Source: Candidatus Latescibacterota bacterium
Lineage (GTDB): Bacteria > Latescibacterota > UBA2968 > GCA-2709665
Assembly: GCA_965226795.1 (NCBI GenBank)
Contig: CBDDDZ010000005.1
Coordinates: 2,976,001-3,040,000, forward strand
Direction of reading: 5' to 3'
DNA: 64,000 nucleotides
In this document: positions 1-64,000 of the stretch, one piece after another
Layout: each line of letters opens with the position of its first letter
Numbering within the stretch: the stretch's first letter is position 1
Notes under the pieces: model-generated
What the model was told of the DNA's origin: nothing
Databases searched by the model: none
Seen by the model: the letters and a program-made list of their open reading frames with translations, nothing else
Made by a program: the position numbers and the translations under genes

Positions 1-3000
1 TCCACCAACCCCGTGATCGACAGGTTCACGCTCTCCCTCACGTCGGTGACGGTCACCTCAATCGCCTTCGTCTTCGTGTTGCCGTCCGCATCGGTGGCTC
101 TGACGGTCACCTCGTAGACGTTGTCGGTGTTCGCGTCAGCCGGGATCTCGTAGTTCCGCACCACCATTGACAACTGGCCTGTAGCGCTGTTGATGGTGAA
201 GTCTTCCCCGTCGGTGCCCTCCACACTCCAGGTTACGTCCCCTATCGGCGGCCCGATCACGTCCGGCACCGGCGACGTCCACGGATCGTTCTCCGGCACC
301 GACGCATCCGTCAGACCCGTGATCGACAGCGCAGCCGTCTCAGCCACGGGGATGACGTTCACACTGATCGCCTTCGTCGCCATGTTGCCGTCCGCATCCG
401 TAGCCTTGACGGTCACCTCGTAGACGTTGTCCGTGTTCGCATCCTCCGGGCTCTCATAGTTCCGAGCCACCATCGACAACTGGCCTGTACTGCTGTCAAT
501 AGAGAAATCCGTAGCGTCGGCGCCTTCCTTACTCCAGGTCACCTCCCCTATCGGTGTGCCCGTCAGTGTGGGCACCGGCGACGTCCACGGATCGTTCTCC
601 GGCACGCTCGCGTCCGCCAACCCCGTGATCGACAGCGCTGCAAGCTCCTTCACGTTAAGGATGGTCAGTGTGATCGCCTTCGTCGTCGTATTGCCGTCCT
701 CGTCGGTGGCTTTGACGGTCACCTCGTACGTGTTGCCGGCGTCGTCATCCTCAGGGCTCTCGTAGTTTCGAGCCACCATCGACAGCGCCCCGGTCGAGGC
801 GTTGATGGTGAAGTCTTCCGCGTCGGCACCCTCCTTCGTCCAGGTCACCTCCCCTATCGGTGTGCCCATCAGCGTGGGCACCGGCGACGCCCACGCATCG
901 TTCTCCGCCACGCTCGCGTCCGGCAGCCCCGTAATCGACAGCGCTGCATGCTCCTTCACGTTAAGGATGGTCAGTGTGATCGCCTTCGTCGTCGTATTGC
1001 CGTCCTCGTCGGTGGCTTTGACGGTCACCTCGTACCCGTTGTCGGCGTCGTCATCCTCAGGGCTCTCGTAGTTTCGAGCCACCATCGACAGCGCCCCGGT
1101 CGAGGCGTTGATGGTGAAGTCTTCCGCGTCGGCACCTTCCTTCGTCCAAGTCACCTCCCCTATCGGTGTGCCCGTCAGCGTGGGCACCGGCGACGCCCAC
1201 GCATCGTTCTCCGCCACGCTCGCGTCCGGCAGCCCCGTAATCGACAGCGCTGCATGCTCCTTCACGTTAAGGATGGTCAGTGTGATCGCCTTCGTCTTCG
1301 TATTGCCGTCCTCGTCGGTGGCTTTGACGGTCACCTCGTACGTGTTGCCGGCGTCGTCATCCTCAGCGAGCCACCATCGACAACACACCGGTCGAGGCGG
1401 GTCTCGTAGTTCCGAGCCACCATCGACAACACACCGGTCGAGGCGTTGATGGTGAAGTCTTCCCCGTCGGCGCCTTCCTTACTCCACGTCACCTCCCCTA
1501 TCGGTGTGCCCGTCAACGTGGGTGCCGGCGACGCCCACGGCTCATTCTCCGGCACACTCGCGTCCGCCAGCCCCGTAATCGACAGCGCTGCAAGCTCCTT
1601 CACGTCCGTCACCGTGACTTTGATCGAGACCATGGCCGAATTGCCGTCGGCGTCCGTGGCTTTGACGGTCACCTCGTACCCGTTATCCGTGTTCGCGTCG
1701 GCCGGAGCCTCGTAGTCCCGGACCACCATCGACAGCACACCCGTAGACGGGTCGATCGTGAAGCCGGCGGCGTCCGTTCCTTCCACGCTCCATGTCACCT
1801 CACCGATCGGCGTGCCCGTCAACGTGGGTGCCGGCGACGCCCACGGCTCATTCTCCGGCACACTCGCGTCCGCCAGCCCCGTAATCGACAGCGCTGCAAG
1901 CTCCTTCACGTCCGTCACCGTGACTTTGATCGAGACCATGGCCGAATTGCCGTCGGCATCGGTGGCTTTGACGGTCACCTCGTACGTGTTGCCGGCGTCG
2001 TCATCATCAGGGGTCTCATAGTCCCGCGCCACCATGGACACCACACCTGTAGACGGGGCGATGCTGAAGTCCTCAGCGTCCACACCCTCCTTTGTCCAGG
2101 TCACCGTCCCGACAGATGTCCCCGACAGCGACGGCACCCAGGACGCGAACGTCCGGTTCTCCGCCACCGTCGTGTCCGCCAGACCGATGACGGCCAGGTT
2201 CACGGGGGCCCTACGGGTGACAGTCACCACGTAGGTCTCCATGGTGGTACCATCCACCGCCGTCACCTTTGCCTTGACGACGTTCTCCCCCGCGTCGAGG
2301 TCCACCTGGTGGCCGTCGGCGCTCCCGCCGGCATCCGCCAGCGCCACGTCGTTCTCGTCGAGCCACGCCAGGTCAGCGTCGGGGTTCGTTGGGGTCGCCG
2401 CCACCGTGACGCGGTCGACGGCCCGGCCGACCTCCGCGCGGTAGCGGGTGGTCGCGGACGCAAAAGCGGGGCCCAGCGACACGCCGACAGCCCGTCTGTC
2501 TTCCAGAGCGAGGTCGCTCAGGGTGGCGATGTTGCGGTCCCCGTCCACCTTGTGGCCCGACAGTGTGTTGCGTGCGGGATGCTGGGGTCTGGCGTCCGCA
2601 CCATGCGGATTCCGGATCTTGTCATCGGTATCCAGCTTCAGCGTGCGGGTGTGGCCGCCGATCCAGATGCCGTCCGGGTCCTCGTCGGTAGGAAGCACGG
2701 TGTAGGTGAAGACCAGGCTGGTGGCGCTGCTGGCGCCGGCGTCGTATGCCGCCCTTCGATCACCCGTTCCCGCGGCGGCACCCGGTGGGCTGAGCGAAAA
2801 CTCGAACTCGGGGTCGCCGTCCACCGTCACCCCCTGGTTGTACCGGACGGCGATTCGAATGGACTCGCCGGAGACGTAGGTGTCGGAGGTCGTCGCCGGA
2901 CTCGAGACGACCGAGACGTCCACGATCCGCGGCCGGGGGTCGACCCTGTGGCTGGTCTGCGTGTCGAGTAAACTGTGGTCGGGCCTGGGGGCGACATCGT

Positions 3001-5185
3001 GCTCGTTCAGAATCTTGTCATCGGTATCCAGCTTCAGCGTACGGGTGTGGTCGCCGATCCAGATGCCGTCCGGGTCCTCATCGGTGGGGAGCACGGTGTA
3101 GGTGAAGACCAGGCTGTCGGCGCTGCTGGCGCCGGCGTCGTATGTCGCCCTTCGCCGGCTCTCTGCCTCGGTGTCGCCCGATTGGCCGAGGGAAAACTCA
3201 AACTCCGGGTCGCCGGACACGGTGACTTCCTGGTCGTAGGTGACGGCCATCTCGATGGTTTCGCCCGGCGTGTAGTAGATGTCGATGGCCGGATTCGAGG
3301 TGACCTCCACTCCGGTGATCCAGGGTCGGGCATCGACCTTGTGGGCGGAAAGTGTGTTGAGCGACCGGTGGTTGGTTCTCTGGTTCAGACCGTGCCCGTT
3401 CCGGATCGAGTCGTCCCCGTCCAGCTTGAGGGTGAGTGTGTGGTTGCCGATCCAGATGCCGTTGGGGTCCAGGTCGCCGGGGGCCACGACGTAGGTGAAG
3501 ACCAGGCTGGCGGCGCTGCTGGCGCCGGCGTCGTATGCCGCCCTTCGATCACCCGTTCCCGCGGCGGCACCCGGTGAGCTGAGCGAGAACTCGAACTCCG
3601 GGTCGCCGGACACGGTGACGACCTGGTCGTAGGTGACGGTGATCTCGATGGTTTCGCCCAGCCTGTAGACGTTGCCCGAGGCCGGACTCGAGGTGACCGC
3701 CACGCCGGTGATCCAGGGCCCGCCGTGGACCTTGTGGTTCGCCATCGTCTTCACAATGCAGTGATTCAGATCGGCGCTGCGGCCGGCGGCGTCCCGGACC
3801 GCGTCGGCGGCGTCGAGCAACAGCGTCTGAGTGCCGTCGCCGATCCAGATACCGTTGTCGTCCGCGTCGGTTGTCTGCACCGTGTAGGAGAAGACCAGGC
3901 TGGTAGTGGTGCTGCGCGCCGCGTCGTACGCCGCAGCGATCACCCGGCCTGAATTGTGGCCGGGGCCGTTGCCAAGCTTGAACCGGAACCGGGGGGTGCC
4001 GGAAACCGTCACCGGGTCCGTGAGGTTCACGGTGATCTCGATCGTCTCGCCCGAACTGTACCAGGTTCCGGCCTCCGGACTCGAGGTCACCCGGACGGGC
4101 TCCTCGACGAGGGGGATGCCATCGACCCGGTGGGGCCGCTGGTCGGCCACGGGGCCGTGGCCGAGGTCGGCGTCGGTCTGCGCGCCCTGGCGTCTGATGG
4201 TGCCGCTGAGGGCGTCAGCGGCGATGGAGACGCCGTCGTCGTCCCGGTCTCCGGCGGTCACGGTATAGGCGAAGGCCAGTTCGGTGGCGGTGCTCTCCAT
4301 CGCCTGGTAGGCGGCGTTCCGGGTGGCGGTCCCGATCGTGAGGGGCAGGACCGGGCTGCCGGACGCCGTCACGGGTTCGCTGAACGAGACCCTGGCGCTG
4401 ATCGCCTCCCCCACCTCGTAGTTGCCGTTGGCCGCCGGCGTGCTGGAAAAGTCGATGCCGTTGACGTAGGGAGGCGCGTCCGCAGCTATCGGACGCCCGT
4501 TGATTTCGATGATAAGACTCCTGTCAGTGGTTTTGCCCCAAGAGGTCCCAGGGTTTCGGAATAGAGCTTCGCCTGCGATACTCCATCCCGCGGCGCTCCC
4601 GGCGTCAACCACACCCCTATTGCTGCTGCTCGTATAGTGCCAACCAACGCCTTCGTATTTGGCCGCCGCAAGGAGGTAATAGGTCGTATTCGGCTCGAGC
4701 TTCATCGCCGGCGGCGCCTGGAAGGTCACAGGCCCATTACCGGGACTCGCCGGCGGATTCCGGAAGGTGAATCGCTCCCGGCCGGGTTGGCTGCTGCCGT
4801 CAAACAGCATGAGGGTGAATCCGTTGGGGTCGAAAGGTCCATTCAAACGGATGGACGCGGAATCGATCCGGTATCCCTGAGGGTGATCCCCGGTTGTGAA
4901 CCCCTGGGCTAACTCATCAATGGCCCCTCCGGCGAACAAATATGTAAATGACATTACCCAGTATTGGAAATTCCCGCCTGAGTCTATGTAATAGTCATGA
5001 TTACCAACCAGCATTTGAGGTTGCTGATCGCCGATCGTCAGTTGCCCGTGCGCAGGGGGCGCTGAAGAGGCGAGGACGGCCAGTGCCGCCAGGAGCGGCA
5101 GCGCCCGGAGGCGGCTGCGCGCAGGCCCGGTGGTGGATGCCGTGGGTTCGCGCCCAGCAGATTGCGGTTCTGATTCTGTTTTCAT
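1..5185 (-). CDS. Giant secreted/surface repeat protein (signal peptide, ~5 Ig-like beta-sandwich repeats, cadherin-like domain, >=7 tandem cadherin repeats); frameshifted at ~1367-1398; runs off left edge
   Basis: ORF 1331..5308 has a signal-peptide-like LPLLAALAVLASSAPPAHG, repeated YxxGETIEITVTY...DxDxDGIWIG units and ARDYExPxD...NxYEVTVKATD cadherin units; ~306-312 bp units continue to base 1 in another frame. Start at MKTESE (5185) is a best guess. Confidence 0.8.
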
Positions 5186-5784
5186 GGTGGACTCTCTGGT
5201 CTTCAAACGCATACGTTTGGCCGGGATCGATCGCCCGGCGGAATCAGGCGGAGGCAGTGTACCCGCGCACACGTTGACCGCTTCGCCAAAGCGCCTGGCG
5301 AAGATCACGAAATCGTTGAATCGAATCTCAGCCGCACGGTAATGCCGCTGGCATTCCGGATATCCGCGGCGAAGATTTGTATGGAAACAAGCTGTTCGAG
5401 TAGGACGTCGAGCGAGGAAACGACCTGGTTGCCGCCGGCGTCATTCAGGTCCGGGGCGAGGAAAAAGCTGCTTGGTTGCGTGGAGGGCGACCACAAGGCC
5501 GACGCGGGTTTTCTTTTTTCAGGGATTCTCGGCCTTCGCAGAGTGACTTTGTTGCGGCTTGTCCGGTTCTCGATTTCATATATATTATATAACGTTCAAA
5601 GAAACCACTTTCTTTATGAAATTAGTGTGGTGTTTTTATAATTACGATGACATTTTGATGAAAATTCGATATCAGGTTCAAAATGGGAAAACGCAGGGAT
5701 GCAACGGTGGGAATCCGAACCTGTAACCGGGCGCCACGTGTTGACAAGATATCGGGATGGGTACCGCTGGAAAGGAAGAGGAGA

Positions 5785-8172
5785 ATGCAACCGACGGAGC
5801 GACTTCAAGAAGAGATAAGGCTGCTTCGGGATCGACAGTCCCGGATGAGCGAGGCGATTTTACGCATCAACGAAAGCCTTGAATTCGGAACGGTGTTACA
5901 AGGGGTCGTCGATAACGCCAGGTCTCTGACCGATGCAATGTACGGGATGATCATCCTCTGGGAAGAGACGGGACAGATAAAGGAGTGCCTCACGGCCGGA
6001 TTGACATTGGAAGAGTCCACGCAGGTATGGAGCTTTCCCGAGGGAGACGCGCTCTTCGAGTACCTCGGCAAGATTCAGGAGCCACTGCGGCTGCGCGACT
6101 TTCACCGCCACACCAGGGCGCTGGGCCTTCCCGAGTTCCGTCCGCCGATGCCCGTGAGTCCGTCCTTATCGTTTATGGCCTCGCCGATACGTCAAGGGGG
6201 CGAGCGGGTAGGGACCTTTTTTCTGGCCGAGAAGGAGGGTGGCCGGGAGTTTACCGTTGACGACGAAGAGACATTGGCGGTGTTCGCTTCCCAGGCGGCG
6301 TTGGTTATCGCCAATGCGCGGCGTTATCGGGATGAACAGCGTGCAAGGGCCGACCTCGAGGCCCTGATCGACACGTCCCCGGTGGGTGTCGTGGTTTTTG
6401 ACGCGAGGACCGGAGAGGTCGTGTCATTCAACCGGGAGGCGTCCAGAATTCTCGAGAACCTGCGCACCGAGGATCGTCCCACTGAGCAACTCCTGGAAGT
6501 GTTGACCATCCGGCGGGCTGACGGGCGCGAGGTATCTCTGGAGGAACGCTCCATGGCGCAGGTGCTCAGTGCCGGTGAGACGATCCGGGCCGAGGAGGTC
6601 GTTTTCCAGGTCCCCGACGGACGCAGGATAACCGTCCTGATTAACGCTACTCCCATTCGCCTGGATGACGGTGGTGTAGATTCCTTTGTGGTCACTCTGC
6701 AGGACATGACGCCACTGGAAGATTTGGAACGGCTCCGGGCGGAATTCCTTGCCATGGTAAGCCACGAGTTGCGAGCGCCGCTGGCCGCGATCAAGGGCTC
6801 CGCCGCCACGGTGCTGAGGGAAACCTTCGCCCTGGGCGTGCCCGAGATGCTCCAGTTCTTCCGCATTATAGACCAGCAGGCCGACCACATGGGCGGCCTG
6901 ATCAACGACCTGCTTGACGTAGCACGCATCGAGACTGGCGTCTTGCAGGTCAACCTTGAACAGACGTCCGTTAAAGGCATCGTGGAGGAGGCTCGAAACA
7001 CCTTTCTGGGCGGTACGGGCAGGAACAATATACACATTGAGTTGGAGCCGGAGCTTGCTCCCGTGATGGCGGAACGCCGTCGCATCGTCCAGGTTCTGGC
7101 CAATCTATTGTCCAACGCGGCGCGGAACTCGTCCGGAACTTCCCCAATTCAGGTAAGCGCCGCACGGGAGGGGGTCCACGTCGCAGTTTCGGTAACCGAC
7201 AAGGGCAGGGGAGTGTCCGCGGAGCGCCTGCCGCATCTGTTTCGGAAGTTCTCCCGGCTTGTTGGAGAGGAAGAAGCCGGGGACGATGTTGGTTTGGGCT
7301 GGGGCCTGGCCATCTGCAAGGGCATTGTGGAAGCCCACGGAGGCAGGATCTGGGCTGAAAGCGACGGGGTGGGCAGGGGAACCCGGTTCACCTTTACCAT
7401 TCCAATCGCTGAAGGCGTGGGATATCCCGCACCCGCCGGACCCGCACCGACACCCCGCAGCAAACCTGACAGGGTGCAGGGACAAACCCGAATCCTGGTT
7501 GTGGATGACGACCCTCAAACGTTGCGAAGCGTGCGGGTGGCCCTTTCGCGAGCCGGCTACGTTCCCGTTGTGACCGGCAACACGGACGAGGTATTGCTCC
7601 TTCTGGAAGAGCACCGTCCCGCCATTGTGTTGCTTGACCTGGTGCTGCCGGGGACCGACGGGATCGCATTGATGCAGGACATCTTCGAAAAAGCCGACGT
7701 GCCGGTCATCATCATTTCCGCTTACGGTCACGACGACGCGATTGCGCGGGCCTTCGACGCAGGAGCTTCTGATTACGTGGTCAAACCCTTCTCGCCGACA
7801 CAGCTGGCGGCCAGGATCAGGGCAACCCTGCGCAAGCAGACCGCCCTCAATCAGGCCGAACCGCAAAAACCTTATAAGCTGGGAGATCTGACGATCGACT
7901 ACCGCCTCCGCTCAGTAAACGTTGCCGGACGGTCGGTGCGGTTGACGAAAACCGAGTACCGACTGCTGACCGAACTTTCGGTAAGCGCCGGCGAGGTCGT
8001 GTTCTATCGGGATCTGCAAAGGCGTGTCTGGCGTATCTGGCGTCAGGATGACTTGAGGTCGTTGCGTTCCACCGTAAAGAACCTCCGCCGCAAGTTGGGG
8101 GACGACGCGAACAACCCCATCTACATTTTCAACGAACCCGGCGTTGGCTATCGCATGGGAATGGCTGAGTAG
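5785..8172 (+). CDS. Hybrid sensor histidine kinase/response regulator (GAF-PAS-HisKA-HATPase-REC-OmpR wHTH)
   Basis: SHELRAPL H-box, NLLSNA N-box, GLGWGLAIC G-box, ILVVDDD/LLDLVLPG receiver, C-terminal YIFNEPGVGYR; GAGGAG RBS before ATG 5785. Confidence 0.9.
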   Translation: MQPTERLQEEIRLLRDRQSRMSEAILRINESLEFGTVLQGVVDNARSLTDAMYGMIILWEETGQIKECLTAGLTLEESTQVWSFPEGDALFEYLGKIQEPLRLRDFHRHTRALGLPEFRPPMPVSPSLSFMASPIRQGGERVGTFFLAEKEGGREFTVDDEETLAVFASQAALVIANARRYRDEQRARADLEALIDTSPVGVVVFDARTGEVVSFNREASRILENLRTEDRPTEQLLEVLTIRRADGREVSLEERSMAQVLSAGETIRAEEVVFQVPDGRRITVLINATPIRLDDGGVDSFVVTLQDMTPLEDLERLRAEFLAMVSHELRAPLAAIKGSAATVLRETFALGVPEMLQFFRIIDQQADHMGGLINDLLDVARIETGVLQVNLEQTSVKGIVEEARNTFLGGTGRNNIHIELEPELAPVMAERRRIVQVLANLLSNAARNSSGTSPIQVSAAREGVHVAVSVTDKGRGVSAERLPHLFRKFSRLVGEEEAGDDVGLGWGLAICKGIVEAHGGRIWAESDGVGRGTRFTFTIPIAEGVGYPAPAGPAPTPRSKPDRVQGQTRILVVDDDPQTLRSVRVALSRAGYVPVVTGNTDEVLLLLEEHRPAIVLLDLVLPGTDGIALMQDIFEKADVPVIIISAYGHDDAIARAFDAGASDYVVKPFSPTQLAARIRATLRKQTALNQAEPQKPYKLGDLTIDYRLRSVNVAGRSVRLTKTEYRLLTELSVSAGEVVFYRDLQRRVWRIWRQDDLRSLRSTVKNLRRKLGDDANNPIYIFNEPGVGYRMGMAE

Positions 8173-8412
8173 ACCGGACACCAGGCGTGGATGCCCGGAT
8201 CACCCGACATGCGGGAGCCAGGTGCGTGTCACGATGGATGATGGCAATTTGACCGCGGAAATACAGTGTTGAACTATCCGATAACGTGGCGGTGGCGCAA
8301 TTCCTTCGACAGTCCTGCAAAACGGAGCATCGGTATCAATGTTGCGCTGCCGGTTTTTCCTTGATTTTGCCGGGTCGTTTTGGTAGTATAAGGCCGGTTG
8401 TATTTACGACTC

Positions 8413-8505
<93 letters not shown>

Positions 8506-8682
8506 ATTTTTTAAATGCAGTGAGACGTAAGCGGTGAGAGGTCAACTCCACCCCGGACTTGCGTTGGCTCACGTAGGCGATTCGCTGATTTCGCCCCGAC
8601 AGATACACCAACGGCGCTGACATTCACGGTGTTATCGCCTCGCTTCTTACTTCCTACCACTAACTTCCAGCCGTTATCTTCG

Positions 8683-10122
8683 ATGTCCGACACTGTTTTG
8701 CGATTCGCACCTTCGCCTACGGGCGGATTTCACGTGGGCAACGCCCGTACGGCGCTCTTTAACTATCTATATGCGCGCCATTACGGCGGACGGCTGCATC
8801 TCCGCATTGAAGATACCGACCGGGACCGGTCTACCCGCGCGGCTCTCACGACCATCCTGGAAGGCCTGGACTGGCTGGGCATCGCGTTCGACGGCGAGCC
8901 GATCATCCAGTCGCACAATGCCGGGACGCACCGCTATGCGGTAGACCGGCTTCTGGAGACCGGACACGCCTATTATGCCTACGAGACACCGGAAGAGGTG
9001 CGCGCCATGCAGCACCGGGCGCAGACCGAGGGGCGGCGGGTTCGGTACAACCGGGATCTCGCGCCCGACGAGCGTGCGGCCCTCGAAACCGAAGGCCGGC
9101 CGAAAACGGTGCGCTTCAGGGTGCCCGAAGGCGAGACGGTCTGGCAGGATTCGATACGCGGCGTGCAACGATGGGATAACCACGAAGTCGAGGATTTCAT
9201 TATCCTGCGCGCGGACGGATCGCCGATTTACCACCTGGCGGTTGTGGTCGACGACCACAACATCGGGGTAACCCTGGTGATGCGTGGCGCCGAGCACCTG
9301 TCCAACACACCCAAACAGGTGATGCTCTTCCAGGCGCTGGGATGGAGCGTCCCGACCTACGCGCATACCACGTTGCTTCTCGGCCACGATGGGAGGAAAC
9401 TGAGTAAGCGACTGGGCGCAACGACCGTCACCGAATACCGGCAGCGGGGCATTCTACCCGAAGCCCTGGTCAATTTCATGGCGCTTCAGGGGTGGTCTCC
9501 CGGAGACGGCAGGGAGGTGTTCACCCGTGAGGAACTGGTTGAGGGATTCTCGGTTGAGGGAATGCTGAAGAAGAATGCGGTGTTCGACGAGCGAAAACTG
9601 GTTTGGCTGAACGGGGAGCACCTGCGGGCGAAACCGGCCTCCGAACTCCTGCGGGAGGCGGTGAATCGGTGGGTCGGCGCCGGCTGGTTAACAGCTGAAG
9701 ATGCCGAGACACAACAGGCGAGATTGCTGAGGGCCGTGGAACTGATGCAGCCGCGCATTCAAACCGTGAGTGACTTTTCGAATTACGGGTACTTTTTCCA
9801 CGATCCGGAAGTCTACGAAGAAAAAGCCCGAAAAAAACACTGGAAGATCGATACGCCTTCGCGGCTTGCGGCATTGATCGAGAGGCTGGAGGCGCTGACA
9901 GATTTCGACGAACGGGCGATCGAAGGCGCCACACGCACACTCTCAGGGCAACTGGGAATTTCGACGGGGAAATTGATCCACCCCACGCGCCTCGTGCTCA
10001 GCGGCACCGGCACGGGTCCGGGGCTTTTCGAAATGATGGCGGTTCTGGGTCGTGCAACCTGCATCCGGCGAATGAAGACGGGCCTGAAAAGGCTGGGGCA
10101 AAAGGAGACCGTTTCCCAATAG
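8683..10122 (+). CDS. gltX: Glutamate--tRNA ligase
   Basis: RFAPSPTG, HVGN (HIGH), LRIEDTD, KLSKR (KMSKS) motifs; full anticodon-binding C-terminus. Confidence 0.95.
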   Translation: MSDTVLRFAPSPTGGFHVGNARTALFNYLYARHYGGRLHLRIEDTDRDRSTRAALTTILEGLDWLGIAFDGEPIIQSHNAGTHRYAVDRLLETGHAYYAYETPEEVRAMQHRAQTEGRRVRYNRDLAPDERAALETEGRPKTVRFRVPEGETVWQDSIRGVQRWDNHEVEDFIILRADGSPIYHLAVVVDDHNIGVTLVMRGAEHLSNTPKQVMLFQALGWSVPTYAHTTLLLGHDGRKLSKRLGATTVTEYRQRGILPEALVNFMALQGWSPGDGREVFTREELVEGFSVEGMLKKNAVFDERKLVWLNGEHLRAKPASELLREAVNRWVGAGWLTAEDAETQQARLLRAVELMQPRIQTVSDFSNYGYFFHDPEVYEEKARKKHWKIDTPSRLAALIERLEALTDFDERAIEGATRTLSGQLGISTGKLIHPTRLVLSGTGTGPGLFEMMAVLGRATCIRRMKTGLKRLGQKETVSQ

Positions 10123-10149
10123 ACTGACGATACGTACATCCGATGTGGC

Positions 10150-10223
10150 TGCCCCCTCGTCTAATGGCAAGACATGCGGCTCTGGACCGTAGTATCGGGG
10201 TTCGACTCCCTGGGGGGCAGCCA
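10150..10223 (+). tRNA. tRNA-Gln (CTG)
   Basis: TGCCCCC/GGGGGCA acceptor; anticodon arm TGCGG-CT-CTG-GA-CCGTA; GGTTCGACTCC; CCA end. Confidence 0.95.
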
Positions 10224-10287
10224 GAATTTCATATTCAAGGGTCGTAAGTCGTCACTGCGGATAGACAACACTTACGGCCTTTTCCGT

Positions 10288-10492
10288 ATGATTTTACTGG
10301 CCTTCCTGGCCAACTACGACGCGACCAAACATGCTATCCGGAACATCGTGGATATGCCCGACCGGCTGATTGACCTCTTCATTCGTTTTTGTTTCCAGAA
10401 CAACGGGCGCCTGCCGGCACGCAAGCCACTTTCCCGTTCTTGCGGATGAGGAAATCGATGCCATGGAACAGGCTGTGCAATTCCCCTGGCTG
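10288..10492 (+). pseudogene. C-terminal remnant of a Fic-family protein, frameshifted
   Basis: IVDMPDRLIDLFIRFCFQNNGRL then, in another frame, HFPVLADEEIDAMEQAV; resembles the C-terminus of long Fic proteins; no Fic catalytic motif present. Confidence 0.55.
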
Positions 10493-10747
10493 ATCACATC
10501 GCGACGATTGACGCCGCGCAACGTCTCAAGCGGTTGCACCGCGCGACGGTCCAGGTTTCCAGTCTTCAGTCATTCGGTCACTTATTGGATCAGGAACAGA
10601 ACTGACTTCCATTCGCCGAATTCCCTTCGACTGAAAAGAGAAAACAGGACAATGCACGCTTGTAGTGTGTTGTCCTGTTCTTATATCGATACGAGCGTAC
10701 ACGCCGTATCCGGATTGCAGAATTCGGGTCCGGCCGGTATCAAGCCA

Positions 10748-11584
10748 TTATCTGTACCAATATGCCCGTGAAATCTGTCGAAATTGTCCGGGGGTCATTC
10801 CCGCCTCTTTGCGAAAGGCTTCGGATAATCGACTTTGATTCTTGAAGCCGCATCGTGCCGCAATGACGTGCATGCGATCGCCCGTGGATCTGAGCATGCG
10901 CTTGGCCCTTTCGATCCGGTGATACCGCAGGCGATTTCGAAAGGATGTACCAAGCCGGTTGCGAAACAACCTCGAGACGTATGCAAGCGATAAATTGAAT
11001 TGCCTGCACAGATCGCTTCGACGAAGCACGGGATTGGAGGCATGTTCTTTCAGATACACGTCCATCCGGATCGCAAGTGTCTCCACGTTAGGGTACAGGC
11101 GATCGAGCGATTCGTGGATCGAGGCAAACAGTTCATCTTCGTTAACCGGTTTGACGAGGACATCCTGGGCACCGGCCTTCATCGCACCAACGGCTGTCTC
11201 GGTGGAGTCGGTGTCGATCAGGATGATGACGTCGGTGCGCAGGGATTCCTGCCATACGGTCCGCTGAATTTCCAGACCGTTAAGATCCGGCAGGTCGATG
11301 TTCAGGATGGCAATATCGACATGCGAGGTACGGATGAATTGGAGCGCCTCGCGACCGGAACGGGTTGTCTGTACACACCACGTCTCCGACGCCGCCCGGA
11401 TGATGTTCCACAGCCGCCCGCAAACCTTGGTGTCGCAATCCGCGACGAGGAATCTGATGCTCCTGCCCGGTTCCCGAGACGTTAGAATGTGGTTGGCTGC
11501 GATTGACACAATAAGAAATTTTCTATATATTTCCGGTCCTGAGAGTCGCATCCTGTCCCCCGGCACAGAAGCGCCGGGGGACAA
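10748..11584 (-). CDS. Response regulator with AraC-type HTH (atypical receiver)
   Basis: REC-like AILNIDLPDLNG...AMKAGAQDVLVKP and AraC signature IAARCGFKNQSRLSEAFRKEAGMTPGQFR; start uncertain. Confidence 0.85.
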   Translation of the reverse strand: MSPGASVPGDRMRLSGPEIYRKFLIVSIAANHILTSREPGRSIRFLVADCDTKVCGRLWNIIRAASETWCVQTTRSGREALQFIRTSHVDIAILNIDLPDLNGLEIQRTVWQESLRTDVIILIDTDSTETAVGAMKAGAQDVLVKPVNEDELFASIHESLDRLYPNVETLAIRMDVYLKEHASNPVLRRSDLCRQFNLSLAYVSRLFRNRLGTSFRNRLRYHRIERAKRMLRSTGDRMHVIAARCGFKNQSRLSEAFRKEAGMTPGQFRQISRAYWYR

Positions 11585-12002
11585 AAAGGTTGTGCGCCTT
11601 TCTGGTGGATAACCGTCGGTTTTCGACTTTGGCCGGTCAGGGAGCCGACGATTTCTTTATATCCGGCCGTACCGCAGACTTCCCTATCGGAAGCGTTGGG
11701 CGATGCGGCCCCGACGCCCTTGTTTCCGGTGACGAACCCTACGCCGGCTCCGCTTTCCTGATCATGAACACATCCGTTCCCGATGGTCGACTCGGACGAC
11801 GCGCATGCCGACACAGTATGGATATAGGTTGGCACGCGTCCCGTAGTGGGAACATGAGATTTGGTTATACCCATTGACAAAATTACAATATAACCCGGAA
11901 CCCGTGATCTGAATGTGGTATTAGAGTCCATTCTGGTGGAATTTCGATGAAAACCGCGCCTGTTCGACGCCATCGGACGCCCCGGTTGGACTCTGGAAGT
12001 CT

Positions 12003-12284
12003 ATGGTCCGGAAGTTCTCGGCTGGTACGGCACCGGGTTCCAATATGATCGAGCCGCTTGACCGGACGGGAAAGTGGCGGACCAATTCGACGACTGACGT
12101 CCGGGCCGGCGATCCGAAGAGACAGTTCCCATTCCCTTCAACAGACGGCGAAATCGTTCCAGTGGTTGAACACGAACGCCGGTACACTCTCAGCGTGCGC
12201 GAAGCCACCAACTGGCGGATAAAGGGGCCGGAGGAGCGGCGACGCTACTGGGATTGCGGCCGTCAACACTGTATGGAAAAATGA
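12003..12284 (+). CDS. Hypothetical protein (possibly a fragment)
   Basis: 93-aa ORF in an otherwise empty gap; no recognised motif. Confidence 0.3.
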   Translation: MVRKFSAGTAPGSNMIEPLDRTGKWRTNSTTDVRAGDPKRQFPFPSTDGEIVPVVEHERRYTLSVREATNWRIKGPEERRRYWDCGRQHCMEK

Positions 12285-12344
12285 AAAAACCGGGACTAAA
12301 AAATCAAATTGGTTAGCGTAGATCGTATATTTGATGACGGCGAA

Positions 12345-13292
12345 ATGACCATACCGTTCGCGCGGGCGCTCGAGGCGGTAGATCTGTCATCCATTCAGCG
12401 CGCGCCGAAGGCCGAATTCCACCGGCATCATTTCTTCGGAACACGGATCGAGAACGTGGAGCGATGGCTCGGGCGCCCGCTGGAGCGGCCGGTCTTCCCC
12501 ATGCGCGGCCTGCCGGGAATGGAGGACTACGCGCGCAGAGCCCTGGGACCCCATATCAGTTCGCGAGCGGGTATTGAATTCACGGCCTGCGCGGCGATCA
12601 ACGACGCGATAGAAGACGGCGTCCGGCAGCTGGAGATGAGCTTCGACGTGCGCTCGGCCGGTCACTTCGAGTCCGGCATCGGCGGTTTTTCATTGTTCAT
12701 CCGGGACCTGGTGGAGCGACATCGGGACCGGATTGATCTCAGGCCGGAACTGGGCATCCCGCGGGAGATCATCGGCGACAGGGAGATGGTGCAGCGCGTT
12801 CACGGCGGAATCGAATCGGGCGTCTTCCAGTCAATCGACCTCTACGGGGACGAACACGCATGCACTCTCGAAGCCGTGATCCCGCTCTACGGACACGTGC
12901 GGTCGGCCGGGATGAAATTGAAGGCGCACGCGGGTGAATTCGGCGGGGCTGAGCGGGTCCGGGAGACCGCGGAAGCCCTGGGGCTGGATGAAATCCAACA
13001 CGGTATCGCGGCCGCGGAGTCCGCCGACGTGATGCGATGGCTTTCGAACAACCGGATTCGCCTGCACGTCTGTCCTTCCAGTAACGTCATGCTGGGCGCC
13101 GTGGACTGGCTTTCAACGCATCCCATCCGTACGTTGTTCGACCACGGCCTGGAAGTTACCTTAAATACGGACGATCCGATGATCTTCGGGCAGAGCGTCT
13201 CCCAGGAATACCTGAACCTTTTTGAAGCCGGTGTCTTCAGCGCCGAAGAACTGGACGCAATTCGAGTCGCATCGATCGCGCAGCGGTCCTGA
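12345..13292 (+). CDS. Adenosine deaminase family protein
   Basis: PKAEFHRH, AHAGE, IQHG, VCPSSN, LNTDDP motifs. Confidence 0.88.
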   Translation: MTIPFARALEAVDLSSIQRAPKAEFHRHHFFGTRIENVERWLGRPLERPVFPMRGLPGMEDYARRALGPHISSRAGIEFTACAAINDAIEDGVRQLEMSFDVRSAGHFESGIGGFSLFIRDLVERHRDRIDLRPELGIPREIIGDREMVQRVHGGIESGVFQSIDLYGDEHACTLEAVIPLYGHVRSAGMKLKAHAGEFGGAERVRETAEALGLDEIQHGIAAAESADVMRWLSNNRIRLHVCPSSNVMLGAVDWLSTHPIRTLFDHGLEVTLNTDDPMIFGQSVSQEYLNLFEAGVFSAEELDAIRVASIAQRS

Positions 13293-13396
13293 CGCCCCCC
13301 AATAAAAGAATCGGACGTTCGTTTACCCCGACACATTCACCCTCTCTCGAGAGAAAATCAGCAGCGGGCGCGAATCCCCAAAGCGGAGTGCAAACC

Positions 13397-14386
13397 ATGC
13401 GTGATATCGCGATGTTCGGCGGCACGGCGCACCCGGAGCTGACCGAGAACATCTGTATCAACCTGGGCGTCACACCCAGCAGAAGCACGGTGAACCAGTT
13501 CAGCAACGGCTGCATCCAGGTGCAACTGGAGGCCAACTGCCGGGAAGCCGATGTGTTTCTCATACAGCCACTTGTGATGCCCGTTCACGATAACCTGATG
13601 GAACTGCTGCAGATGCTGGACGCGGCCAGGGGCGCATCGGCCGCCCGCACGACCGCCGTGATTCCCTATTTCGGCTATGCGCGATCGGACAAGAAGGACG
13701 CACCACGGATTTCCATCGCTGCACGACTCGTCGCGGACCTGCTGGAGACGGCCGGCGCCAGCCGCGTGCTCACGATGACGCTGCACGCGCCGCAGGTGCA
13801 CGGATTCTTCAGTGTGCCCGTGGACCACCTCAACGCGTTGCACATTCTGGCAGGCCATTTTCAGGGCCGGGACCTCGAGAATACCGTGGTGTTATCGCCC
13901 GACCTCGGCAGGGCGAAAGAGGCGGCTCAGTTCGCCAGGATGCTGGGACTGCCGGTGGCCGCGGGAAGTAAACGCAGGATCAGCGACCGGAAGGTCGTCA
14001 TCGACGCGATCGTGGGCGACGTCAATGGTAAACGAGTTATTGTCCTGGACGACGAGATCGCCACGGGCGGGACGATTGTCGAATTGATCCATCGGCTCCG
14101 GGAACAGAAGGTGAACGACATCACCCTCACATGCACGCACGGCCTTTTTACAGGCGATGCCCTCGAGCGCTTCTGCCGATTCGACGAGGTGCGTGAAGTG
14201 ATTACAACGGATACGGTCCCCCGGCCCGCGGCGATCCAGTCGCACCCGAAACTGGCGACCTTGTCCGTGGCGCCCCTGCTCGCGGAAGCCATTCGCCGAA
14301 TTCACAATGGCGAGTCGGTCAGCAGCCTGTTCACGGCGCCGGAATGGATCACGGAAGACGATACTGAGAGTGGGCCATCCCCCTGA
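13397..14386 (+). CDS. prs: Ribose-phosphate pyrophosphokinase
   Basis: IPYFGYARSDKK, LHAPQVHGFF, SPDLG, VLDDEIATGGT. Confidence 0.95.
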   Translation: MRDIAMFGGTAHPELTENICINLGVTPSRSTVNQFSNGCIQVQLEANCREADVFLIQPLVMPVHDNLMELLQMLDAARGASAARTTAVIPYFGYARSDKKDAPRISIAARLVADLLETAGASRVLTMTLHAPQVHGFFSVPVDHLNALHILAGHFQGRDLENTVVLSPDLGRAKEAAQFARMLGLPVAAGSKRRISDRKVVIDAIVGDVNGKRVIVLDDEIATGGTIVELIHRLREQKVNDITLTCTHGLFTGDALERFCRFDEVREVITTDTVPRPAAIQSHPKLATLSVAPLLAEAIRRIHNGESVSSLFTAPEWITEDDTESGPSP

Positions 14387-14594
14387 TGTGCGCACGCCGG
14401 TTCCGTTTCCGGTTTTCGCGATTCCTATCGTAATGCTTGTCGCCAAACACCAGGATTTATATATTGGATGCGCGTGAGACCCGTAGGGCGGTCCCGTGAT
14501 GCTTTTTCCGGTATTCCAGGCGCGTCGGTGCGGGGCAGCCTGCTCCGATGGTTTTCATAATTGGAAATCGATTTTCCCGTGCGAGGTAAGGACG

Positions 14595-16307
14595 ATGAAC
14601 GATGCAGGCGCCAACCGCGCTGAGGTTGAAGACGAAGGCACCTCCGATTTTATCCGCGACGCCATCCGGCAGGACCTGGCTTCAGGCCGGTACGAGGGCG
14701 TGATGACCCGCTTTCCCCCGGAGCCCAACGGTTATATGCATATCGGCAACGCCTTCGGGTTCTGCCTGAATTTCGGTGTGGCCGATGAGTTCGGCGGGGT
14801 GTGCAATCTTCGTTTCGACGATACGAATCCCGTCCGGGAAGAGACGGAATTCGTGGAATCCATCAAGGAAGACATTAAGTGGATGGGGTTCGACTGGGAC
14901 GACCGCCTGTATTTCGCGTCGGACTATTTCGACGATCTCTATGAACTTGCCGTCAGGTTGATCAAAAAGGGCAAGGCCTACGTGTGCGATCTGAGCGTTG
15001 AGAAAATCCGCGAATACCGGGGTACCCTGAACGCGCCGGGAGAGAACAGCCCCTATCGGGACCGGCCGCCCGAGGAGAACCTGGACCTGTTCGCCCGGAT
15101 GAAGGCCGGTGAATTCGCGGACGGTTCGCGAACGCTGCGCGCGAAGATCGACATGGCGTCTCCGAATCTGAATATGCGCGACCCGGTCATGTACCGGATC
15201 ATCCACGTGGAACATCACCGGACCGGCGGCGCATGGTGCATCTATCCCACGTACGATTGGGCGCACGGGCAGTCCGACGCCATTGAGGGAGTCACCCATT
15301 CGCTGTGCAGCATCGAGTTTGCCGACCATCAGCCTCTTTACAACTGGTACATCAGGGAACTTGGGATTTTTCCTTCGCGACAGATCGAGTTCTCCCGGTT
15401 GAATCTGACGTATACCGTGGTGAGCAAGCGACATCTGCGGCGCCTGGTGGCGGAAGGCCACGTCGGCGGATGGGACGATCCGCGCATGCCCACGCTGAGG
15501 GCCAAGCGCCGGGCAGGGGTTCCCCCCCAGGCGATCCGGGATTTCATCGGCCGTACCGGGCTGAACCGGCGGTCCACCGTGGCGGAGATGGAACTCTTCG
15601 AATCGTACGTGCGCGAACATCTGAACAAAACGTCGCCTCGCGTCATGGGCGTGATCGATCCGCTCAAGGTGGTAATCGAGAATTATCCTGAAGAACTGGA
15701 AGAGACGTTCGAGGCGCAGATCAATCCGGAGGATCCGTCGGCAGGGACGCGCGCGGTGCCCTTCTCGCGGGAGGTCTACATCGAGCGGGAGGATTTCATG
15801 GAAGACCCGCCTCGCAGATTCCACCGCCTCGCTCCGGGACGGGAGGTCCGACTGCGCGCGGCCTGCTACATCACGTGCAGGGAGGTCGTTAAGGACAACG
15901 ATGGAAACGTAGTAGAACTTCGGTGTACGTTCGACCCGGAAAGCCGGGGCGGATCTTCACCGGACGGCCGCAGGGTACGCGGCACCCTGCACTGGGTGTC
16001 CGTCAGACACGCCGTTGAGGCCGAGGTCCGGTTGTACGACCGTCTGTTCAGGGTCAAGAACCCGCAGGAGATCACGGATGACTTTGCCGGCGCGCTGAAC
16101 CCGGATTCGCTGGTGGTGCGTCCGACGTGCTTCGTGGAACCCGGGCTGGAAGGCGCCCAACCGGAGAGCCGGTACCAGTTCGAGCGGCTGGGATATTTCT
16201 GCGTGGATCCGGATTCCACGCCCGAAAAGCTCGTATTCAACCGGACGATTACGCTGCGGGATTCATGGGCACGGATGCAGAAAAAAGGGAAACCGGCGCG
16301 TCCCTGA
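14595..16307 (+). CDS. glnS: Glutamine--tRNA ligase
   Basis: [48 protein letters not shown]. Confidence 0.95.
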
Positions 16308-16685
16308 GTGTGGGCCCTGAGCCGCTCCTTGAGCAATTGCACTAGACCTGTCGAAGGGTCGTCGAAGGCTATCGCAGAATGCCCGCGCGGGTGAATTAAC
16401 CGTCCGGGCATTCTCGTACAAGGTGTCGATTCAACGACCGGCGGCTTGTGTCCCGTCCCAGAAATATGTCACCATTCAACCGCCTGTCTGCGTGCGTGAG
16501 ACTACACGCACAGGCAGGCCGATTCATCCCATCTCGCTACGTTCCCTTCACTCGCCGACCTTGCGCAGGTCGCCTCGCTCAGGCGCTGGTTCCTGAACCT
16601 GTCGAAGCAAGTGGGTACCGCCACCGTGAGTTAGAATCTTCGCCACACCCAAATGTCCCCTATTCCCTTGCCCTTTTTCTTGCAT

Positions 16686-16779
16686 CGCCCAAGAAAAAGG
16701 GCGAAAAAGAAGGGCGCCTGCCTGCCGAGCACGGCTCGGCGCAGGCAGGCCGCTCGGCGCGGGGCCGGTTTTTCCGCGA
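16686..16779. repeat. Dispersed palindromic repeat, family A (copy 1)
   Basis: CGCCCAAGAAAAAGG...GCCTGCCTGCCGAGCACGGCTCGGCGCAGGCAGGC...TTTTCCGCGA recurs at 40291-40384. Confidence 0.8.
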
Positions 16780-16989
16780 TGGATCACCTCGAGGAATCTG
16801 TGAGACGCCTGCAGCCTGCTACCGGAGGGAGCGAACCAAAACCACATTGCCAGATGGATTAACGCGGAAAAATGGTTTTTAGGGCCCCATCGCCGCCACC
16901 GGACGGCGAGTAGTTAGATCCTGTACGTTCAAGGACAGATTGAGGGTGGGTTGATGCCGATGCGCAATCGCGGTGGTCTGCCGCGCAAT

Positions 16990-18200
16990 CGCTGTCGTGG
17001 CTGCGAATCAAGATAATGCTGCGAGATGCATAGCGCCGGAATTCGCATGCGCCCGTTCTGCTGTCCCGCCTCTTCACGTGTCGATGAAGTCAACATGGCA
17101 ATTGAGTTTTTGAGGTTCCAGGCCAGCTGACGGCTGATGAGCATGTAGGCCCTGTTGCTGACCTGCTTCATGTCAGGCGGGATTTCGCGCAAGGCGTTGA
17201 CGCCGTTTCCGAGTTGCTCGAACACGTTCTCCTGATCGCAGCGTTGGTTGGCACAGGCGACGATCTCGGCGGGGCTTACGTCCGTGCGTGTCGTGATATA
17301 GAAGAAATAACGGCATTCGTCGAACAGGACAAGGTCGCCCTTCATTTTACTGATGTTCTTGCGCAGGACCACGACGCGATACACACGTTTACAGCGCGTG
17401 GGGTTGGTAGTTGAACTCGGCCACGTGTTCGTGGTTGAGGACCAGGTTGGCGTAGGCCCGTTTGCGGACGATGGGGCGCGCTTCCGCTTCTGGTCGGTCA
17501 CCGCGTTGCAGGGGCTGCCATCGCTCAGCACGGGAACGCATCGTCGCTGCGAAGATGAATCGACGCTGGCCCATCGATCAAAATGTCGTCGAGTCGGTGT
17601 CGCCACGTACACAGATGCACCAGCGCCAAGGCCGCTCGCAGGGTGCGCCCTGGGCACATTCGGTCGGTTGACCAGGAAGAGCCTTCTTCACCAGCGGATG
17701 GTAGCCCCAGATGCCCGATGTCCATAGCTTTCCAACGTCGGACGTTTGTGCCGACGTCGATTAGGTTGTCACAAAGATTTGCGGCCACGCGATGCAAGGA
17801 GGATGACCGCGTTGATGCACGCTGACGATGTCCCGTTGAGAAGCAAAAGTCACCCGCCGTGGTCGGATCGGGAATTGAGCACCCAGGGCATTCATGTGTC
17901 ATGTCGCAAACGCTCGATATCCTGTGCCGCCGCACAACACGTTGTAAGCGATGTTGGACGTGGTCCGACTCATGATAGGGCAGATGCACCTTCAACAGGG
18001 ACAGCGACGCGTCGATGCGCTTGGGCAGTCCCAGCTTGGTGACCAGGCGATGCACGGCGCCGATGCCTCCACTCATCGCGTCGGTGTAGGCCCACCTCGT
18101 AGTGCACTTTGCCAGGACTCATGGGCCGGGGCTGCGCCTGCCAATGCCCCGCTCGACCGTGGCGGGCGGCCACTTTGGTCGAGCACGGTTCCTGCGGCGT
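16990..18200 (-). mobile_element. Degraded IS1380-family transposase remnant
   Basis: Fragments in several frames: GGIGAVHRLVTKLGL..LLKVHLPYHESDHV, IPDPTTAGDFC, YRVVVLRKNIS, YFFYIT..ANQRCDQEN..EQL.NGVNAL. Confidence 0.75.
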
Positions 18201-18280
18201 CATCAACCGCGGAAAGGTCTCTGCGTTGGAGTGATGTCGCAACCGGTAGGCCTTTTCCTTGGACCAGATCACGCTTGTTT

Positions 18281-18899
18281 CTAGTAGGCGAACCTCAGGC
18301 CGATGGCGAAACGTTCCACGTTCCGGATCGTTCCGGCGAAATTTACGCGGATTTCCGCGAATGCTCTGGAAAAGCCCTCGTTTATCTGGGCTTCGCTGCC
18401 CACCGACACCTGAAGAAACCCACCTTTTTCCCAATTGGAATACTCCCTGGGTTCACTTTCCCGTAGCCCGTATATCCCAACGCCAGCCCCAAGATAGGGC
18501 ACTAACGAGGATTCCGTTATCGCACGCCACCTGAAAAACACAAATGCCGCCCTGAAAGACCTCTTGAAATCTCTCGCATTGACTTCCTCCCTGCGCGCCT
18601 TCGTAAGAGAGTAACGAGCCGGAGATCCCGCCACGGGAAAACATGACGGTTCCGATTCCCATGTCGGCCGGCTCGATGCGAAAGAACAGGTCCCCGGCAA
18701 TAACGAGCCCTGCCTGCATCCGATGGAAGTTTATTTGAGCGGACGGCCGAACCCCTTCATAGACGCTACCGCTGCTGCATAAAAAACGGCTGTCGCCAGG
18801 AATGGAATAACCGCCAGAGACACTCACACCCAACTCCTGCGCATTTGACGTACCAGTCGCCAGGAGGAAAACGATCACGAAACCGATTGCGCGATACAT
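18281..18899 (-). pseudogene. Outer-membrane beta-barrel protein, frameshifted
   Basis: Signal peptide MYRAIGFVIVFLLATGTSNAQ in one frame; VPYLGAGVG...FAIGLRFAY barrel C-terminus in another. Confidence 0.6.
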
Positions 18900-19262
18900 C
18901 TGACCCCTCCGCTTAATGGATTTCAGGCAGAAGAGACATTCATCAAGATCCGTGCCAATGAGGATTGCGTTCGCTTGATTTTTAATTTGTTACGAACGCA
19001 ATATCGAAATCATGCAACTTTTTTTTAAATATTAACTATTTATATCTATTTTCAATTTTCACCTCGCCCTTCGACCATGCCCTTCATGACCCGGGAGTTA
19101 ATGTATCCAGTAGCCGACATGTGAATCCGATGCACGCGTGTGGTGATCCGTCGACAGTCGTCACGCGGTTGTATTACGGGTTGGAATTCCCGTGTGCGTC
19201 GCTTATTGTAACACGTCAAACCATGCTGCCCGGCAAGGCGACATTGGGTTGAAGGGAGAACG

Positions 19263-19727
19263 ATGTCCGATAGACAATTGAAGTTGAAAGTCATGTGTTC
19301 GCAATTGCCCGGACTTCGTTTTGAACACCCTCACAAACATGAACCCAGGGTCAAGGAGCCCGTCTATCTGGGCATCCAGCGCGGGACCGAAGTTATCGAC
19401 CAGGTTCCCGCCGATCGTCATCGGGTTGTGTTCCATCCCGAGTTCAAGATTGGAAAGAAACCGGACGGTTCGCCGAACTTCCTGGGGCCGTTCGCCCAGG
19501 GCAGGCCCATGGACCGGTTTTTCTATCTTTCCTGGGGTGTGAGGCGTTCCGATCGTTTCGAGATGTTCCGGCGGCTCAAGATTCGCTTGACCAACCTGGA
19601 ATGGCCGGAGATCGATCGTGCTCTTGAGTCGGATGACCCAATCGTCGTGAAGTTGAAGCTGACGGACGGCGGCGGCGGCCCCCTCTGCGGCACGCCGGAC
19701 AGTTCCCGGATTGCGTGGGAACGATAG
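19263..19727 (+). CDS. DUF5990-like protein
   Basis: VYLGIQRG, GPFAQG..DRFFYLSWG, MFRRLKI motifs; GGGAG RBS. Confidence 0.65.
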   Translation: MSDRQLKLKVMCSQLPGLRFEHPHKHEPRVKEPVYLGIQRGTEVIDQVPADRHRVVFHPEFKIGKKPDGSPNFLGPFAQGRPMDRFFYLSWGVRRSDRFEMFRRLKIRLTNLEWPEIDRALESDDPIVVKLKLTDGGGGPLCGTPDSSRIAWER

Positions 19728-19945
19728 GCTTCCGACCTGAAAAATTCATAACCATGATAGTTTCGATTCTTACAGTGCGACTTCTACGCAAAATGGATAC
19801 ATGTCTGTTTCATGCTGCTTGTTCAGGGATTCGTGTTAATGATAAAGGGTCAAGGGTAGGACGTGGCGTTTACGGCCAGCCTGACGGCTTCCTCAGCATG
19901 ACAGCGTGGGCGCACGTGTGACGGACGCATTTCGCGGATGAATCG

Positions 19946-20023
19946 GCGGTGCAAGCCTTTCTTCTGTCTGCATTCCGGCAGAAGGACAATGACAAGGGCA
20001 GACAGGAATGTCTGCCCCACCTT
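19946..20023. repeat. REP-like repeat, family B (copy 1, reverse orientation)
   Basis: Reverse complement closely matches 48115-48193 (GGTGGGGCAGACATTCCTGTCTGCCC...). Confidence 0.75.
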
Positions 20024-20191
20024 CGCACCCGCACAACGGCTCGACAAGCCATTGTACGGGTGTGGAGATGATTGATTCGCCAATTAAGCAGCGTAGGAAC
20101 CAGGTCAGGATATTTATCGTAAGCCCACAAACTAACCGTTTGGGATACAAATCCAGGACCGGCAATTCTGGCCTGTCAGGAAAGAAAATAT

Positions 20192-20857
20192 ATGCCCGTT
20201 GAGCCCGTAGCGTTAAAGTTTCTGGCGACAGAGGAAAAGGGCGAGGTGTCGGCGCTTTACGCGAGACCGAGCGGGGCGGAGGCGTTGCTGGTGTTGGGCC
20301 ACGGAGCGGGCACCAATATGCGTCACCCGTTCATCCAGGATCTGAGCGATGCGTTGAACGACGCGGGCGTTGCCACGTTTCGTTTCAATTATCCCTATTC
20401 CGAAAAGGGCGGGGGCATGGATGGCGAGAAGGTGCGCCTGGCAACCGTGCGCGCCGCAATTGCAGCGGCGATGAACGAGGCGAAGGGTCTGCCGGTGTTC
20501 GCGGGCGGGCACTCCATGAGCGGGCGCATGTTCTCCATGGCCTGTGCCCAGGAACCGATAGAGGAATTGAAGGGCATCGTGTTTTTTGCATTTCCCCTGC
20601 ACGCGGGCAGGCCGAATACGGAGCGCGCCGCGCATCTGCAGGATGTGACGGTACCCATGCTGTTTCTGTCGGGCCAACGGGACAAGATGGCGGATATGAC
20701 ACTGCTGGAGCCGGTTGTCCGGAGGCTGGACCGCGCCACGCTGCACGTGGTGGATACGGCGAATCACGGATTCAAGGTGCTGAAACGAAGGAATACCGAC
20801 GAACCCGTACTCGTGGAGTTGGCACGGGTGGCGGGCGCGTGGATGAAACAAAGCTGA
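20192..20857 (+). CDS. Alpha/beta hydrolase (KANL3/Tex30-like)
   Basis: LGHGAG, RFNYPY, GGHSMSGR nucleophile elbow, FPLH, C-terminal His. Confidence 0.85.
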   Translation: MPVEPVALKFLATEEKGEVSALYARPSGAEALLVLGHGAGTNMRHPFIQDLSDALNDAGVATFRFNYPYSEKGGGMDGEKVRLATVRAAIAAAMNEAKGLPVFAGGHSMSGRMFSMACAQEPIEELKGIVFFAFPLHAGRPNTERAAHLQDVTVPMLFLSGQRDKMADMTLLEPVVRRLDRATLHVVDTANHGFKVLKRRNTDEPVLVELARVAGAWMKQS

Positions 20858-21036
20858 AGGAATCGCATCCGCTCCTGTCAGGTGCCAAGAAGGACGATGC
20901 CCGGCGGGTAAGGCCGTCCGTGAACGTCGCGTTATTGAATGCCCACGGGACTCGGCCACGCCAACGGCATGATGACCATCGAACGCGCTTTGGTGCGCGC
21001 CGGAAGCAGCACACGTTTCGGAGGGACCCAATCGTG

Positions 21037-21492
21037 ATGGAAAAAATCAACCTATCGGACATCGAAGAGATATCGCGCCAATCGCCCAAACAGAAATTCC
21101 AGGTTTCGCGCAAGGATGTCTCCGGCGCGTTGGGAACCGAAGGGCAGCCGTTCGAGATCGACTGGGTGCGATTGAAACCGGGTATGACCAACTTTCCCTA
21201 CCACGCGCACCAGGTCCAGTGGGAGTACTACATCGTGGTCAGCGGCCGGGGCATCGTGCGGCGGAACGACCGCACGTTCGAGGTGGACGCAGGCGACGTG
21301 TTCGTTCAACCGCCCGGCACGGCGCATCACATCCGGAATCCGAGTGAGGATGAAGACCTCATCTACTACGTGATTGCCGACAATCCCGTGTGCGATCCGT
21401 GCTACTATCCCGATTCGGACAAGTGGGCGATCCGTCCGCCGGGGAAATTGGGGCGCATGACCGACGCGGATTATTACGATGGAGAAGAGTAG
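21037..21492 (+). CDS. Cupin domain protein
   Basis: YHAH..WEYYIVVSGRG, AGDVF..PPG.AHHIRN, YYPDSDK. Confidence 0.85.
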   Translation: MEKINLSDIEEISRQSPKQKFQVSRKDVSGALGTEGQPFEIDWVRLKPGMTNFPYHAHQVQWEYYIVVSGRGIVRRNDRTFEVDAGDVFVQPPGTAHHIRNPSEDEDLIYYVIADNPVCDPCYYPDSDKWAIRPPGKLGRMTDADYYDGEE

Positions 21493-21584
21493 AAAAGGTA
21501 GACGTGACCTGCGACAAAGCGCGCCTTAGATAGCCCCGGAGAACCGTTTCTCCGGGGCTTCGTATTGTGATGTCCATCGATGTT

Positions 21585-22571
21585 TCAAGGTACCGAGGAG
21601 ACGAGGTATTCGGGCGGGGATTCACCCTGGCGGATAACGGCAAAGTCACGGCCCGCGGGGATTAGAAAGGTGTCTCCCTTCCCGGCACGATAGACGTCAT
21701 CGCCGCCGCTAATTTCGCCGCCGCCCGCGAGAACGGTGAGCGCCGCCAGCGAGGCGCAGCGTGGATGATCTGTCCTGCTTTCCGAAAGTTTGAACCGTTC
21801 CAGGCGGAAGTGTTCGGATTCAACGAGCAGGGCCTGTTGACGGCTTACCCCGGACAGCGTGGACGAGGGCAAGGGCTCCCTGCGCGGTCCGTCGAAGGCA
21901 ATGACGTCCACCGCGCTTTCGATATGCAGTTCCCTGGGTTTCCCGTCGACGCCGGGGCGTTTGTAGTCGTAAATGCGAAAGGTGATATCGCTGGATTGCT
22001 GGACCTCGTACACGATGACGCCGGCGCAGAGGGCGTGGACCGTCCCGGGAGGGATGAAGACGACGTCGCCCGGTCGGGCGTCGAAAAACTCGACGGCATC
22101 CGAGACGCGGTCGTCGTTGATGGCGTCCACGAACGCGGATTTGTCAACGCCGGGTTTCAGACCGCAGGCGATGCGCCCGCTATCGGATTGGAGCACGTAC
22201 CAGGCCTCCATTTTTCCGAATTTTCCAAGATGCTTCATCCGGGCATATGCATCGTCGGGGTGAACCTGAATGGAAAGATCCTGGTGCGCGTCGAGCAGCT
22301 TGACAAGCAGCGGGAATTCACCGCCGTAACGATCGAATGCCGACGCGCCAAGCAACTCGCGGCCGTGCGTTTCCACAAGAACGCGAAGCGACCGGCCGGT
22401 GAACGGACCGGCCGAAACGACGCTTTCCATGCCCGGATAGGCGGAAACCTCCCAGGATTCGCCGAAATTCCGGCCAGGCGGCAGGGCTTTCCCATACTGC
22501 TCCCGCAGCCTGCGGCCGCCCCAGATCATTTCTCTGAAATAGGGTTTGAGAGGAAGTACACTCGGGAGCAT
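21585..22571 (-). CDS. Mannose-6-phosphate isomerase, class I
   Basis: IWGG, GESWE, FPLLVKLLDA..LSIQVHPDD, GK.EAWY, GTVHAL, EVQQSSDITFRIYDY. Confidence 0.9.
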   Translation of the reverse strand: MLPSVLPLKPYFREMIWGGRRLREQYGKALPPGRNFGESWEVSAYPGMESVVSAGPFTGRSLRVLVETHGRELLGASAFDRYGGEFPLLVKLLDAHQDLSIQVHPDDAYARMKHLGKFGKMEAWYVLQSDSGRIACGLKPGVDKSAFVDAINDDRVSDAVEFFDARPGDVVFIPPGTVHALCAGVIVYEVQQSSDITFRIYDYKRPGVDGKPRELHIESAVDVIAFDGPRREPLPSSTLSGVSRQQALLVESEHFRLERFKLSESRTDHPRCASLAALTVLAGGGEISGGDDVYRAGKGDTFLIPAGRDFAVIRQGESPPEYLVSSVP

Positions 22572-22938
22572 GGCGGATCCCGTTTCGGATGGTTCGGAAA
22601 ACCCGGAAATGGACGCTTCGTTCAAGATATCGGGTACGAATCGCGTTGTCAATGACGTACCGACTGCCGAGTAGGTCTCAGTATCGTCCTCCGCCTTCCC
22701 GGCGCCTGGATCCCGCGGACGAACGGCATTTTCGACAGCGCCTCGTCAACGTCGGCCGCGTCCACTTCCAGCCAGGGGATGTTTTCCCGGCGGATATTCA
22801 TTCCACTTGCGGCGCTTCGGCTCAGGCATTAGGTTATGGGCCCCGTTGATGGATTTTCCAGGCGCGGGAAGTTGCGGCCATTCAAGACGATGACATGTAT
22901 GCCGGGATCGGACATCAGATAAGTGTGAAAGGGTCGAC

Positions 22939-23541
22939 ATGTCGAACGATAGAATCGCGGAACTCGAACGGCGCATCGGCGAATTGATGGCGGAACTCCA
23001 CGCGCTGCAAAAGGCCAGCCCGGGAACGCCCGTGTGTAATTACACCTTCGACGCACTGTCGGGAACGACGACGTTGCGCGACCTGTTCGGCGACCGGGAC
23101 AGGCTGCTGGCCATACACAATATGGGGCAGGGCTGCCGCTATTGCACGCTCTGGGCGGACGGCTTCAACGGCCTGGTCCCTCATCTGGAGTCCGTCCTCT
23201 CCGTGGTACTGCTTTCGAAAGACTCCCCGGAAACCCAGCGCCGCTTCGCGAACGCCCGTGGGTGGCGGTTTCAACTGGCCTCCCACGGCGGCGGAGACTA
23301 CATCCGCGAGCAGTCCGTCGTGGAAGGAGACGGCAACTACCCCGGCGCCGTGGTTTACCAGCGCGACGGCGACACGGTTCTCCGCAAAAACGCGTGCGTA
23401 TTCGGTCCCGGGGACATCTACTGCGCGATGTGGACGCTGCTGGGCCTGGCGGGCCTCGGGGAAGAGGATTGGACGCCCCAGTTCACGTACTGGCAGCGCC
23501 CGGCCAGCCTGGACGACGGCGGTCAGAACGTACTCGACTGA
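22939..23541 (+). CDS. DUF899 family thioredoxin-like protein
   Basis: TLRDLFGDR, CRYCTLWADGF, FANARGWRF. Confidence 0.8.
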   Translation: MSNDRIAELERRIGELMAELHALQKASPGTPVCNYTFDALSGTTTLRDLFGDRDRLLAIHNMGQGCRYCTLWADGFNGLVPHLESVLSVVLLSKDSPETQRRFANARGWRFQLASHGGGDYIREQSVVEGDGNYPGAVVYQRDGDTVLRKNACVFGPGDIYCAMWTLLGLAGLGEEDWTPQFTYWQRPASLDDGGQNVLD

Positions 23542-23626
23542 ACGTTGAAGAAAGCACGAGGTGCGCCGGGAGTCATCTGCCAGGCGGCTTGTCTCTTCTC
23601 ACCTCGCGAGTCTTAGTGAGGTATGG

Positions 23627-25057
23627 ATGAATCTGATTGTACTGTGCAGCGACACCTTTAGAGTGGATCATCTGAGTTGTTACCGGGAGGACTCGCCGGT
23701 CCGTACGCCCAATATCGACCGCCTGGCGGCCGAGGGCGTGCGGTTCGACTCGGCGTTCGGGGAAGGCACCCCGACGCTGCCCGCGCGCCGGGTACTCTAT
23801 ACCGGGCGGCCGATTTTCCCCTTTCTGTGGGCGCCCCAGAAGTGGGACCGCGTGCAGCTTCCCGGATGGCATCCGCTGTTCTACGAGGACGTGACGCTGG
23901 CGGAGTGGCTGGTCGAACGCGGGTATATCACAGGGCTGATCAGCGATTTGCCGCACCAGTTCAAACCCGGCAAGAATTTCCACCGGGGGTTCATGCAGTT
24001 CAACTGGGAACGCGGACAGGAAATGGACTACCTGGTGGCGGGGCCCAGAAACGCCGTGCCCGTTGAAAGGTTCGATCCCACCGGACGGGCCACTCCGGTG
24101 TTGACGCAGTTTCTGATGAACAGCCGGGATTGGAAAGACGAGACCGATTGGTGCAGCGTGCGCGTGCTTCGTAAGGGCATCGATTTCTTGAGAGAGAATG
24201 CCGGCCAGCAGCCGTTCATGCTCTGGCTGGAGTGTTTCTTTCCGCACGAACCGTGGTTCGCGCCACCCGAACTGGTGGAACAGCATTACGAGGGGGACGA
24301 CCACGACGGCGTGGAGTGGATATTTCCTCCGGCCAACACCGAGGGGATGAGCGAGAACCAGGTGCATCGGGTACGGGCGCACTACCGTGGCCTGTGTAAC
24401 CTGATCGACCGGTGGTTCGGCCGGCTGATGGAGACCGCGGAGGATCTCGGGCTACTGGAAAACTCAATTGTAGTTTTCCTCTCCGACCATGGCACGATGA
24501 TGGGAGAACAGGGACAACTCCATAAGGGTCCCGACCGGCTCCGCCGGCAATGCACCCAGGTGCCCCTGATCATCCGGCATCCGAACGTGGACGCCTTCGG
24601 CGGAAGGGTTGTGGAAGCGTTCGTACAACACCAGGATCTCATGCCGACACTCCTGAGGCTGATGGAAATCGATGCGCCGGACCGTTGTCTGGGGGAGGAT
24701 CTCTGGTCGCACGTCGGGGGAGAGAGGGACGGCGGGCGAGACCACGTGATAACCGCATTCGGAAACTACGCCAGCGTACGCAGCAGAACCTGGAATTATC
24801 AGACACCGTGGGTGAAAGACAATCCAGCGCCTGTGGACGCCAACCGGCCGGGGTTGTCGCCGCCGGAGTTGTACGATCTGAACACGGATCCCGAGGAGTT
24901 GAACAACGTGGTGAAAGACCATCCCGACGTGGCGTCGGCATATCACGACCTGCTGATGGCGCATATCGAGAAGAACAGACCGGTGACAGGAGGTTCGCTG
25001 GAAGTGGGCGACGCGGCGTTGTCCCACGTACCGCTATTCGATCAGTCACGGTTGTAG
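23627..25057 (+). CDS. Sulfatase-like hydrolase
   Basis: SDTFRVDHL, TPNIDRLA, TLPARRVLYTGR, PHEPW, SDHG, ELYDL..DPEE. Confidence 0.88.
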   Translation: MNLIVLCSDTFRVDHLSCYREDSPVRTPNIDRLAAEGVRFDSAFGEGTPTLPARRVLYTGRPIFPFLWAPQKWDRVQLPGWHPLFYEDVTLAEWLVERGYITGLISDLPHQFKPGKNFHRGFMQFNWERGQEMDYLVAGPRNAVPVERFDPTGRATPVLTQFLMNSRDWKDETDWCSVRVLRKGIDFLRENAGQQPFMLWLECFFPHEPWFAPPELVEQHYEGDDHDGVEWIFPPANTEGMSENQVHRVRAHYRGLCNLIDRWFGRLMETAEDLGLLENSIVVFLSDHGTMMGEQGQLHKGPDRLRRQCTQVPLIIRHPNVDAFGGRVVEAFVQHQDLMPTLLRLMEIDAPDRCLGEDLWSHVGGERDGGRDHVITAFGNYASVRSRTWNYQTPWVKDNPAPVDANRPGLSPPELYDLNTDPEELNNVVKDHPDVASAYHDLLMAHIEKNRPVTGGSLEVGDAALSHVPLFDQSRL

Positions 25058-25136
25058 TCGAAATGCCGGGTTGCGGGCAACTCCAAAAAGAAGCCCGATT
25101 ACCCGCCGCTCGATAAACACTCCAAGGAGGTTTGAG

Positions 25137-26231
25137 ATGGCCGATAAACTGGGGGTTCTGGTTCATGGCGCGGGCTGGGTTTCCACGCAGCACATCATGG
25201 CCTTTACCGGGAATCCGCATACCGAGGTGGTGGCGGTATCCAGCCGGAAACTGTCAAGCGCGCGGACGCGTGCCGAAGAGGCCGGTCTGGAGAACATCGG
25301 GCTGTACGACAACTATCAACAGGCCCTGGCCCACGACGGGGTGGACATCGTGTGCGTATGCACCCCGCAGCGCTTTCACGCCACGAATACCATCGCCGCG
25401 GCGGAGGCCGGGAAACACATCGTCATCGAGAAGCCGATAGCCAACAGTCCGGACGAGATGAGGGCGATGCGCGAGGCCGTGCACAAGGCAGGAGTGCGGA
25501 CGGTGGTGAGTTTCGTACTGCGCTGGAATCCGCTGTTCGAAACGGTCAAGGCGATGGTTGCCGACGATGCCCTGGGAGACGTCTTCTACGTGGAGGCGGA
25601 CTACCAGCACGATATCGCAAGCTGGTGGACGGGCTGGGACGAGGCCAGGAAAATAAGCACGGGCGTAAGCGCCTTCCTGACCGGAGGCTGCCACGCGATC
25701 GACTCGCTGCGCTGGTTCGCCGCCCGGGGCCAGTTCGAGGCGGCCGAACCCGTGGAGGTCTTCGCCTATTCGGGCGGTTATCGGAAGGGACTCAAGAAGG
25801 AGTTCGACTACCTGGCCAACAAGTGGGTCGACGGCCTGCCCCTGGAATACGACGACCTGGAAGTTGCCCTGGTGAAGTTCTCCAACGGCGCCGTCGGAAA
25901 GGTCTCGGTGAACTACGGATGCGTTATGCCATATACATTTCCCGTGGAGATTTTCGGCAGCAAGGGGACGGTAAAGGACAACAAGGTCTGGTCTCACAAG
26001 TATCCGGGACAGAACGACTGGGTGGAAATCCCCGCCATTCTGCCGGATAGCGCGGATGTGTCCCACCACCCGTTCCAGGGACAGATGGATCATTTCGTGG
26101 CATGCATACAGTCAGACACCGAATCGCACTGTAACCTGGACGACGCGATTGTAACGCATGAGGTTGCGTTTGCGGCACTGCAGTGTTACGAGACCGGACA
26201 GCCGGTGAAACTCCCGCTGATGCAAGACTGA
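25137..26231 (+). CDS. Gfo/Idh/MocA family oxidoreductase
   Basis: GAGWVS, AGKHIVIEKP, GCHAID; AAGGAGG RBS. Confidence 0.9.
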   Translation: MADKLGVLVHGAGWVSTQHIMAFTGNPHTEVVAVSSRKLSSARTRAEEAGLENIGLYDNYQQALAHDGVDIVCVCTPQRFHATNTIAAAEAGKHIVIEKPIANSPDEMRAMREAVHKAGVRTVVSFVLRWNPLFETVKAMVADDALGDVFYVEADYQHDIASWWTGWDEARKISTGVSAFLTGGCHAIDSLRWFAARGQFEAAEPVEVFAYSGGYRKGLKKEFDYLANKWVDGLPLEYDDLEVALVKFSNGAVGKVSVNYGCVMPYTFPVEIFGSKGTVKDNKVWSHKYPGQNDWVEIPAILPDSADVSHHPFQGQMDHFVACIQSDTESHCNLDDAIVTHEVAFAALQCYETGQPVKLPLMQD

Positions 26232-26312
26232 TTCCGAAACGGACAAAGCAATCCGGCGACGTCCGGTTCGGTACCGCCGGTTTTCCTCCGCGTCGGAAAG
26301 GGATCATACACA

Positions 26313-27728
26313 ATGCAAAAACGCAATCTGTTGTTTTTCGGGGTGGACAGCCTGTGGGCCGCCCACATGAGTTGTTACGGGTACGAACGGCTGACAACCC
26401 CCTACGCGGATAGGCTGGCCGCGCAGGGGGTGTTGTTCGAGAAAAATTACAGCCCGCATATTCCAACCACGTCGGCCTATGCGTCGATGCTGACGGGCCT
26501 GGATTGTTTTTCAACCCAGGTCGTGGCGCTACGCCACCAGGGCGGCTTGAGGCCGGAGGTGGCCAGTCTGCCCGAGATTCTGCGGGACGCGGGCTACGAT
26601 ACCACCTGTGTCGGTTTCACGGGCAACCCCAGTTCTCGGGGGTTCGACAGATACCTGAACTACGAGGCGTGGGGGTCCTGGGACCAGCGGCCCCTGCGCA
26701 AAGCCGAGTGGCTGAACGACGTTGCGATTCCGGAACTGGAGCGCCTTGCGGCGGCTGACGAGCCCTTCTTCCTGTTCCTGCGTCATATGGATCCCCACGC
26801 GCCGTACCTGCCGCCGTCGCCGTACGATACGATGTTCTACAGCCGCGACCCGTGCGACCCGACCAGGACCTCGATGGAGCCGGTGAAAAATTTCAAACCG
26901 TTTCGGGACTTTCATCTCAGCTGGATGCCGCCAGGCATCACCGACGCGGACTATGTAATCGCACAGTACGACGGCGAAGTCGCGTATATGGATGCCTGCA
27001 TCCAGCGCATCCTCACGCGCCTGGAGGAATTGGGCCTGGCCGAAGATACACTGGTCGTATTCAACGGAGACCACGGAGAGACGCTGGCCGATCACGATTG
27101 TTATTTCGATCATCACGGGATGTACGATTGCATCCTGCATGTGCCGCTGATTCTACGCCTGCCCGGCGTGTTGCCTGAAGGGCTGCGGGTTCCGGGATAT
27201 ACCAGCCACCCCGATCTCGTGCCGACCCTATTGGAGTTTCTAGGGATGGAATCAAAGATCGCGTTTGACGGAAGGAGCATGTTGCCGCTGATTCAGGGAA
27301 CGCGGGCATCGAACCGGTCCGAATTCTACATTACGGAGGCCACCTGGATGCGCAAGCACGGGTGGCGCACCCCCGAATGGAAGTTGATTGTGGCGCTGGA
27401 GCCCGATTTCCACGGGAAGCCCGAGGTGGAACTGTACAACCTGGTGGAGGACCCGGTCGAAAACGTGAATCTTGCAGAAAGGGAACCCGGGGTGGTGCGG
27501 ATGCTGCGAAACCGCATGGACGCGTGGATTGCGAAACGAGAGGTGGAAACGGGATTAACGAATCCGATGTTCACTAATTTGCAATGGCACGGCACCCGGC
27601 ACGAAGGCCCATTTCCCAGTTCCGAAGCGGCCTACAACGCCCTCTACATCGGTTCGTCGAAAACGGCAAAGAAACTGCAGGCGCGGGATGCCGCGGAAAA
27701 CAAGAAAACAGCGGGAGGCTCGTCTTGA
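26313..27728 (+). CDS. Sulfatase-like hydrolase
   Basis: VDSL, PTTSAYASMLTG, DPHAPY, GDHGE, HVPLI, ELYNL..DP.E. Confidence 0.88.
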   Translation: MQKRNLLFFGVDSLWAAHMSCYGYERLTTPYADRLAAQGVLFEKNYSPHIPTTSAYASMLTGLDCFSTQVVALRHQGGLRPEVASLPEILRDAGYDTTCVGFTGNPSSRGFDRYLNYEAWGSWDQRPLRKAEWLNDVAIPELERLAAADEPFFLFLRHMDPHAPYLPPSPYDTMFYSRDPCDPTRTSMEPVKNFKPFRDFHLSWMPPGITDADYVIAQYDGEVAYMDACIQRILTRLEELGLAEDTLVVFNGDHGETLADHDCYFDHHGMYDCILHVPLILRLPGVLPEGLRVPGYTSHPDLVPTLLEFLGMESKIAFDGRSMLPLIQGTRASNRSEFYITEATWMRKHGWRTPEWKLIVALEPDFHGKPEVELYNLVEDPVENVNLAEREPGVVRMLRNRMDAWIAKREVETGLTNPMFTNLQWHGTRHEGPFPSSEAAYNALYIGSSKTAKKLQARDAAENKKTAGGSS

Positions 27729-27777
27729 GTCAGTCGCCGCATATCCACCGCCGTCCGCACGATGAAGGAGAACAACA

Positions 27778-28875
27778 ATGAGCGACGGATTTCCGCTCCT
27801 CGAGGTTTCGGGATCGCCCGTGAATCGCGGGCAGGCGCACGGAGAGGTGTTCCGGGAGGAGATTCGTGCGCTACTGCCGGTCTATTTCGCGTATCTGGAG
27901 CGCCTGAGCCGCGACCATCGCGTACCTGTGTTAAGCAAGACACGGGTGCTTGAAATCGCCGGGACCTATGCGAAGCCCGCGGAAGCGTACGCCGCGGACC
28001 TGGTGGATGAAGCACGGGGAATCGCGATGGGGGCAGGCGTTCCGTTCGAGGAGATCCTGGCGCTGAACGGGTTCCTCGACATTTTCGACTATCTTTCTCC
28101 GACCTTCGTGGAGGCGGGTTGTACGACGTTGATGGTACCGGATAAAGAGGACGGATCGGGGGCCGCGATCGGGCAGAATTACGACCTGCCGGAAATTTTC
28201 GTGGCTTCGGCGGCGCTGCTGAAAATCACCGCTGAGGGTCCGGACGCGCTGATGTACACAACGGCGGGGATGCTGGGGTGCGCGGGCCTGAACAGCGAAG
28301 GCATCGGCGTGGTGATCAACAACCTCGTCCCCGGAGACGCCGGCCCCGGCGTCCCGTACCCATTTGTGATCCGGCGGATCCTCTCCTCGGCACAGATCGG
28401 AGACGCAATTGACGCGGTGGTCTCCTCCCGCCGTGCATCCGGGATGAATTATGTCCTGTGCGACCGGAATGGGGAAATCTACAACCTGGAAACCACGGCA
28501 GCGGACTACGAGGCCACCTGTCCGTTCGACGGGCCGATGGCGCACTCGAATCACTATCTGGCCGACCGCCTCAAGCCGCTGGAAGGGCGGGCTTACGATC
28601 AGCGAGGACAGAGCCTTGCCCGTTGGGGCCGAGCCACGCGGCTGCTGCGGGGACCTGCCGACCCGGATGCGGCGTCGATCAGGTCGGCGCTGCGGGACCA
28701 CGTGAACAGCCCCGTCTCGATCTGCAGACACAGCGTGGCCGGATGCGGGCAGACGATATGCGGCATTGTGCTGGAACCGTCGAATGGGCGGGCCTGGTTT
28801 GCGCGCGGACCCTGCTGCGAGCACGCGTGGGTGGAGTACCATCTGTTCGAGGCCGCAGGCCGGCGAGTCGCGTGA
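27778..28875 (+). CDS. C45-family autoproteolytic acyltransferase/peptidase
   Basis: G-C-T cleavage motif (AGCTT), GQNYD, GLNSEG, HSNHY. Confidence 0.85.
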   Translation: MSDGFPLLEVSGSPVNRGQAHGEVFREEIRALLPVYFAYLERLSRDHRVPVLSKTRVLEIAGTYAKPAEAYAADLVDEARGIAMGAGVPFEEILALNGFLDIFDYLSPTFVEAGCTTLMVPDKEDGSGAAIGQNYDLPEIFVASAALLKITAEGPDALMYTTAGMLGCAGLNSEGIGVVINNLVPGDAGPGVPYPFVIRRILSSAQIGDAIDAVVSSRRASGMNYVLCDRNGEIYNLETTAADYEATCPFDGPMAHSNHYLADRLKPLEGRAYDQRGQSLARWGRATRLLRGPADPDAASIRSALRDHVNSPVSICRHSVAGCGQTICGIVLEPSNGRAWFARGPCCEHAWVEYHLFEAAGRRVA

Positions 28876-28993
28876 TGGCGTCCGGAGGGTGCCCGCCAGG
28901 ACAGCCATACCTGCGGGAACGGCGCCGCGGGGTGCAACGTACAATCATCCGGACGCCTGCTCGCCTCGGGGGCACATGGGAGAGACATTTGCC

Positions 28994-29695
28994 ATGGGAG
29001 TGAAAATCGAACGCTGGTTCAGAGCGCCCTACGGGATGCCGAATGGGGTGCAGGTAACCGACAACGGCATCTGGGTGGTGGACCAGGTAACGGATCGTGC
29101 GGCGCTGCTGGACGCGTCGGAAGCCGATGAATACGGGATGTTGCGGCTGCGCTCCGAGGTGCCCACCGAGTCATCCAACACCAGCGGGCTGGCCTGGGGC
29201 GACGGATCGCTCTGGCTGGCGGCCAACGGTCCGGCGGAGAAATGGCGCGTGCCACGGAAAACGGACGCGCCGTCGGGTGAAATCTTGCGTGTGGATCCCG
29301 AAACCGGGAAAACCCAGGGGCGATGGCCGTTGCCTGGCGGTGGCGGAACGCACGGGCTGGAATACGATTCGTACGAACCTGGAACGCTGTGGCTGACCAC
29401 GTTGAAGGACCAGACGCTGACCCAGGTACGGATTTCAGATTGGTCCATTCAACGCGTGTTTTCCCTTCCCTATGGACGGGCGCACGGCGTTGTGCGCGTG
29501 GAGGACGGGGTGTGGGTTGTACACACGTCGGAGCGGACGATCGTGAAACTGGATCCGCACGCGGGCAATGAACTGGATCGGATTCAGGTCCCTCCTTCGG
29601 ATCCGGAACCCCACGGGCTTTCCGGTTTCGAACGTGGATTCCTCTACTGCGACGCAACTTCGGGATGGGTGACGAAGATCATCTCGGACGTCTAG
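28994..29695 (+). CDS. Beta-propeller-type hypothetical protein
   Basis: Repeated PNG/TSGLAWGDGSLW/THGLEY/PHGL strand motifs. Confidence 0.65.
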   Translation: MGVKIERWFRAPYGMPNGVQVTDNGIWVVDQVTDRAALLDASEADEYGMLRLRSEVPTESSNTSGLAWGDGSLWLAANGPAEKWRVPRKTDAPSGEILRVDPETGKTQGRWPLPGGGGTHGLEYDSYEPGTLWLTTLKDQTLTQVRISDWSIQRVFSLPYGRAHGVVRVEDGVWVVHTSERTIVKLDPHAGNELDRIQVPPSDPEPHGLSGFERGFLYCDATSGWVTKIISDV

Positions 29696-29735
29696 CGGAT
29701 TTTTCCGAAGTCCACAAACGACACGGGCGGAATGG

Positions 29736-32552
29736 ATGAAACGAAAGGTGCTTTCCACAACGGGTTCAACGCGGGGAACCGCGTACACGATGAGCAACAA
29801 GATCCTGACCCACGCGGGAAAGACCCACGTTGCGTGGCTTGATCAGATCTGCAAGATCTATGTGCGCACCTACCATCACCGGTCCAGGCGCTGGGGCAGG
29901 CCGGTCTACGTCGGAACCGGGGACGACAACCACGCCGGGGCGGCGTTTGCGATGGATTCCCGGGGATACCTGCATCTGGTATTCGGGCCTCATCACAATC
30001 CCGTCCGGCATATGGTTAGCAGACGCCCCAATACCGCAACCTCGTGGGTGGAACAGCCTTCCTTCGGGGGGGAAACGGCCACCTATCCGAGCCTGGTGTG
30101 TGACGGTGACGATACGTTGCACGCATGTTATCGGGGGTCGTACGCCGCTGAGCGGCCATGGTCGCTGGTTTATCAGAAAAAGGCAAAAGGCGGCGAATGG
30201 TCGGACCCGGTCAAGCTCGTCGACCCCGAAGGACCGCCTGCGTATACGCAATTCGAAAACGCGATTCACATCGACAAGAGCGGAACGCTGGTTCTGGCCT
30301 TTCATATCGTACGGGCTACCGAAGCGGATTACGGCGAAACAAGAGGCAGGGGCTTCGGCGTGATGCGTTCCCGCGACGGAGGCGAGAATTGGGAAACCAT
30401 GGACGGGAATGCGTTGTCCCTGCCCGCAACGCCGGCCTCCCCGTGCGTGATCGAGTTCGACGAAGGCCTGGATGTCCGCATGGGCAACGTGGTATCCAAA
30501 AGCCGGGGAGCACCCTGCTTTACGCTGAATCGCCGAGAGGGCGGCGCGGCGGAAACGTATTTTTACACCTGGGAAAAAAAAGGCTGGAGGATCGTTTCGC
30601 TGATGCCCGAGGCAGAGCGGCTCTATGGCCCGTGCGAAATGTCGGACGTGTGCGCGCTCAGCATCGCGGACGACGGGGTGATCTATGCGGCCGGCGCGGT
30701 CTGTCAACGTGGCGGCGGCTGGGCGGATTCCAGTAACGAGATCGCGCTGTTTACGTCGCGCGACGGCGGGGAGACATTTTCCGGCTACAGATTATCGTCA
30801 AACGAGCCGGACGTATCCAACTGGCTGCCCGCCCTCGAACGGCAGACCGGGCACAACCGGGTTGACGTTCCGCGTCTTGTCTATACCCATGGACACGTTG
30901 GCGAGGGGTGCAGCCCGGATATCGATACGGAGATTCGACACGTATCGCTTGTCGATATCGCGGACGCGGAAGCCAGTGTCGTAGACGCCAGGATCGAGGG
31001 GTCGGAACGGCTGAGCGGAATCCGCTTTACCGAAGAGCAGCGCGGGAAAATGCGGCGGGACGTCGAGCAATATCGACTCCGGTACCGGGAACTTCGCGAG
31101 GTCGACGTGGGCTACGACGTGGGCCCGGCGTCGATATTCCTGCCCGGCGTAAAACCGCCCCCATCCGGAGAACAGCGGCCGTTCCGGTTCACTGCGTCCG
31201 AGGTCGAACGGCCCCCATCCGCGGACGATCTGGCTTTCCTCCCGGTGAGCGCGCTTGCCCGCCTGTTGGAAACCCGGGACGTATCGCCCGTGGAACTGAC
31301 CCGGCTCTACCTGGACCGGCTGGAAGCCTTCGGCGAGAAATTGCATTGCGTGGTTTCGCTCACGGAAGAATTGGCCTTGGCGCAGGCGAAGGCCGCGGAG
31401 GCGGAGATCATGGCCGGGAATTACCGGGGGCCGCTGCACGGAGTCCCCTGGGGCGCCAAGGACCTGCTGGCTACAAAGGGAATCCGGACCACGTGGGGCG
31501 CCACCCCCTTCAGGCAACAGACCGGCGAAACCGATGCGGCCGTTGTGGAACGGCTTCGGGACGCGGGCGCGGTCCTGGTGGCCAAGCTCTCAACCGGGGC
31601 GCTTGCAGCGGGGGCGCACTGGTTCGGAGGAATGACGCGGAATCCGTGGGATATCGAGACGCAGTCCAGCGGATCTTCGGCCGGCCCCGGCGCCGCGACC
31701 GCCGCCGGCCTCGTTGGGTTCAGCATCGGCTCGGAGACGCAGGGATCCATCGTTTCACCGAGCCATACCTGCGGGGTGACGGGGTTGCGGCCGACATATG
31801 GCCGCGTGAGCCGATACGGCGCGATGGCGCTCGCCTGGACCATGGACAAACTGGGTCCGATGTGCCGCGGCGTTGAAGATTGCGCGGCCGTGTTCAGCGC
31901 CATCCACGGGCCGGACGGGAGAGACCGTTCCGTGGTGGACACGCCGTTCAACTGGCCCGCGGCCCCGGATGTGAAGGCATTGCGAGTCGGCTTTATCCGA
32001 CCGGAATTCGATGCGCTGCACGACGCCCGGGAGCGGGAGGTCTACGACGCCGCGTTTCGGAAGTTTGAGGAACTTGGACTGCACGTTGAGCCGTTGACGC
32101 TTCCGGAGTGTCCCCACGGCGCGGTTTCGATGATGCTCTGCGTGGAAGCGGCGGCCGCGTTCGACAGCCCGACGCGGGCGGCCGCACTGGATTCGATGAC
32201 CGAAGCGGACGGCAGTTCCTGGCCGACGGTTTTCCGCAGCTTCCGGATGGTACCCGCCGTGGAATATCTACGCGCGCAACAGGTGCGTTCCCTGATGATT
32301 CGCGATCTCGAGGAATTGATGGGGAATTGGGACGTGCTGCTGGCGCCGGGCAAAGCCGGCGCCAGTCTGACCATTACCAATCTGACGGGCCATCCGGCGC
32401 TGACATTGAAGTGCGGATTCGTAGACGGGATGCCCAGGGGACTGACGCTGATCGGAAACCTCTACGACGAAGCGACCCTGCTGAGTGTAGGCCGGGCGTA
32501 CGAGCAGGCCTCGGATTGGCACAATCAGCATCCGAATATGGGGGAACGTTAG
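29736..32552 (+). CDS. BNR-repeat (BNR-4-like) domain fused to amidase-signature enzyme
   Basis: N-half DDNH..D..GYLH, SRDGGE Asp-boxes; C-half GPLHGVPWGAKD, SSGSSAG, IGSETQGSI.SP. Confidence 0.85.
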   Translation: MKRKVLSTTGSTRGTAYTMSNKILTHAGKTHVAWLDQICKIYVRTYHHRSRRWGRPVYVGTGDDNHAGAAFAMDSRGYLHLVFGPHHNPVRHMVSRRPNTATSWVEQPSFGGETATYPSLVCDGDDTLHACYRGSYAAERPWSLVYQKKAKGGEWSDPVKLVDPEGPPAYTQFENAIHIDKSGTLVLAFHIVRATEADYGETRGRGFGVMRSRDGGENWETMDGNALSLPATPASPCVIEFDEGLDVRMGNVVSKSRGAPCFTLNRREGGAAETYFYTWEKKGWRIVSLMPEAERLYGPCEMSDVCALSIADDGVIYAAGAVCQRGGGWADSSNEIALFTSRDGGETFSGYRLSSNEPDVSNWLPALERQTGHNRVDVPRLVYTHGHVGEGCSPDIDTEIRHVSLVDIADAEASVVDARIEGSERLSGIRFTEEQRGKMRRDVEQYRLRYRELREVDVGYDVGPASIFLPGVKPPPSGEQRPFRFTASEVERPPSADDLAFLPVSALARLLETRDVSPVELTRLYLDRLEAFGEKLHCVVSLTEELALAQAKAAEAEIMAGNYRGPLHGVPWGAKDLLATKGIRTTWGATPFRQQTGETDAAVVERLRDAGAVLVAKLSTGALAAGAHWFGGMTRNPWDIETQSSGSSAGPGAATAAGLVGFSIGSETQGSIVSPSHTCGVTGLRPTYGRVSRYGAMALAWTMDKLGPMCRGVEDCAAVFSAIHGPDGRDRSVVDTPFNWPAAPDVKALRVGFIRPEFDALHDAREREVYDAAFRKFEELGLHVEPLTLPECPHGAVSMMLCVEAAAAFDSPTRAAALDSMTEADGSSWPTVFRSFRMVPAVEYLRAQQVRSLMIRDLEELMGNWDVLLAPGKAGASLTITNLTGHPALTLKCGFVDGMPRGLTLIGNLYDEATLLSVGRAYEQASDWHNQHPNMGER

Positions 32553-32711
32553 CGGTTTCGGTTCGGCCCGATCGGGAAGTGTCGGCCCGGGCTTCAACAT
32601 ACAGGCGCACTGCGAAAGGACCCGTGACCCGGCGGATACCTCTGTTTTTTCGTTGGACGCGTCGTTCGACATGTCTTGTACCGACATCATCAACTTATGG
32701 AGGTCTGCAAT

Positions 32712-33791
32712 ATGGAAGAGGAATTCAGAAGCATGCCGTGCCGGCGAGTCGGAAACTCCGGTCTGTTTGTGTCCGTTGTCGGGCTGGGAATGTGGAAATG
32801 GGGCGATCCGGTATACGACGGATCCCGCATTGGGGATCACGAGGCGTTCGAGGTCCTGGACCGGGCCCTGGAACTGGGGGTCTTTCACTGGGACACGGCA
32901 TGTTCCTACAACCTGGGATCGGGAAATTCAGAACGCCTGCTGGGGCGTTATTTCGCCGCTCGTCCGCGGTCGGTCAGAGAGCAGGTCGTCATGGCCACCA
33001 AGATTCACAACCCGGTGCGCGCGGAGCACGCCATGCAGGCCGACTTCACGCCGAATCAACTCGGCGCCTCCAGGACGTATATTCATTTTGGCGTGGATAA
33101 ATGTCTGGAGCGGCTGCAGACGGACTATATCGACCTGCTCTATCTCCACCAGAGCGGCACGGACGGCGAGGGGAACTACCGGGTTCCGATCGACGAGACC
33201 TGGGGCGCGTTCGACGATCTGGTTTCGGAGGGAAAGGTACGGTACCTGGCGGTATCCAATCACTCGGCGAAGCAGATGGCCAACGTGGTCGCGACGCTGA
33301 AAAAGGTGGGCAAGGACGTGTCCCGGCGGATTGTGGCCGTGCAGAACCGGTACAATCTCGTGCAACAGGATTCGCTGGCGTCCGAGGAGGGCGGCAGGGC
33401 GTCGGATTTCCTGAAAGCGGCGGCCAGGGCCGACGTGGGGGTGATTCCCTATTACCCGCTCGCGAGCGGTCTGCTCACCGGCCGGTACCGCAAGGGAAAG
33501 CTGGAGGAGGCCAGTGGACGGATCATTGACGACGGCGACGAAGCCGAGTTTCTGACCGAACCCTACCTGGAGGCCGTCGAAGGGCTGCTCTCGGTCGCGG
33601 AGTCAAAGGGCATTTCGCTGGCCCAACTCGCCATCGCCTGGCTGCTGGCCAACGAGCAGGTGCCGTCCGTGATTGCCGGCGTCACCGAAATGGGGCACCT
33701 GGAGGACAACGTGAACGCGGCCGGCGTGGAATTGACTGACGACGACATGGCGCGAATCGGTGAAATTGTGGAAGCCGCGCTCGGAGCGTGA
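32712..33791 (+). CDS. Aldo/keto reductase
   Basis: GLGMW, WDTA.SY, LERLQTDYIDLLYLH, GKVRYLAVSN, PLASGLLTG. Confidence 0.92.
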   Translation: MEEEFRSMPCRRVGNSGLFVSVVGLGMWKWGDPVYDGSRIGDHEAFEVLDRALELGVFHWDTACSYNLGSGNSERLLGRYFAARPRSVREQVVMATKIHNPVRAEHAMQADFTPNQLGASRTYIHFGVDKCLERLQTDYIDLLYLHQSGTDGEGNYRVPIDETWGAFDDLVSEGKVRYLAVSNHSAKQMANVVATLKKVGKDVSRRIVAVQNRYNLVQQDSLASEEGGRASDFLKAAARADVGVIPYYPLASGLLTGRYRKGKLEEASGRIIDDGDEAEFLTEPYLEAVEGLLSVAESKGISLAQLAIAWLLANEQVPSVIAGVTEMGHLEDNVNAAGVELTDDDMARIGEIVEAALGA

Positions 33792-33953
33792 CCGGACATA
33801 CCGTCCGAAACGGCCGGACTTCCGCGCCTGTTCTCCTACGACCCTGGCGCGGAAGACGCACCGCGTAATTCTTGCTGGCCCTGACGCACGGACAGAGACG
33901 CGATGGCGCATTCTATCTTCCTATTGATATGTTTCGGTTAAGGCCGGCCCGTC

Positions 33954-34814
33954 ATGCTCGTTGAACGGATTGTAACTTATGGGCGAATGATTAAGTTTTC
34001 GCACAGCGTCTTCGCCCTTCCGTTCGCTTTCAGCGGCGCGGCGCTGGCGGCGCTGGCGGTCGACATCAGCCTGATTCATGTGTTCTGGATCGCCGTGGCA
34101 ATGGTCGGCGCCAGGAGCGCGGCGATGGGGTTCAACCGGCTGGTGGACCGCGACGTGGACGCGGCGAATCCCAGAACAGCGGCGCGCGAGTTGCCGCGTG
34201 GCCTGATCTCACCGGGCACCGTGCGCGTGTTGATTGCAATTTCTTCCGCGGCGCTGGTTCTGGCGGCCTGGCGACTGAACCCGCTGTGTTTCGCGCTATC
34301 GCCGGTGGCCCTGGGCATCGTCTTCTTCTATTCGTACACCAAACGGTTTACGTGGGCCACGCAGTTTTTTCTCGGGCTCGCGCTGTCGGTTGCACCCATT
34401 GGCGCATGGATCGCGATTACCGGACGTCTGGATGCGGAGATCCTGCTCCTGGCCGGGGCGGTATTGGCCTGGGTTTCCGGGTTCGATATCATCTATGCCT
34501 GCCAGGACCTGGCGTTCGACCGCGCCCACGGGATTTATTCGATACCGCAACACTTCGGCGTGCGCCGGGGGCTGGCCATCGCGCGGGTTTTGCACGCCGT
34601 TTCCTTTCTGCTGATGGCCGCGGTGGGTGTGAGTTTCGGGTTGGGAACCATCTACACGGCAGGACTGGTCGTGGTTGCGGGGTTGATGGTGTACGAGCAT
34701 TCGCTGGTAAAGCCGGATGACCTTTCCAGGCTGGGCGTGGCGTTCATGAACGCGAATGCCGCGATCAGCACTGTCTTTTTCGCCTTTACGCTGGGAGACG
34801 TGCTGTGGCGGTGA
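33954..34814 (+). CDS. ubiA: UbiA-family prenyltransferase (MqnP-like)
   Basis: IKFSHSVFALPF, NRLVDRDVDAANPRT, YSYTKRFT, FDIIYACQD. Confidence 0.88.
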   Translation: MLVERIVTYGRMIKFSHSVFALPFAFSGAALAALAVDISLIHVFWIAVAMVGARSAAMGFNRLVDRDVDAANPRTAARELPRGLISPGTVRVLIAISSAALVLAAWRLNPLCFALSPVALGIVFFYSYTKRFTWATQFFLGLALSVAPIGAWIAITGRLDAEILLLAGAVLAWVSGFDIIYACQDLAFDRAHGIYSIPQHFGVRRGLAIARVLHAVSFLLMAAVGVSFGLGTIYTAGLVVVAGLMVYEHSLVKPDDLSRLGVAFMNANAAISTVFFAFTLGDVLWR

Positions 34815-35413
34815 ACCGGATTGCGGTTGCGATTACCGGCGCCAGCGGGGCGATTTACGCCCTGCGCACACTGCGCGCGCTGCTGATGAACGGGGACGAG
34901 GTGCATCTCATCGTCTCCGGGTTCGGCTGGATGCTTCTGCGCGAGGAGGGCGGTTTCGAGGGAAAACAATCCGAATTTCAGGAATTCCTTTTCGATCGGT
35001 ACGGAGCGGAAATTGCGAAAGGCTGCGTGGTCGTTCACCCGATCGGCAATATGGCGGCGCCTGTCGCGAGTGGGTCCGTGGGCTTGCGCGGCATGGTGGT
35101 TGTGCCGTGTTCGATGAAATACCTGTCGAATATCGCACATGGCGCGTCCGGAAACCTGATCGAACGGGCGGCGGACGTCACGCTCAAGGAGCGCCGGCCG
35201 CTGATACTGGTTCCCAGGGAAACGCCGATGAACCTGATCCACCTTCGCAACATGACCGCCGCGGCCGAGGCGGGGGCCGCAATCCTGCCGGCCATGCCGG
35301 CATTTTACCAGAAGCCCGAGACCTTTGACGACCTGGCGGATTTCATCGCCGGACGGATCCTGAATCTGCTGGGCATCGAACACGAACTGTTTCCGCCCTG
35401 GACCGGTACGTGA
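34811..35413 (+). CDS. ubiX: Flavin prenyltransferase
   Basis: AITGASG, ASGS, PCSM, RAADVTLKERRPLILVPRETP, PAMPAFY. Confidence 0.93.
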   Translation: MNRIAVAITGASGAIYALRTLRALLMNGDEVHLIVSGFGWMLLREEGGFEGKQSEFQEFLFDRYGAEIAKGCVVVHPIGNMAAPVASGSVGLRGMVVVPCSMKYLSNIAHGASGNLIERAADVTLKERRPLILVPRETPMNLIHLRNMTAAAEAGAAILPAMPAFYQKPETFDDLADFIAGRILNLLGIEHELFPPWTGT

Positions 35414-35457
35414 CATCGAGTCGGCCGCAGCGCGGGGTCGGCACGGGGGACGAACGG

Positions 35458-36756
35458 ATGAACACTGACCTGATCCATCATATACAGGAAACCGCTCTTG
35501 TCGACACGCACGAGCATTTGCGCAAGGAACCGGATTGGGTGAACGACGGCCCCGACATTCTGCAGGATCTGTTCGGTAACTACGTCCCGGCCGACCTTCA
35601 CACCGCCGGCGCCTCTCCTGCCGCGCTGAAGCGGCTGATGGACGGATCGGACGCCGACGTCGCGGGGCGCTTCGAAGGAATACGGGGGGCATGGGAAGCG
35701 ACACAGTTCACGGGGTACGGAGAGGCGGTGCGTCTCATTGCCAGGCATGTGTATGGCCTCGACACATTATCCGGGGATGCCCTCACGGGCGCCCAGGAAA
35801 AGACCCATTCACTGCGACGTCCCGGCGAACGACTGCGCCTGCTGCGCGACGCGGCCAGACTGGATCACGTCCAGACCGACGATTTCCAATGGACATGCCT
35901 GCCGGATGAATCGGGACTGAATTTTTTCCTCTACGACCTCTCCTGGGCGGGATTCTGCAACGGCCAGGTCAATCCGGAGCAAATACACGCCGAGACGAAC
36001 GTAGAGGTGGCCGGTCTCGATACCCTCAGGCAGGCGATGGAAGGGCTCTTCACGAAATATGCCGGATGCGCCATCGCGGTGAAGGCACAGCATGCTTACA
36101 GTCGCACCTTGAACTGGAAGGAACGGAACACGTCGGAGGCGGCCGCCGCACTAGAGAAAATATTGGCGGGGCCGGATGAGGACGTCCCTGTGCAGGCGCG
36201 CCTGTGCCTGGGGGACTGGTGCTGGGCGCGCGGCGTGGAACTCTCGATCGCGCACAATCTGCCGTTCAAAATCCACACGGGATACTACGCGGGCAACGAC
36301 AGGATGCCGGTGAGCCGTATTGCCGCCGGAAATATGTGCACGCTATTCGCTCGCTATCCGGACGCCCGGTTTGTCCTGATGCATATCGCCTATCCGTATA
36401 GCGACGAACTGGTGGCGCTTGCCAAGCACTACCGCAATATCTGGGTGGATCTCTGCTGGGCATGGAGCATCGATCCATACAGTTCCAGGGACTTCCTGCG
36501 CCGCTTCCTGCATGCGGTCCCGTCCAACAAGCTGTTTGCATTCGGGGGTGACACGGGTTGGCCGACGGGCGCGCTCGCGTACTCCATCCAGGCGCGAAAT
36601 GAAATTTGCCGCGGGCTCGAAGCGGAGATTTCGGAAGGATATATGTCCGAAAAACAGGCGATGGAAGTTGCGACCCGCATGATGCGGAAGAACCAGTACG
36701 CCTGCTTCGATATACGCGGAACACGAGCGAATATTCTCGCGGCCGCGAGTAAGTAG
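35458..36756 (+). CDS. Amidohydrolase family protein
   Basis: DTHEH, IHTG, FVLMH..YPY, FGGD. Confidence 0.85.
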   Translation: MNTDLIHHIQETALVDTHEHLRKEPDWVNDGPDILQDLFGNYVPADLHTAGASPAALKRLMDGSDADVAGRFEGIRGAWEATQFTGYGEAVRLIARHVYGLDTLSGDALTGAQEKTHSLRRPGERLRLLRDAARLDHVQTDDFQWTCLPDESGLNFFLYDLSWAGFCNGQVNPEQIHAETNVEVAGLDTLRQAMEGLFTKYAGCAIAVKAQHAYSRTLNWKERNTSEAAAALEKILAGPDEDVPVQARLCLGDWCWARGVELSIAHNLPFKIHTGYYAGNDRMPVSRIAAGNMCTLFARYPDARFVLMHIAYPYSDELVALAKHYRNIWVDLCWAWSIDPYSSRDFLRRFLHAVPSNKLFAFGGDTGWPTGALAYSIQARNEICRGLEAEISEGYMSEKQAMEVATRMMRKNQYACFDIRGTRANILAAASK

Positions 36757-36779
36757 ACCGGATCGCAAGAGGTGACGAA

Positions 36780-37115
36780 TTGACGCAGGTTACAGAAGCT
36801 CTACTTGGCGAGATGGTACGGACTATCGTCAACGAAGTCGATCCTGAACAGGTAATCCTGTTCGGCTCGTACGGACGTGGTACCGCAACCGGCGATTCCG
36901 ACGTGGATCTACTGATAATCGAATCAGAACCATTCTCGAATGCACAATTGAGGTACGACGAGGGAATCAGGCTTTACAATGCACTGTCACGCTTTCACGT
37001 TCCTAAAGACATTCTGGTCTACAGTCGCGAACGGGTCGAATATTGGCGCGACTCCCTTAACAACGTTGTAGCGCGAGCCCTGCGCGAAGGACGTGTGCTC
37101 TATGAGCGACCCTAA
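36780..37115 (+). CDS. Minimal nucleotidyltransferase (MNT) antitoxin
   Basis: ILFGSYGRG...DSDVDLL motif. Confidence 0.88.
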   Translation: MTQVTEALLGEMVRTIVNEVDPEQVILFGSYGRGTATGDSDVDLLIIESEPFSNAQLRYDEGIRLYNALSRFHVPKDILVYSRERVEYWRDSLNNVVARALREGRVLYERP

Positions 37116-37500
37116 ACAGGCACGTTCGTTGATCGAAGCTGCCGCGCGAGACATCAGGACGGTCCGTCTCATGGCTTCCAATGTCGATTTCCCCGACGAA
37201 AACTTCGGATTCAACGTACAGCAGGGAGCGGAGAAGCTCTGCAAGGCCTGGCTCTCTCTGCTCGGGGAGGTCTATCCGCTGACCCATGATCTGGGCTTTC
37301 TGCTGGATAGATTGATCGCACGGGACGCCGAAGCTACGAATTTCAGGGGTCTGGCTTCTTACACTCCGTTTGCCGTAGAGTTTCGCTACACGGGCGAGGA
37401 AGTTGTGCCTCCAGCCCTCGATCGGACTGACGCCTTGCGGCAGTTGAAGAGCCTGATTGATCTGATCAGACGTCGACTTGAGGAATTAGCCGGCGACTGA
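37102..37500 (+). CDS. HEPN domain protein (toxin partner)
   Basis: QQGAEKLCKA, THDL, FRY motifs; overlaps MNT gene. Confidence 0.85.
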   Translation: MSDPKQARSLIEAAARDIRTVRLMASNVDFPDENFGFNVQQGAEKLCKAWLSLLGEVYPLTHDLGFLLDRLIARDAEATNFRGLASYTPFAVEFRYTGEEVVPPALDRTDALRQLKSLIDLIRRRLEELAGD

Positions 37501-37522
37501 AAGGTCGCTGCACTGCTCTTAC

Positions 37523-37562
37523 AAAAAGAAACGCCGGTTGCGTGCAACCGGCTGGTTTTTTA
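37523..37562. terminator. Probable bidirectional intrinsic terminator
   Basis: A-run, GCCGGTTGC/GCAACCGGC hairpin, T-run, between convergent genes. Confidence 0.7.
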
Positions 37563-37594
37563 TGCACCTCTCAGGGGTGTATCATGAATCCTTA

Positions 37595-38878
37595 CTACCG
37601 ATACGGTTCCGCGTTGAAGTTGACACGCATCGAAACAAGCAGCCGCACGGTGCGCACCCGGTCTTCACGATTGCCTTCGGTCAATCTGTAGCCGCCAAAA
37701 ACAGCGGCCAGATCCACCGCCAGAATCCGTTCCAATTCAGCGCCAAGTCCGAGCGTCCAGGCATCGCGGTCGGTCTCGATGCGGATTTCGGGCACAGGAC
37801 CGCCCCCTACGTACTGCACCGGATCGCGAAAGTATCCGCCCCTGACAGCCACCCCAGAACGCCGAAGTACGTATTCGCCCCCCAGATGGAACCGTGTCGC
37901 GGCGCGATATTGCTGGCGGAAATCGTCCACGTAGGGTGTGATGTTCTTCGCCACGACACGGTACCCGGCCTCCTGCAGATTCCCGTAATGTACGTCGCCG
38001 CTCAAGGTCAATCCGGCCGAGGACCATCCCAGGCCGAATCCCAGCGAGAGCGGCTGGCGGATCTCATATCTGTCCGCGTAGGCTTCGCGCGGATAGGTAT
38101 CCGTCCGATCGTCAAACGTATCTTCGAATTCATCCGCCAATTCAGCCGACACACGAATGGGGGTCGCCGCGGAAACCGTAATGCCGAGCCGGAATTTGGA
38201 CGGATGCCAGTATTGGATGCCGCCCTGAACGCCCAATGCGGAAAAGTGGTCGTCGGATTCGTAGCGCTGGAAAATACGAACCGTATCCACGTGGACCTGC
38301 CGAACGTCTTCAAGCGTCAATTCCTGCCTGAAACGATTGGTCCCCCGCCACTTGAACACAGAAACCCCTGCCGACAGACGCGGCGCCAGGTCAACTGCAA
38401 CGCCCAGCGTCCACGCACCGAAGGTGCCCCTGTCTTCCGAAAAACCCGACTTTTCGAATTCGGCGATTTCATCGTACGCGTCGATCCGCAATCCACCGTC
38501 GAAATGCCGGATGCGCCCGAACCCCCCCGCAAAAACCAGGCTGCCCCGATAGACGGGAGCCGGGTATACGATGCCCACCGACGCAAAGCGCGTGCTGTTC
38601 AATTCAAACGCCGAAGACTGACTGAAAAAATGCGACTCGTTCCGGTAACGATCGTGCGACATTCCCCACGAGATGGATCCGCGCTGGACTCTTGCCAACC
38701 CCGCCGGGTTCCAGAACAGACCGGAGAAATCATCCGATACCGTGACGTACGCGCCACCCATCCCCATTGCGCGGGCGCCGATTCCGGAAAATCCATCGAG
38801 GGCGACCTCCTGCGCGTTAAGGGTCGCCGCCCAGGCGCAAAACGCCAGCATCGGAACCATTGGACGGACCCGCCTCAT
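37595..38878 (-). CDS. FadL/OmpP1-like outer membrane protein
   Basis: Signal peptide; GARAMGMGGAY..DDFSGLFWNPAGL. Confidence 0.8.
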   Translation of the reverse strand: MRRVRPMVPMLAFCAWAATLNAQEVALDGFSGIGARAMGMGGAYVTVSDDFSGLFWNPAGLARVQRGSISWGMSHDRYRNESHFFSQSSAFELNSTRFASVGIVYPAPVYRGSLVFAGGFGRIRHFDGGLRIDAYDEIAEFEKSGFSEDRGTFGAWTLGVAVDLAPRLSAGVSVFKWRGTNRFRQELTLEDVRQVHVDTVRIFQRYESDDHFSALGVQGGIQYWHPSKFRLGITVSAATPIRVSAELADEFEDTFDDRTDTYPREAYADRYEIRQPLSLGFGLGWSSAGLTLSGDVHYGNLQEAGYRVVAKNITPYVDDFRQQYRAATRFHLGGEYVLRRSGVAVRGGYFRDPVQYVGGGPVPEIRIETDRDAWTLGLGAELERILAVDLAAVFGGYRLTEGNREDRVRTVRLLVSMRVNFNAEPYR

Positions 38879-39549
38879 CTCATCCCCCCTCTGCGCCGCT
38901 TCTCCTCGCGCTTCTCCTCGCGCTTTTTCTCTTCCTTTTTCTCTTCCTTCTTCGAGGATGACTCATCGCTAGCCGTACTGCGTGGTTTCGTGGCAGTTCT
39001 TGCTGCGCCGGTCGCCCTCTCCGGTTTCGGATTTGCCTGGATCGCGCCGACCGCCGGCGCTCGCGGCTTCCGCGTTGTCGTACTTACCCCGCCGCCCTTA
39101 CGGACCGTGCCGGCGGGTGCGGGCTCGCCACCCCGCAATCCCGTATATCTGATGCGCAGACGCGGTTCGTGCAGATCGATTGGATCAGTATCGACCGTGC
39201 GATACCTGAACGTGGGAGCGGGCAACCGTCCGCGCGCGAGCATCCGCCGCATCCACCCCCTCCACCACGGCCCGTATGCGGCCGTCCAGTAGGAATTTCT
39301 CCATCGGAAACCCCGTCTCGCCCACGACGGATATCCCGGATAATACGGTTCGAAATTCGGCGCCGCCTCCCACCCGTACGGATCGAAATAATTGTACACA
39401 TACTGCTTGTATACCACAACAGAGTCCGTTTTGGTGGACGCCCCGGATCCGACCCGGCCTTCCGTTTCAAAACCGGGCGGCCGAATCTGGGTATAACATC
39501 CTGCGAGTGCAATTAGACCTGACACCATAAGGCAGATACGATACACCAT
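38875..39549 (-). CDS. Putative lipoprotein with basic low-complexity tail
   Basis: LAGC lipobox; Tyr/Trp-rich middle; KKEEKK/KREE repeats. Confidence 0.65.
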   Translation of the reverse strand: MVYRICLMVSGLIALAGCYTQIRPPGFETEGRVGSGASTKTDSVVVYKQYVYNYFDPYGWEAAPNFEPYYPGYPSWARRGFRWRNSYWTAAYGPWWRGWMRRMLARGRLPAPTFRYRTVDTDPIDLHEPRLRIRYTGLRGGEPAPAGTVRKGGGVSTTTRKPRAPAVGAIQANPKPERATGAARTATKPRSTASDESSSKKEEKKEEKKREEKREEKRRRGGMR

Positions 39550-39735
39550 GGCAGCCTCCCTGGATGTGGGTATCGGAGAGTCCAACCGGGCCATCCCTCC
39601 CCTGCCCCACCCTCATACAAAATAGCCAATATTCGACGACGGCACAATACCCGGGGGCCGAATCGGACCCGGTGCTTCGGTTTGTTCCTGTTTCAGTTTT
39701 TGCACGTATCGGACGACTCTTCCCCATCCGGCGCT

Positions 39736-40077
39736 TCAACCCGCTTTTCGAAGGAACATCGCTACAAGGGATCTGAGTCCTTTCCCTCTGTGTTGGGCAG
39801 GCTCTGCTTCCTGACAGCAGGATTCCGAATGAGAAACGCTGTCTCCTTTTTGTGCGGCGAGGCGGGATTCGATCTCCACGTGTTCAGGGAACCGACCCTC
39901 TTTCAGTTTGGAGAAAATCGGTTCCCCGTCCACAGTGAGTTCAAAACGGCCTCTGCCCGAGGGAACCAGGGTGAAACGTGAGATATCCGTCTTATATTTT
40001 TCCAGCAGATGGCGCGCCAAACTGACGGCCTGTTCTTCATACCCTCACATCGAGCAGTAGACGAGTTCGATATCCAT
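39736..40077 (-). CDS. Rdx/SelW/SelT-family selenoprotein (CxxU; in-frame UGA at 40045-40047)
   Basis: AAGGAG RBS, MDIELVYCSM-TGA-GYEEQAVSLARHLL...GRFELTVDG.PIFSK..GRFP in one frame. Confidence 0.85.
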
Positions 40078-40290
40078 TGTCGATCTCCTTATGGTTTCGA
40101 TAATTGCCTATAAATCGTAGACGCATGAATCACGATGCCTGTTTCAATCTGTCGGTCCAGACGAATGCTTTCGCGCCGTGTCGGTTCTCTCGCGTCGGGC
40201 ATCATGTTACTCGTTCTGCTCCGGGTCTGTGACGTCATTCACTTATGTATTATTATCTTAATTTTCTTTTTCTTCGTCCTTTTTCTTATT

Positions 40291-40384
40291 CGCCCAAGAA
40301 AAAGGACCAAAAAGAACCGCGCCTGCCTGCCGAGCACGGCTCGGCGCAGGCAGGCCGCTCGGCGCGGGGCCGGTTTTTCCGCGA
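40291..40384. repeat. Dispersed palindromic repeat, family A (copy 2)
   Basis: Near-identical to 16686-16779. Confidence 0.8.
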
Positions 40385-41142
40385 ATCGTCTCAGAGACAT
40401 AAATGGGAATTGGATGCCCTACGTGCCCGTCAGATGTACCAGTACTAAAATGCTGGACGGAATTACGCGGCAAAACCCCCCACGCCACCACCGGGTGGCC
40501 GAGGTACAAACTTGAAGGGCCACAAGGCGGGCGGTTCGCGAACCGCCCCACCCCCATCCGTGATGTTGATATCGCCGCGGTACCCGCCGTCGTTGGTCCT
40601 TGTAGGGGCAACCCTCGTGGTTGCCCTCGTCGTGGCGCGCATATCGCTGATGGACCTCGCCGGACCGTATCACTAACCGGCCTTCGCTGAATGCTGACCG
40701 CTTTACACTGATCGCTATCCTCTTCTTAATTCAATCCTATCGCGACTTGCACCAGGTGTGAATTACGAGATTGACTCTGTGAGGAAGTTCCTGCCGAGAC
40801 GATACGCCGTTGCCAGATTGCGGGCTCTAACCTCCGGCGCAGTCTGCGCATCTGCCCCGCCCGACAGAATGGCCACCTCGCAATGGGCTACGCCGGATGA
40901 CGGTTGCAGGCGGTCGTTCCTGAAGATGCGCTTCATACTCTCGGCCAGGAACACTCCCTTAAACGACTTCCCGGTCGGGTGTGCGAAGACGATATATGCG
41001 TGCATGGGCGCCTCCAGCCCCAATACTGTGAAACCATTAGAATCTTACAGCAAGACTTCTACACAAAACGCGTACAAGTTAATTCACGCTGCTTGCATAA
41101 GGTAAGGCATTGAAATCCCCCCACCGCATCAGCCGTCGCCCG

Positions 41143-41241
41143 CCCTTCGACAGGCTCAGGGCAGCGCCTTCGACAACCCTTCGACCCTTCGACAGGCTCA
41201 GGAGACCGGCTTGGCTTCTGCGACTCCCCCTCAAGGGGGGA
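41143..41241. repeat. REP-like cluster (CCCTTCGACAGGCTCAGG x2; CTCCCCCTCAAGGGGGGAG hairpin)
   Basis: Direct copies visible; related CCTGTCGAAG motifs near 16347 and 16597. Confidence 0.6.
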
Positions 41242-41374
41242 GTGATTGCACCGTCAAACGGACTCGCGCGTTCACTTGCACCTATTTGGTTGCGGCTGAG
41301 CATAGCGAAGCCGCGCCAGGGATGTACTGATGATGCATTTCGAAGCCTTGATGCGTCGCGTTCAATTTCTGTCT

Positions 41375-41749
41375 TTACGCCCACAAATTATGAGCCCACA
41401 CGAAGAGGCACGGCACCATCGCGCCAATGCATATTCCATCTCGATTGCCCGGTGAACAACGGCTCCAGGCGTTTTCAAACCACGATGGAAACAATGCCAT
41501 CCATATAGCCAATCCGACTATCAAAAAAGAGAATGGGTGGTACCGCCACGCGTCTGCGATTTCTCCATGCGTCAGGCTAAGGCACGCCCGCGTCATCCCA
41601 CACCCGGGACACGGAATATCTGTCACGATAAAAAATACGCAAGGAATCGATGCAACCTCTGACAGTGACATATCAGACACTGCAACGCAAAGGCCCGCCA
41701 CACCCAACCCGATCAGAAAAAAGCGCGCGACAGCCGTACGGTTAACCAT
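41375..41749 (-). CDS. DUF2752 membrane protein
   Basis: C.F..VT.IPCPGCGMTRA...G...AW.YHP. Confidence 0.8.
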   Translation of the reverse strand: MVNRTAVARFFLIGLGVAGLCVAVSDMSLSEVASIPCVFFIVTDIPCPGCGMTRACLSLTHGEIADAWRYHPFSFLIVGLAIWMALFPSWFENAWSRCSPGNRDGICIGAMVPCLFVWAHNLWA

Positions 41750-42120
41750 TGGAAGTTCTTCCGTAGAGTCTGTTGATCTGGTACTGCTGGATAGCAAGCG
41801 AGGCGATGCCGATACCGAAAATCGCTAACAGGACACAGATGACCGGTAGATTCGAATCGTAGGTCAGATCATTGTCAGCCTGAACTTCATTGATACCGGT
41901 TGCCATCTTATACTCATAGTAGATGCCGAAGATACCGCAGGTGATAATCGAGAGAAAAAACCAGAGCCAAAAGGAATACTCATTTCTCTCAAGCCAGGCA
42001 TTGAGCGTCGCCATCTGCTTATATTGCCAGTACAGCCCATAGATTGACAAGAGACAGCAAGATTCCCACCACTATGCTTCGCCTGGCCTGGGACTCCGGA
42101 CAAGGATACCCATTAGGCAT
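41742..42120 (-). pseudogene. DUF4234-like membrane protein, frameshift near 42045
   Basis: RSIVVGILLSLV in one frame, IYGLYWQYK...LSIITCGIFGIYY...IQQYQIN in another. Confidence 0.6.
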
Positions 42121-42739
42121 GAAACCCTCCGCTCTGTTTTGACGGTACGAACCTGACCTGCAGGGAAATTTCGACTTTAGACCGGACCATTTTGAAGGGC
42201 GCCACCGATGGGAAACCGCAGGGATTACCCCTGAAAATCCAACGGCGGCGCGGGAACGGCTTCATCCTCAAGACGTGAACGATCGCACCTTGAAACCGTT
42301 CTCCGGCGTGTCGAAACATGCTTCTCTCCCGATATGAATATACAAAAGGGGTGCGCGGGATTCAAACCGTTCCCCTCTTCATTTGGAAGTCACTTAGAAG
42401 CGATTAGCGTGCAGCCGTCAGTATCCGGCGAGAAGCGAAAACCCGATCTATTGACGTCGTCGCCGTGGATGATATCTCAGGCGCAACCCTTGTGGTTGCC
42501 ACGTCAGGGCGTACAGCATGTGGCGGTTGAGCATACAGTGGCAATCCGGAGCTACTCTCGCAATGCGTTCCGATCGGAAACCGTGTTTGAATTTCACGTA
42601 TTCTTGTGGTATATTTCCTTGTCACCTGCGTCAAGTCAGTTGACAATCACCACACTGCGCGGGCATGTGTGCCGGAACGAATTCCATTGGAGCAAAATAG
42701 GACTGCCGATGCGAATGTTATCGGACAAGGAGAACAAAC

Positions 42740-42976
42740 GTGGACGCAAAATTCATTCAATCCGATCCCTCTGTAATGATGGGGAAGCCCGTGGTTGCCG
42801 GTACCCGCATCACCGTTGAACTGATTCTTGATAAACTCTCCTCTGGCGACTCGATCGAGGAGGTTGTCGAAGCGCATCCCCGTCTCAGGAGAGAAAGCGT
42901 TCTGGCAGCTCTGCGTTTTGCAGCGCAGGCGCTTCGAGCCGACGTTGTTTATCCGGTAGCTGAGCAAGGCACATGA
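42740..42976 (+). CDS. DUF433 antitoxin
   Basis: DP.VMMGKPVVAGTRITV..IL..L..G; AAGGAG RBS. Confidence 0.88.
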   Translation: MDAKFIQSDPSVMMGKPVVAGTRITVELILDKLSSGDSIEEVVEAHPRLRRESVLAALRFAAQALRADVVYPVAEQGT

Positions 42977-43203
42977 ATCTGCTGGCCGACGAGAACGTCG
43001 ACAAAGACTTCGGTGAACTGGTGTTTCGCCTGGGACGGAATCCAGCGGGGGTCGTGCTCATTCGCCTCGCGGGTTTGTCTGCGGAAGCGAAGGCAAGAAA
43101 CGTATCGAATGCATTTGCCGATCATAGCGATCAACTGATCTCAGCCTTCAATGTCGTTTCACCTGGAAGGTTACGAATTCGCCGCACTGCGAATAGGAAA
43201 TAG
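42973..43203 (+). pseudogene. DUF5615 PIN-like toxin with internal deletion
   Basis: LLADENV joined directly to DKDFGELV; the intervening segment usual in this family is missing. Confidence 0.7.
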
Positions 43204-43467
43204 CGCACAGCAGCGTGCGAGAAGCCGGAAGGCTACAGAGGTTTGCGATACGGCAAAGTCATACCCAATGTCCAATGTTGGTTTTAAATGGGGCGACCTA
43301 CGGTTCGCCCTGTTTTCGGTCAATCGGCGGGCGGCAATTGTCGCAAGGCTTTCGGTCAAACAATCGATGGTCGTGGCGACGTCCACAACGCGAGCTTCTT
43401 CTGGACATACTTTGTGCTTTGAGACTTTCAATCTCGACGTCATCAGGGGCATTCGGACCATTTTGGC

Positions 43468-43660
43468 GTAGGGGCGACCGGCCGGCCGCCCCTACATAAA
43501 GACGGGGTTCGGCCGTCACACAAGGCAAAATTCACAGGATCTTCCGGCTATCTGGCAGGGTTGTCCGCGATGTATTGCCGGATCGGACTTAACGCCGATT
43601 CGTTCCGTATAGCGTGGTCGTAGTCGTTGCGTTGCCAGACCGGCATATTCGCCAGGGACG
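43468..43660 (-). mobile_element. RAYT (REP-associated tyrosine transposase) C-terminal remnant with adjacent REP
   Basis: WQRNDYDHAIRNE.....IRQYIADNP; REP hairpin GTAGGGGCG...CGCCCCTAC at 43468-43495. Confidence 0.65.
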
Positions 43661-44090
43661 TTATGTACTTGGGCTTACCACGCCGCCGGCTTTGCCCCGA
43701 TCCGTCTCGATTAACTATCCAAAAACCCCAGGCATGCCGCTCGGAAAACTTCACTAATTCTTGGGGATATTTGTCTCATTTAGTTTGACACATTCCGCCG
43801 AATGTCATATAATCACGGAAATTGCGCATGCCACACCCTGGCAACTGACGCAGCAAACGATCAGGCCTGTCGAAATAGGGGTTGTCCGGGAACTCGCTGA
43901 AAATGTCCGGGTTGATCTTGCGCTAACGGAACAGATGGATCTCAAGCGTAGTTTTGAATCCGAAGACATCCGGAAGTTCGGCGGACACCTCGTTACGGAC
44001 CGCAAGCGTATGTTGTATGGCCCTTTCCGGCGTCCCGGTCCATTGTCGACTGTGGCTGACTGTGATGTGAACTAAACATATTGGAGGGAT

Positions 44091-44759
44091 ATGATGCGTT
44101 TTTTTGTGGTATTCTTGTCTATACTTGTTGCCTTTATTCAAACCGTACAGGCACAGACGGCAGATGTTGCACGTCATGTTGAGGCGCTTAAAGGCAAGAC
44201 GTTCTGGATCAAAATTGACTTTGTAGAGGTAAATGACGGGATTCGAGGCACTGATGCTGCGAACGTCCTGGAGAATGGAGAGGTTTCATACCGCGCTAGA
44301 ATAGGCGGTTTTCGCCAGTCTCAATCTCAGTCGGCTGAGGATTTCGCCGAAGAGGTCCGGAATATCACTACGAGAGATGCGCTCTCGGGGTGGAGCGTGC
44401 GGGTTATTCAAAGGGGCGCGAAAGTCGTAATCCGAAAAGCCGAGGCAAGGGAGAAAGAGGTATATATTGAACTCGACAAACTGTCAGGTGCTCGCCATGC
44501 CGTTCGCCTTAAAGTCAATAGAGATAAGTACACTATCCCCGAAGTTGAACGCCTTTTCAATATCGCCTTTGCAGCAAGCGTAGCGGAATTAGCAGGTCCC
44601 GAGGAAACCGTTTTGCTTAAATTGAACATGTCCATTGAAGAAGTTATCGCCCGGAAAGGCAAACCCGGAACGCGCGTTGAACTCGGCGACAAGACCATTC
44701 TCGCTTATGACGACTTGAAGTTGATATTCAAGGACGGGAGGTTGGCGGACGCCGAGTAA
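44091..44759 (+). CDS. Exported hypothetical protein
   Basis: Signal peptide ending VQA; GGAGG RBS; C-terminal MSIEEVIARKGKP SmpA-like segment. Confidence 0.75.
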   Translation: MMRFFVVFLSILVAFIQTVQAQTADVARHVEALKGKTFWIKIDFVEVNDGIRGTDAANVLENGEVSYRARIGGFRQSQSQSAEDFAEEVRNITTRDALSGWSVRVIQRGAKVVIRKAEAREKEVYIELDKLSGARHAVRLKVNRDKYTIPEVERLFNIAFAASVAELAGPEETVLLKLNMSIEEVIARKGKPGTRVELGDKTILAYDDLKLIFKDGRLADAE

Positions 44760-45115
44760 TTGACCACCTGTGATCCCTACACATCTTCCAGTACATCCGT
44801 CATTACTCCACACCTGTCGAGGAACCATTCCATCAAAACGCTCACGTCGGTTCCCTCACGAAGTATCCGCTCCCATATCCAAAAATCGCTTCCCGCCTTT
44901 GGCTTCCCCGTAGTCCGGTCGAGGCGCTATGTGCATTTTCAGCGATATTTCAATCGCATGTTTTTCTGCTACTCGTACTCTATCCCTGCCATAGCCGGCC
45001 TTGATATGCCGGTAATTAAAGAATAATCCGACGGGCCGATTTGTATCAATCGGTTCCCTCCTTCATTCGGAAGTCAGGGAGAGGCAATCAGGACATCATC
45101 AGGGTCGCCCCTGCG

Positions 45116-45987
45116 CTAAATCCGAGCCACGAATTCGTTTGCGGGTGCGTTCTGTATCTCCTCCGGTGTTCCGTACTGTACGATACGCCCGCCCTGCAGC
45201 CACGCGATCCGGTCGGCGACTGCCAGGGCGTCGCCGACGTCTCGCGTGGCGTAAACCAACGTGCGGCGCCGCGGCCAACTGGCGCAGGGCGTGCAGGTCA
45301 CGGATAAAGGCGCGCCGGCGGGTGGGATTCCCGAACCGCGATCTGGTGGACAGGTCGTCCACCAGAAGGAGGTCCGGCCATTCCGGGTTGTTGGGGGGCG
45401 GCCCCACCCATCCCAGTCGACGCACCGTGCCGTCGGGGGAATGGATGGACAGGGAGACGCTGTCCGCGTGCTCGGATAAATCGCCGGGAGGCTCGCGGTG
45501 GGATCCGTCCATCGCCATGTTCGGAAACGCATAGCGCCGGATCCACACCCCCCGCCATCTTTCCGACCGCCACTCTGGCGGGAACGCGTCGGCCCTCGCC
45601 GGAGAAACGCCAACCGCGGATCACGCCGGGCTCCGTTTCACTTTCGTACCCATCCGATCCGATGTGCACGCCGCCCTGTCCGTCCGAGCGTTTGCCAACG
45701 TAGCGCAGCAGCGTCGTCTTGCCAGCGCCTGCCGGTCCGACTATCGCGACGATCTCCCCCGACTGTACAAAGAGCGACAGCCCGTCGAGGACGGAGGCCT
45801 GCGCGCCCTTGTTCCGGTCGAGCAGCGGTAAACAGTCAGCGTAACGCAATCGGTCAGCCAAGCGAGGTCCGCGGGCCGCAACGCGAATCACTTCGATTTC
45901 TTCCAGGCAGAACAAGCGTTCACAGCAGGCCAAGACGTCTAACGCCACTACGTTGTGGGAACGCATGGCGAGAGAATGGGTTGACAA
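45116..45987 (-). pseudogene. ABC transporter ATP-binding protein remnant
   Basis: Walker A GPAGAGKTT in one frame; ADRIAWLQGGRIVQYGTPEEI..PANEFVA in another. Confidence 0.6.
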
Positions 45988-46043
45988 CGCGCATCAAATC
46001 TCGTAGTAATATTGCAGGTAATCAACCGAAACGGAGGCTTCTG

Positions 46044-46142
46044 GTGAAAACCGCTCTCATTCAAATCGGGAATTCACGTGGCATCCGTATCCCCAAGGCG
46101 TTCCTGGGTCAGTGCCAACTTCTTACAGTAAGCGGAAGTTGA
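46044..46142 (+). pseudogene. AbrB/MazE antitoxin N-terminal fragment
   Basis: GGAGG RBS; IQIGNSRGIRIPK then early stop. Confidence 0.65.
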
Positions 46143-46173
46143 ACAGTCACTCAAACCGGAAGGGAGAACCTAA

Positions 46174-46395
46174 ATGAACGCAGCAAGCGAATTGTCCGAA
46201 CGGCAGGCCCGGCTTGAAGGCATCATTGAGCAAATGGACCGCCGCTTTGAGTCCATTGATCGCCGCCTGGATTCCATCGACCGCCACCTTACGGGCATCG
46301 AGTCCAGCATGCGTCAGGGCTTTTTCTGGATCGTCGGCATTCAGATTACCACCCTCTTGACGTTTGGCGCGTTGATTCTCATCAAGCTCGGATAG
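46174..46395 (+). CDS. Small coiled-coil protein with C-terminal TM helix (DUF1640-like)
   Basis: IDRRLDSIDR heptads then WIVGIQITTLLTFGALIL. Confidence 0.65.
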   Translation: MNAASELSERQARLEGIIEQMDRRFESIDRRLDSIDRHLTGIESSMRQGFFWIVGIQITTLLTFGALILIKLG

Positions 46396-46481
46396 CCACC
46401 CGCCTCCCGAAAGAACACCCAAGTGAACGCCATCGCCCACACAAACGCCGACATCACCAACCTGTCTAGCAGACAGCCAGA

Positions 46482-46574
46482 CCACCGAAGTGAGGGGAGA
46501 TGGGGACGGCTTTGCCGCGGTCCTTCACGACGCGGTATGGGTCGGTCCTTGTTCTGATGGAAGATTCTCGACGT
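46482..46574 (-). CRISPR. Degenerate hybrid unit: half array-2 repeat, 37-bp spacer, degenerate repeat B
   Basis: CCACCGAAGTGAGGGGAGAT (46482-46501) and TCCTTGTTCTGATGGAAGATTCTC (46546-46569). Confidence 0.7.
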
Positions 46575-46594
46575 GTCCGCCTTCGATTGTTCAT

Positions 46595-46885
46595 TTAAGC
46601 CTCTCTTGGGATGCCTGCCGCTGCTCCAAACGCCTCTTGTGCTTCCCGTATCTTGACGTCCAACAACGCCTCATGTATCTCCTCTTGTATGTCCTGCTCC
46701 GCTTGCGTAAAGACATCGGCGGACCGCCGCCGGTAAACTTCCGTTCGGAATTCTTGGTTGTCCTCCCTGATCTTGTCTTGAAAAGATTCCCCTACCGCCA
46801 CTTCCATATCCGTCGCTGTCGACGGGTTTTCTAGCACGGCATTCTTTACCGCCTGCTTCAGCATTTCTCGCCTTCGATTGCTCAT
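46595..46885 (-). CDS. Hypothetical acidic helical protein between CRISPR-like repeats
   Basis: 96-aa ORF with GGGAGG RBS; fills the interval between repeats at ~46539 and 46903. Confidence 0.65.
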   Translation of the reverse strand: MSNRRREMLKQAVKNAVLENPSTATDMEVAVGESFQDKIREDNQEFRTEVYRRRSADVFTQAEQDIQEEIHEALLDVKIREAQEAFGAAAGIPREA

Positions 46886-46902
46886 TTAAGCCCTCCCAGA
46901 TG

Positions 46903-46938
46903 GTTTAAATCCTTGTTCTGATAGAAGATCTTCACCGG
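46903..46938 (-). repeat. Solitary CRISPR-like repeat B
   Basis: GTTTAAATCCTTGTTCTGATAGAAGATCTTCACCGG. Confidence 0.85.
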
Positions 46939-46940
46939 GA

Positions 46941-47126
46941 TTAGCGGGCGCCTGGCGGCGCGTTTTTCAGCCGCTCGTTCGGCGTCGGCTTTGGCCCACA
47001 GGGCCAACTGGGAAAAGGTAGGAACCGGCAGGCCGCCTTGTAGTCGGCAGGAGCAAACGGCGTCCCGTCGGGATGCCAGCCGCGGCCGAAAATCTTTGTG
47101 TACTTTTCTTTAGGTAGGGTAGGCAT
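46941..47126 (-). pseudogene. GWHPDGTPF small protein, diverged copy with frameshift
   Basis: RGWHPDGTPFAPADYK then shifted frame GLPVPTFSQLALWAKADAERAAE; homologous to 61868-62035. Confidence 0.7.
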
Positions 47127-47129
47127 AGA

Positions 47130-47165
47130 GATTCAATCCTTGTACTGATGGAAGATTCTCGCCGG
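47130..47165 (-). repeat. Solitary CRISPR-like repeat B
   Basis: GATTCAATCCTTGTACTGATGGAAGATTCTCGCCGG. Confidence 0.85.
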
Positions 47166-47172
47166 GTTTATC

Positions 47173-47262
47173 TCAATCGAACCAATCCCAGGGCGTAAAG
47201 TATTTGATTCCAATAACCACCACAAGAATTACAGCAAGCAAGAGTATAAATCCCAAAATCAT
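47173..47262 (-). CDS. 29-aa single-TM peptide MILGFILLLAVILVVVIGIKYFTPWDWFD
   Basis: Hand translation; AGGGG upstream; fills the interval between repeats 47130 and 47288. Confidence 0.6.
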   Translation of the reverse strand: MILGFILLLAVILVVVIGIKYFTPWDWFD

Positions 47263-47287
47263 AGCGGCCCCTATATACCTGTTTTCC

Positions 47288-47323
47288 GTTTCAGCCCTTG
47301 TCCTGATGGAAAATTCCGAGCGG
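47288..47323 (-). repeat. Solitary CRISPR-like repeat B (degenerate)
   Basis: GTTTCAGCCCTTGTCCTGATGGAAAATTCCGAGCGG. Confidence 0.8.
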
Positions 47324-47348
47324 GATTGTGGTAGGGCGACGGCCGCTT

Positions 47349-47900
47349 TTATTCATCTCCTCGGATCTTGGCCAGCGCCTCGCTCGCAGCGTCTGCCATG
47401 AAATCCACAGAGTCCTTAAGATTTTCGTGTATCCATTCGAGATATCTGACCGCCCGTTGCTCTCGAAACTCACCGAGTTGCCGGATGATCGTCTCCCCCA
47501 GACCGGTGCCCAAAGGGTATCGGTCTCTGGCCATGTGCTCGAAAACGCTCACGAGCAGATTCAGCAGGTGTTGGCGAATTTCCTCCGAATCCGGTGAGGG
47601 TCTCCAGACGTAACGCGGGTTTTCCCAGGACACCCACTCGTCTGGTTGACCGGGCCGAACGCGCCGTTCCTGTTCCCAGCCGCCATGGCGCATCACCGGT
47701 CCGATGGGGATGCGATCGCGATCGGGCCGGCGATGTGGATGGTTCGCACAATAGGTGTAGAAGGGGTTCTCTATCGCGATGTCCCTGATCTCGCAATAGG
47801 GCGGTATACTCTCGTCAGCGCGCCGCAACCATTCGCGCTCGCCCCGGTTCGTTCGATTGAACCAACAGGTTCCGCAACAGTCGGATCCTCCGTTGGGCAT
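47349..47900 (-). CDS. Cys/His-rich hypothetical protein with HEAT-like C-terminus
   Basis: CCGTCWFN, YCEIR, YCANHPH; GGAGG RBS. Confidence 0.7.
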   Translation of the reverse strand: MPNGGSDCCGTCWFNRTNRGEREWLRRADESIPPYCEIRDIAIENPFYTYCANHPHRRPDRDRIPIGPVMRHGGWEQERRVRPGQPDEWVSWENPRYVWRPSPDSEEIRQHLLNLLVSVFEHMARDRYPLGTGLGETIIRQLGEFREQRAVRYLEWIHENLKDSVDFMADAASEALAKIRGDE

Positions 47901-48114
47901 CGCTCAGCCCTCCGCCCGGTTGTAACTCCGCAACCTCTCCCGCAACCGGTCATGCAGTAGCGCTCGCACCGTCACATCGTTCGGTCCAATCGAAATCCTC
48001 CGCAACGCATAACATAAAGTCCATTTGTCGCAAGTATTGCGACAACATTAAAAAAGCTATCGGCTGTTAGCGGGCAGCCGTCAGCCAGAAACAGTGAGAA
48101 AAGGAGCCGGTGTG

Positions 48115-48297
48115 AAGGTGGGGCAGACATTCCTGTCTGCCCTTATCATTGTCCTTCTGTCGCGATGCAGACAGAAGCAAGGCTTGCGCCGTCCTCTTTC
48201 CAGTGGGGAGACGGCGGCGAGTTGCGGCGTGCCCAGACACAGGATTCTGAGGTTTCGGTTTGATGTAAGTGAGCAGACAAGAATGTCTGCTCCACCC
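48115..48297. repeat. REP-like family B inverted pair
   Basis: GGTGGGGCAGACATTCCTGTCTGCCC and inverted GCAGACAAGAATGTCTGCTCCACC. Confidence 0.7.
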
Positions 48298-48480
48298 TTA
48301 CAAGCCTTTGTTCGAATTACCGCTTGAGCGCGTCAACAATCTGAGACAAAATGCCTGTACTTGCTTCCACATTCCGAAGCAGCAAGGCGCCACTGTCACC
48401 TGTGTGCCTGCGGCGAGCGATGCTGTCGGCTTTTTTCATTCCATCCTCCTCGTTGAGTAGACAGATGCAGATCCAACCGC

Positions 48481-49214
48481 TCAGAACCGTTCACGGATGG
48501 CCCAGGCCTTGATCAAGTGGTGGGCGATGGCGATGGGTCCAGGCACCGACAGAACTTTGCTCTTGCCGTCGAGGGCCAGCAGCACTTCGCGACGCTCGAA
48601 CCAGTGCGCGTCGGACATCTCCTCATTGTCTATACGAATGGCGGTGGTGACCGCTTCCGCCAGGCAGCCGATCATAAGCGAACAGGGAAACGGCCATGGC
48701 TGCGAGGAGTGGTAGCGTACGTTCTTCACCCCGATACCCGCTTCCTCCATCACTTCGCGCGCCACCACCTCCTCGATCGCTTCCCCCTGATCGACGAAAC
48801 CGGCCAGGGCGGAGTACATGCGCAGCCGCGAAAGGCGACCGTGCGACTGCCCGAGCAGGCAACGGTCGGTGGCGGGGTCCCGGCGGTACGGCAATCCTCG
48901 AAACGCCAGCCCCGACCGTCCGCAACCCGGGCGGCTGCCTCGGGGAAGGGGGACATGTCTACGGCGAAGTGCGCGACCGCGTCCATCAACCCGAGGAAAA
49001 TCGGCTTCGCTCCGGTCGCAAAGGTCCGGATCCGTTGCGTGTGCAGCCAACCAAGCCGCGGTCGCAGGCAGTCGTCGATCAACACTTCGAGATCCCGGAA
49101 GGGCAGGAACCTGCTGCCGGCGGCGGTTTCGGCGCGATGGATCCAGGCTTCGTCCCGACGTTCGCGTTCGGCACGGTCGAGAGGATTGCCGGCGAATGGA
49201 TGCTGGGCATTCAT
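48481..49214 (-). pseudogene. nudC: NAD(H) pyrophosphatase with internal deletion/frameshift
   Basis: N-terminal FAGNPLDRA; Nudix box AGFVDQGEAIEEVVAREVMEEAG and SQPWPFP in another frame; zinc-ribbon region absent. Confidence 0.75.
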
Positions 49215-49407
49215 GGATTGCGGTTACCGTAGCAGGCCGACGGGATGTAGACGGGGGAGTATCCGCACCTTAGCCGGTACTCTATCACGTGCAACTTCGG
49301 CGGCGCTGGATCACCATCCGGATGTCCAGCGCACCGCCGACCTGATGCGTCAACGTGAATGCAAACAGCCGGATATATCCCGCGTACTTTAGTCAGTTGC
49401 TGTTCCA

Positions 49408-50283
49408 TCAGGTGTCGAACAGGCTGTGCAGCCATGTATCGGCCTCTGGAATGCCGTCGGCGTTAAACACGAACTCCTGGCCGGGGCTGGCGCTCTTGAC
49501 GTAGGCCCACGGACCGTAGCGCTGCCACTGTTTTTTGCGATGATAGCTAAGCATTGGCTGCCCGTCGACGCGACAGAACCAGCGTGGCAGTCTCCAATAC
49601 GACCGGCTGCTCGCTCCGGGTGCGGTCAACATGACTCGGTCATTGGCACCTGAAAAAAGGCCGCCTCCGTTCGTTCGAGTTTCCGTTCCGCCGATGTTGA
49701 GTGTCCGGGTCGCAACGTAAACCGTGTTGTTCGGCGGCCATGATCGTCCATTGGGATGCAAAGGGTTGACGTGGGGATGGTCAGACAGCCAGGGCCGGAC
49801 TGTGCGGGCGCCGGCCGTATCGGTACCCACAGTAACGACCTCGGCCACCTGGAGCCAACCGAATAACCGGTGCACATCAGGAGCGTTCGATGCGTACTGC
49901 CATGTGCCCCCCTTCGCCGGTTCCGCGGCGCGAAACCAACCAAAGAATAGAAAGAGGTCGCCGGGCCCAACACCCTGGTTTTTCAGATGGCGTTGAGCGG
50001 TCTCGGCCTGCCCGAACGCCGCCAGCCAGCCGGGCGAACGCACAAGGGCATTGGCATTCAAATCGGGATCCAGATGACACCGGTCTCGTCCTTTCACTTC
50101 GCCGTTGGTCAAACACTCCACAATTTGGCCGAGAGACGTGTTACGCCACCGAACGTCATTGAATCGCGTCGGACTTCCGGGGTACGGAATCGGTAGGGAC
50201 AGGGCAGTGCCGTCGGGAAAAATGGGGCTTGGCTTGCCGCCATACTTCGCATCGAAACCCTTGCGGCTGAAGACAATCTTCAT
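49408..50283 (-). CDS. Nucleotide modification associated domain 3 (Nmad3)-like protein
   Basis: SRKGFD..GG.PSPIFPDG..SLPIP, HLDPDL, GDLFLFFGWF, HPH, GQEFV. Confidence 0.75.
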   Translation of the reverse strand: MKIVFSRKGFDAKYGGKPSPIFPDGTALSLPIPYPGSPTRFNDVRWRNTSLGQIVECLTNGEVKGRDRCHLDPDLNANALVRSPGWLAAFGQAETAQRHLKNQGVGPGDLFLFFGWFRAAEPAKGGTWQYASNAPDVHRLFGWLQVAEVVTVGTDTAGARTVRPWLSDHPHVNPLHPNGRSWPPNNTVYVATRTLNIGGTETRTNGGGLFSGANDRVMLTAPGASSRSYWRLPRWFCRVDGQPMLSYHRKKQWQRYGPWAYVKSASPGQEFVFNADGIPEADTWLHSLFDT

Positions 50284-50456
50284 TGGTACTCTTCCTCCAT
50301 TGGTCCGGTCAGGTTACCCAAGCTTACAGCAAAGAGAAAGAACCGGCAAGGTCAACGATAACATTCTTGCCAAGGTCCCCAGCAAGTCGTGGGGCGCAAT
50401 TCGGGCAACAGTCCACGCATCCTAAAGCGTTTCATCGATGTAAACGCTCATGACGG

Positions 50457-50492
50457 GTTTCAATCCTTGTTCTGGTGGAAGATTCCCAGCGG
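50457..50492 (-). repeat. Solitary CRISPR-like repeat B
   Basis: GTTTCAATCCTTGTTCTGGTGGAAGATTCCCAGCGG. Confidence 0.88.
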
Positions 50493-50686
50493 GTTAGGCG
50501 CAACGAATGTGACAGGAGCATGTCGGTCTGGAGGTGTCGAATTGCATAGCAACTTCTGTCCATCGGGAGTCAGAAAATCGCGTCGAGGACGAAATCTACC
50601 CACCACTGCCCACCCGGATCAGCGAGGCTGGAGCAGAGACTTGGGTCTCAAAAGCGATCCGACGGGTTGTTTGTTCGATGATACTC

Positions 50687-51750
50687 TTAACGCTCGTCCG
50701 TCCTGCGTTTAAGTTCGTCGGCAATCCAATCGGCAGCATCGTGACGATTCATGCCAGCGAAGACACATCGAACAGGGAGATTGTAACCTGTTTCTTTTCT
50801 CACATCTCGTATTCTTACACCGTTGTCATCGGACACGATTGTTTCCCAAACGACCTTCACATGGTACTCACGCTCCTGTCCGAAAACGGTTGTGCCAGAG
50901 ATGACTTGGCCGTCAACGATCCTCCCGGCCGCCAATACACCTTTTTTGTTGACATAAGCAAAGACCCGCTGGTCTTCAGCACTTCCTGACAGATTAGTTG
51001 CACCCGTCTCATAGCCGTGAATGGCAATTACCCCCTGATCAAACATCTTGCGATACGCATTTGGGGCGTAGGTTTCGTTCGTATTGAAGATCCAATCGCC
51101 CTGCCACTTTTCTGCCGAAACGTCCTCTCCTTGCGACTGAATCTTTGGCAATGGCGCGATGTCCATCAGGATTTCTGCATCATCGGAATTTGCGTGGAGC
51201 GTGAATGGCACGAAGTTTATCGGCACACCGTATTCATGAAGCCATTTGACTATCCTCAACAAACCCTCATCAGACGCCGGAGCGACGATAATAATCCGGT
51301 GGCCTTGTTGCGCTTTTGGAATGTCCTTCTGATTAAATTCAGGATCGTCGGTTAGCTCTTGAATCCTTTCTAGCAAGGGGACATATGGGCTTCCGCCATG
51401 GCGTAGGGGCCAGTATTCTCGGTCCAGTTTTCTAGATCTTCATAGCTCTTTCCGGTCATTTCAGCAGCATATTCGAGCAGTTGGCCTACCGTCGCTCTAT
51501 CGGACCAGTCCCGCTTTATTTCGACGATGACCAAACGCCCGTCAGCGTCCAACGCCAAAATGTCTCCCATGCGTTTACCGGCAACGGACTGACCAATCAC
51601 CAGAATCTTCTCGGCACCAAACAGTAGATCGGGGTTCCGCGCCATCCAGTTTTCCAGGTTCTTTTCTGTAAGATTCAACTTTGACGCGGGCCGTTCTTCA
51701 TATGATTGAACCGCGGTCTCTTCTCCGTCGCGGATTAGCTTAAATAGCAT
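50687..51750 (-). pseudogene. NucS/DUF91-like PD-(D/E)xK nuclease with C-terminal domain, split by frameshift near 51400
   Basis: EKNLENW, DILALDADGRLVIVEIKR, GQLLEYAA; continuation RIIIVA in ORF 50687..51376. Confidence 0.65.
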
Positions 51751-52078
51751 CGGTGTCCCCTCCATCGGTACGGTTCACCCTCACGCCATATGGGAAACAC
51801 ACAGTCATGCCGCGTATCCGTACGCCGCACAAAGGTTGGATCCCTGTGCGGGTGGGGAAAGACCGGCCAAGCACGGGCGCCGACGTCGTCCGGTCCGCTC
51901 TCCCGACCCAAGTGAGGTGAGATGCTTTTTCCCCGATCACTCTGCGGCGTATCCAAGTGTCGAAAAATGCGACGCGAGCTAACACACCAGCTCGTCGGCG
52001 AACGCATCTTCGATGTCCCGCGTCAACTGCAATCTTGCACACATCGGGCCTTTCACGGCGAGGATTCAAAGGTCCTGA

Positions 52079-53413
52079 TCAGTCTCTACCCGCGTTACTC
52101 TGCAGCGTCTTGTCAATCATCGTGGAGAACACCTGTTGAAACTGCTCGCAGATTTCAGATCGAGCCAGGTTTTGCAGGGGAAAACTCGGACGCCCCTTCA
52201 GACACCTGTCCAAAGTCACGTCGTCAATCCGGCACAAATCAGACCAGAGTTCTTTGCGAGCATTCTCTGTATGGAATGGGGCGACCATGTATTGGAATTG
52301 GACGACCACGCGGTCAGCCTTTATGCTGAAGGTCCACTGCAACAATTCCTTACCGTCTGCCAATGGCAATCTGTCGAGTTGGAACCAGATCTCCGGCGGA
52401 TCGGTATTGCGCGTCGGCATTCGGTTGAAATACGCGACCCTGCGGCCCGATCCTTCGAGTTCGACGTGTTTCCGGTGCGCCCACGCAATCAGTTCCTCGG
52501 CAATTCGAGCACACTCGCAGCCGGCACGGACCCCCAACTCATGCACAAATGAATCCGGATCGACAACCATGCCGCCCTTGAGTGGGGGGACTCGAAACTC
52601 GGCAATGAGAGGCGCGTGGTCGCTCCGGGTGCCCATGACGTTGTGATCGACTCGCAGCCGCGTGCACCGATGCGCGAGTTCCTCCGTGGCATACAGCCAA
52701 TCCAGCTGTGTGCCCGGGTTGCCGCCGAACGTTCGCACGTGGCGGCAGTCGCCGGCACCGCATGGACAATCCGGCATGGTGTCCGGACGATCCTCTGCGA
52801 TGGTAGCGAGATTGACGAGCCCGAGTGATTCGATGGCGCAGAACAGGGCGCGGTATCGAGGCAGTTCGAGCGTGTCAGGACGAGTTGCAGTTGTAATATT
52901 GAAGTCGCCACCCAGAATGACGCGCCTGCCGTCACCCGAGTCAAACAGCGGAATCAGGTCGGCGATAACACGGAACATCCTTGTTTGCGCATAGCCGTCA
53001 TCCATCGCGCCATACACACTCACACAGGTGATAGGGCCGACTTCAGGCACGTGGATTCTAGCAACAATCACGGAACCCGGAAGGCTTCCCAGCATGCTGA
53101 ACCTCGTGGCGCCGTATCGTGTACGTACGGCATCGATCTCCTCTGTTTCCAGGTCACAGGCGAACGCCACAACCGACGATCCCCAGGGCCGCCGGCCTGC
53201 GATCTCGCGGTATACGAAACGGTTACGGGGGATGTCAGACGGAGCAACGCTTTCCTGGAGCAGCATGACGTCAGCCTTCCTCTCCGTTTGAAGGTAACGC
53301 CATGCGTCCTTGCGCTGCTGCGAAGTCCGCTTCCAGTGATCCATGTTCCATGTGCCGATAGACAGGTTTCGCACAACTGGTGTTGAACAGGTCTTCCGGT
53401 CGCCTGCGGTCAT
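52079..53413 (-). CDS. Endonuclease/exonuclease/phosphatase (EEP) family protein with extra C-terminal domain
   Basis: TWNM, LQE, GGDFN, LDW, SDHAP. Confidence 0.85.
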   Translation of the reverse strand: MTAGDRKTCSTPVVRNLSIGTWNMDHWKRTSQQRKDAWRYLQTERKADVMLLQESVAPSDIPRNRFVYREIAGRRPWGSSVVAFACDLETEEIDAVRTRYGATRFSMLGSLPGSVIVARIHVPEVGPITCVSVYGAMDDGYAQTRMFRVIADLIPLFDSGDGRRVILGGDFNITTATRPDTLELPRYRALFCAIESLGLVNLATIAEDRPDTMPDCPCGAGDCRHVRTFGGNPGTQLDWLYATEELAHRCTRLRVDHNVMGTRSDHAPLIAEFRVPPLKGGMVVDPDSFVHELGVRAGCECARIAEELIAWAHRKHVELEGSGRRVAYFNRMPTRNTDPPEIWFQLDRLPLADGKELLQWTFSIKADRVVVQFQYMVAPFHTENARKELWSDLCRIDDVTLDRCLKGRPSFPLQNLARSEICEQFQQVFSTMIDKTLQSNAGRD

Positions 53414-53706
53414 TCAATTCCTCCACTTCGGTCGAGGCATTCTGCAATAGACGGGGCTGTCTTTCGGATCCTCACAGGCCAAATTCCGGTGAATGCATTT
53501 CGGGTTTACTTTCGCTGCCCGCGGACCTGATGTCGGTCCGAAACCGCACGTTTGCCAGGCCAGGAACCTGTGTTCTTACGAATCGCCGCGTCGAACTGAA
53601 TCGCCGTAAAGTATCCGGAGTGCAGGTGCGAAATGTACCTACCGTTTGCCAAACAAAGTGCTGTCAAACCCTCACGAGAGTGCTAAATGGTCCCCGCGGT
53701 CTGCAA

Positions 53707-53815
53707 GTTTCAATCCTCTCCCCCCACCAAAGTGAGGGGAGATTTTCAGAAACAGTTGTCGCCAATCCGTGTAATCTCTGTTTCAATCCTTGTTCTGATG
53801 GAAGATTCCCGACGG
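53707..53815 (-). CRISPR. Hybrid mini-array: array-2-type repeat, 36-bp spacer, repeat B
   Basis: GTTTCAATCCTCTCCCCCCACCAAAGTGAGGGGAGAT (53707-53743); GTTTCAATCCTTGTTCTGATGGAAGATTCCCGACGG (53780-53815). Confidence 0.85.
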
Positions 53816-53897
53816 TGTGTGGAGCGCGAGCGAGGCACTGCTGTTCTGTGGGGTGTGTCTCATGTACGGTTACGACGCGGGGACCCACTATCCTCGG

Positions 53898-54980
53898 TTA
53901 GGCCAGGTTGGCAACGCGGCGCTCGGCGGCGGCGATGTCGGCGGCGCCGTCGAGCACGGTGATCTCCAGGTGGAACTCGCGTGTGGCGCCGGGTTCCAGG
54001 TACTCCAGGGAGTCGTGCCTGCGGTTCCAGGCGCGCCCGAGGGGCGAGCAGTTGCCTGGCTCCACGCCGGTCACGTAGCCGGCGGCGGCGAAGTGCTGCC
54101 ACTGAGTGACCAGCGGCAGCTCGGCAGCCGGCATGCGCCACTGCAGGCCGTACGCCAGCCGGTCGTTGATCAACGCAACGGTCACGTTGCCGTTGGCGTC
54201 CGGCACCGGCCGGTGCACGTATACGTCGTCGCCGGCGCCCGGCTCCGGGGCACGCGCCCGCTCGTACGCTGCGGCATCGACCGGGCGGTCCTGCAGCCAC
54301 TCGGTGCTGAGTTGGCTGTTGACCAGGAACCGGGTACCCTCGTCGAGCAGGGGGAAGCCGGGATTGGTGTGGTACAGCAGCATCAACGGCGAGCGCAACC
54401 CGCCGAGGTTCTCCACTCGGTCGTGGATGCTGATGCGGCGCTCGCCCAACGTAGTGGTGATTTCGCGGCGCAGCTCGAGCGTCGTGCCAAGTGCCACCGC
54501 TTCGCGCATGGTGCCGGCGATGCGCAGGTGGTATTCGTCTCCCTGCCAGCTTCCGCCGGCGCTCACGTCGCGCGCCGGGATGGCCGACAGCCGCCCGTGC
54601 AGGCCCAGTTCCTCGCCTTCCTCCTCCGGGTCGGTTTCGGGATGGCCGACGAAGGTCAGGCCGCAACTGATCAGCAGGCCGCCGAAGAAACTGCGCATCC
54701 AGCCGTAACCGGCGGGCTCGAAGAATGCCGGTCCGACGTCGCCGGTGGCGCTGCGGAAACACAGCGACCGCCCCTGGTAGGTGGCGGCGGCGATGTCCAG
54801 CGCCCGTCCGGGCAGTACCGAGAAGCTCAGCCCGGAGGCGTTGCTCACCTCGATCAATCCGGCGCCGCGCTCGTTGCCCTCGGTCAGCTCGGCGCGGCGA
54901 ACGGCGGCGAGCTGGCTCATATCGCCGACCAACCGCAGCAGCTCCGCCTTCGTGTAGTCGCGTCCAAACAGGTGTGCCAT
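53898..54980 (-). CDS. DUF4432 / aldose-1-epimerase-like protein
   Basis: VLPGRALDI, FFGGLLISCGL, LHGRLS, DRVEN, LYHTNPGFPLL, GVEPGN. Confidence 0.85.
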   Translation of the reverse strand: MAHLFGRDYTKAELLRLVGDMSQLAAVRRAELTEGNERGAGLIEVSNASGLSFSVLPGRALDIAAATYQGRSLCFRSATGDVGPAFFEPAGYGWMRSFFGGLLISCGLTFVGHPETDPEEEGEELGLHGRLSAIPARDVSAGGSWQGDEYHLRIAGTMREAVALGTTLELRREITTTLGERRISIHDRVENLGGLRSPLMLLYHTNPGFPLLDEGTRFLVNSQLSTEWLQDRPVDAAAYERARAPEPGAGDDVYVHRPVPDANGNVTVALINDRLAYGLQWRMPAAELPLVTQWQHFAAAGYVTGVEPGNCSPLGRAWNRRHDSLEYLEPGATREFHLEITVLDGAADIAAAERRVANLA

Positions 54981-55067
54981 GCTCGCTCTCTCCTCTCGTG
55001 GACGGGGCGGCACCCGGCCAGCGGTCGTGCCAGCGGATGTCGCTGCCGATGCCGCCGGTAGGGCCGA

Positions 55068-55235
55068 TCACCCGCCCCATAATCGCCGCGCCGTTACGCC
55101 GGGTGGCTCGCCGGGGGCAACGTGAGCGCGGCCGATCTGTGCTACCGAGGTACAGCCGATGAGCGCCATGGTGCGGCTCATCTCCTCGGCCAGCAGGCTT
55201 ACCTCGTAGCCGACCCCCGCTTCACCGCCGGCGCC
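55068..55235 (-). pseudogene. 3' fragment of FMN-dependent alpha-hydroxy-acid oxidase/dehydrogenase
   Basis: GAGGEAGVGYEVSLLAEEMSRTMALIGCTSVAQI begins at the first base after repeat 55236. Confidence 0.7.
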
Positions 55236-55271
55236 GTTTCAATCCTTGTTCTGATGGAAGATTCTCACCGG
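55236..55271 (-). repeat. Solitary CRISPR-like repeat B
   Basis: GTTTCAATCCTTGTTCTGATGGAAGATTCTCACCGG. Confidence 0.92.
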
Positions 55272-55450
55272 GTTATCGCGCTCGGCGTTCGGCGGCTCGT
55301 TCGGCATCGGACTCAGCCCAAAACGCCAGCTGAGCGGGGGTGGGGACGGGCAGGCCTGCCTCGCGGTAGTCCTTAGGGGGCAAAAGGCGTCCCGTCGGGG
55401 TGCCACGACTGTGAGAAGGTGTCGGAGTGCTTGTTGGGTGTTTTTGTCAT
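55272..55450 (-). pseudogene. GWHPDGTPF small protein copy, +1 frameshift in a G run
   Basis: MTKTPNKHSDTFSQSWHPDGTPFAP-stop; G5 at 55376-55380 versus G4 in the intact copy. Confidence 0.7.
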
Positions 55451-55455
55451 ACGCA

Positions 55456-58400
55456 GTTTCAATCCTTGTTCTGATGGAAGGGTTCTGACCGGCCGCGGGG
55501 AAGGCGCTCGTTTGGCTATACCCCCAAAACTGTTTCAATCCTTGTTCTGATGGAAGTGTTTCGACCGGAAAAAATCCGAGAGCACCGGAGACAACCGGGG
55601 TTTCAGTTTCAATCCTTGTTCTGATGGAAGTGTTTCGACCGGCTGCCACCCGAGCCTACCGATCCGCCAATACCCGTAACGTTTCAATCCTTGTTCTGAT
55701 GGAAGTGTTTCAACCGGTATATCATACTGGGTCTGGAACAACAACATGGATACCTAGTTTCAATCCTTGTTCTGATGGAAGTGTTTCGACCGGCCTGATC
55801 GCCAGGACACACAAAGACGTCGAGAATCGAGTTTCAATCCTTGTTCTGATGGAAGTGTTTCGACCGGAACCACACCTGCGCGCCGTCCTTGCGGATGGTA
55901 GGGTGTTTCAATCCTTGTTCTGATGGAAGTGTTTCGACCGGAAAAACGACCAGTTGCCTAGATGCTTGGCGCTGATGCGTTTCAATCCTTGTTCTGATGG
56001 AAGTGTTTCGACCGGCCGCGGCGGCCACCGGTGGAAGATAGACCGGTACTTCGGTTTCAATCCTTGTTCTGATGGAAGTGTTTCGACCGGGATTGTGACT
56101 TTTTTGATCGCTCCTGAAGGACAATGTTTCAATCCTTGTTCTGATGGAAGTGTTTCGACCGGTCAATTACTTCATGGCAGTCACAACAAACGACTGGGGT
56201 TTCAATCCTTGTTCTGATGGAAGTGTTTCGACCGGTAACATCTGAGATTTTCTCAGTGTTCCCTCATGTTCGTGTTTCAATCCTTGTTCTGATGGAAGTG
56301 TTTCGACCGGCCAAGCAGCCAGATCATGAGGTCTCCTCTTTCAGATGGTTTCAATCCTTGTTCTGATGGAAGTGTTTCGACCGGCAGCGAGCCCACCGCG
56401 CACCACTGCACGGCGGTGGTACTGTTTCAATCCTTGTTCTGATGGAAGTGTTTCGACCGGTAATCCCCCTTGAAATGCTTCACCTGGGCCTGTAAGGTTT
56501 CAATCCTTGTTCTGATGGAAGTGTTTCGACCGGCCAACCAGTCTATTGTCGTGGGCTCGTCGGGGTCCACGTTTCAATCCTTGTTCTGATGGAAGTGTTT
56601 CGACCGGACGGTGGGCAAGCGCAAGGAAGCGCCGGAAAAGATGTTTCAATCCTTGTTCTGATGGAAGTGTTTCGACCGGTGGTGTCTACTTCGGTTAGGG
56701 TGCCGGTGGTCATCTGGTTTCAATCCTTGTTCTGATGGAAGTGTTTCGACCGGTGCACATCGGCAAGCTTCGCGGCGTTGGCCTGTGAGTTTCAATCCTT
56801 GTTCTGATGGAAGTGTTTCGACCGGCCACCAGAATAGTTGCCCGGCCTTTATCGTCTCGAGAGTTTCAATCCTTGTTCTGATGGAAGTGTTTCGACCGGC
56901 CAGTCTTTCTTGTTCGCAATTAGAACACGGGCTTTTTCGTTTCAATCCTTGTTCTGATGGAAGTGTTTCGACCGGAAAGATCCGTATTGAGTTTGGGCCG
57001 CGGTCGGAAAAGTTTCAATCCTTGTTCTGATGGAAGTGTTTCGACCGGCAAGCTGCAACTCAACTCTTGTCGCTTCGTCCAAAATGTTTCAATCCTTGTT
57101 CTGATGGAAGTGTTTCGACCGGGGTTTTCCGGGGTACAACGACTGACGTCCGGCCGGCCGGTTTCAATCCTTGTTCTGATGGAAGTGTTTCGACCGGGAT
57201 CGAATCTCGATATCTTATAGTCACCGGCCGCTTCAGTTTCAATCCTTGTTCTGATGGAAGTGTTTCGACCGGTGACGATGGAGATTTGCGTAAAGATTTA
57301 AGACATTTCAGTTTCAATCCTTGTTCTGATGGAAGTGTTTCGACCGGTGGGTTCCGGTACTTCGGATATCCGGAGAAGTTGGCTGTTTCAATCCTTGTTC
57401 TGATGGAAGTGTTTCGACCGGCGTGTGGGCCAGCATAACCACGCTTGCCCGGAGTATATGTTTCAATCCTTGTTCTGATGGAAGTGTTTCGACCGGCCTT
57501 GCCGCGCTGGTGTCTATGGTGGCGGCATTTCCATGTTTCAATCCTTGTTCTGATGGAAGTGTTTCGACCGGCGTTGCAAGGCTTTTATTGCCGGGTGTTG
57601 AACCCTCTGTTTCAATCCTTGTTCTGATGGAAGTGTTTCGACCGGCGTAGAAACTTCTTGGCCCACGCCTCATCTTCCCTGCGTTTCAATCCTTGTTCTG
57701 ATGGAAGTGTTTCGACCGGCAGATACACCTATGAACATAGACAAGTAGAGATTACAGTTTCAATCCTTGTTCTGATGGAAGTGTTTCGACCGGTATTAGC
57801 CTCTTGGGCTGCGATGAAGCTATTCTTGTTTCAATCCTTGTTCTGATGGAAGTGTTTCGACCGGGCTGCTGCAGCTATTCTTATACTATCTAGCGGGAAA
57901 AGGTTTCAATCCTTGTTCTGATGGAAGTGTTTCGACCGGTATCATGGCAGACTCACAGCGAGCGGCGAAATATTGTTTCAATCCTTGTTCTGATGGAAGT
58001 GTTTCGACCGGGAACTTTTGGAAAAAGCCGGGGGTAAGGTTGGAATTGTGTTTCAATCCTTGTTCTGATGGAAGTGTTTCGACCGGTCCGGATGGTACTG
58101 GCGGGAACCAGGTTTTGTTTGCCAGTTTCAATCCTTGTTCTGATGGAAGTGTTTCGACCGGCCCGCCGGCAGGGCGTCGTCGGTAGTGATGAGAAGCCCG
58201 TTTCAATCCTTGTTCTGATGGAAGTGTTTCAACCGGAAAATGGCTTGTGCGGCCTTTCGATATTTATATCGTGTTTCAATCCTTGTTCTGATGGAAGTGT
58301 TTCGACCGGAGGGCGGCTCGTGACGTCGATATTTATCTGGGGTGGCTGTTTCAATCCTTGTTCTGATGGAAGTGTTTCGACCGGCCTTGCCGACATTCTC

Positions 58401-61056
58401 GAATGGAGCATTGATATAGTCGTTTCAATCCTTGTTCTGATGGAAGTGTTTCGACCGGTCGCCTAAGCCGGTTTGCGTCTGCAAAAACTCATTACGGTTT
58501 CAATCCTTGTTCTGATGGAAGTGTTTCGACCGGTTAGCCTCCAGCGCCAAATACTCCTCACGAAGATCCGAGTTTCAATCCTTGTTCTGATGGAAGTGTT
58601 TCGACCGGCCGGTTGTGCTCGCGTAGCTGCGCCCGTGATGTGATGGTTTCAATCCTTGTTCTGATGGAAGTGTTTCGACCGGCCCGAAACAAAGAGGCCG
58701 TCACGTTCGCGCGGCTGGTGTTTCAATCCTTGTTCTGATGGAAGTGTTTCGACCGGAGGATGCCGTTGGCCTTTGAAGGCCACTTGGTATCCCGTTTCAA
58801 TCCTTGTTCTGATGGAAGTGTTTCGACCGGCGTGGGGTGTGCGTTTCGCTCCAACAAGCCATATCTGTTTCAATCCTTGTTCTGATGGAAGTGTTTCGAC
58901 CGGCCCCCACCTCACGCACGAGGAAGCCTAAGAAGAAATAGTTTCAATCCTTGTTCTGATGGAAGTGTTTCGACCGGCGGGCTCATGTCTGTATGGCCTG
59001 CGACGGATCAGGTCGTTTCAATCCTTGTTCTGATGGAAGTGTTTCGACCGGAAATTCCCACGCACTCGTTTCCCGGTGCTCATTTTGGTTTCAATCCTTG
59101 TTCTGATGGAAGTGTTTCGACCGGTGATCTAAAGAAATTGCAGGATCAGGTTGCGGCGAAGGAGTTTCAATCCTTGTTCTGATGGAAGTGTTTCGACCGG
59201 GTGCGAAGACAGAACCTCCCAATACCCTACTTGGTGTTTCAATCCTTGTTCTGATGGAAGTGTTTCGACCGGCGGGGAAAAAAGTTAAATGAAATTCCGT
59301 TTGTATTTATGTTTCAATCCTTGTTCTGATGGAAGTGTTTCGACCGGTCGTAACGTGACGGATGCGATATCAATCAAATTGATTAGTTTCAATCCTTGTT
59401 CTGATGGAAGTGTTTCGACCGGTGCACACGGAACGGCTGACGCTTCAGGCTGAACGGAGTTTCAATCCTTGTTCTGATGGAAGTGTTTCGACCGGCGCTG
59501 CAGACGTTCCCGGCTTCAGCGTCGTAGATGATGTTTCAATCCTTGTTCTGATGGAAGTGTTTCGACCGGCGCAAGGGCCATGCCTCGCCGCCCAATAGCG
59601 TGAAAGTTTCAATCCTTGTTCTGATGGAAGTGTTTCGACCGGTCATTGAAAAATTGCACCAAGTCGGGCGTCTGGTCGTGTTTCAATCCTTGTTCTGATG
59701 GAAGTGTTTCGACCGGTGAACACTGGCATGGCGCTTCAGCTTTACCACGAATTGTTTCAATCCTTGTTCTGATGGAAGTGTTTCGACCGGGCCGGAGCCG
59801 GGGGTTTTTTATGCCTCTAATCCCCCGGTTTCAATCCTTGTTCTGATGGAAGTGTTTCGACCGGAGAACCTTGAAATACGCATCAGCTACTGGGTATGGA
59901 AGTTTCAATCCTTGTTCTGATGGAAGTGTTTCGACCGGTCTGGGTGGCACGGGTAATCTCAGGGCGGTCTGGAAGGGGTTTCAATCCTTGTTCTGATGGA
60001 AGTGTTTCGACCGGCCGCATAGATGCCCGCCTGAAGGCTCCCGAACAATGTTTCAATCCTTGTTCTGATGGAAGTGTTTCGACCGGAAATGAAACAACAC
60101 GCAACATGGATCAGTATAATAAAAGTTTCAATCCTTGTTCTGATGGAAGTGTTTCGACCGGTTGTCTCTGTCGGCCCGTTCGTTCTTCAGGTCCTCTTTC
60201 TGTTTCAATCCTTGTTCTGATGGAAGTGTTTCGACCGGTCTGCCAAATTTCGTCTGCATGAAACTTGTCCTCCTAAGAGTTTCAATCCTTGTTCTGATGG
60301 AAGTGTTTCGACCGGGAAACAATCAAACTCACAAGGGAAGTAGACAATGACGTTTCAATCCTTGTTCTGATGGAAGTGTTTCGACCGGGGGGGTGTAAAT
60401 GGAACACTGGGAGGGCGACGAATGAGTTTCAATCCTTGTTCTGATGGAAGTGTTTCGACCGGCAACGTTCGCGCCTCCGCAAAGATCCCTACCGTACGGG
60501 TTTCAATCCTTGTTCTGATGGAAGTGTTTCGACCGGACGTTTCGGGAAGCAGGCGTTAGGACTACCTGAATAAGTTTCAATCCTTGTTCTGATGGAAGTG
60601 TTTCGACCGGTTTCGGGAACGGCAACGCCGGCAACTGTTACGTTTACGTTTCAATCCTTGTTCTGATGGAAGTGTTTCGACCGGTGGCCTGACCATGCAT
60701 TTGAAATGCTCGCCACTCGATGTTTCAATCCTTGTTCTGATGGAAGTGTTTCGACCGGTTATCATGATAGGCTTGCGCCGTTTCCTCAGCTTTTGGGTTT
60801 CAATCCTTGTTCTGATGGAAGTGTTTCGACCGGCTTCCTTTTTTTCTTACGTGATACGTTGGGGTACCGGTGTTTCAATCCTTGTTCTGATGGAAGTGTT
60901 TCGACCGGTACTTAAATCTCAAAGGTATCATCCTATCTCCCCAAAGTTTCAATCCTTGTTCTGATGGAAGTGTTTCGACCGGCACGGGTTTTGGTAGATC
61001 TTGAAGTTGTCCATATGGTGTTTCAATCCTTGTTCTGATGGAAGTGTTTCGACCGG
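55456..61056 (-). CRISPR. CRISPR array 1: 76 repeats (hand count) of 37 bp with ~35-40 bp spacers
   Basis: Repeat GTTTCAATCCTTGTTCTGATGGAAGTGTTTCGACCGG; ends ATTGAAAC on minus strand; degenerate repeat at 55456 marks the trailer; class 1 (type III/I-B-like) style. Confidence 0.99.
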
Positions 61057-61634
61057 CCGAGGTTCTCCACTCGGTCGTGGATGCTGATGCGGCGCTCGCC
61101 CAGCGTAGTGGTGATTTCGCGGCGTAGCTCGAGGGTGGTGCCAAGTGCCACCGCCTCGCGCATGGTGCCGGCGATGCGCAGGCGGTATTGGTCTCCCTGC
61201 CAGCTTCCGCCGGCGCTCACGTCGCGCGCCGGGATGGCGGACAGTCGCCCGTGCAGGCCCAGTTCCTCGCCTTCCTCCTCCGGATCGGTCTCGGGATGGC
61301 CGACGAAGGTCAGGCCGCAACTGATCAGCAGGCCGCCGAAGAAACTGCGCATCCAGCCGTAACCGGCAGGCTCGAAGAATGCCGGGCCGACGTCGCCGGT
61401 GGCGCTGCGGAAACACAGCGACCGCCCCTGGTAGGTGGCGGCAGCGATGTCGAGCGCCCGTCCGGGCAGCACCGAGAAGCTCAGTCCGGAGGCGTTGCTT
61501 ACCTCGATCAATCCGGCGCCGCGCTCGTTGCCCTCGGTCAGCTCCGCACGGCGAACGGCGGCGAGCTGGCTCATGTCGCCGACCAACCGCAGCAGCTCCG
61601 CCTTCGTGTAGTCGCGTCCAAACAGATGCGCCAT
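61057..61634 (-). pseudogene. Second DUF4432 copy truncated at the terminal repeat of array 1
   Basis: Near-identical to 54403-54980; ends at DRVENLG and runs into the repeat. Confidence 0.9.
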
Positions 61635-61830
61635 GCTCGCTCTCTCCTCTCGTGGACGGGGCGGCACCCGCCCCATTGTCGCCGCGCCGTTACGCCGGGT
61701 GGCTCGCCGGGGCAACGTGAGCGCGGCCGATCTGTGCTACCGAGGTACAGCCGATGAGCGCCATGGTGCGGCTTATCTCCTCGGCCAGCAGGCTTACCTC
61801 GTAGCCGACCCCCGCTTCACCGCCGGCGCC

Positions 61831-61866
61831 GTTTCAATCCTTGTTCTGATGGAAGATTCTCACCGG
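61831..61866 (-). repeat. Solitary CRISPR-like repeat B
   Basis: Identical to 55236-55271. Confidence 0.92.
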
Positions 61867-61867
61867 G

Positions 61868-62035
61868 TTATCGCGTTCGGCGTTCGGCGGCCTGTTCGGC
61901 ATCGGACTCAGCCCAAAACGCCAGCTGAGCGGGGGTGGGGACGGGCAGGCCTGCCTCGCGGTAGTCCTTAGGGGCAAAAGGCGTCCCGTCGGGGTGCCAA
62001 CCTCGGCAGAAAGTATCTGAGTGCTTGTTGGGCAT
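61868..62035 (-). CDS. 55-aa protein MPNKHSDTFCRGWHPDGTPFAPKDYREAGLPVPTPAQLAFWAESDAEQAAERRTR
   Basis: Hand translation; below ORF-track cutoff; fills the interval between array 2 and repeat B; two homologues in the window. Confidence 0.7.
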   Translation of the reverse strand: MPNKHSDTFCRGWHPDGTPFAPKDYREAGLPVPTPAQLAFWAESDAEQAAERRTR

Positions 62036-62054
62036 ACACATAATATTCGAAATG

Positions 62055-63477
62055 GTTTCAATCCGCTCCCCCCACCGAAGTGAGGGGAGATCTACCAGTC
62101 AGAGACGCTTTACCAGATGTCATGGGCGTTTCAATCCGCTCCCCCCACCGAAGTGAGGGGAGATCTACCACGTCGACATCAGATCGAAAGCTGTTTTCCT
62201 GTTTCAATCCGCTCCCCCCACCGGAGTGAGGGGAGATCGACGTCTCGGAATCGACGCTGTCGACCTCATACGTGTTTCAATCCGCTCCCCCCACCGGAGT
62301 GAGGGGAGATGTACCCAGTCCCACGCTGTCGTCAGCCACCCTATGTTTCAATCCGCTCCCCCCACCGGAGTGAGGGGAGATGTTGTTTTTGCAGGGCCAG
62401 GACACCCTTGTTATCATTGTTTCAATCCGCTCCCCCCACCGGAGTGAGGGGAGATTCAGCGCACCCCACGACCCGGTAAAATTTCTTACGAGTTTCAATC
62501 CGCTCCCCCCACCGGAGTGAGGGGAGATCACAGGATGATGCCGCCAGGCGCTTTGTAAGCGACGTTTCAATCCGCTCCCCCCACCGGAGTGAGGGGAGAT
62601 CCTTCGGGGCCGCCGATTTGCCGGCTGCGAGTGTCGGGTTTCAATCCGCTCCCCCCACCGGAGTGAGGGGAGATACAGGAAGGGCCCGGGCAAATTGGCA
62701 GGTGGGCATTGTTTCAATCCGCTCCCCCCACCGGAGTGAGGGGAGATCCCCTGGGCGCACTGGCAACAGCGGCGGTGGCTATAACGTTTCAATCCGCTCC
62801 CCCCACCGGAGTGAGGGGAGATTTGCCGAACAACCAGGGTTCCCCCGATCCCCAACAAGTTTCAATCCGCTCCCCCCACCGGAGTGAGGGGAGATCTATA
62901 CGCAGCATTTTCACGTCAGGATGTGCTTTTGTGTTTCAATCCGCTCCCCCCACCGGAGTGAGGGGAGATGGGCTCCCGTACCGTTTCCCGGCCCGCCGTT
63001 TGGGTTTCAATCCGCTCCCCCCACCGGAGTGATGGGAGATGCAGATTTCGTTACGGGGGCCGGTATCTCTTTCAGGGTTTCAATCCGCTCCCCCCACCGG
63101 AGTGAGGGGAGATCAACATATATATAGCTGTTTGCGCCGGGAACACCGCGTTTCAATCCGCTCCCCCCACCGGAGTGAGGGGAGATCTGCCGGGTCCATG
63201 TTGGGTCGTTTGTCGCTTCCAGCAAGTTTCAATCCGCTCCCCCCACCGGAGTGAGGGGAGATCAGGGACGCCGCGCCTACAAGCGCCACGCCATCAGTTT
63301 CAATCCGCTCCCCCCACCGGAGTGAGGGGAGATGTTTCGCTACCCCCCAACCCAAGCTCACCCTCTATGGTTTCAATCCGCTCCCCCCACCGGAGTGAGG
63401 GGAGATAAGTGTCTACAAACGTATTGCGGCGGAGTTCTCTGTTTCAATCCGCTCCCCCCACCGGAGTGAGGGGAGAT
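62055..63477 (-). CRISPR. CRISPR array 2: 20 repeats of 37 bp, probably type I-C
   Basis: Repeat GTTTCAATCCGCTCCCCCCACCGGAGTGAGGGGAGAT with strong hairpin; two variant repeats at the left (trailer) end. Confidence 0.98.
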
Positions 63478-63657
63478 GCTGGTTGCTTCAACCAGCATAA
63501 AAACAATATCTTATACAATATGATGCGCGATTCTATCAAAAAGACAAGTAGAATTCCTGACCCACCCGTCCACGAACTCGCCAACCGGTTGTCAGACAAA
63601 CGGTTTCCCTTTGCGCGAACAGAGCGGCAGATTTCCGTTACTTGACGTTCGCGCAAG
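63478..63657 (-). promoter_or_regulatory. Leader of array 2
   Basis: AT-rich proximal part; inverted repeat TTGCGCGAAC (63611-63620)/GTTCGCGCAA (63647-63656) like GCGAAC..GTTCGC motifs of type I-C leaders. Confidence 0.75.
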
Positions 63658-63738
63658 CTACAGGACAAGCGGACCTGACAGGTCCACGGGTACACTAATT
63701 CCGTGATGCTCGGTCTCCTTTCCGGTGTCTTCATCTAG
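63658..63738 (-). pseudogene. cas2: 3' end of cas2 (type I-C-like), cut off by IS
   Basis: LDEDTGKETEHHGISVPVDLSGPLVL-stop resembles the I-C Cas2 tail (EHxG...DLxGPLI); directly upstream of the leader. Confidence 0.6.
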
Positions 63739-64000
63739 CCTGAAAAATTCACAAAAAAGGTAGTTTCCTTACCCAAGTCATTGTATTATATTGTGGTTAC
63801 GCAAATAACCATAACACAATGAAACAGGAGGAAACTACCGTGGGAGTTCAAGATACACATCACAGGGTGTCTTTCGCAAGTCTTTCTGGTAAGCCGGTAG
63901 AAGCCACCTTCGACGGAGGCATCCTGACCAGCGACAGCGGGGTGATGCTGCTTCGTGAGGTGGAGGCCAGAACCGGGATTTTGCATAGGATGGTTGCGGC
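63739..64000 (+). mobile_element. IS1380-family element: left end and transposase N-terminus (partial)
   Basis: Terminus CCTGAAAAATTCA; AGGAGG RBS, ORF from 63819/63840 with FDGGILTSDSGVMLLREVE. Confidence 0.8.

Follow-up and report, generated by a model that had tools for sequence, protein, structure and literature searches.

A hypervariable gene island on leader-distal CRISPR remains, in which solitary repeats may act as translation signals and recombination handles

Results

The window, that is, the whole stretch of 64,000 nucleotides analysed here, carries two CRISPR arrays on the minus strand. Array 1 (55456..61056) comprises 76 type I-B-like repeats with spacers of 34-40 nt, and array 2 (62055..63477) comprises 20 type I-C repeats, with a 10-bp hairpin and an 11-nt tail, and has its leader to the right. 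A 454-aa transposase-like ORF, presumably IS1380-like, starts on the plus strand at the window's end (63819..64000) and separates this leader from the type I-C cas operon, which is located just outside the window. Array 1 starts inside a copy of a DUF4432 gene and has no leader, whereas a leader was present in four relatives.

The original prediction had placed eight solitary repeats (repeat B) beside these arrays. All eight were confirmed on the minus strand, at 46539..46575 (3' handle degenerate), 46903..46939, 47130..47166, 47288..47324, 50457..50493, 53780-53816, 55236..55272, and 61831..61867 (identical to the 55236 copy), with profile scores of 40-63 bits. As predicted, they share the orientation of both arrays, and all annotated genes between them lie on the minus strand. 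When the 5.41-Mb genome was searched with the repeat profile, no site above 14 bits was found outside the locus; this confinement to one place ruled out a dispersed genome-wide repeat. The inventory had missed three further array-2-type repeats, solitary or partial and also on the minus strand: the 5' half of an I-C repeat (46482..46501), which pairs with the repeat B at 46539 to form a mini-array of two; a degenerate solitary copy (51887..51923); and one at 53707-53743, which together with a 36-nt spacer and the repeat B at 53780 makes up a mixed mini-array (53707..53816). Because of the repeats at 51887 and 53707, the interval 50457-53780 is really three intervals. The two mini-arrays (46482-46575 and 53707-53816) have spacers of 36-37 nt, within the 20-60 nt typical of regulatory mini-arrays. 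The ORF cassettes do not; their intervals measured 121-3132 nt, versus 34-40 nt for spacers of the regular type I-B array.

Repeat B is a type I-B repeat. It forms regular arrays beside Cas6b in G003, G006, and G010, and its variants form arrays beside the module of Cas6b, Cas7, Cas5, Cas3, Cas4, Cas1, and Cas2 in these three and in G015. It is 37 nt long, lacks the long hairpin of the I-C repeat, and has no stable fold as RNA (-3.3 kcal/mol, z +1.0). A search for spacer self-matches of at least 17 nt, such as a partial match to a promoter next to a PAM, gave none that was convincing.

One ORF had been said to fill each of the five short cassettes. In four of the five an ORF indeed starts 3-25 nt after one repeat and ends 0-19 nt before the next, with two of the short-cassette ORFs proving to be frameshifted members of one family (55273-55455 and the 61-aa ORF at 46941-47126). 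Filling by a single ORF did not hold for the long intervals, which contain a dispersed repeat as well as pieces of genes (NudC, FMN-dependent dehydrogenase). On the minus strand, a 96-aa ORF (46595..46885) fills a 327-nt cassette and has only 5 close relatives and no Pfam or PHROG match, and a 29-aa hydrophobic ORF (47173..47262), in a cassette of 121 nt and 40% GC, recurs only in G013. A 183-aa Cys-rich hypothetical protein (47349..47900) was found in 8 islands at varying positions, with a repeat within about 60 nt after it in 6 of the 8. At higher coordinates, on the same strand, lie a NudC-like NUDIX gene in two fragments (48481..49214), an Nmad3 nucleotide-modification-associated protein (49408..50283; PF18754, 6e-72), a NucS-like/PDC-S11 candidate defence nuclease in two frames in this assembly (50687..51765), and an exonuclease/endonuclease/phosphatase-family protein (52079..53413) that occurs in G002, G008, and G009 beside other neighbours. 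A DUF4432/aldose-1-epimerase-family gene (53898..54980, minus strand) occupies a repeat-to-repeat unit of 1419 nt with 70% GC. The unit also holds the last 40 codons of an FMN-dependent dehydrogenase (55116..55235, minus strand; PF01070, 9e-08), starting mid-gene exactly at the repeat end. No donor of this unit was found within the phylum or by name search. A second, 3'-truncated copy of the dehydrogenase fragment and the DUF4432 gene (61057..61830, minus strand) is joined to the first array-1 repeat, and 61052-62032 as a whole duplicates 54398-55438 at 90% identity.

The duplicate is too diverged to result from misassembly, which was rejected also because the independent contig L019 shows the same arrangement over 53707-55492; contigs from run X3 cover most of the island in order. 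RNA runs X17 and X19 gave contigs over parts of the island that, with no silent control, were not counted as transcription. Promoter and terminator scans of the island stayed at chance level.

A PADLOC scan of the cargo matched 10 of 24 ORFs (PDC-S11, ZacABC, HEC-05, GajB-like, Argonaute-associated), the split PDC-S11 gene being the only match within the window, and much of the cargo is metabolic or fragmentary. On the best reading, the island would be partly defensive.

Among the five short cassettes, three hold paralogs of a single unannotated gene of ~58 residues, the WHPDG family, all on the minus strand. The copy at 46941..47126 has its ATG 3 nt past the repeat and is frameshifted after the core motif, with an identical break in G013; the copy at 55273..55450, with its ATG 5 nt past the last array-1 repeat, is frameshifted by one extra C relative to L019; and the copy at 61868..62041, after the last array-2 repeat, is intact (57 aa), with its stop codon abutting the next repeat. 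The original prediction had overlooked this main feature of the locus, a multi-copy small-protein family that starts at a fixed distance from the repeat's Shine-Dalgarno-like motif.

The family was found in 14 of 41 genomes (this one, 12 of the 14 other genus members, and G016), in up to six diverged copies per genome. Of 35 copies, 28 are directly led by a repeat, 34 have a repeat on at least one side, and 22 on both; in three further copies a decayed repeat, or one of another type, lies 3-5 nt ahead of the ATG. The ATG lies 2-5 nt after repeat B in 27 copies, a spacing that is fixed across deeply split subfamilies, and the AAGGA of repeat B is the sole Shine-Dalgarno-like motif available to these 27. 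Seven of the 28 repeat-led copies are broken, two of the three in this genome among them. Many long matches that agree over only about 15 positions were left out. Among 6 metagenome loci, only L099 and L100 look like true members, L100 being a distant one on a contig without repeats.

Differences at the three codon positions were 0.32/0.31/0.56, with a median dN/dS of 0.33 (121 pairs), and by this pattern of substitution the small gene is under purifying selection. Repeat positions 13-37 showed 0.84 identity versus 0.39 at four-fold sites (190 pairs), synonymous sites being near saturation. Pairing with the anti-Shine-Dalgarno sequence averaged -6.3 kcal/mol for 22 peptide-leading repeats versus -5.2 for 61 other solitary repeats, a weak comparison since the medians are equal (-5.8) and the copies are related by descent; the GGA, moreover, belongs to the conserved core of the repeat and may be kept for reasons other than translation. 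Purine-rich repeat variants stand ahead of the ATG. Repeat B probably supplies the ribosome-binding site of the 58-residue family.

The members scanned had no Pfam, PADLOC, or convincing PHROG match, and no Atlas match. The predicted structure (pLDDT 86) matched nothing above Z 3.0 among PDB representatives and nothing at E <1.7 among viral structures, which does not imply a new fold. No family member was found in viral contigs, phages, or plasmids. The 182 nt of the ORF match the summed length of three spacers and two repeats, but an origin by decay of such elements was rejected for lack of an internal repeat signal (mean -21.0 versus -21.9 for codon shuffles), and a non-coding RNA was excluded by the codon pattern, with no Rfam match. 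The most likely role of the small protein is as an accessory of a defence island rather than as a lethal toxin.

The host group is sponge-associated, and the solitary-repeat design is lineage-wide. Relatives carry it on the leader-distal side of a CRISPR locus with a type I-C module, a type I-B module, a myxobacterial-type I-B module, or no Cas module. Across relatives the locus holds four repeat types left by different Cas modules, all co-oriented and mixed with spacer remnants. Every one of 1055 repeat hits in 23 regions followed the one orientation of its region, and 79 of 92 called ORFs of at least 200 aa in 15 islands were co-oriented. The comparison of related genomes agreed with the original prediction in that repeat-bounded, ORF-filled, co-oriented units differ in content and order between strains.

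We then compared the ends of homology blocks with repeat positions. Of 294 block ends, 51 fell at repeats versus 16 +/- 4 expected (at most 30 in 500 trials) with repeats placed at random in non-coding DNA, an enrichment of about threefold; the other 243 (83%) lay away from repeats. One contig from run X8 joins 46553 to 47145 and has lost exactly two cassettes, repeat to repeat, the joint having 17 shared letters and 247 letters on its shorter side. A contig from run X19 has two deletions, neither with ends in repeats. The joint 50480-53779 was left out of the count, as it has only 25 letters on one side. In protein P0031 the small gene's reading frame continues across repeat B and into the spacer at 53744-53779, and the strain that carries it therefore lacks the DUF4432 unit. 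Of cassette loss, only the deleted chromosomal form was seen.

The proposal that cassettes are processed into separate RNAs found no support in this genome, where the cognate Cas6b is missing, the type I-C operon stands alone, and repeat B lacks the long hairpin. Three queries found no Cas6 in this 95.9% complete genome, and Cas6b is missing from 12 of the 15 genus genomes, this one included. The label integron-like suits the layout, but not the means of movement: there is no integron integrase, and most rearrangement ends lie off the repeats. The IntI profile TIGR02249 exceeded its cut-off in none of the 15 genus genomes (best 112 bits versus 265, none at the locus; no control genome scored positive), and no tyrosine recombinase was found among 130 island-region proteins scanned.

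Discussion

On balance we favour the view that the locus is an island, defensive in part, that formed on stacked CRISPR remains and whose repeats have been co-opted as a translation signal and recombination handle. A hypervariable gene island would have grown on the leader-distal remains of CRISPR arrays, and we propose that single repeats have been kept because they do two new jobs. The AAGGA of the repeat would serve as ribosome-binding site for the small family, and likewise for a few other genes whose start directly follows a repeat. The repeats would also offer stretches of homology at which units are deleted, duplicated in tandem, or exchanged without a dedicated integrase, through ordinary recombination or slippage. 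Cassettes may be read from the array transcript or from island promoters. New DNA between two repeats would enter rarely, most likely by spacer-anchored recombination or as an over-long Cas1-Cas2 insert. In Cas6b strains, a cut 8 nt from the repeat end would detach the ATG from its Shine-Dalgarno motif and thereby reduce translation; such a switch would be absent from this genome.

A bolder version, which we regard as rather doubtful, is that CRISPR arrays double as a cassette system, in which genes are taken up between repeats, are translated with the repeat as ribosome-binding site, are shuffled through repeats, and are silenced by Cas6b cleavage. The small protein would then be made when crRNA processing fails, whether the cas module is lost or comes under anti-CRISPR attack, and act as back-up defence or regulator.

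It is also unlikely that the small genes are, above all, a Cas6-gated translation module that senses CRISPR processing, with Cas6b cutting between the Shine-Dalgarno motif and the ATG to keep the protein off until lost or inhibited processing turns on back-up defence or I-B addiction. According to the accessible part of PMC5965381, the expected Cas6b cut is 8 nt from the repeat end. In every one of the 27 B-led copies it would fall between AAGG and ATG; peptide-leading repeats keep their short stem arms and 3' handle (3-9% mismatches), and the Cas6b strain G010 has three intact copies in tandem. However, Cas6b is present in only 3 of 15 genus genomes versus the small gene in 13 of 15, and solitary repeats are kept no better in Cas6b strains (2.87 mismatches versus 2.08 in I-C strains). 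Moreover, G002, G007, and G009 have intact copies without cas1 and Cas6b, which argues against the unprocessed protein being lethal, unless it is silent.

Passive decay, in which ordinary insertions and deletions broke old arrays, leaving the repeats as functionless relics, and slippage multiplied a single small gene that happened to lie behind one of them, strikes us as quite improbable. The four repeat types mixed with spacer remnants, the many fragments, transposons, and broken copies, and the breakpoints lying mostly off repeats are all as it would predict, and gene conversion with arrays could account for repeat conservation. It leaves unexplained, however, why the ORF is under purifying selection, why the spacing is fixed at 2-5 nt, why purine-rich variants precede the ATG, and why repeat cores are so much better conserved than the synonymous sites next to them.

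About as improbable is active gene capture, a CRISPR equivalent of the integron in which Cas1-Cas2 or another site-specific activity inserts gene-sized giant spacers: the DUF4432 unit running from mid-gene at one repeat end to the next repeat, a 1613-nt insert with a mid-ORF start between two identical I-C repeats in G011, and the several units filled by one ORF would fit it, but flanking repeats usually differ, unlike fresh integrase products, regular-array spacers measure 34-53 nt with only transposons as long interior inserts, the cassettes sit at the trailer and not the leader end, cas2 is shortened to 78/102 aa, and the locus has neither an integron integrase nor an RT-Cas1. No reverse transcriptase was found at the locus, and an RT-Cas1 origin was rejected, as the long Cas1 ORFs elsewhere in G001, G010, and G015 resemble Cas4-Cas1 fusions in start and size.

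The favoured reading, an island on stacked CRISPR remains with co-opted repeats, shares features with several known systems. Integron cassette arrays consist of IntI, attI, and attC, with co-oriented, often promoterless single-ORF units. The present locus likewise has co-oriented single-ORF units, a short recurrent site between them, variable content and order, and candidate defence cargo. In contrast, its site is a 37-nt CRISPR repeat that, by RNA folding, does not form an attC-type single-strand hairpin; there is no IntI, many units are gene fragments, and most breakpoints lie off the site. Varble et al. reportedly described spacer-protospacer recombination and prophage integration into CRISPR arrays, involving phage DNA and array disruption. 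Such recombination offers a route for foreign DNA into an array exactly at a repeat boundary, but is not known from stable cassettes of genes that are shuffled. Defence islands at CRISPR loci are similar in their variable cargo with PADLOC matches and conserved chromosomal position, whereas here co-oriented CRISPR repeats stand at gene boundaries and ahead of start codons.

Mini-arrays and single repeat units are described, in the part of Shmakov et al. (10.1101/2023.03.03.530964) available to us, as stand-alone, near cas loci, and frequent with type I-B. The two mini-arrays here, with 36-37-nt spacers, resemble them; those described there have non-coding spacers of 20-60 nt guiding promoter repression, whereas the intervals here measure 0.1-3 kb and code for proteins, with repeats at gene starts and ends. 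In CreTA and CrePA, as far as the accessible text of Shu et al. (10.1101/2024.01.05.574328) goes, Cascade represses transcription via a guide RNA. Here, too, a small gene lies beside a repeat-like sequence and its expression could report Cas status, but any control would act on translation via repeat cleavage, and the gene is multi-copy and intact without its cognate Cas. If Cas6b cleavage controls translation, it would be a post-transcriptional sensing of CRISPR health, distinct from CreTA-type promoter repression. Racrs are, in the available portion of PMC10651486, virus-encoded non-coding RNAs from solitary repeat units. The solitary repeats here likewise mimic array repeats, but are chromosomal and at a conserved locus, and the exact repeat core had no match in viral contigs.

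No matching description of such repeat-bordered cassettes was found in the literature searched, mostly without subscription papers. The findings suggest that irregular CRISPR trailer ends, usually thrown out by array finders, are worth mining, with an unannotated small-protein family as a by-product here. The known roles of CRISPR repeats are as sites where short non-coding guides are processed and integrated. At this locus whole genes appear to be bordered by repeats, which also seem to start translation and to act as breakpoints; the array remnant would thus work like an integrase-free cassette array.

Results

All eight solitary copies of repeat B (the type I-B-like repeat) in the original prediction were confirmed in the window, which spans C5:2976001-3040000 of the genome under study (G000), at 46539, 46903, 47130, 47288, 50457, 53780, 55236, and 61831, and three array-2-type repeats were found beyond them at 46482, 51887, and 53707. 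Genome-wide scatter, which the prediction had named as counter-evidence, was checked, and nothing similar occurred elsewhere in G000. The claim that the intervening genes all lie on the minus strand held for every annotated gene there, the cargo being NudC fragments, Nmad3, a split PDC-S11/NucS-like nuclease, an exonuclease/endonuclease/phosphatase, and DUF4432. Interval GC ranged from 0.40 to 0.70, with 0.60 in the flank. At the island edge, 46040-46395 carried a truncated ORF, which we take to be AbrB/MazE-like, and a 73-aa coiled-coil/membrane ORF, both on the plus strand. Segment 54398-55438 was duplicated as 61052-62032 (90% identity). The simplest history would be a joining of two related islands and a deletion that left the second DUF4432 copy directly attached to the first repeat of array 1; the I-B leader and the cas genes would have been lost in that deletion. 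Large repetitive ORFs at 1-5308 contained tandem units of 306 nt and ~393 nt. A dispersed repeat element at 47950-48330 had ~40 BLAST matches in G000 and was covered very deeply in public runs; in the relative G013, another dispersed element (~160 nt, 30 matches) interrupted the 29-aa cassette.

The repeat of array 1 was unstructured and the array had no leader. The array 2 repeat had the I-C hairpin and an 11-nt tail, in agreement with the 11-nt Cas5d tag given in the excerpted text of PMC5965381. The type I-C operon (cas5c, cas8c, cas7, cas3, cas4, cas1, cas2; minus strand) lay just beyond the window's right edge, past a transposase-like ORF of 454 aa between cas2 and the array-2 leader (region 63819-64000 of the window and L001 820-2668). 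Since cas2 was shortened to 78 aa versus 102 aa in G008, spacer acquisition may be impaired in G000. Neither Cas6 nor a RAMP was detected in this genome, which is 95.9% complete. Named records with the exact repeat were labeled as Candidatus Latescibacterota or Gemmatimonadota MAGs, and several of the public runs containing part of the window were sponge metagenomes. A 2.7-kb contig (L019) is labeled Tectimicrobiota yet closely matched the window's arrangement, and was probably mis-binned.

The repeat core was present in 21 of 41 genomes searched and in 12 of the 14 other genus members. Orientation was uniform within each of 23 fetched regions (1055 repeat matches), and the solitary repeats sat on the side of the locus away from the leader. 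The Cas module there was I-C in G000, G008, G011, G013, and G014, I-B with Cas6b in G003, G006, G010, and G015, where the regular arrays were repeat B variants, and myxobacterial-type I-B in G001 and G012; cas1 was absent in G002, G007, and G009. The islands contained intermixed remnants of four repeat types and, as had been anticipated, common cargo in differing order with differing neighbours. Both cas5 of G013 (L040 12805-13640) and a cas4-like ORF of G034 (G034:C1:1475047) started at the first base past a degenerate solitary I-C repeat; autoregulation of cas mRNA via repeat cleavage is possible. The GTG start of a PEMT-family gene (L035 2611-3172; also G002, G006, G009, and G014) was the first base past the island's last repeat, whose type (B or C) differed between genomes. 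Repeat B singletons on other contigs occurred at L027 9675 (G006), L064 9018 (G003), and L066 10278 (G001); two sat 1 nt before an ATG, which in one case was that of a TylF-family methyltransferase gene.

Three cassettes of the window (46941, 55273, and 61868) encoded a small protein named for its WHPDG motif. The family occurred in 14 of the 41 genomes; across 168 genomes of the phylum the count rose to 15, through one weak match. Third codon positions differed most, and median dN/dS was 0.33 over the 121 pairs whose dS was below saturation; the 22 sequences compared included one copy with a frameshift and one duplicate start. This codon pattern marks the gene as coding for a real protein. 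Searches linked it to no family, fold, or viral relative. Several of the 39 matching database proteins ended in translated repeat, so the repeat lies downstream of them too. Deeply split subfamilies occurred together within one genome, and at least one distant member lacked repeats (L100). The domain was also fused to the C-terminus of a PDC-S11 nuclease in G001 (L023 1992-3257) and lay inside two 450-aa proteins (P0057 and P0063).

When the fetched regions were searched with a profile that made no use of repeats, 35 WHPDG copies were recovered. Twenty-eight directly followed a repeat, 27 of them repeat B with the ATG at +2 to +5 and one an I-C repeat with the ATG at +13, and 21 of these 28 were intact. 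A repeat lay downstream of 28 copies, on both sides of 22, and on neither side of one. Among the seven not scored as repeat-led, two had a 22/37 remnant 3 nt upstream of the ATG (background 4/2000), and one followed a fourth repeat type. For comparison, any ATG fell within the first 14 nt in 194 of 933 array spacers, the WHPDG copies being kin and not independent. With a gap of 2-5 nt, AAGGA in the repeat was the sole Shine-Dalgarno-like motif. Variants ahead of the gene included more purine-rich forms; pairing for WHPDG-leading repeats averaged -6.3 versus -5.2 kcal/mol, with equal medians. A cut 8 nt from the repeat end, the Cas6 cleavage site according to the excerpted text of PMC5965381, falls between this motif and the ATG, so that cleavage would separate them and gate translation. 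However, only 3 of the 15 genus genomes carried Cas6b, and repeats were no better kept in genomes with it. Gated translation is therefore a rival and not our main reading, and a Cas6-gated cassette system seems unlikely. Between units, identity was 0.84 at repeat positions 13-37 and 0.39 at four-fold sites; the repeats are therefore kept by selection or renewed by conversion.

The predicted shuffling by repeat recombination was supported in part. Homology blocks of at least 150 nt among 15 islands ended at a repeat at 51 of 294 distinct positions (expected 16 ± 4), and those of at least 400 nt at 33 of 212 (expected 12). Ends lay within a repeat in both genomes in 28 of 235 cases, with the same offset in nearly all. 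The DUF4432 unit was bounded by repeats on both sides in G000, G008, G013, and L019 with differing neighbours, and its start, partway through a dehydrogenase gene, coincided exactly with the end of the repeat; P0031 points to a strain that lacks the unit. A contig from run X8 lacked 46554-47144, two cassettes lost from repeat to repeat. However, 83% of block ends were not at repeats, and deletions in run X19 took out repeats rather than ending in them. The 55273-55455 copy was a chimera whose 5' part matched L019 and whose 3' part matched the 61868-62054 copy, which points to recombination between cassettes.

Discussion

The architecture, coding signature, fixed spacing, and repeat-bounded loss of the cassettes are established. 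In our main reading, the repeat would act both as a ribosome-binding site and as a recombination handle, and the cassettes would be transcribed by read-through. New DNA may enter by rare long integration or by spacer-anchored recombination, an idea reportedly due to Varble et al. The repeat-bounded cassettes are real and undescribed within the literature searched, where we found no account of them, and their function is putative. The integron-like character originally proposed stands for the layout but not for the enzyme, since no integron integrase was found; in its working, the locus resembles an integrase-free cassette array and is not an integron. The locus employs CRISPR repeats, but its cassettes are neither CRISPR arrays nor mini-arrays nor RNA anti-CRISPRs (Racrs).

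Follow-up and report, generated by a model that had tools for sequence, protein, structure and literature searches.

A segment of 1,419 bp between two repeats of a CRISPR locus in Latescibacterota is an eroded fragment of a Spirochaetia chromosome. It is cut mid-gene at both ends, in an oxidase gene at the 5′ end and in the remnant of an MFS transporter gene at the 3′ end, and its boundaries coincide with those of the repeats exactly at the 5′ end and within 2 nt at the 3′ end. The only intact gene inside it encodes a DUF4432 protein. It is likely that the Cas machinery captured this piece and gave the host a new gene.

Organization of the locus and the insert

The genome studied (G000; other genomes are denoted G0xx, loci Lxxx and runs Xn) comprises 5.41 Mb with a mean GC content of 0.583. 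The window, i.e. the whole stretch of 64,000 nt analyzed here, corresponds to G000:C5:2976001-3040000. Read along the minus strand, the locus begins with a type I-C-like cas operon (cas5, cas8c, cas7, cas3, cas4, cas1; C5:3041685-3049320) and a cas2 gene split by IS1380; the genes next to the array are cas genes and IS1380. Next come array A and a small ORF, then a B′ repeat with a shortened insert copy of 774 bp behind it, the leaderless array B, a second small ORF, a further B′ repeat and the 1,419-bp insert, which now lies at the trailer end of the locus. Behind it come another B′ repeat, one 36-nt spacer, a solitary A repeat, and a nuclease gene and other genes with five B′ repeats between them. 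All 84 B-family repeats of the genome are found within this locus. The features in window coordinates are as follows:

62055..63477, minus strand: array A with its 20 repeats, which goes with the type I-C-like cas operon lying just outside the window
61831..61867, minus strand: B′ repeat preceding the second insert copy
61057..61830, minus strand: second insert copy, truncated, with the same 5′ junction; cut at about codon 193 of DUF4432 by array B
55456..61056, minus strand: array B, 76 repeats and 75 spacers of 34-40 nt, without leader; protospacer PAM TTG/TCG
55273..55455, minus strand: ORF of about 60 codons of the WHxDGTP family, repeat-bounded, frameshifted at this copy
55236..55272, minus strand: upstream repeat of the B′ kind, a 37-nt variant within the type I-B family
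53817..55235, minus strand: giant spacer, the eroded Spirochaetia chromosomal fragment of 1,419 bp (donor L057, 4810 to about 7481)
55101..55235, minus strand: 3′ tail of an FMN-dependent alpha-hydroxy-acid dehydrogenase, donor residues 361-405 of 406, abutting the repeat
55038..55080, minus strand: 5′ remnant of the dephospho-CoA kinase gene (coaE), interrupted by the loss of about 950 bp inside the insert
55019..55045, minus strand: 3′ remnant of the donor cupin gene
53898..54980, minus strand: intact gene for the DUF4432 protein (360 aa; E 9e-91), with relatives that bear the name aldose 1-epimerase family
53819..53879, plus strand: remnant from the interior of the MFS transporter gene, which is convergent in the donor, stopping 2 nt short of the repeat
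53780..53816, minus strand: downstream B′ repeat variant, same sequence in G065, G008 and G013
53707..53779, minus strand: ordinary 36-nt spacer and solitary A-type repeat
46539..50493, minus strand: five more solitary B′ repeats (starts 50493, 47324, 47166, 46939 and 46575)

On the minus strand, the upstream repeat (55272-55236) finishes ATTGAAAC, and the insert opens with GAGGEAGV...EEMSRTMALIGCTSV at the very next base. This bears out the initial annotation, which had described a fragment starting mid-gene exactly at a repeat boundary, with an oxidase tail devoid of a start followed by a complete DUF4432 gene: the tail begins at the first base after the repeat and matches positions 311-349 of the 350 positions of Pfam FMN_dh (E 1.6e-7), and the DUF4432 gene runs from 54980 to 53898. 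That the segment is closed by another repeat B stands insofar as a repeat is present at 53816-53780, but both flanking repeats are B′ variants and not the array-B repeat. They are arranged in direct orientation, one per side, and are identical to each other at 33 of 37 positions (4/37 differ); each is 2 nt away from one variant in G011. The suspected GC-richness was borne out as well, with a GC content of 0.697 against 0.583 for the genome, a value reached by only 4 of 10,808 genome windows of the same size (0.04%). At its 3′ end, the MFS tail aligns to the donor with a score of 59, compared with a maximum of 39 among 500 shuffles. The length of the insert, 1,419 bp now and about 2.67 kb at capture (see below), is outside the spacer norm, as 75 of the 75 ordinary array-B spacers measure 34-40 nt. 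On account of this length, the insert is not filed as an ordinary spacer, though it works like one.

Several other elements of the window deserve mention. The B′ repeats at 46539..50493 delimit co-oriented gene segments with Nmad3, a Spirochaetia-like NudC gene and small ORFs. The NudC gene (48479-49236) is internally deleted and 74-87% identical to Spirochaetia sequences, and it represents a second spirochaete-derived gene; it does not count as a replicate capture, since no repeat of G000 directly abuts it. ORFs of the WHxDGTP...DY.KAG.PVPT family (about 60 aa) occur in nine genomes, at L042, L044, L045, L047, L052 and other loci; in the window there are copies at 55273-55455, 61868-62054 (beside the truncated insert copy) and 46940-47129. 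Their ATG often lies 3-6 nt past a B repeat, the AAGGA of which could serve as ribosome-binding site. The family had no match in Pfam, Atlas or viral contigs, and the B′ repeat was absent from the viral contigs searched. The gene of a NucS/PDC-S11-like nuclease (50690-51765) is represented by two ORFs here and by a single 421-aa ORF in the G001 homolog. Window positions 1-4300 hold a large repetitive coding region with units of 306 nt and 393 nt.

Spirochaete origin and later fate of the insert

Among 57 DUF4432 loci compared, those that come closest outside the genus of the host belong to Spirochaetia (93%, 88% and 86%). The search for an intact donor operon, proposed in the initial annotation, led to another phylum: locus L057 of the Spirochaetia genome G061 (GC 0.70) carries intact FMN_dh, coaE, cupin and DUF4432 genes and a convergent MFS gene, and the matching donor interval holds only these five. 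The insert is 90-92% identical to this locus (90% from the 5′ junction, 92% over DUF4432), and the donor genomes in hand are thus relatives at this level and not the donor itself. The alignment begins at the first base past the upstream repeat (L057 4810, oxidase codon 361), continues to the start of coaE, jumps about 950 bp to the end of the cupin gene, passes through DUF4432, jumps about 340 bp into the MFS gene and ends inside the latter at about L057 7481, 2 nt ahead of the downstream repeat. Judged from this path, the captured piece originally measured about 2.67 kb and has lost two internal stretches since.

The gene order oxidase-coaE-cupin-MFS is also kept in the Spirochaetia genomes G068, G070 and G071 (among 41 genomes centred on G061), and only G061 of the 41 genomes searched has DUF4432 within this run. 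In a tree of 16 rows, the eight cassette copies of DUF4432 form a clade that is sister to G061 and nested in Spirochaetia with a support of 100/100. Of the 15 genomes of the host genus, five carry the cassette-type gene, in every case behind a repeat; the remaining ten have only a DUF4432 paralog at 30-33%. The nested position in the tree, together with this restricted occurrence behind repeats, shows that the transfer went from a spirochaete to Latescibacterota.

Two other origins of the arrangement were considered. Either the array had inserted into a resident operon, in which case the rest of the oxidase gene should lie beyond the CRISPR locus as the initial annotation had pointed out, or an IS element or composite transposon had delivered the piece, with IS ends at its boundaries. 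IS elements are indeed common in the trailer regions and in the cas operon. However, no other part of the oxidase exists anywhere in G000 (best other matches 31-33% identity), and coaE, cupin and MFS match only paralogs at 30-50% identity; insertion of the array into a resident operon is thereby excluded. The cassette-type DUF4432 is missing from 10 of the 15 genus genomes, the insert has no terminal inverted repeats (its ends match at 7/20), and neither the insert nor the matching donor interval contains a transposase. We consider such an origin very improbable and rejected it on the missing ortholog remainder, the genomes without the gene and the missing inverted repeats.

Recipient-type and donor-type contigs occur together in the runs X1, X3 and X9, the last of which is labelled sponge metagenome; the loose ends of the donor-type contigs in these runs lead on into donor sequence. 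This co-residence could favour an assembly chimera of two genomes. Against this, eight diverged copies in six genomes have junctions and deletions in common while diverging mostly at synonymous positions; a chimera is hardly credible in view of this and was discarded. As a side observation, locus L053 (G065), on a contig titled Tectimicrobiota, has a 98% DUF4432 locus with the same repeats and neighbours as the window and is 96% identical to the window across 2.6 kb, repeats included. Mis-binning of a contig with this type of locus is the probable explanation, a further cross-phylum transfer being the less likely one.

Each of the eight copies of the cassette in the six genomes is located behind a repeat. 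The dN/dS values of DUF4432 (0.03-0.24 in the 28 pairs of the eight copies) correspond to purifying selection, and the gene remains intact while the passenger fragments decay: the oxidase tail is shortened in G008, interrupted by a stop codon in the second copy of the window, and lost in G007 and G003. The exact 5′ junction is found in five of the eight copies (once with a single base change) and the exact 3′ junction in four of the seven full-length copies; in G013, the repeat in front of the copy is of the A type, and 5-10 bases differ. Alleles with an empty site were not encountered for the focal insert. The sequences beyond the downstream repeat differ in G000, G008 and G013, as do those before the upstream repeat, which indicates that neighbours change at repeat ends. 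The two copies of the window have diverged with a dS of 0.156, and on this ground they would represent a join of the loci of two lineages rather than a fresh duplication. In run X5, a joint in a single contig leaves out 50488-53778 (shorter side of 30 letters, 88% likeness) and gives a hint, though only that, of a repeat-to-repeat deletion.

The break site and routes of capture

The initial annotation had proposed to look for a PAM-like motif at the donor breakpoint. Among 15 aligned orthologs, the trinucleotide just 5′ of the break is TTG in two, namely L156 and L057, the latter being the one closest to the insert; the other 13 have CTG or CTC. A donor-type contig in run X1 has TTG at the break too, with a different preceding codon (GGTTTG). 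The donor TTG was read before the PAM of array B was measured. For this measurement, contigs of four runs were matched to spacers, and 10 spacers are among the matches listed. The PAM-side flank is visible for four of these 10 matched spacers:

57646-57682: spacer with TCG protospacer
60611-60647: spacer with TTG protospacer
59348-59385: spacer with TTG protospacer
58459-58496: spacer with TTG protospacer, the TTG following three unaligned bases

The TTG at the break fits these array-B motifs, as a match that stems from one capture event and compares the insert, flanked by the B′ variant, with a PAM measured on its sister, the array-B repeat variant. Given per-position background values in L057 of 0.007 for TTG and 0.025-0.029 for TCG, the chance of either standing at the break of this one event is about 0.03. 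TTG also appears as a type I-B PAM in Table 1 of PMC8482600. Searches for further targets gave no match to phages with array B and no match to plasmids with the insert, and 355 spacers compared with G000 and the retrieved loci revealed no protospacer. In 44 genomes including seven Spirochaetia, array B found weak repeat-like matches only, none of them convincing in Spirochaetia.

The B-type arrays of G003, G010 and G015 adjoin cas1, cas2 and cas4, and two of these genomes, G003 and G010, have identifiable I-B interference genes (cas6b, cas8b, cas7). The CRISPR loci of G010, G007, G008 and G013 occupy the same chromosomal site as that of G000. As G000 itself has only the I-C cas1, a broken cas2 and no Cas6b, the capture predates this genome. 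The IS1380 element splits its cas2 at L002:661-2667 (C5:3039661-3041667), so that the uptake of new spacers in G000 is probably off. In addition, type I-C (G000, G008, G013) and I-B (G010) cas operons swap at one chromosomal site across the genus, and G003 has a second I-B form at a putatively equivalent site; as a result of the swapping, A and B repeats stand intermixed in the trailer regions (L002, L035, L038, L041, L043).

On balance, we lean towards the reading that the insert is an over-long prespacer of about 2.67 kb, integrated once by a type I-B Cas4-Cas1-Cas2 complex. DNA of a co-resident spirochaete, a scenario supported by the identity of the donor and its occurrence in the same runs, would have entered the cell. 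One end would have been trimmed directly behind the TTG PAM, presumably by Cas4, and the two ends joined on either side of one repeat, which would thereby have been duplicated; this last step is suggested by the flush ends and the two related flanking repeats. The insert then drifted to the trailer end; as the copies document, deletions removed coaE and cupin together with the greater part of the MFS and oxidase pieces, and DUF4432 was selectively kept. Finally, the transfer of the cassette from lineage to lineage, its duplication and its truncation may be due to recombination at repeats; the changed neighbours at repeat ends are observed, and recombination would be the mechanism behind them. 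In this way, the proposal that a kb-size piece of a metabolic operon integrated at repeats is supported, with the amendments that the piece had about 2.67 kb at capture rather than 1.4 kb and that the enzyme is a deduction. Spacer integration leaves behind flush ends, a PAM confined to the PAM-proximal side and a pair of related repeats at the flanks, as apparently here, but not an insert of this length. No published demonstration of kilobase integration by Cas1-Cas2 was found in the literature.

A flush 5′ end and the TTG would equally result if an ordinary 37-nt spacer had been acquired from the spirochaete and homologous recombination at this spacer had then pulled in 2.6 kb, the far end being joined illegitimately at the next repeat. 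This course, which does not stretch the length ruler of Cas1-Cas2, is unlikely in our estimation, albeit the strongest of the rivals, and recombination between spacer and target is described as promoting gene transfer in the part of PMC8616872 that cites Watson 2018 and Varble 2019. It requires, however, that the 3′ end reached the repeat boundary by luck, and the insert in G011 ends flush in mid-gene too. A double crossover between two spacers predicts TTG/TCG 34-40 nt inside the 3′ end, and this is absent in L057 and in the window; L057 has only a TCA, at 40 nt. The lack of a convincing array-B spacer match in the seven Spirochaetia genomes likewise speaks against it.

The sequence before the break provides counter-evidence to capture of a prespacer, since GGATTG in L057 equals repeat positions 28-33 and fits a microhomology route. 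A host or phage recombinase, or microhomology repair, might have used this shared core in the manner of a prophage that takes a repeat as its attachment site. GGATTG is present at the break in both L057 and L156, and prophage integration into CRISPR repeats is on record (10.1101/2020.10.09.333658). Nevertheless, a crossover in GGATTG would delete the last four bases of the repeat, yet AAAC stands at the junction; the donor-type allele of run X1 keeps the TTG but not the hexamer; no such core exists at the 3′ end; and neither insert nor donor interval holds an integrase or att-like site. We therefore regard this route as improbable.

Other repeat-bounded segments and relation to known systems

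On the trailer side, ten regions from nine relatives (G007 in part) contain dispersed B and A repeats which bound segments of 100 bp to 12 kb. Of 128 heuristically called ORFs in the relatives and G000, 103 are co-oriented with the array, a count that includes shared cassettes. Many of the genes are of defence type (Nmad3, GmrSD/HEC-05, ZacB-ZacC, PDC-S11 and EEP nucleases). Some segments are plainly IS-borne, so that giant spacers need not account for every repeat-bounded segment.

For two GC-rich segments, composition and junctions suggest additional captures. The first (G011 C34:282910-283713; 804 bp, GC 0.69) lies between repeats identical at 36/37 positions and ends flush, within the remnant of a convergent gene that extends to the codon adjoining the repeat; the remnant matches Pfam positions 197-228 of 242 with an E-value of 8e-4, which is under the curated cut-off. 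The second, an asparagine-synthase segment in G008 (C1:3867122 onward), has its start directly behind a B′ repeat. In both cases the closest protein with a label is from Gemmatimonadetes (89% and 91%, respectively), and each segment is present in 1 of 167 host-phylum genomes. A search of 25 Spirochaetia-centred genomes gave no donor for these two or for the metH segment of G003 (best 70%). For the G008 insert, 5+5 other genomes, a phylum of 33 genomes and the 167 genomes of the host phylum returned only itself or distant homologs. The G003 segment (L040:2650-10511; 7.9 kb, GC 0.66) is situated between B repeats and comprises an intact B12-dependent methionine synthase gene and an MTHFR-like gene.

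Tentatively, and with more doubt than confidence, we put forward a wider view in which the CRISPR locus of these symbiotic Latescibacterota doubles as a gene-capture organ. Type I-B Cas4-Cas1-Cas2 would repeatedly integrate kilobase, PAM-trimmed chromosome fragments of neighbouring phyla (Spirochaetota, Gemmatimonadota) as giant spacers, selection would keep the useful genes, and recombination at repeats would build an integron-like cassette array in the trailer.

In the prevailing view, adaptation admits only short pieces whose length is set by a ruler, and CRISPR mostly acts to bar gene transfer. The natural insert described here, about 70 times as long as normal, combines an apparent PAM footprint, an origin from the chromosome of another phylum and a gene kept by selection in several species. 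No description of natural gene-sized spacers with donor and PAM was found in the literature covered, mostly freely accessible papers. If Cas4-Cas1-Cas2 did it, the array offers a homology-free route to cross-phylum gene gain, and the systems of G003, G010 and G015 become candidates for natural integrases capable of site-specific kilobase insertion. Even if recombination was responsible, the locus documents at sequence level how a CRISPR array seeded the horizontal acquisition of a gene.

In integrons, co-oriented gene segments are found between short repeated sites (attC) and are shuffled there; a cassette consists of one whole ORF with an attC hairpin behind it, and the integron integrase and attI adjoin the array. 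The trailer array resembles this in having co-oriented, repeat-shuffled segments, many of them defence-related, whereas its sites are CRISPR repeats and not attC, and its passengers are truncated with mid-gene ends on both sides.

With type I-B adaptation, the insert shares the position of foreign DNA between two repeats, the apparent exclusion of a probable 5′ PAM from the array and the cas1-cas2-cas4 genes that adjoin B arrays in relatives. Cas1-Cas2 integrates spacers at the leader-proximal repeat, and spacers are processed into guide RNAs; the insert is now at the trailer end, and G000 has no Cas6b. It differs in its length of about 2.67 kb compared with 34-40 nt for spacers here (36-38 bp are given for Pyrococcus in PMC5737086), in its source, the chromosome of another phylum, and in its kept product, which is a protein gene and not a guide. 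The prophage phiAP1.1 of Streptococcus pyogenes (10.1101/2020.10.09.333658), as portrayed there, likewise places large DNA in a CRISPR repeat; the present insert, in contrast, has no phage genes, integrase or attP, and its ends are arbitrary mid-gene positions beside a probable PAM. Casposons, according to the account in PMC6977970, are similar in that a Cas1-family enzyme integrates long DNA and duplicates the target, but the insert has neither a casposase nor terminal inverted repeats, and its duplication is a 37-nt CRISPR repeat instead of a 14-15 bp target site.

Follow-up and report, generated by a model that had tools for sequence, protein, structure and literature searches.

A short open reading frame that directly follows the last repeat of a CRISPR array raises the question of whether it is a gene and, if so, what keeps it there. 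We addressed this question in a window of 64,000 nucleotides from a Candidatus Latescibacterota bacterium (assembly GCA_965226795.1, contig CBDDDZ010000005.1, positions 2,976,001 to 3,040,000), in which an earlier note, made from the letters alone, had described three copies of a microprotein family of about 55 residues and had read it as a CRISPR accessory protein, toxin, or regulator. All three copies were recovered at the reported places: a tblastn search of the whole genome found them with E values of 3e-35, 9e-13, and 1e-7, the next of the matches listed being unrelated (E 0.1), and a search with a wider profile returned the same three places. The intact copy (copy 1) does lie behind the trailer repeat of one array (array A) and a second copy (copy 2) behind that of the other (array B), and two of the three are indeed frameshifted, copy 2 by a run of five G residues at 55376-55380 where copy 1 has four and copy 3 by a 4-nt deletion that it has in common with a related genome, G013. 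That each copy ends at a repeat B needs qualification: the repeat is a degenerate variant of repeat B, which also bounds other genes, and copy 3 has a repeat on both sides.

All three copies lie on the minus strand; read along it, both arrays end in ATTGAAAC (Table 1). Copies 1 and 2 are not independent, because both fall within one duplication of about 1 kb (54398-55438 versus 61052-62032, 96% identical) that includes a DUF4432 gene. Copy 1 encodes 57 amino acids from its first ATG, which lies 13 nt past array A's trailer repeat, and 55 from the ATG at 62035 that had been taken as its start before. The extra G of copy 2 may be a true lesion or an assembly error. The same 5′ allele is in frame on a 2.7-kb contig (L064), and one base of the G run is missing in one contig of run X1, a contig possibly derived from copy 1. 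One RNA-library contig covers 54945-55364, which attests to the presence of the sequence only, and in the placement of contigs the joints at 50480-53776 rest on 23 to 24 letters of repeat; that placement left out the runs labelled sponge metagenome, whose shares were small. L064 (2,667 nt) is labelled Tectimicrobiota and carries a run of repeat, ORF, repeat, DUF4432, repeat, spacer, and repeat identical in order to that of the window; this is a recent transfer or mis-binning.

Table 1. Coordinates of the microprotein copies, arrays, repeats, and cassettes in the window
Feature	Position	Strand	Remark
96-aa ORF, last repeat-B variant, and repeat-A fragment	46482..46902	-	distal end of the island; ORF 46595-46885, repeat 46539-46575
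Degenerate repeat B	46903..46939	-	abuts the stop of copy 3
Microprotein copy 3	46941..47126	-	frameshifted by 4-nt deletion; ATG +3 behind repeat-B variant
Degenerate repeat B	47130..47166	-	directly upstream of copy 3
Putative 29-aa hydrophobic ORF	47173..47262	-	alone between two repeat-B variants
Cassette with Nmad3 gene, NUDIX remnant, and unnamed 183-aa gene	47288..50456	-	Nmad3 49408-50283; 183-aa gene 47349-47900; ends at repeat-B variant 47288-47324
Split NucS-like gene	50457..51886	-	51370-51765 and 50687-51376; PADLOC PDC-S11; ends at repeat-B variant 50457-50493
Repeat-A remnant and endonuclease/exonuclease/phosphatase cassette	51887..53706	-	remnant 51887-51923; ORF 52079-53413
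Mixed mini-array	53707..53816	-	repeat-B variant, 36-nt spacer, repeat-A variant
Full DUF4432 cassette	53817..55235	-	between two repeat-B variants; 70% GC
Degenerate repeat B	55236..55272	-	abuts the stop of copy 2
Microprotein copy 2	55273..55450	-	one extra G; ATG +5 behind trailer repeat of array B
Degenerate trailer repeat of array B	55456..55492	-	immediately precedes copy 2; AAGGA is the putative ribosome-binding site
Array B	55532..61056	-	75 repeats of 37 nt ending ATTGAAAC; type I-B/Cas6b-type
Truncated DUF4432 cassette	61052..61830	-	within the duplicated stretch; array B's first repeat cuts it
Degenerate repeat B	61831..61867	-	abuts the TAA stop of copy 1
Microprotein copy 1	61868..62041	-	intact 57-aa ORF, WHxDGTP..DY..G.PVPT family; 5′ end unlike copy 2
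Array A	62055..63477	-	20 repeats of 37 nt; adjoins type I-C cas genes right of the window
IS1380 transposase (start)	63819-64000		between array A and cas1

Selection on codons was measured on the 27 intact of 35 copies from 14 stitched loci, the 8 broken copies being left out. In the microprotein frame, dN/dS was 0.17 for close, 0.19 for middle, and 0.28 for distant pairs, and it was also 0.17 among the 43 closest pairs; it was 1.3 to 3.3 in four other frames and 0.24 to 0.47 in the antisense mirror frame. It is extremely improbable that the conserved element is an RNA structure rather than a protein, as might be suspected of a gene that sits within the CRISPR transcript between processing sites: RNAalifold detected no covarying structure in 16 copies (consensus fold of -2.0 kcal/mol, 6 pairs, none with a compensatory change), third codon positions vary freely (0.61 versus 0.84), and the protein is conserved across phyla. 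That reading is already largely refuted, and the protein-level selection suspected earlier from synonymous differences is borne out by the dN/dS values together with the lack of conserved RNA structure. Judged by its codons, the microprotein ORF is a real protein gene of an unnamed family of about 58 amino acids. Copy 1 has no match in Pfam, NCBIfam, PADLOC, or PHROGs, and two of 28 alignment members have Pfam matches at chance level; what is defined here is a conserved microprotein family that annotation pipelines miss.

Among 61 relatives, the microprotein occurs in 12 of 14 genomes of the genus, in 1 of 7 others of the family, and in none of 39 beyond; the two genus members without a match are both fragmented assemblies. 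The wider profile finds it in 14 of 168 genomes of the phylum, with every match at one locus, the trailer of a cas hot spot, and all 35 copies in the 14 stitched loci lie on the repeat strand and are thus co-oriented with the array transcript, as had been proposed. Linkage to CRISPR is tight in this lineage, but a CRISPR-specific accessory role is not supported: none of the five clear homologues in other phyla with long flanks (Chloroflexota and Binatia records) has a CRISPR repeat nearby, and two relatives, G002 and G009 (single contig, 97% complete), keep intact copies while giving no match to cas1, cas5, Cas_Cas7, DevR, or Cas6b. One of these five homologues lies between AbiEii and RES genes, one in a prophage head module, and three between housekeeping genes. 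By sequence, then, the family also exists without CRISPR in other phyla. The prophage homologue (L076, 4932-5156) is antisense, between a head-morphogenesis gene, whose C terminus has an ADP-ribosyltransferase-like match, and a probable scaffold gene.

Of 78 matches from a profile search of 1.84 billion representatives, 47 were short or single-domain members; the other 31 were dropped as long repetitive proteins in which only a 14-residue WHPDGT stretch matched, many times. The loci L081, L084, and L085 were likewise rejected as motif-only. Viral contigs yielded only five motif matches of 10 to 13 residues, phage GenBank yielded none, and no longer fused form appeared among 8,000 candidates, which is weak evidence. 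A tree of 69 rows and 50 columns, with four rows dropped for lack of the motif, is too poorly resolved for counting captures.

The earlier note was right about the gene and missed that it is one cassette within a larger repeat-partitioned island. Variants of repeat B (starting at 46539, 46903, 47130, 47288, 50457, 53780, 55236, 55456, and 61831) are absent elsewhere in the genome, and together with repeat-A remnants they break up the DNA to the left of the arrays into stretches of gene size. To the right of the window, behind an AT-rich stretch and the IS1380 transposase, lie type I-C cas5, cas8c, cas7, cas3, cas4, and cas1. This type I-C set was the only one found in the window's genome (95.9% complete), with no cognate cas6b match for array B, which is an orphan as far as the cas searches reach. 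Array B (55456-61056 with its trailer repeat) is without a leader and is docked into the DUF4432 gene at a short CCG-CCGAGG microhomology.

Gene-sized partitioning by repeats is also found in all 13 relatives with the microprotein, and in G015, which belongs to another genus and has cas6b beside its array, the trailer is partitioned alike without the microprotein gene. A repeat profile gave 269 matches on the island's repeat strand and none on the opposite strand. The locus is a cas hot spot, occupied by type I-C in the window's genome, G008, G013, and G014, by I-MYXAN in G001 and G012, and by I-B with cas6b in G003, G006, and G010, the 3 of 15 genomes of the genus with cas6b. Repeat B in those three genomes has the I-B profile (37 nt ending ATTGAAAC, spacers of 34 to 40 nt, cas6b, and I-B genes). 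At the sequence level, decayed repeats of former arrays split 3 to 25 kb into gene-sized cassettes, and this island lets one type I system take the place of another within a single locus.

A rough custom gene finder called 210 cargo ORFs in 100 families, 144 of them co-oriented. We annotated 56 family representatives against Pfam and 36 proteins against PADLOC. Matches include ZacABC, HEC-05, PDC-S11, PDC-S37/Hhe, Nmad3, UDG-like, SRAP, and methyltransferase genes, and the cargo also comprises housekeeping-type genes and transposases. The microprotein is the commonest cargo of this island at the CRISPR trailer in its host family. A 6.4-kb ZacABC cassette (DUF6361, PLD-like, and helicase) stands behind a microprotein copy in four genomes (L029 12219-18570, L030, L032, and L033), its first ATG lying 1 nt behind a degenerate repeat in two of the four. 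The Cys-rich product of the 183-aa gene in the window belongs to a family of 1,401 database proteins with no Pfam domain shown; 9 of the 14 genomes have the gene in their island, in many cases one cassette away from the microprotein. As a partner of the microprotein it was rejected, given the size of its family and its absence from the five non-CRISPR loci. The 29-aa ORF resembles a membrane peptide or type I toxin, and a related segment end occurs in G013. At 48111-48302, a pair of 30-nt inverted repeats with high multi-contig depth is MITE-like.

A comparison of the islands shows that cassettes come and go, duplicate, and change order, and that the breakpoints lie within the repeats. For example, of 105 segments between repeats, 59 begin with the same bases as another one. 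Among 57 pairs at least 75% identical just behind the repeat, the DNA in front is unrelated in 40, homologous in 12, and in between in 5, and 9 of the 57 involve repeats of different type that have only their last 10 nt in common. With repeats masked, synteny blocks end at a repeat in both genomes in 76 of 479 cases versus 1.3 expected (26 of 265 for blocks of at least 330 nt), counts that overstate independence since the genomes are kin, and the remaining 403 ends are not at a repeat in both genomes. Cassette breakpoints often fall in the GGATTGAAAC end common to different repeat types, where new arrays also dock. We infer that recombination between repeats, by homologous or microhomology crossovers, is the simplest exchange route, with first capture possibly as oversized spacers.

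Integron cassettes are compact and mostly co-oriented, end hard against their joints, are shuffled there, and are rich in genes for defence or of unknown function. The island shares these features, among them co-oriented cassettes shuffled at joints (all family copies and about two-thirds of cargo ORFs, by the counts given above). It differs in that the joints are 37-nt CRISPR repeats (fold of -3.3 kcal/mol, of the array-repeat family) instead of attC sites, which are imperfect palindromes with R boxes, and that no IntI-type tyrosine recombinase is adjacent; the genome has four PF00589 matches, the nearest about 135 kb away, and there is none among the scanned cargo families. Gene-sized spacers and standalone repeats are already known. 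SiL-E1 of Sulfolobus islandicus LAL14/1 is an oversized pseudo-spacer made of one 1.9-kb plasmid fragment (PMC3718332), and it likewise places gene-bearing DNA at a spacer position between two repeats. As described there, SiL-E1 belongs to one strain and has perfect repeats, whereas here many selected and re-ordered cassettes lie between degenerate repeats of several types across a family. In the mainly open-access literature, our searches returned no account of cassette islands that are joined at CRISPR repeats and shared across a family, nor of a repeat that serves as ribosome-binding site; the supplementary lists of Shmakov et al. may hold such repeat-bounded loci. The decayed end of a CRISPR locus can serve anew as a platform on which genes are shuffled and defence genes kept.

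The repeat probably also supplies the ribosome-binding site of the microprotein gene. Of 35 copies, 27 have their ATG 2 to 5 nt behind a repeat (repeat B for 26 and a canonical I-C repeat for one), compared with 21 ATGs at such positions behind 252 array repeats and 9 behind 80 other repeats. The N terminus varies in length by up to 12 codons between copies, yet forms with 13, 17, 19, 22, and 25 residues before the invariant Trp all retain the ATG at +2 to +5, and stops often abut the next repeat. In the 26 B repeats upstream of the gene, conservation of GGA and ATTGAAAC stands at 0.97 and 0.93, versus 0.83 and 0.79 in 60 other degenerate ones (nominal p of 0.003, from repeats that are not independent), and the 5′ 27 nt are conserved no differently in the two sets. 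This better-kept end could instead reflect younger age or recent recombination. The AAGGA Shine-Dalgarno sequence lies 11 to 12 nt before the ATG, a long spacing, and is weak for most copies (about -5 to -6 kcal/mol); drift of the upstream repeat in G002 and G014 has produced GGAGTGA, which we take to be a stronger match to the anti-Shine-Dalgarno sequence. A promoter scan gave nothing above shuffles. If the upstream repeat does provide AAGGA, this would be why the ATG stays at +2 to +5, and a repeat-ORF unit of about 220 nt would duplicate as a self-contained gene. The register is absent in 8 of 35 copies, including the focal copy 1, which may be poorly translated because of its different 5′ end at +13 behind repeat A. 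With this locus, the idea that a CRISPR repeat can act as a signal for translation becomes concrete and open to test.

The broken copies had earlier been taken to fit toxicity or phase variation. Phase-variable genes typically carry a long simple repeat, of about 7 or more bases, and switch at one site. The G4/G5 run is short, and the lesions (the G run, the shared and hence inherited 4-nt deletion, stops, and other frameshifts) are unlike one-site switching; varied and partly inherited, they are as expected of cassette turnover, and the broken copies would reflect the ordinary birth and death of cassettes. Type I toxin peptides form a short hydrophobic transmembrane helix, unlike the hydrophilic microprotein (GRAVY of -0.91), and nothing found suggests that it is a toxin. 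A toxin repressed by Cas is not supported either, given intact copies in G002 and G009 without a match to the cas genes searched and no guide targets above chance in the fetched loci. Its most developed form, an addiction module like CreTA or CRISIS in which the promoter of a toxin ORF is repressed by a crRNA-like guide from degenerate repeats, strikes us as very unlikely. Circuits of this kind have been described (10.1101/2024.12.27.630466, 10.1101/2023.03.03.530964); CRISIS combines repeat-like units and defence genes in a type I CRISPR locus, and Shmakov et al. report that mini-arrays and standalone repeats make guide RNAs targeting promoters and suggest that a leftover repeat might let a lost CRISPR system return by recombination at that site. 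The island resembles both in having a type I CRISPR locus and defence genes with degenerate repeats and mixed mini-arrays beside them, and the breakage of 8 copies out of 35 would suit a toxin. It departs from them in that 118 degenerate repeats of the fetched loci gave one seed match with a plausible PAM versus 1.25 expected, a promoter would not fit between repeat and ATG, an entire ORF whose start is tied to the repeat takes the place of the "spacer", the site is the trailer, outside the cas operon, and intact copies persist in genomes without a match to the cas or Cascade genes searched.

Processing of the array transcript could matter in another way. If Cas6b cut the repeat 8 nt from its 3′ end, AAGG would be severed from AUG, and a gene read from that transcript would yield protein only when processing fails, so that loss of cas genes or an anti-CRISPR would trigger defence or growth arrest. 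The 8-nt AUUGAAAC 5′ tag left by Cas6b-type processing, as given in PMC3479195, puts the cut between AAGG and the start; canonical B arrays accompany cas6b in G003, G006, G010, and G015, and copies stand directly behind a trailer repeat in the window's genome (twice) and in G014. Such a sensor is nevertheless doubtful, as the scarcity of cas6b in the genus and the lack of a match in the window's genome, the intact copies of the single-contig genomes that gave no cas match, and loops and stems kept no better in upstream repeats than in other degenerate ones all tell against it. We hold it equally improbable that the gene is a nearly neutral passenger, multiplied only through easy duplication of short repeat-bounded units, with its coding signal inherited from earlier hosts and its ATG register from one capture. 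Frequent breakage and truncation, absence from G015 with the same island, no match in two fragmented genus members, and a tree that leaves captures uncounted would suit a passenger, but the low dN/dS extends to the closest pairs, and N termini of five lengths share one ATG register. An equally speculative and unlikely synthesis makes the trailer a maintained, integron-like library, entered by cassettes as oversized spacers, in which the 37-nt repeat is joint, ribosome-binding site, and Cas6b switch at once and the protein reports crRNA processing and aids back-up defence. Overall, the reading that we consider probable is a real, soluble protein of about 58 amino acids, carried on a repeat-jointed trailer cassette with a repeat-supplied Shine-Dalgarno sequence.

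What this soluble protein does is the weakest step of that explanation. It might, tentatively, be a non-lethal helper of the defence island, most likely as a small DNA- or protein-binding module. The structure model comprises a small hairpin, a 6-residue helix, and a 20-residue helix (pLDDT 78, pTM 0.53); Foldseek found no match at E 0.001 in the PDB or viral models, and VIA gave a best Z of 3.2 to unrelated chains, with several rows being small-subunit ribosomal chains at background level. Hints in sequence point to nucleic-acid handling, namely, the occurrence of the domain before an HTH in two larger proteins, a fusion to a NucS-like protein, and a weak profile match of 20 to 31 residues to the N terminus of bacterial type I topoisomerase (PDB 2F4Q and 3M4A; E 0.001 and 0.004). 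The matched stretch, HPDGTPYTDAD..L.VP, has no Pfam match and was not recovered by fold searches; we take these entries to be bacterial topoisomerase type IB and the N-terminal stretch to have a DNA-binding role, and the resemblance may be a common hairpin plus helix-cap motif. The NucS fusion occurs in G001 (L027, 11992-13257), where the PDC-S11 gene is whole, and may be a chance deletion. The same locus holds two further mixed mini-arrays with a 36-nt spacer between repeat A and repeat B, at 9342-9451 and 11528-11637.
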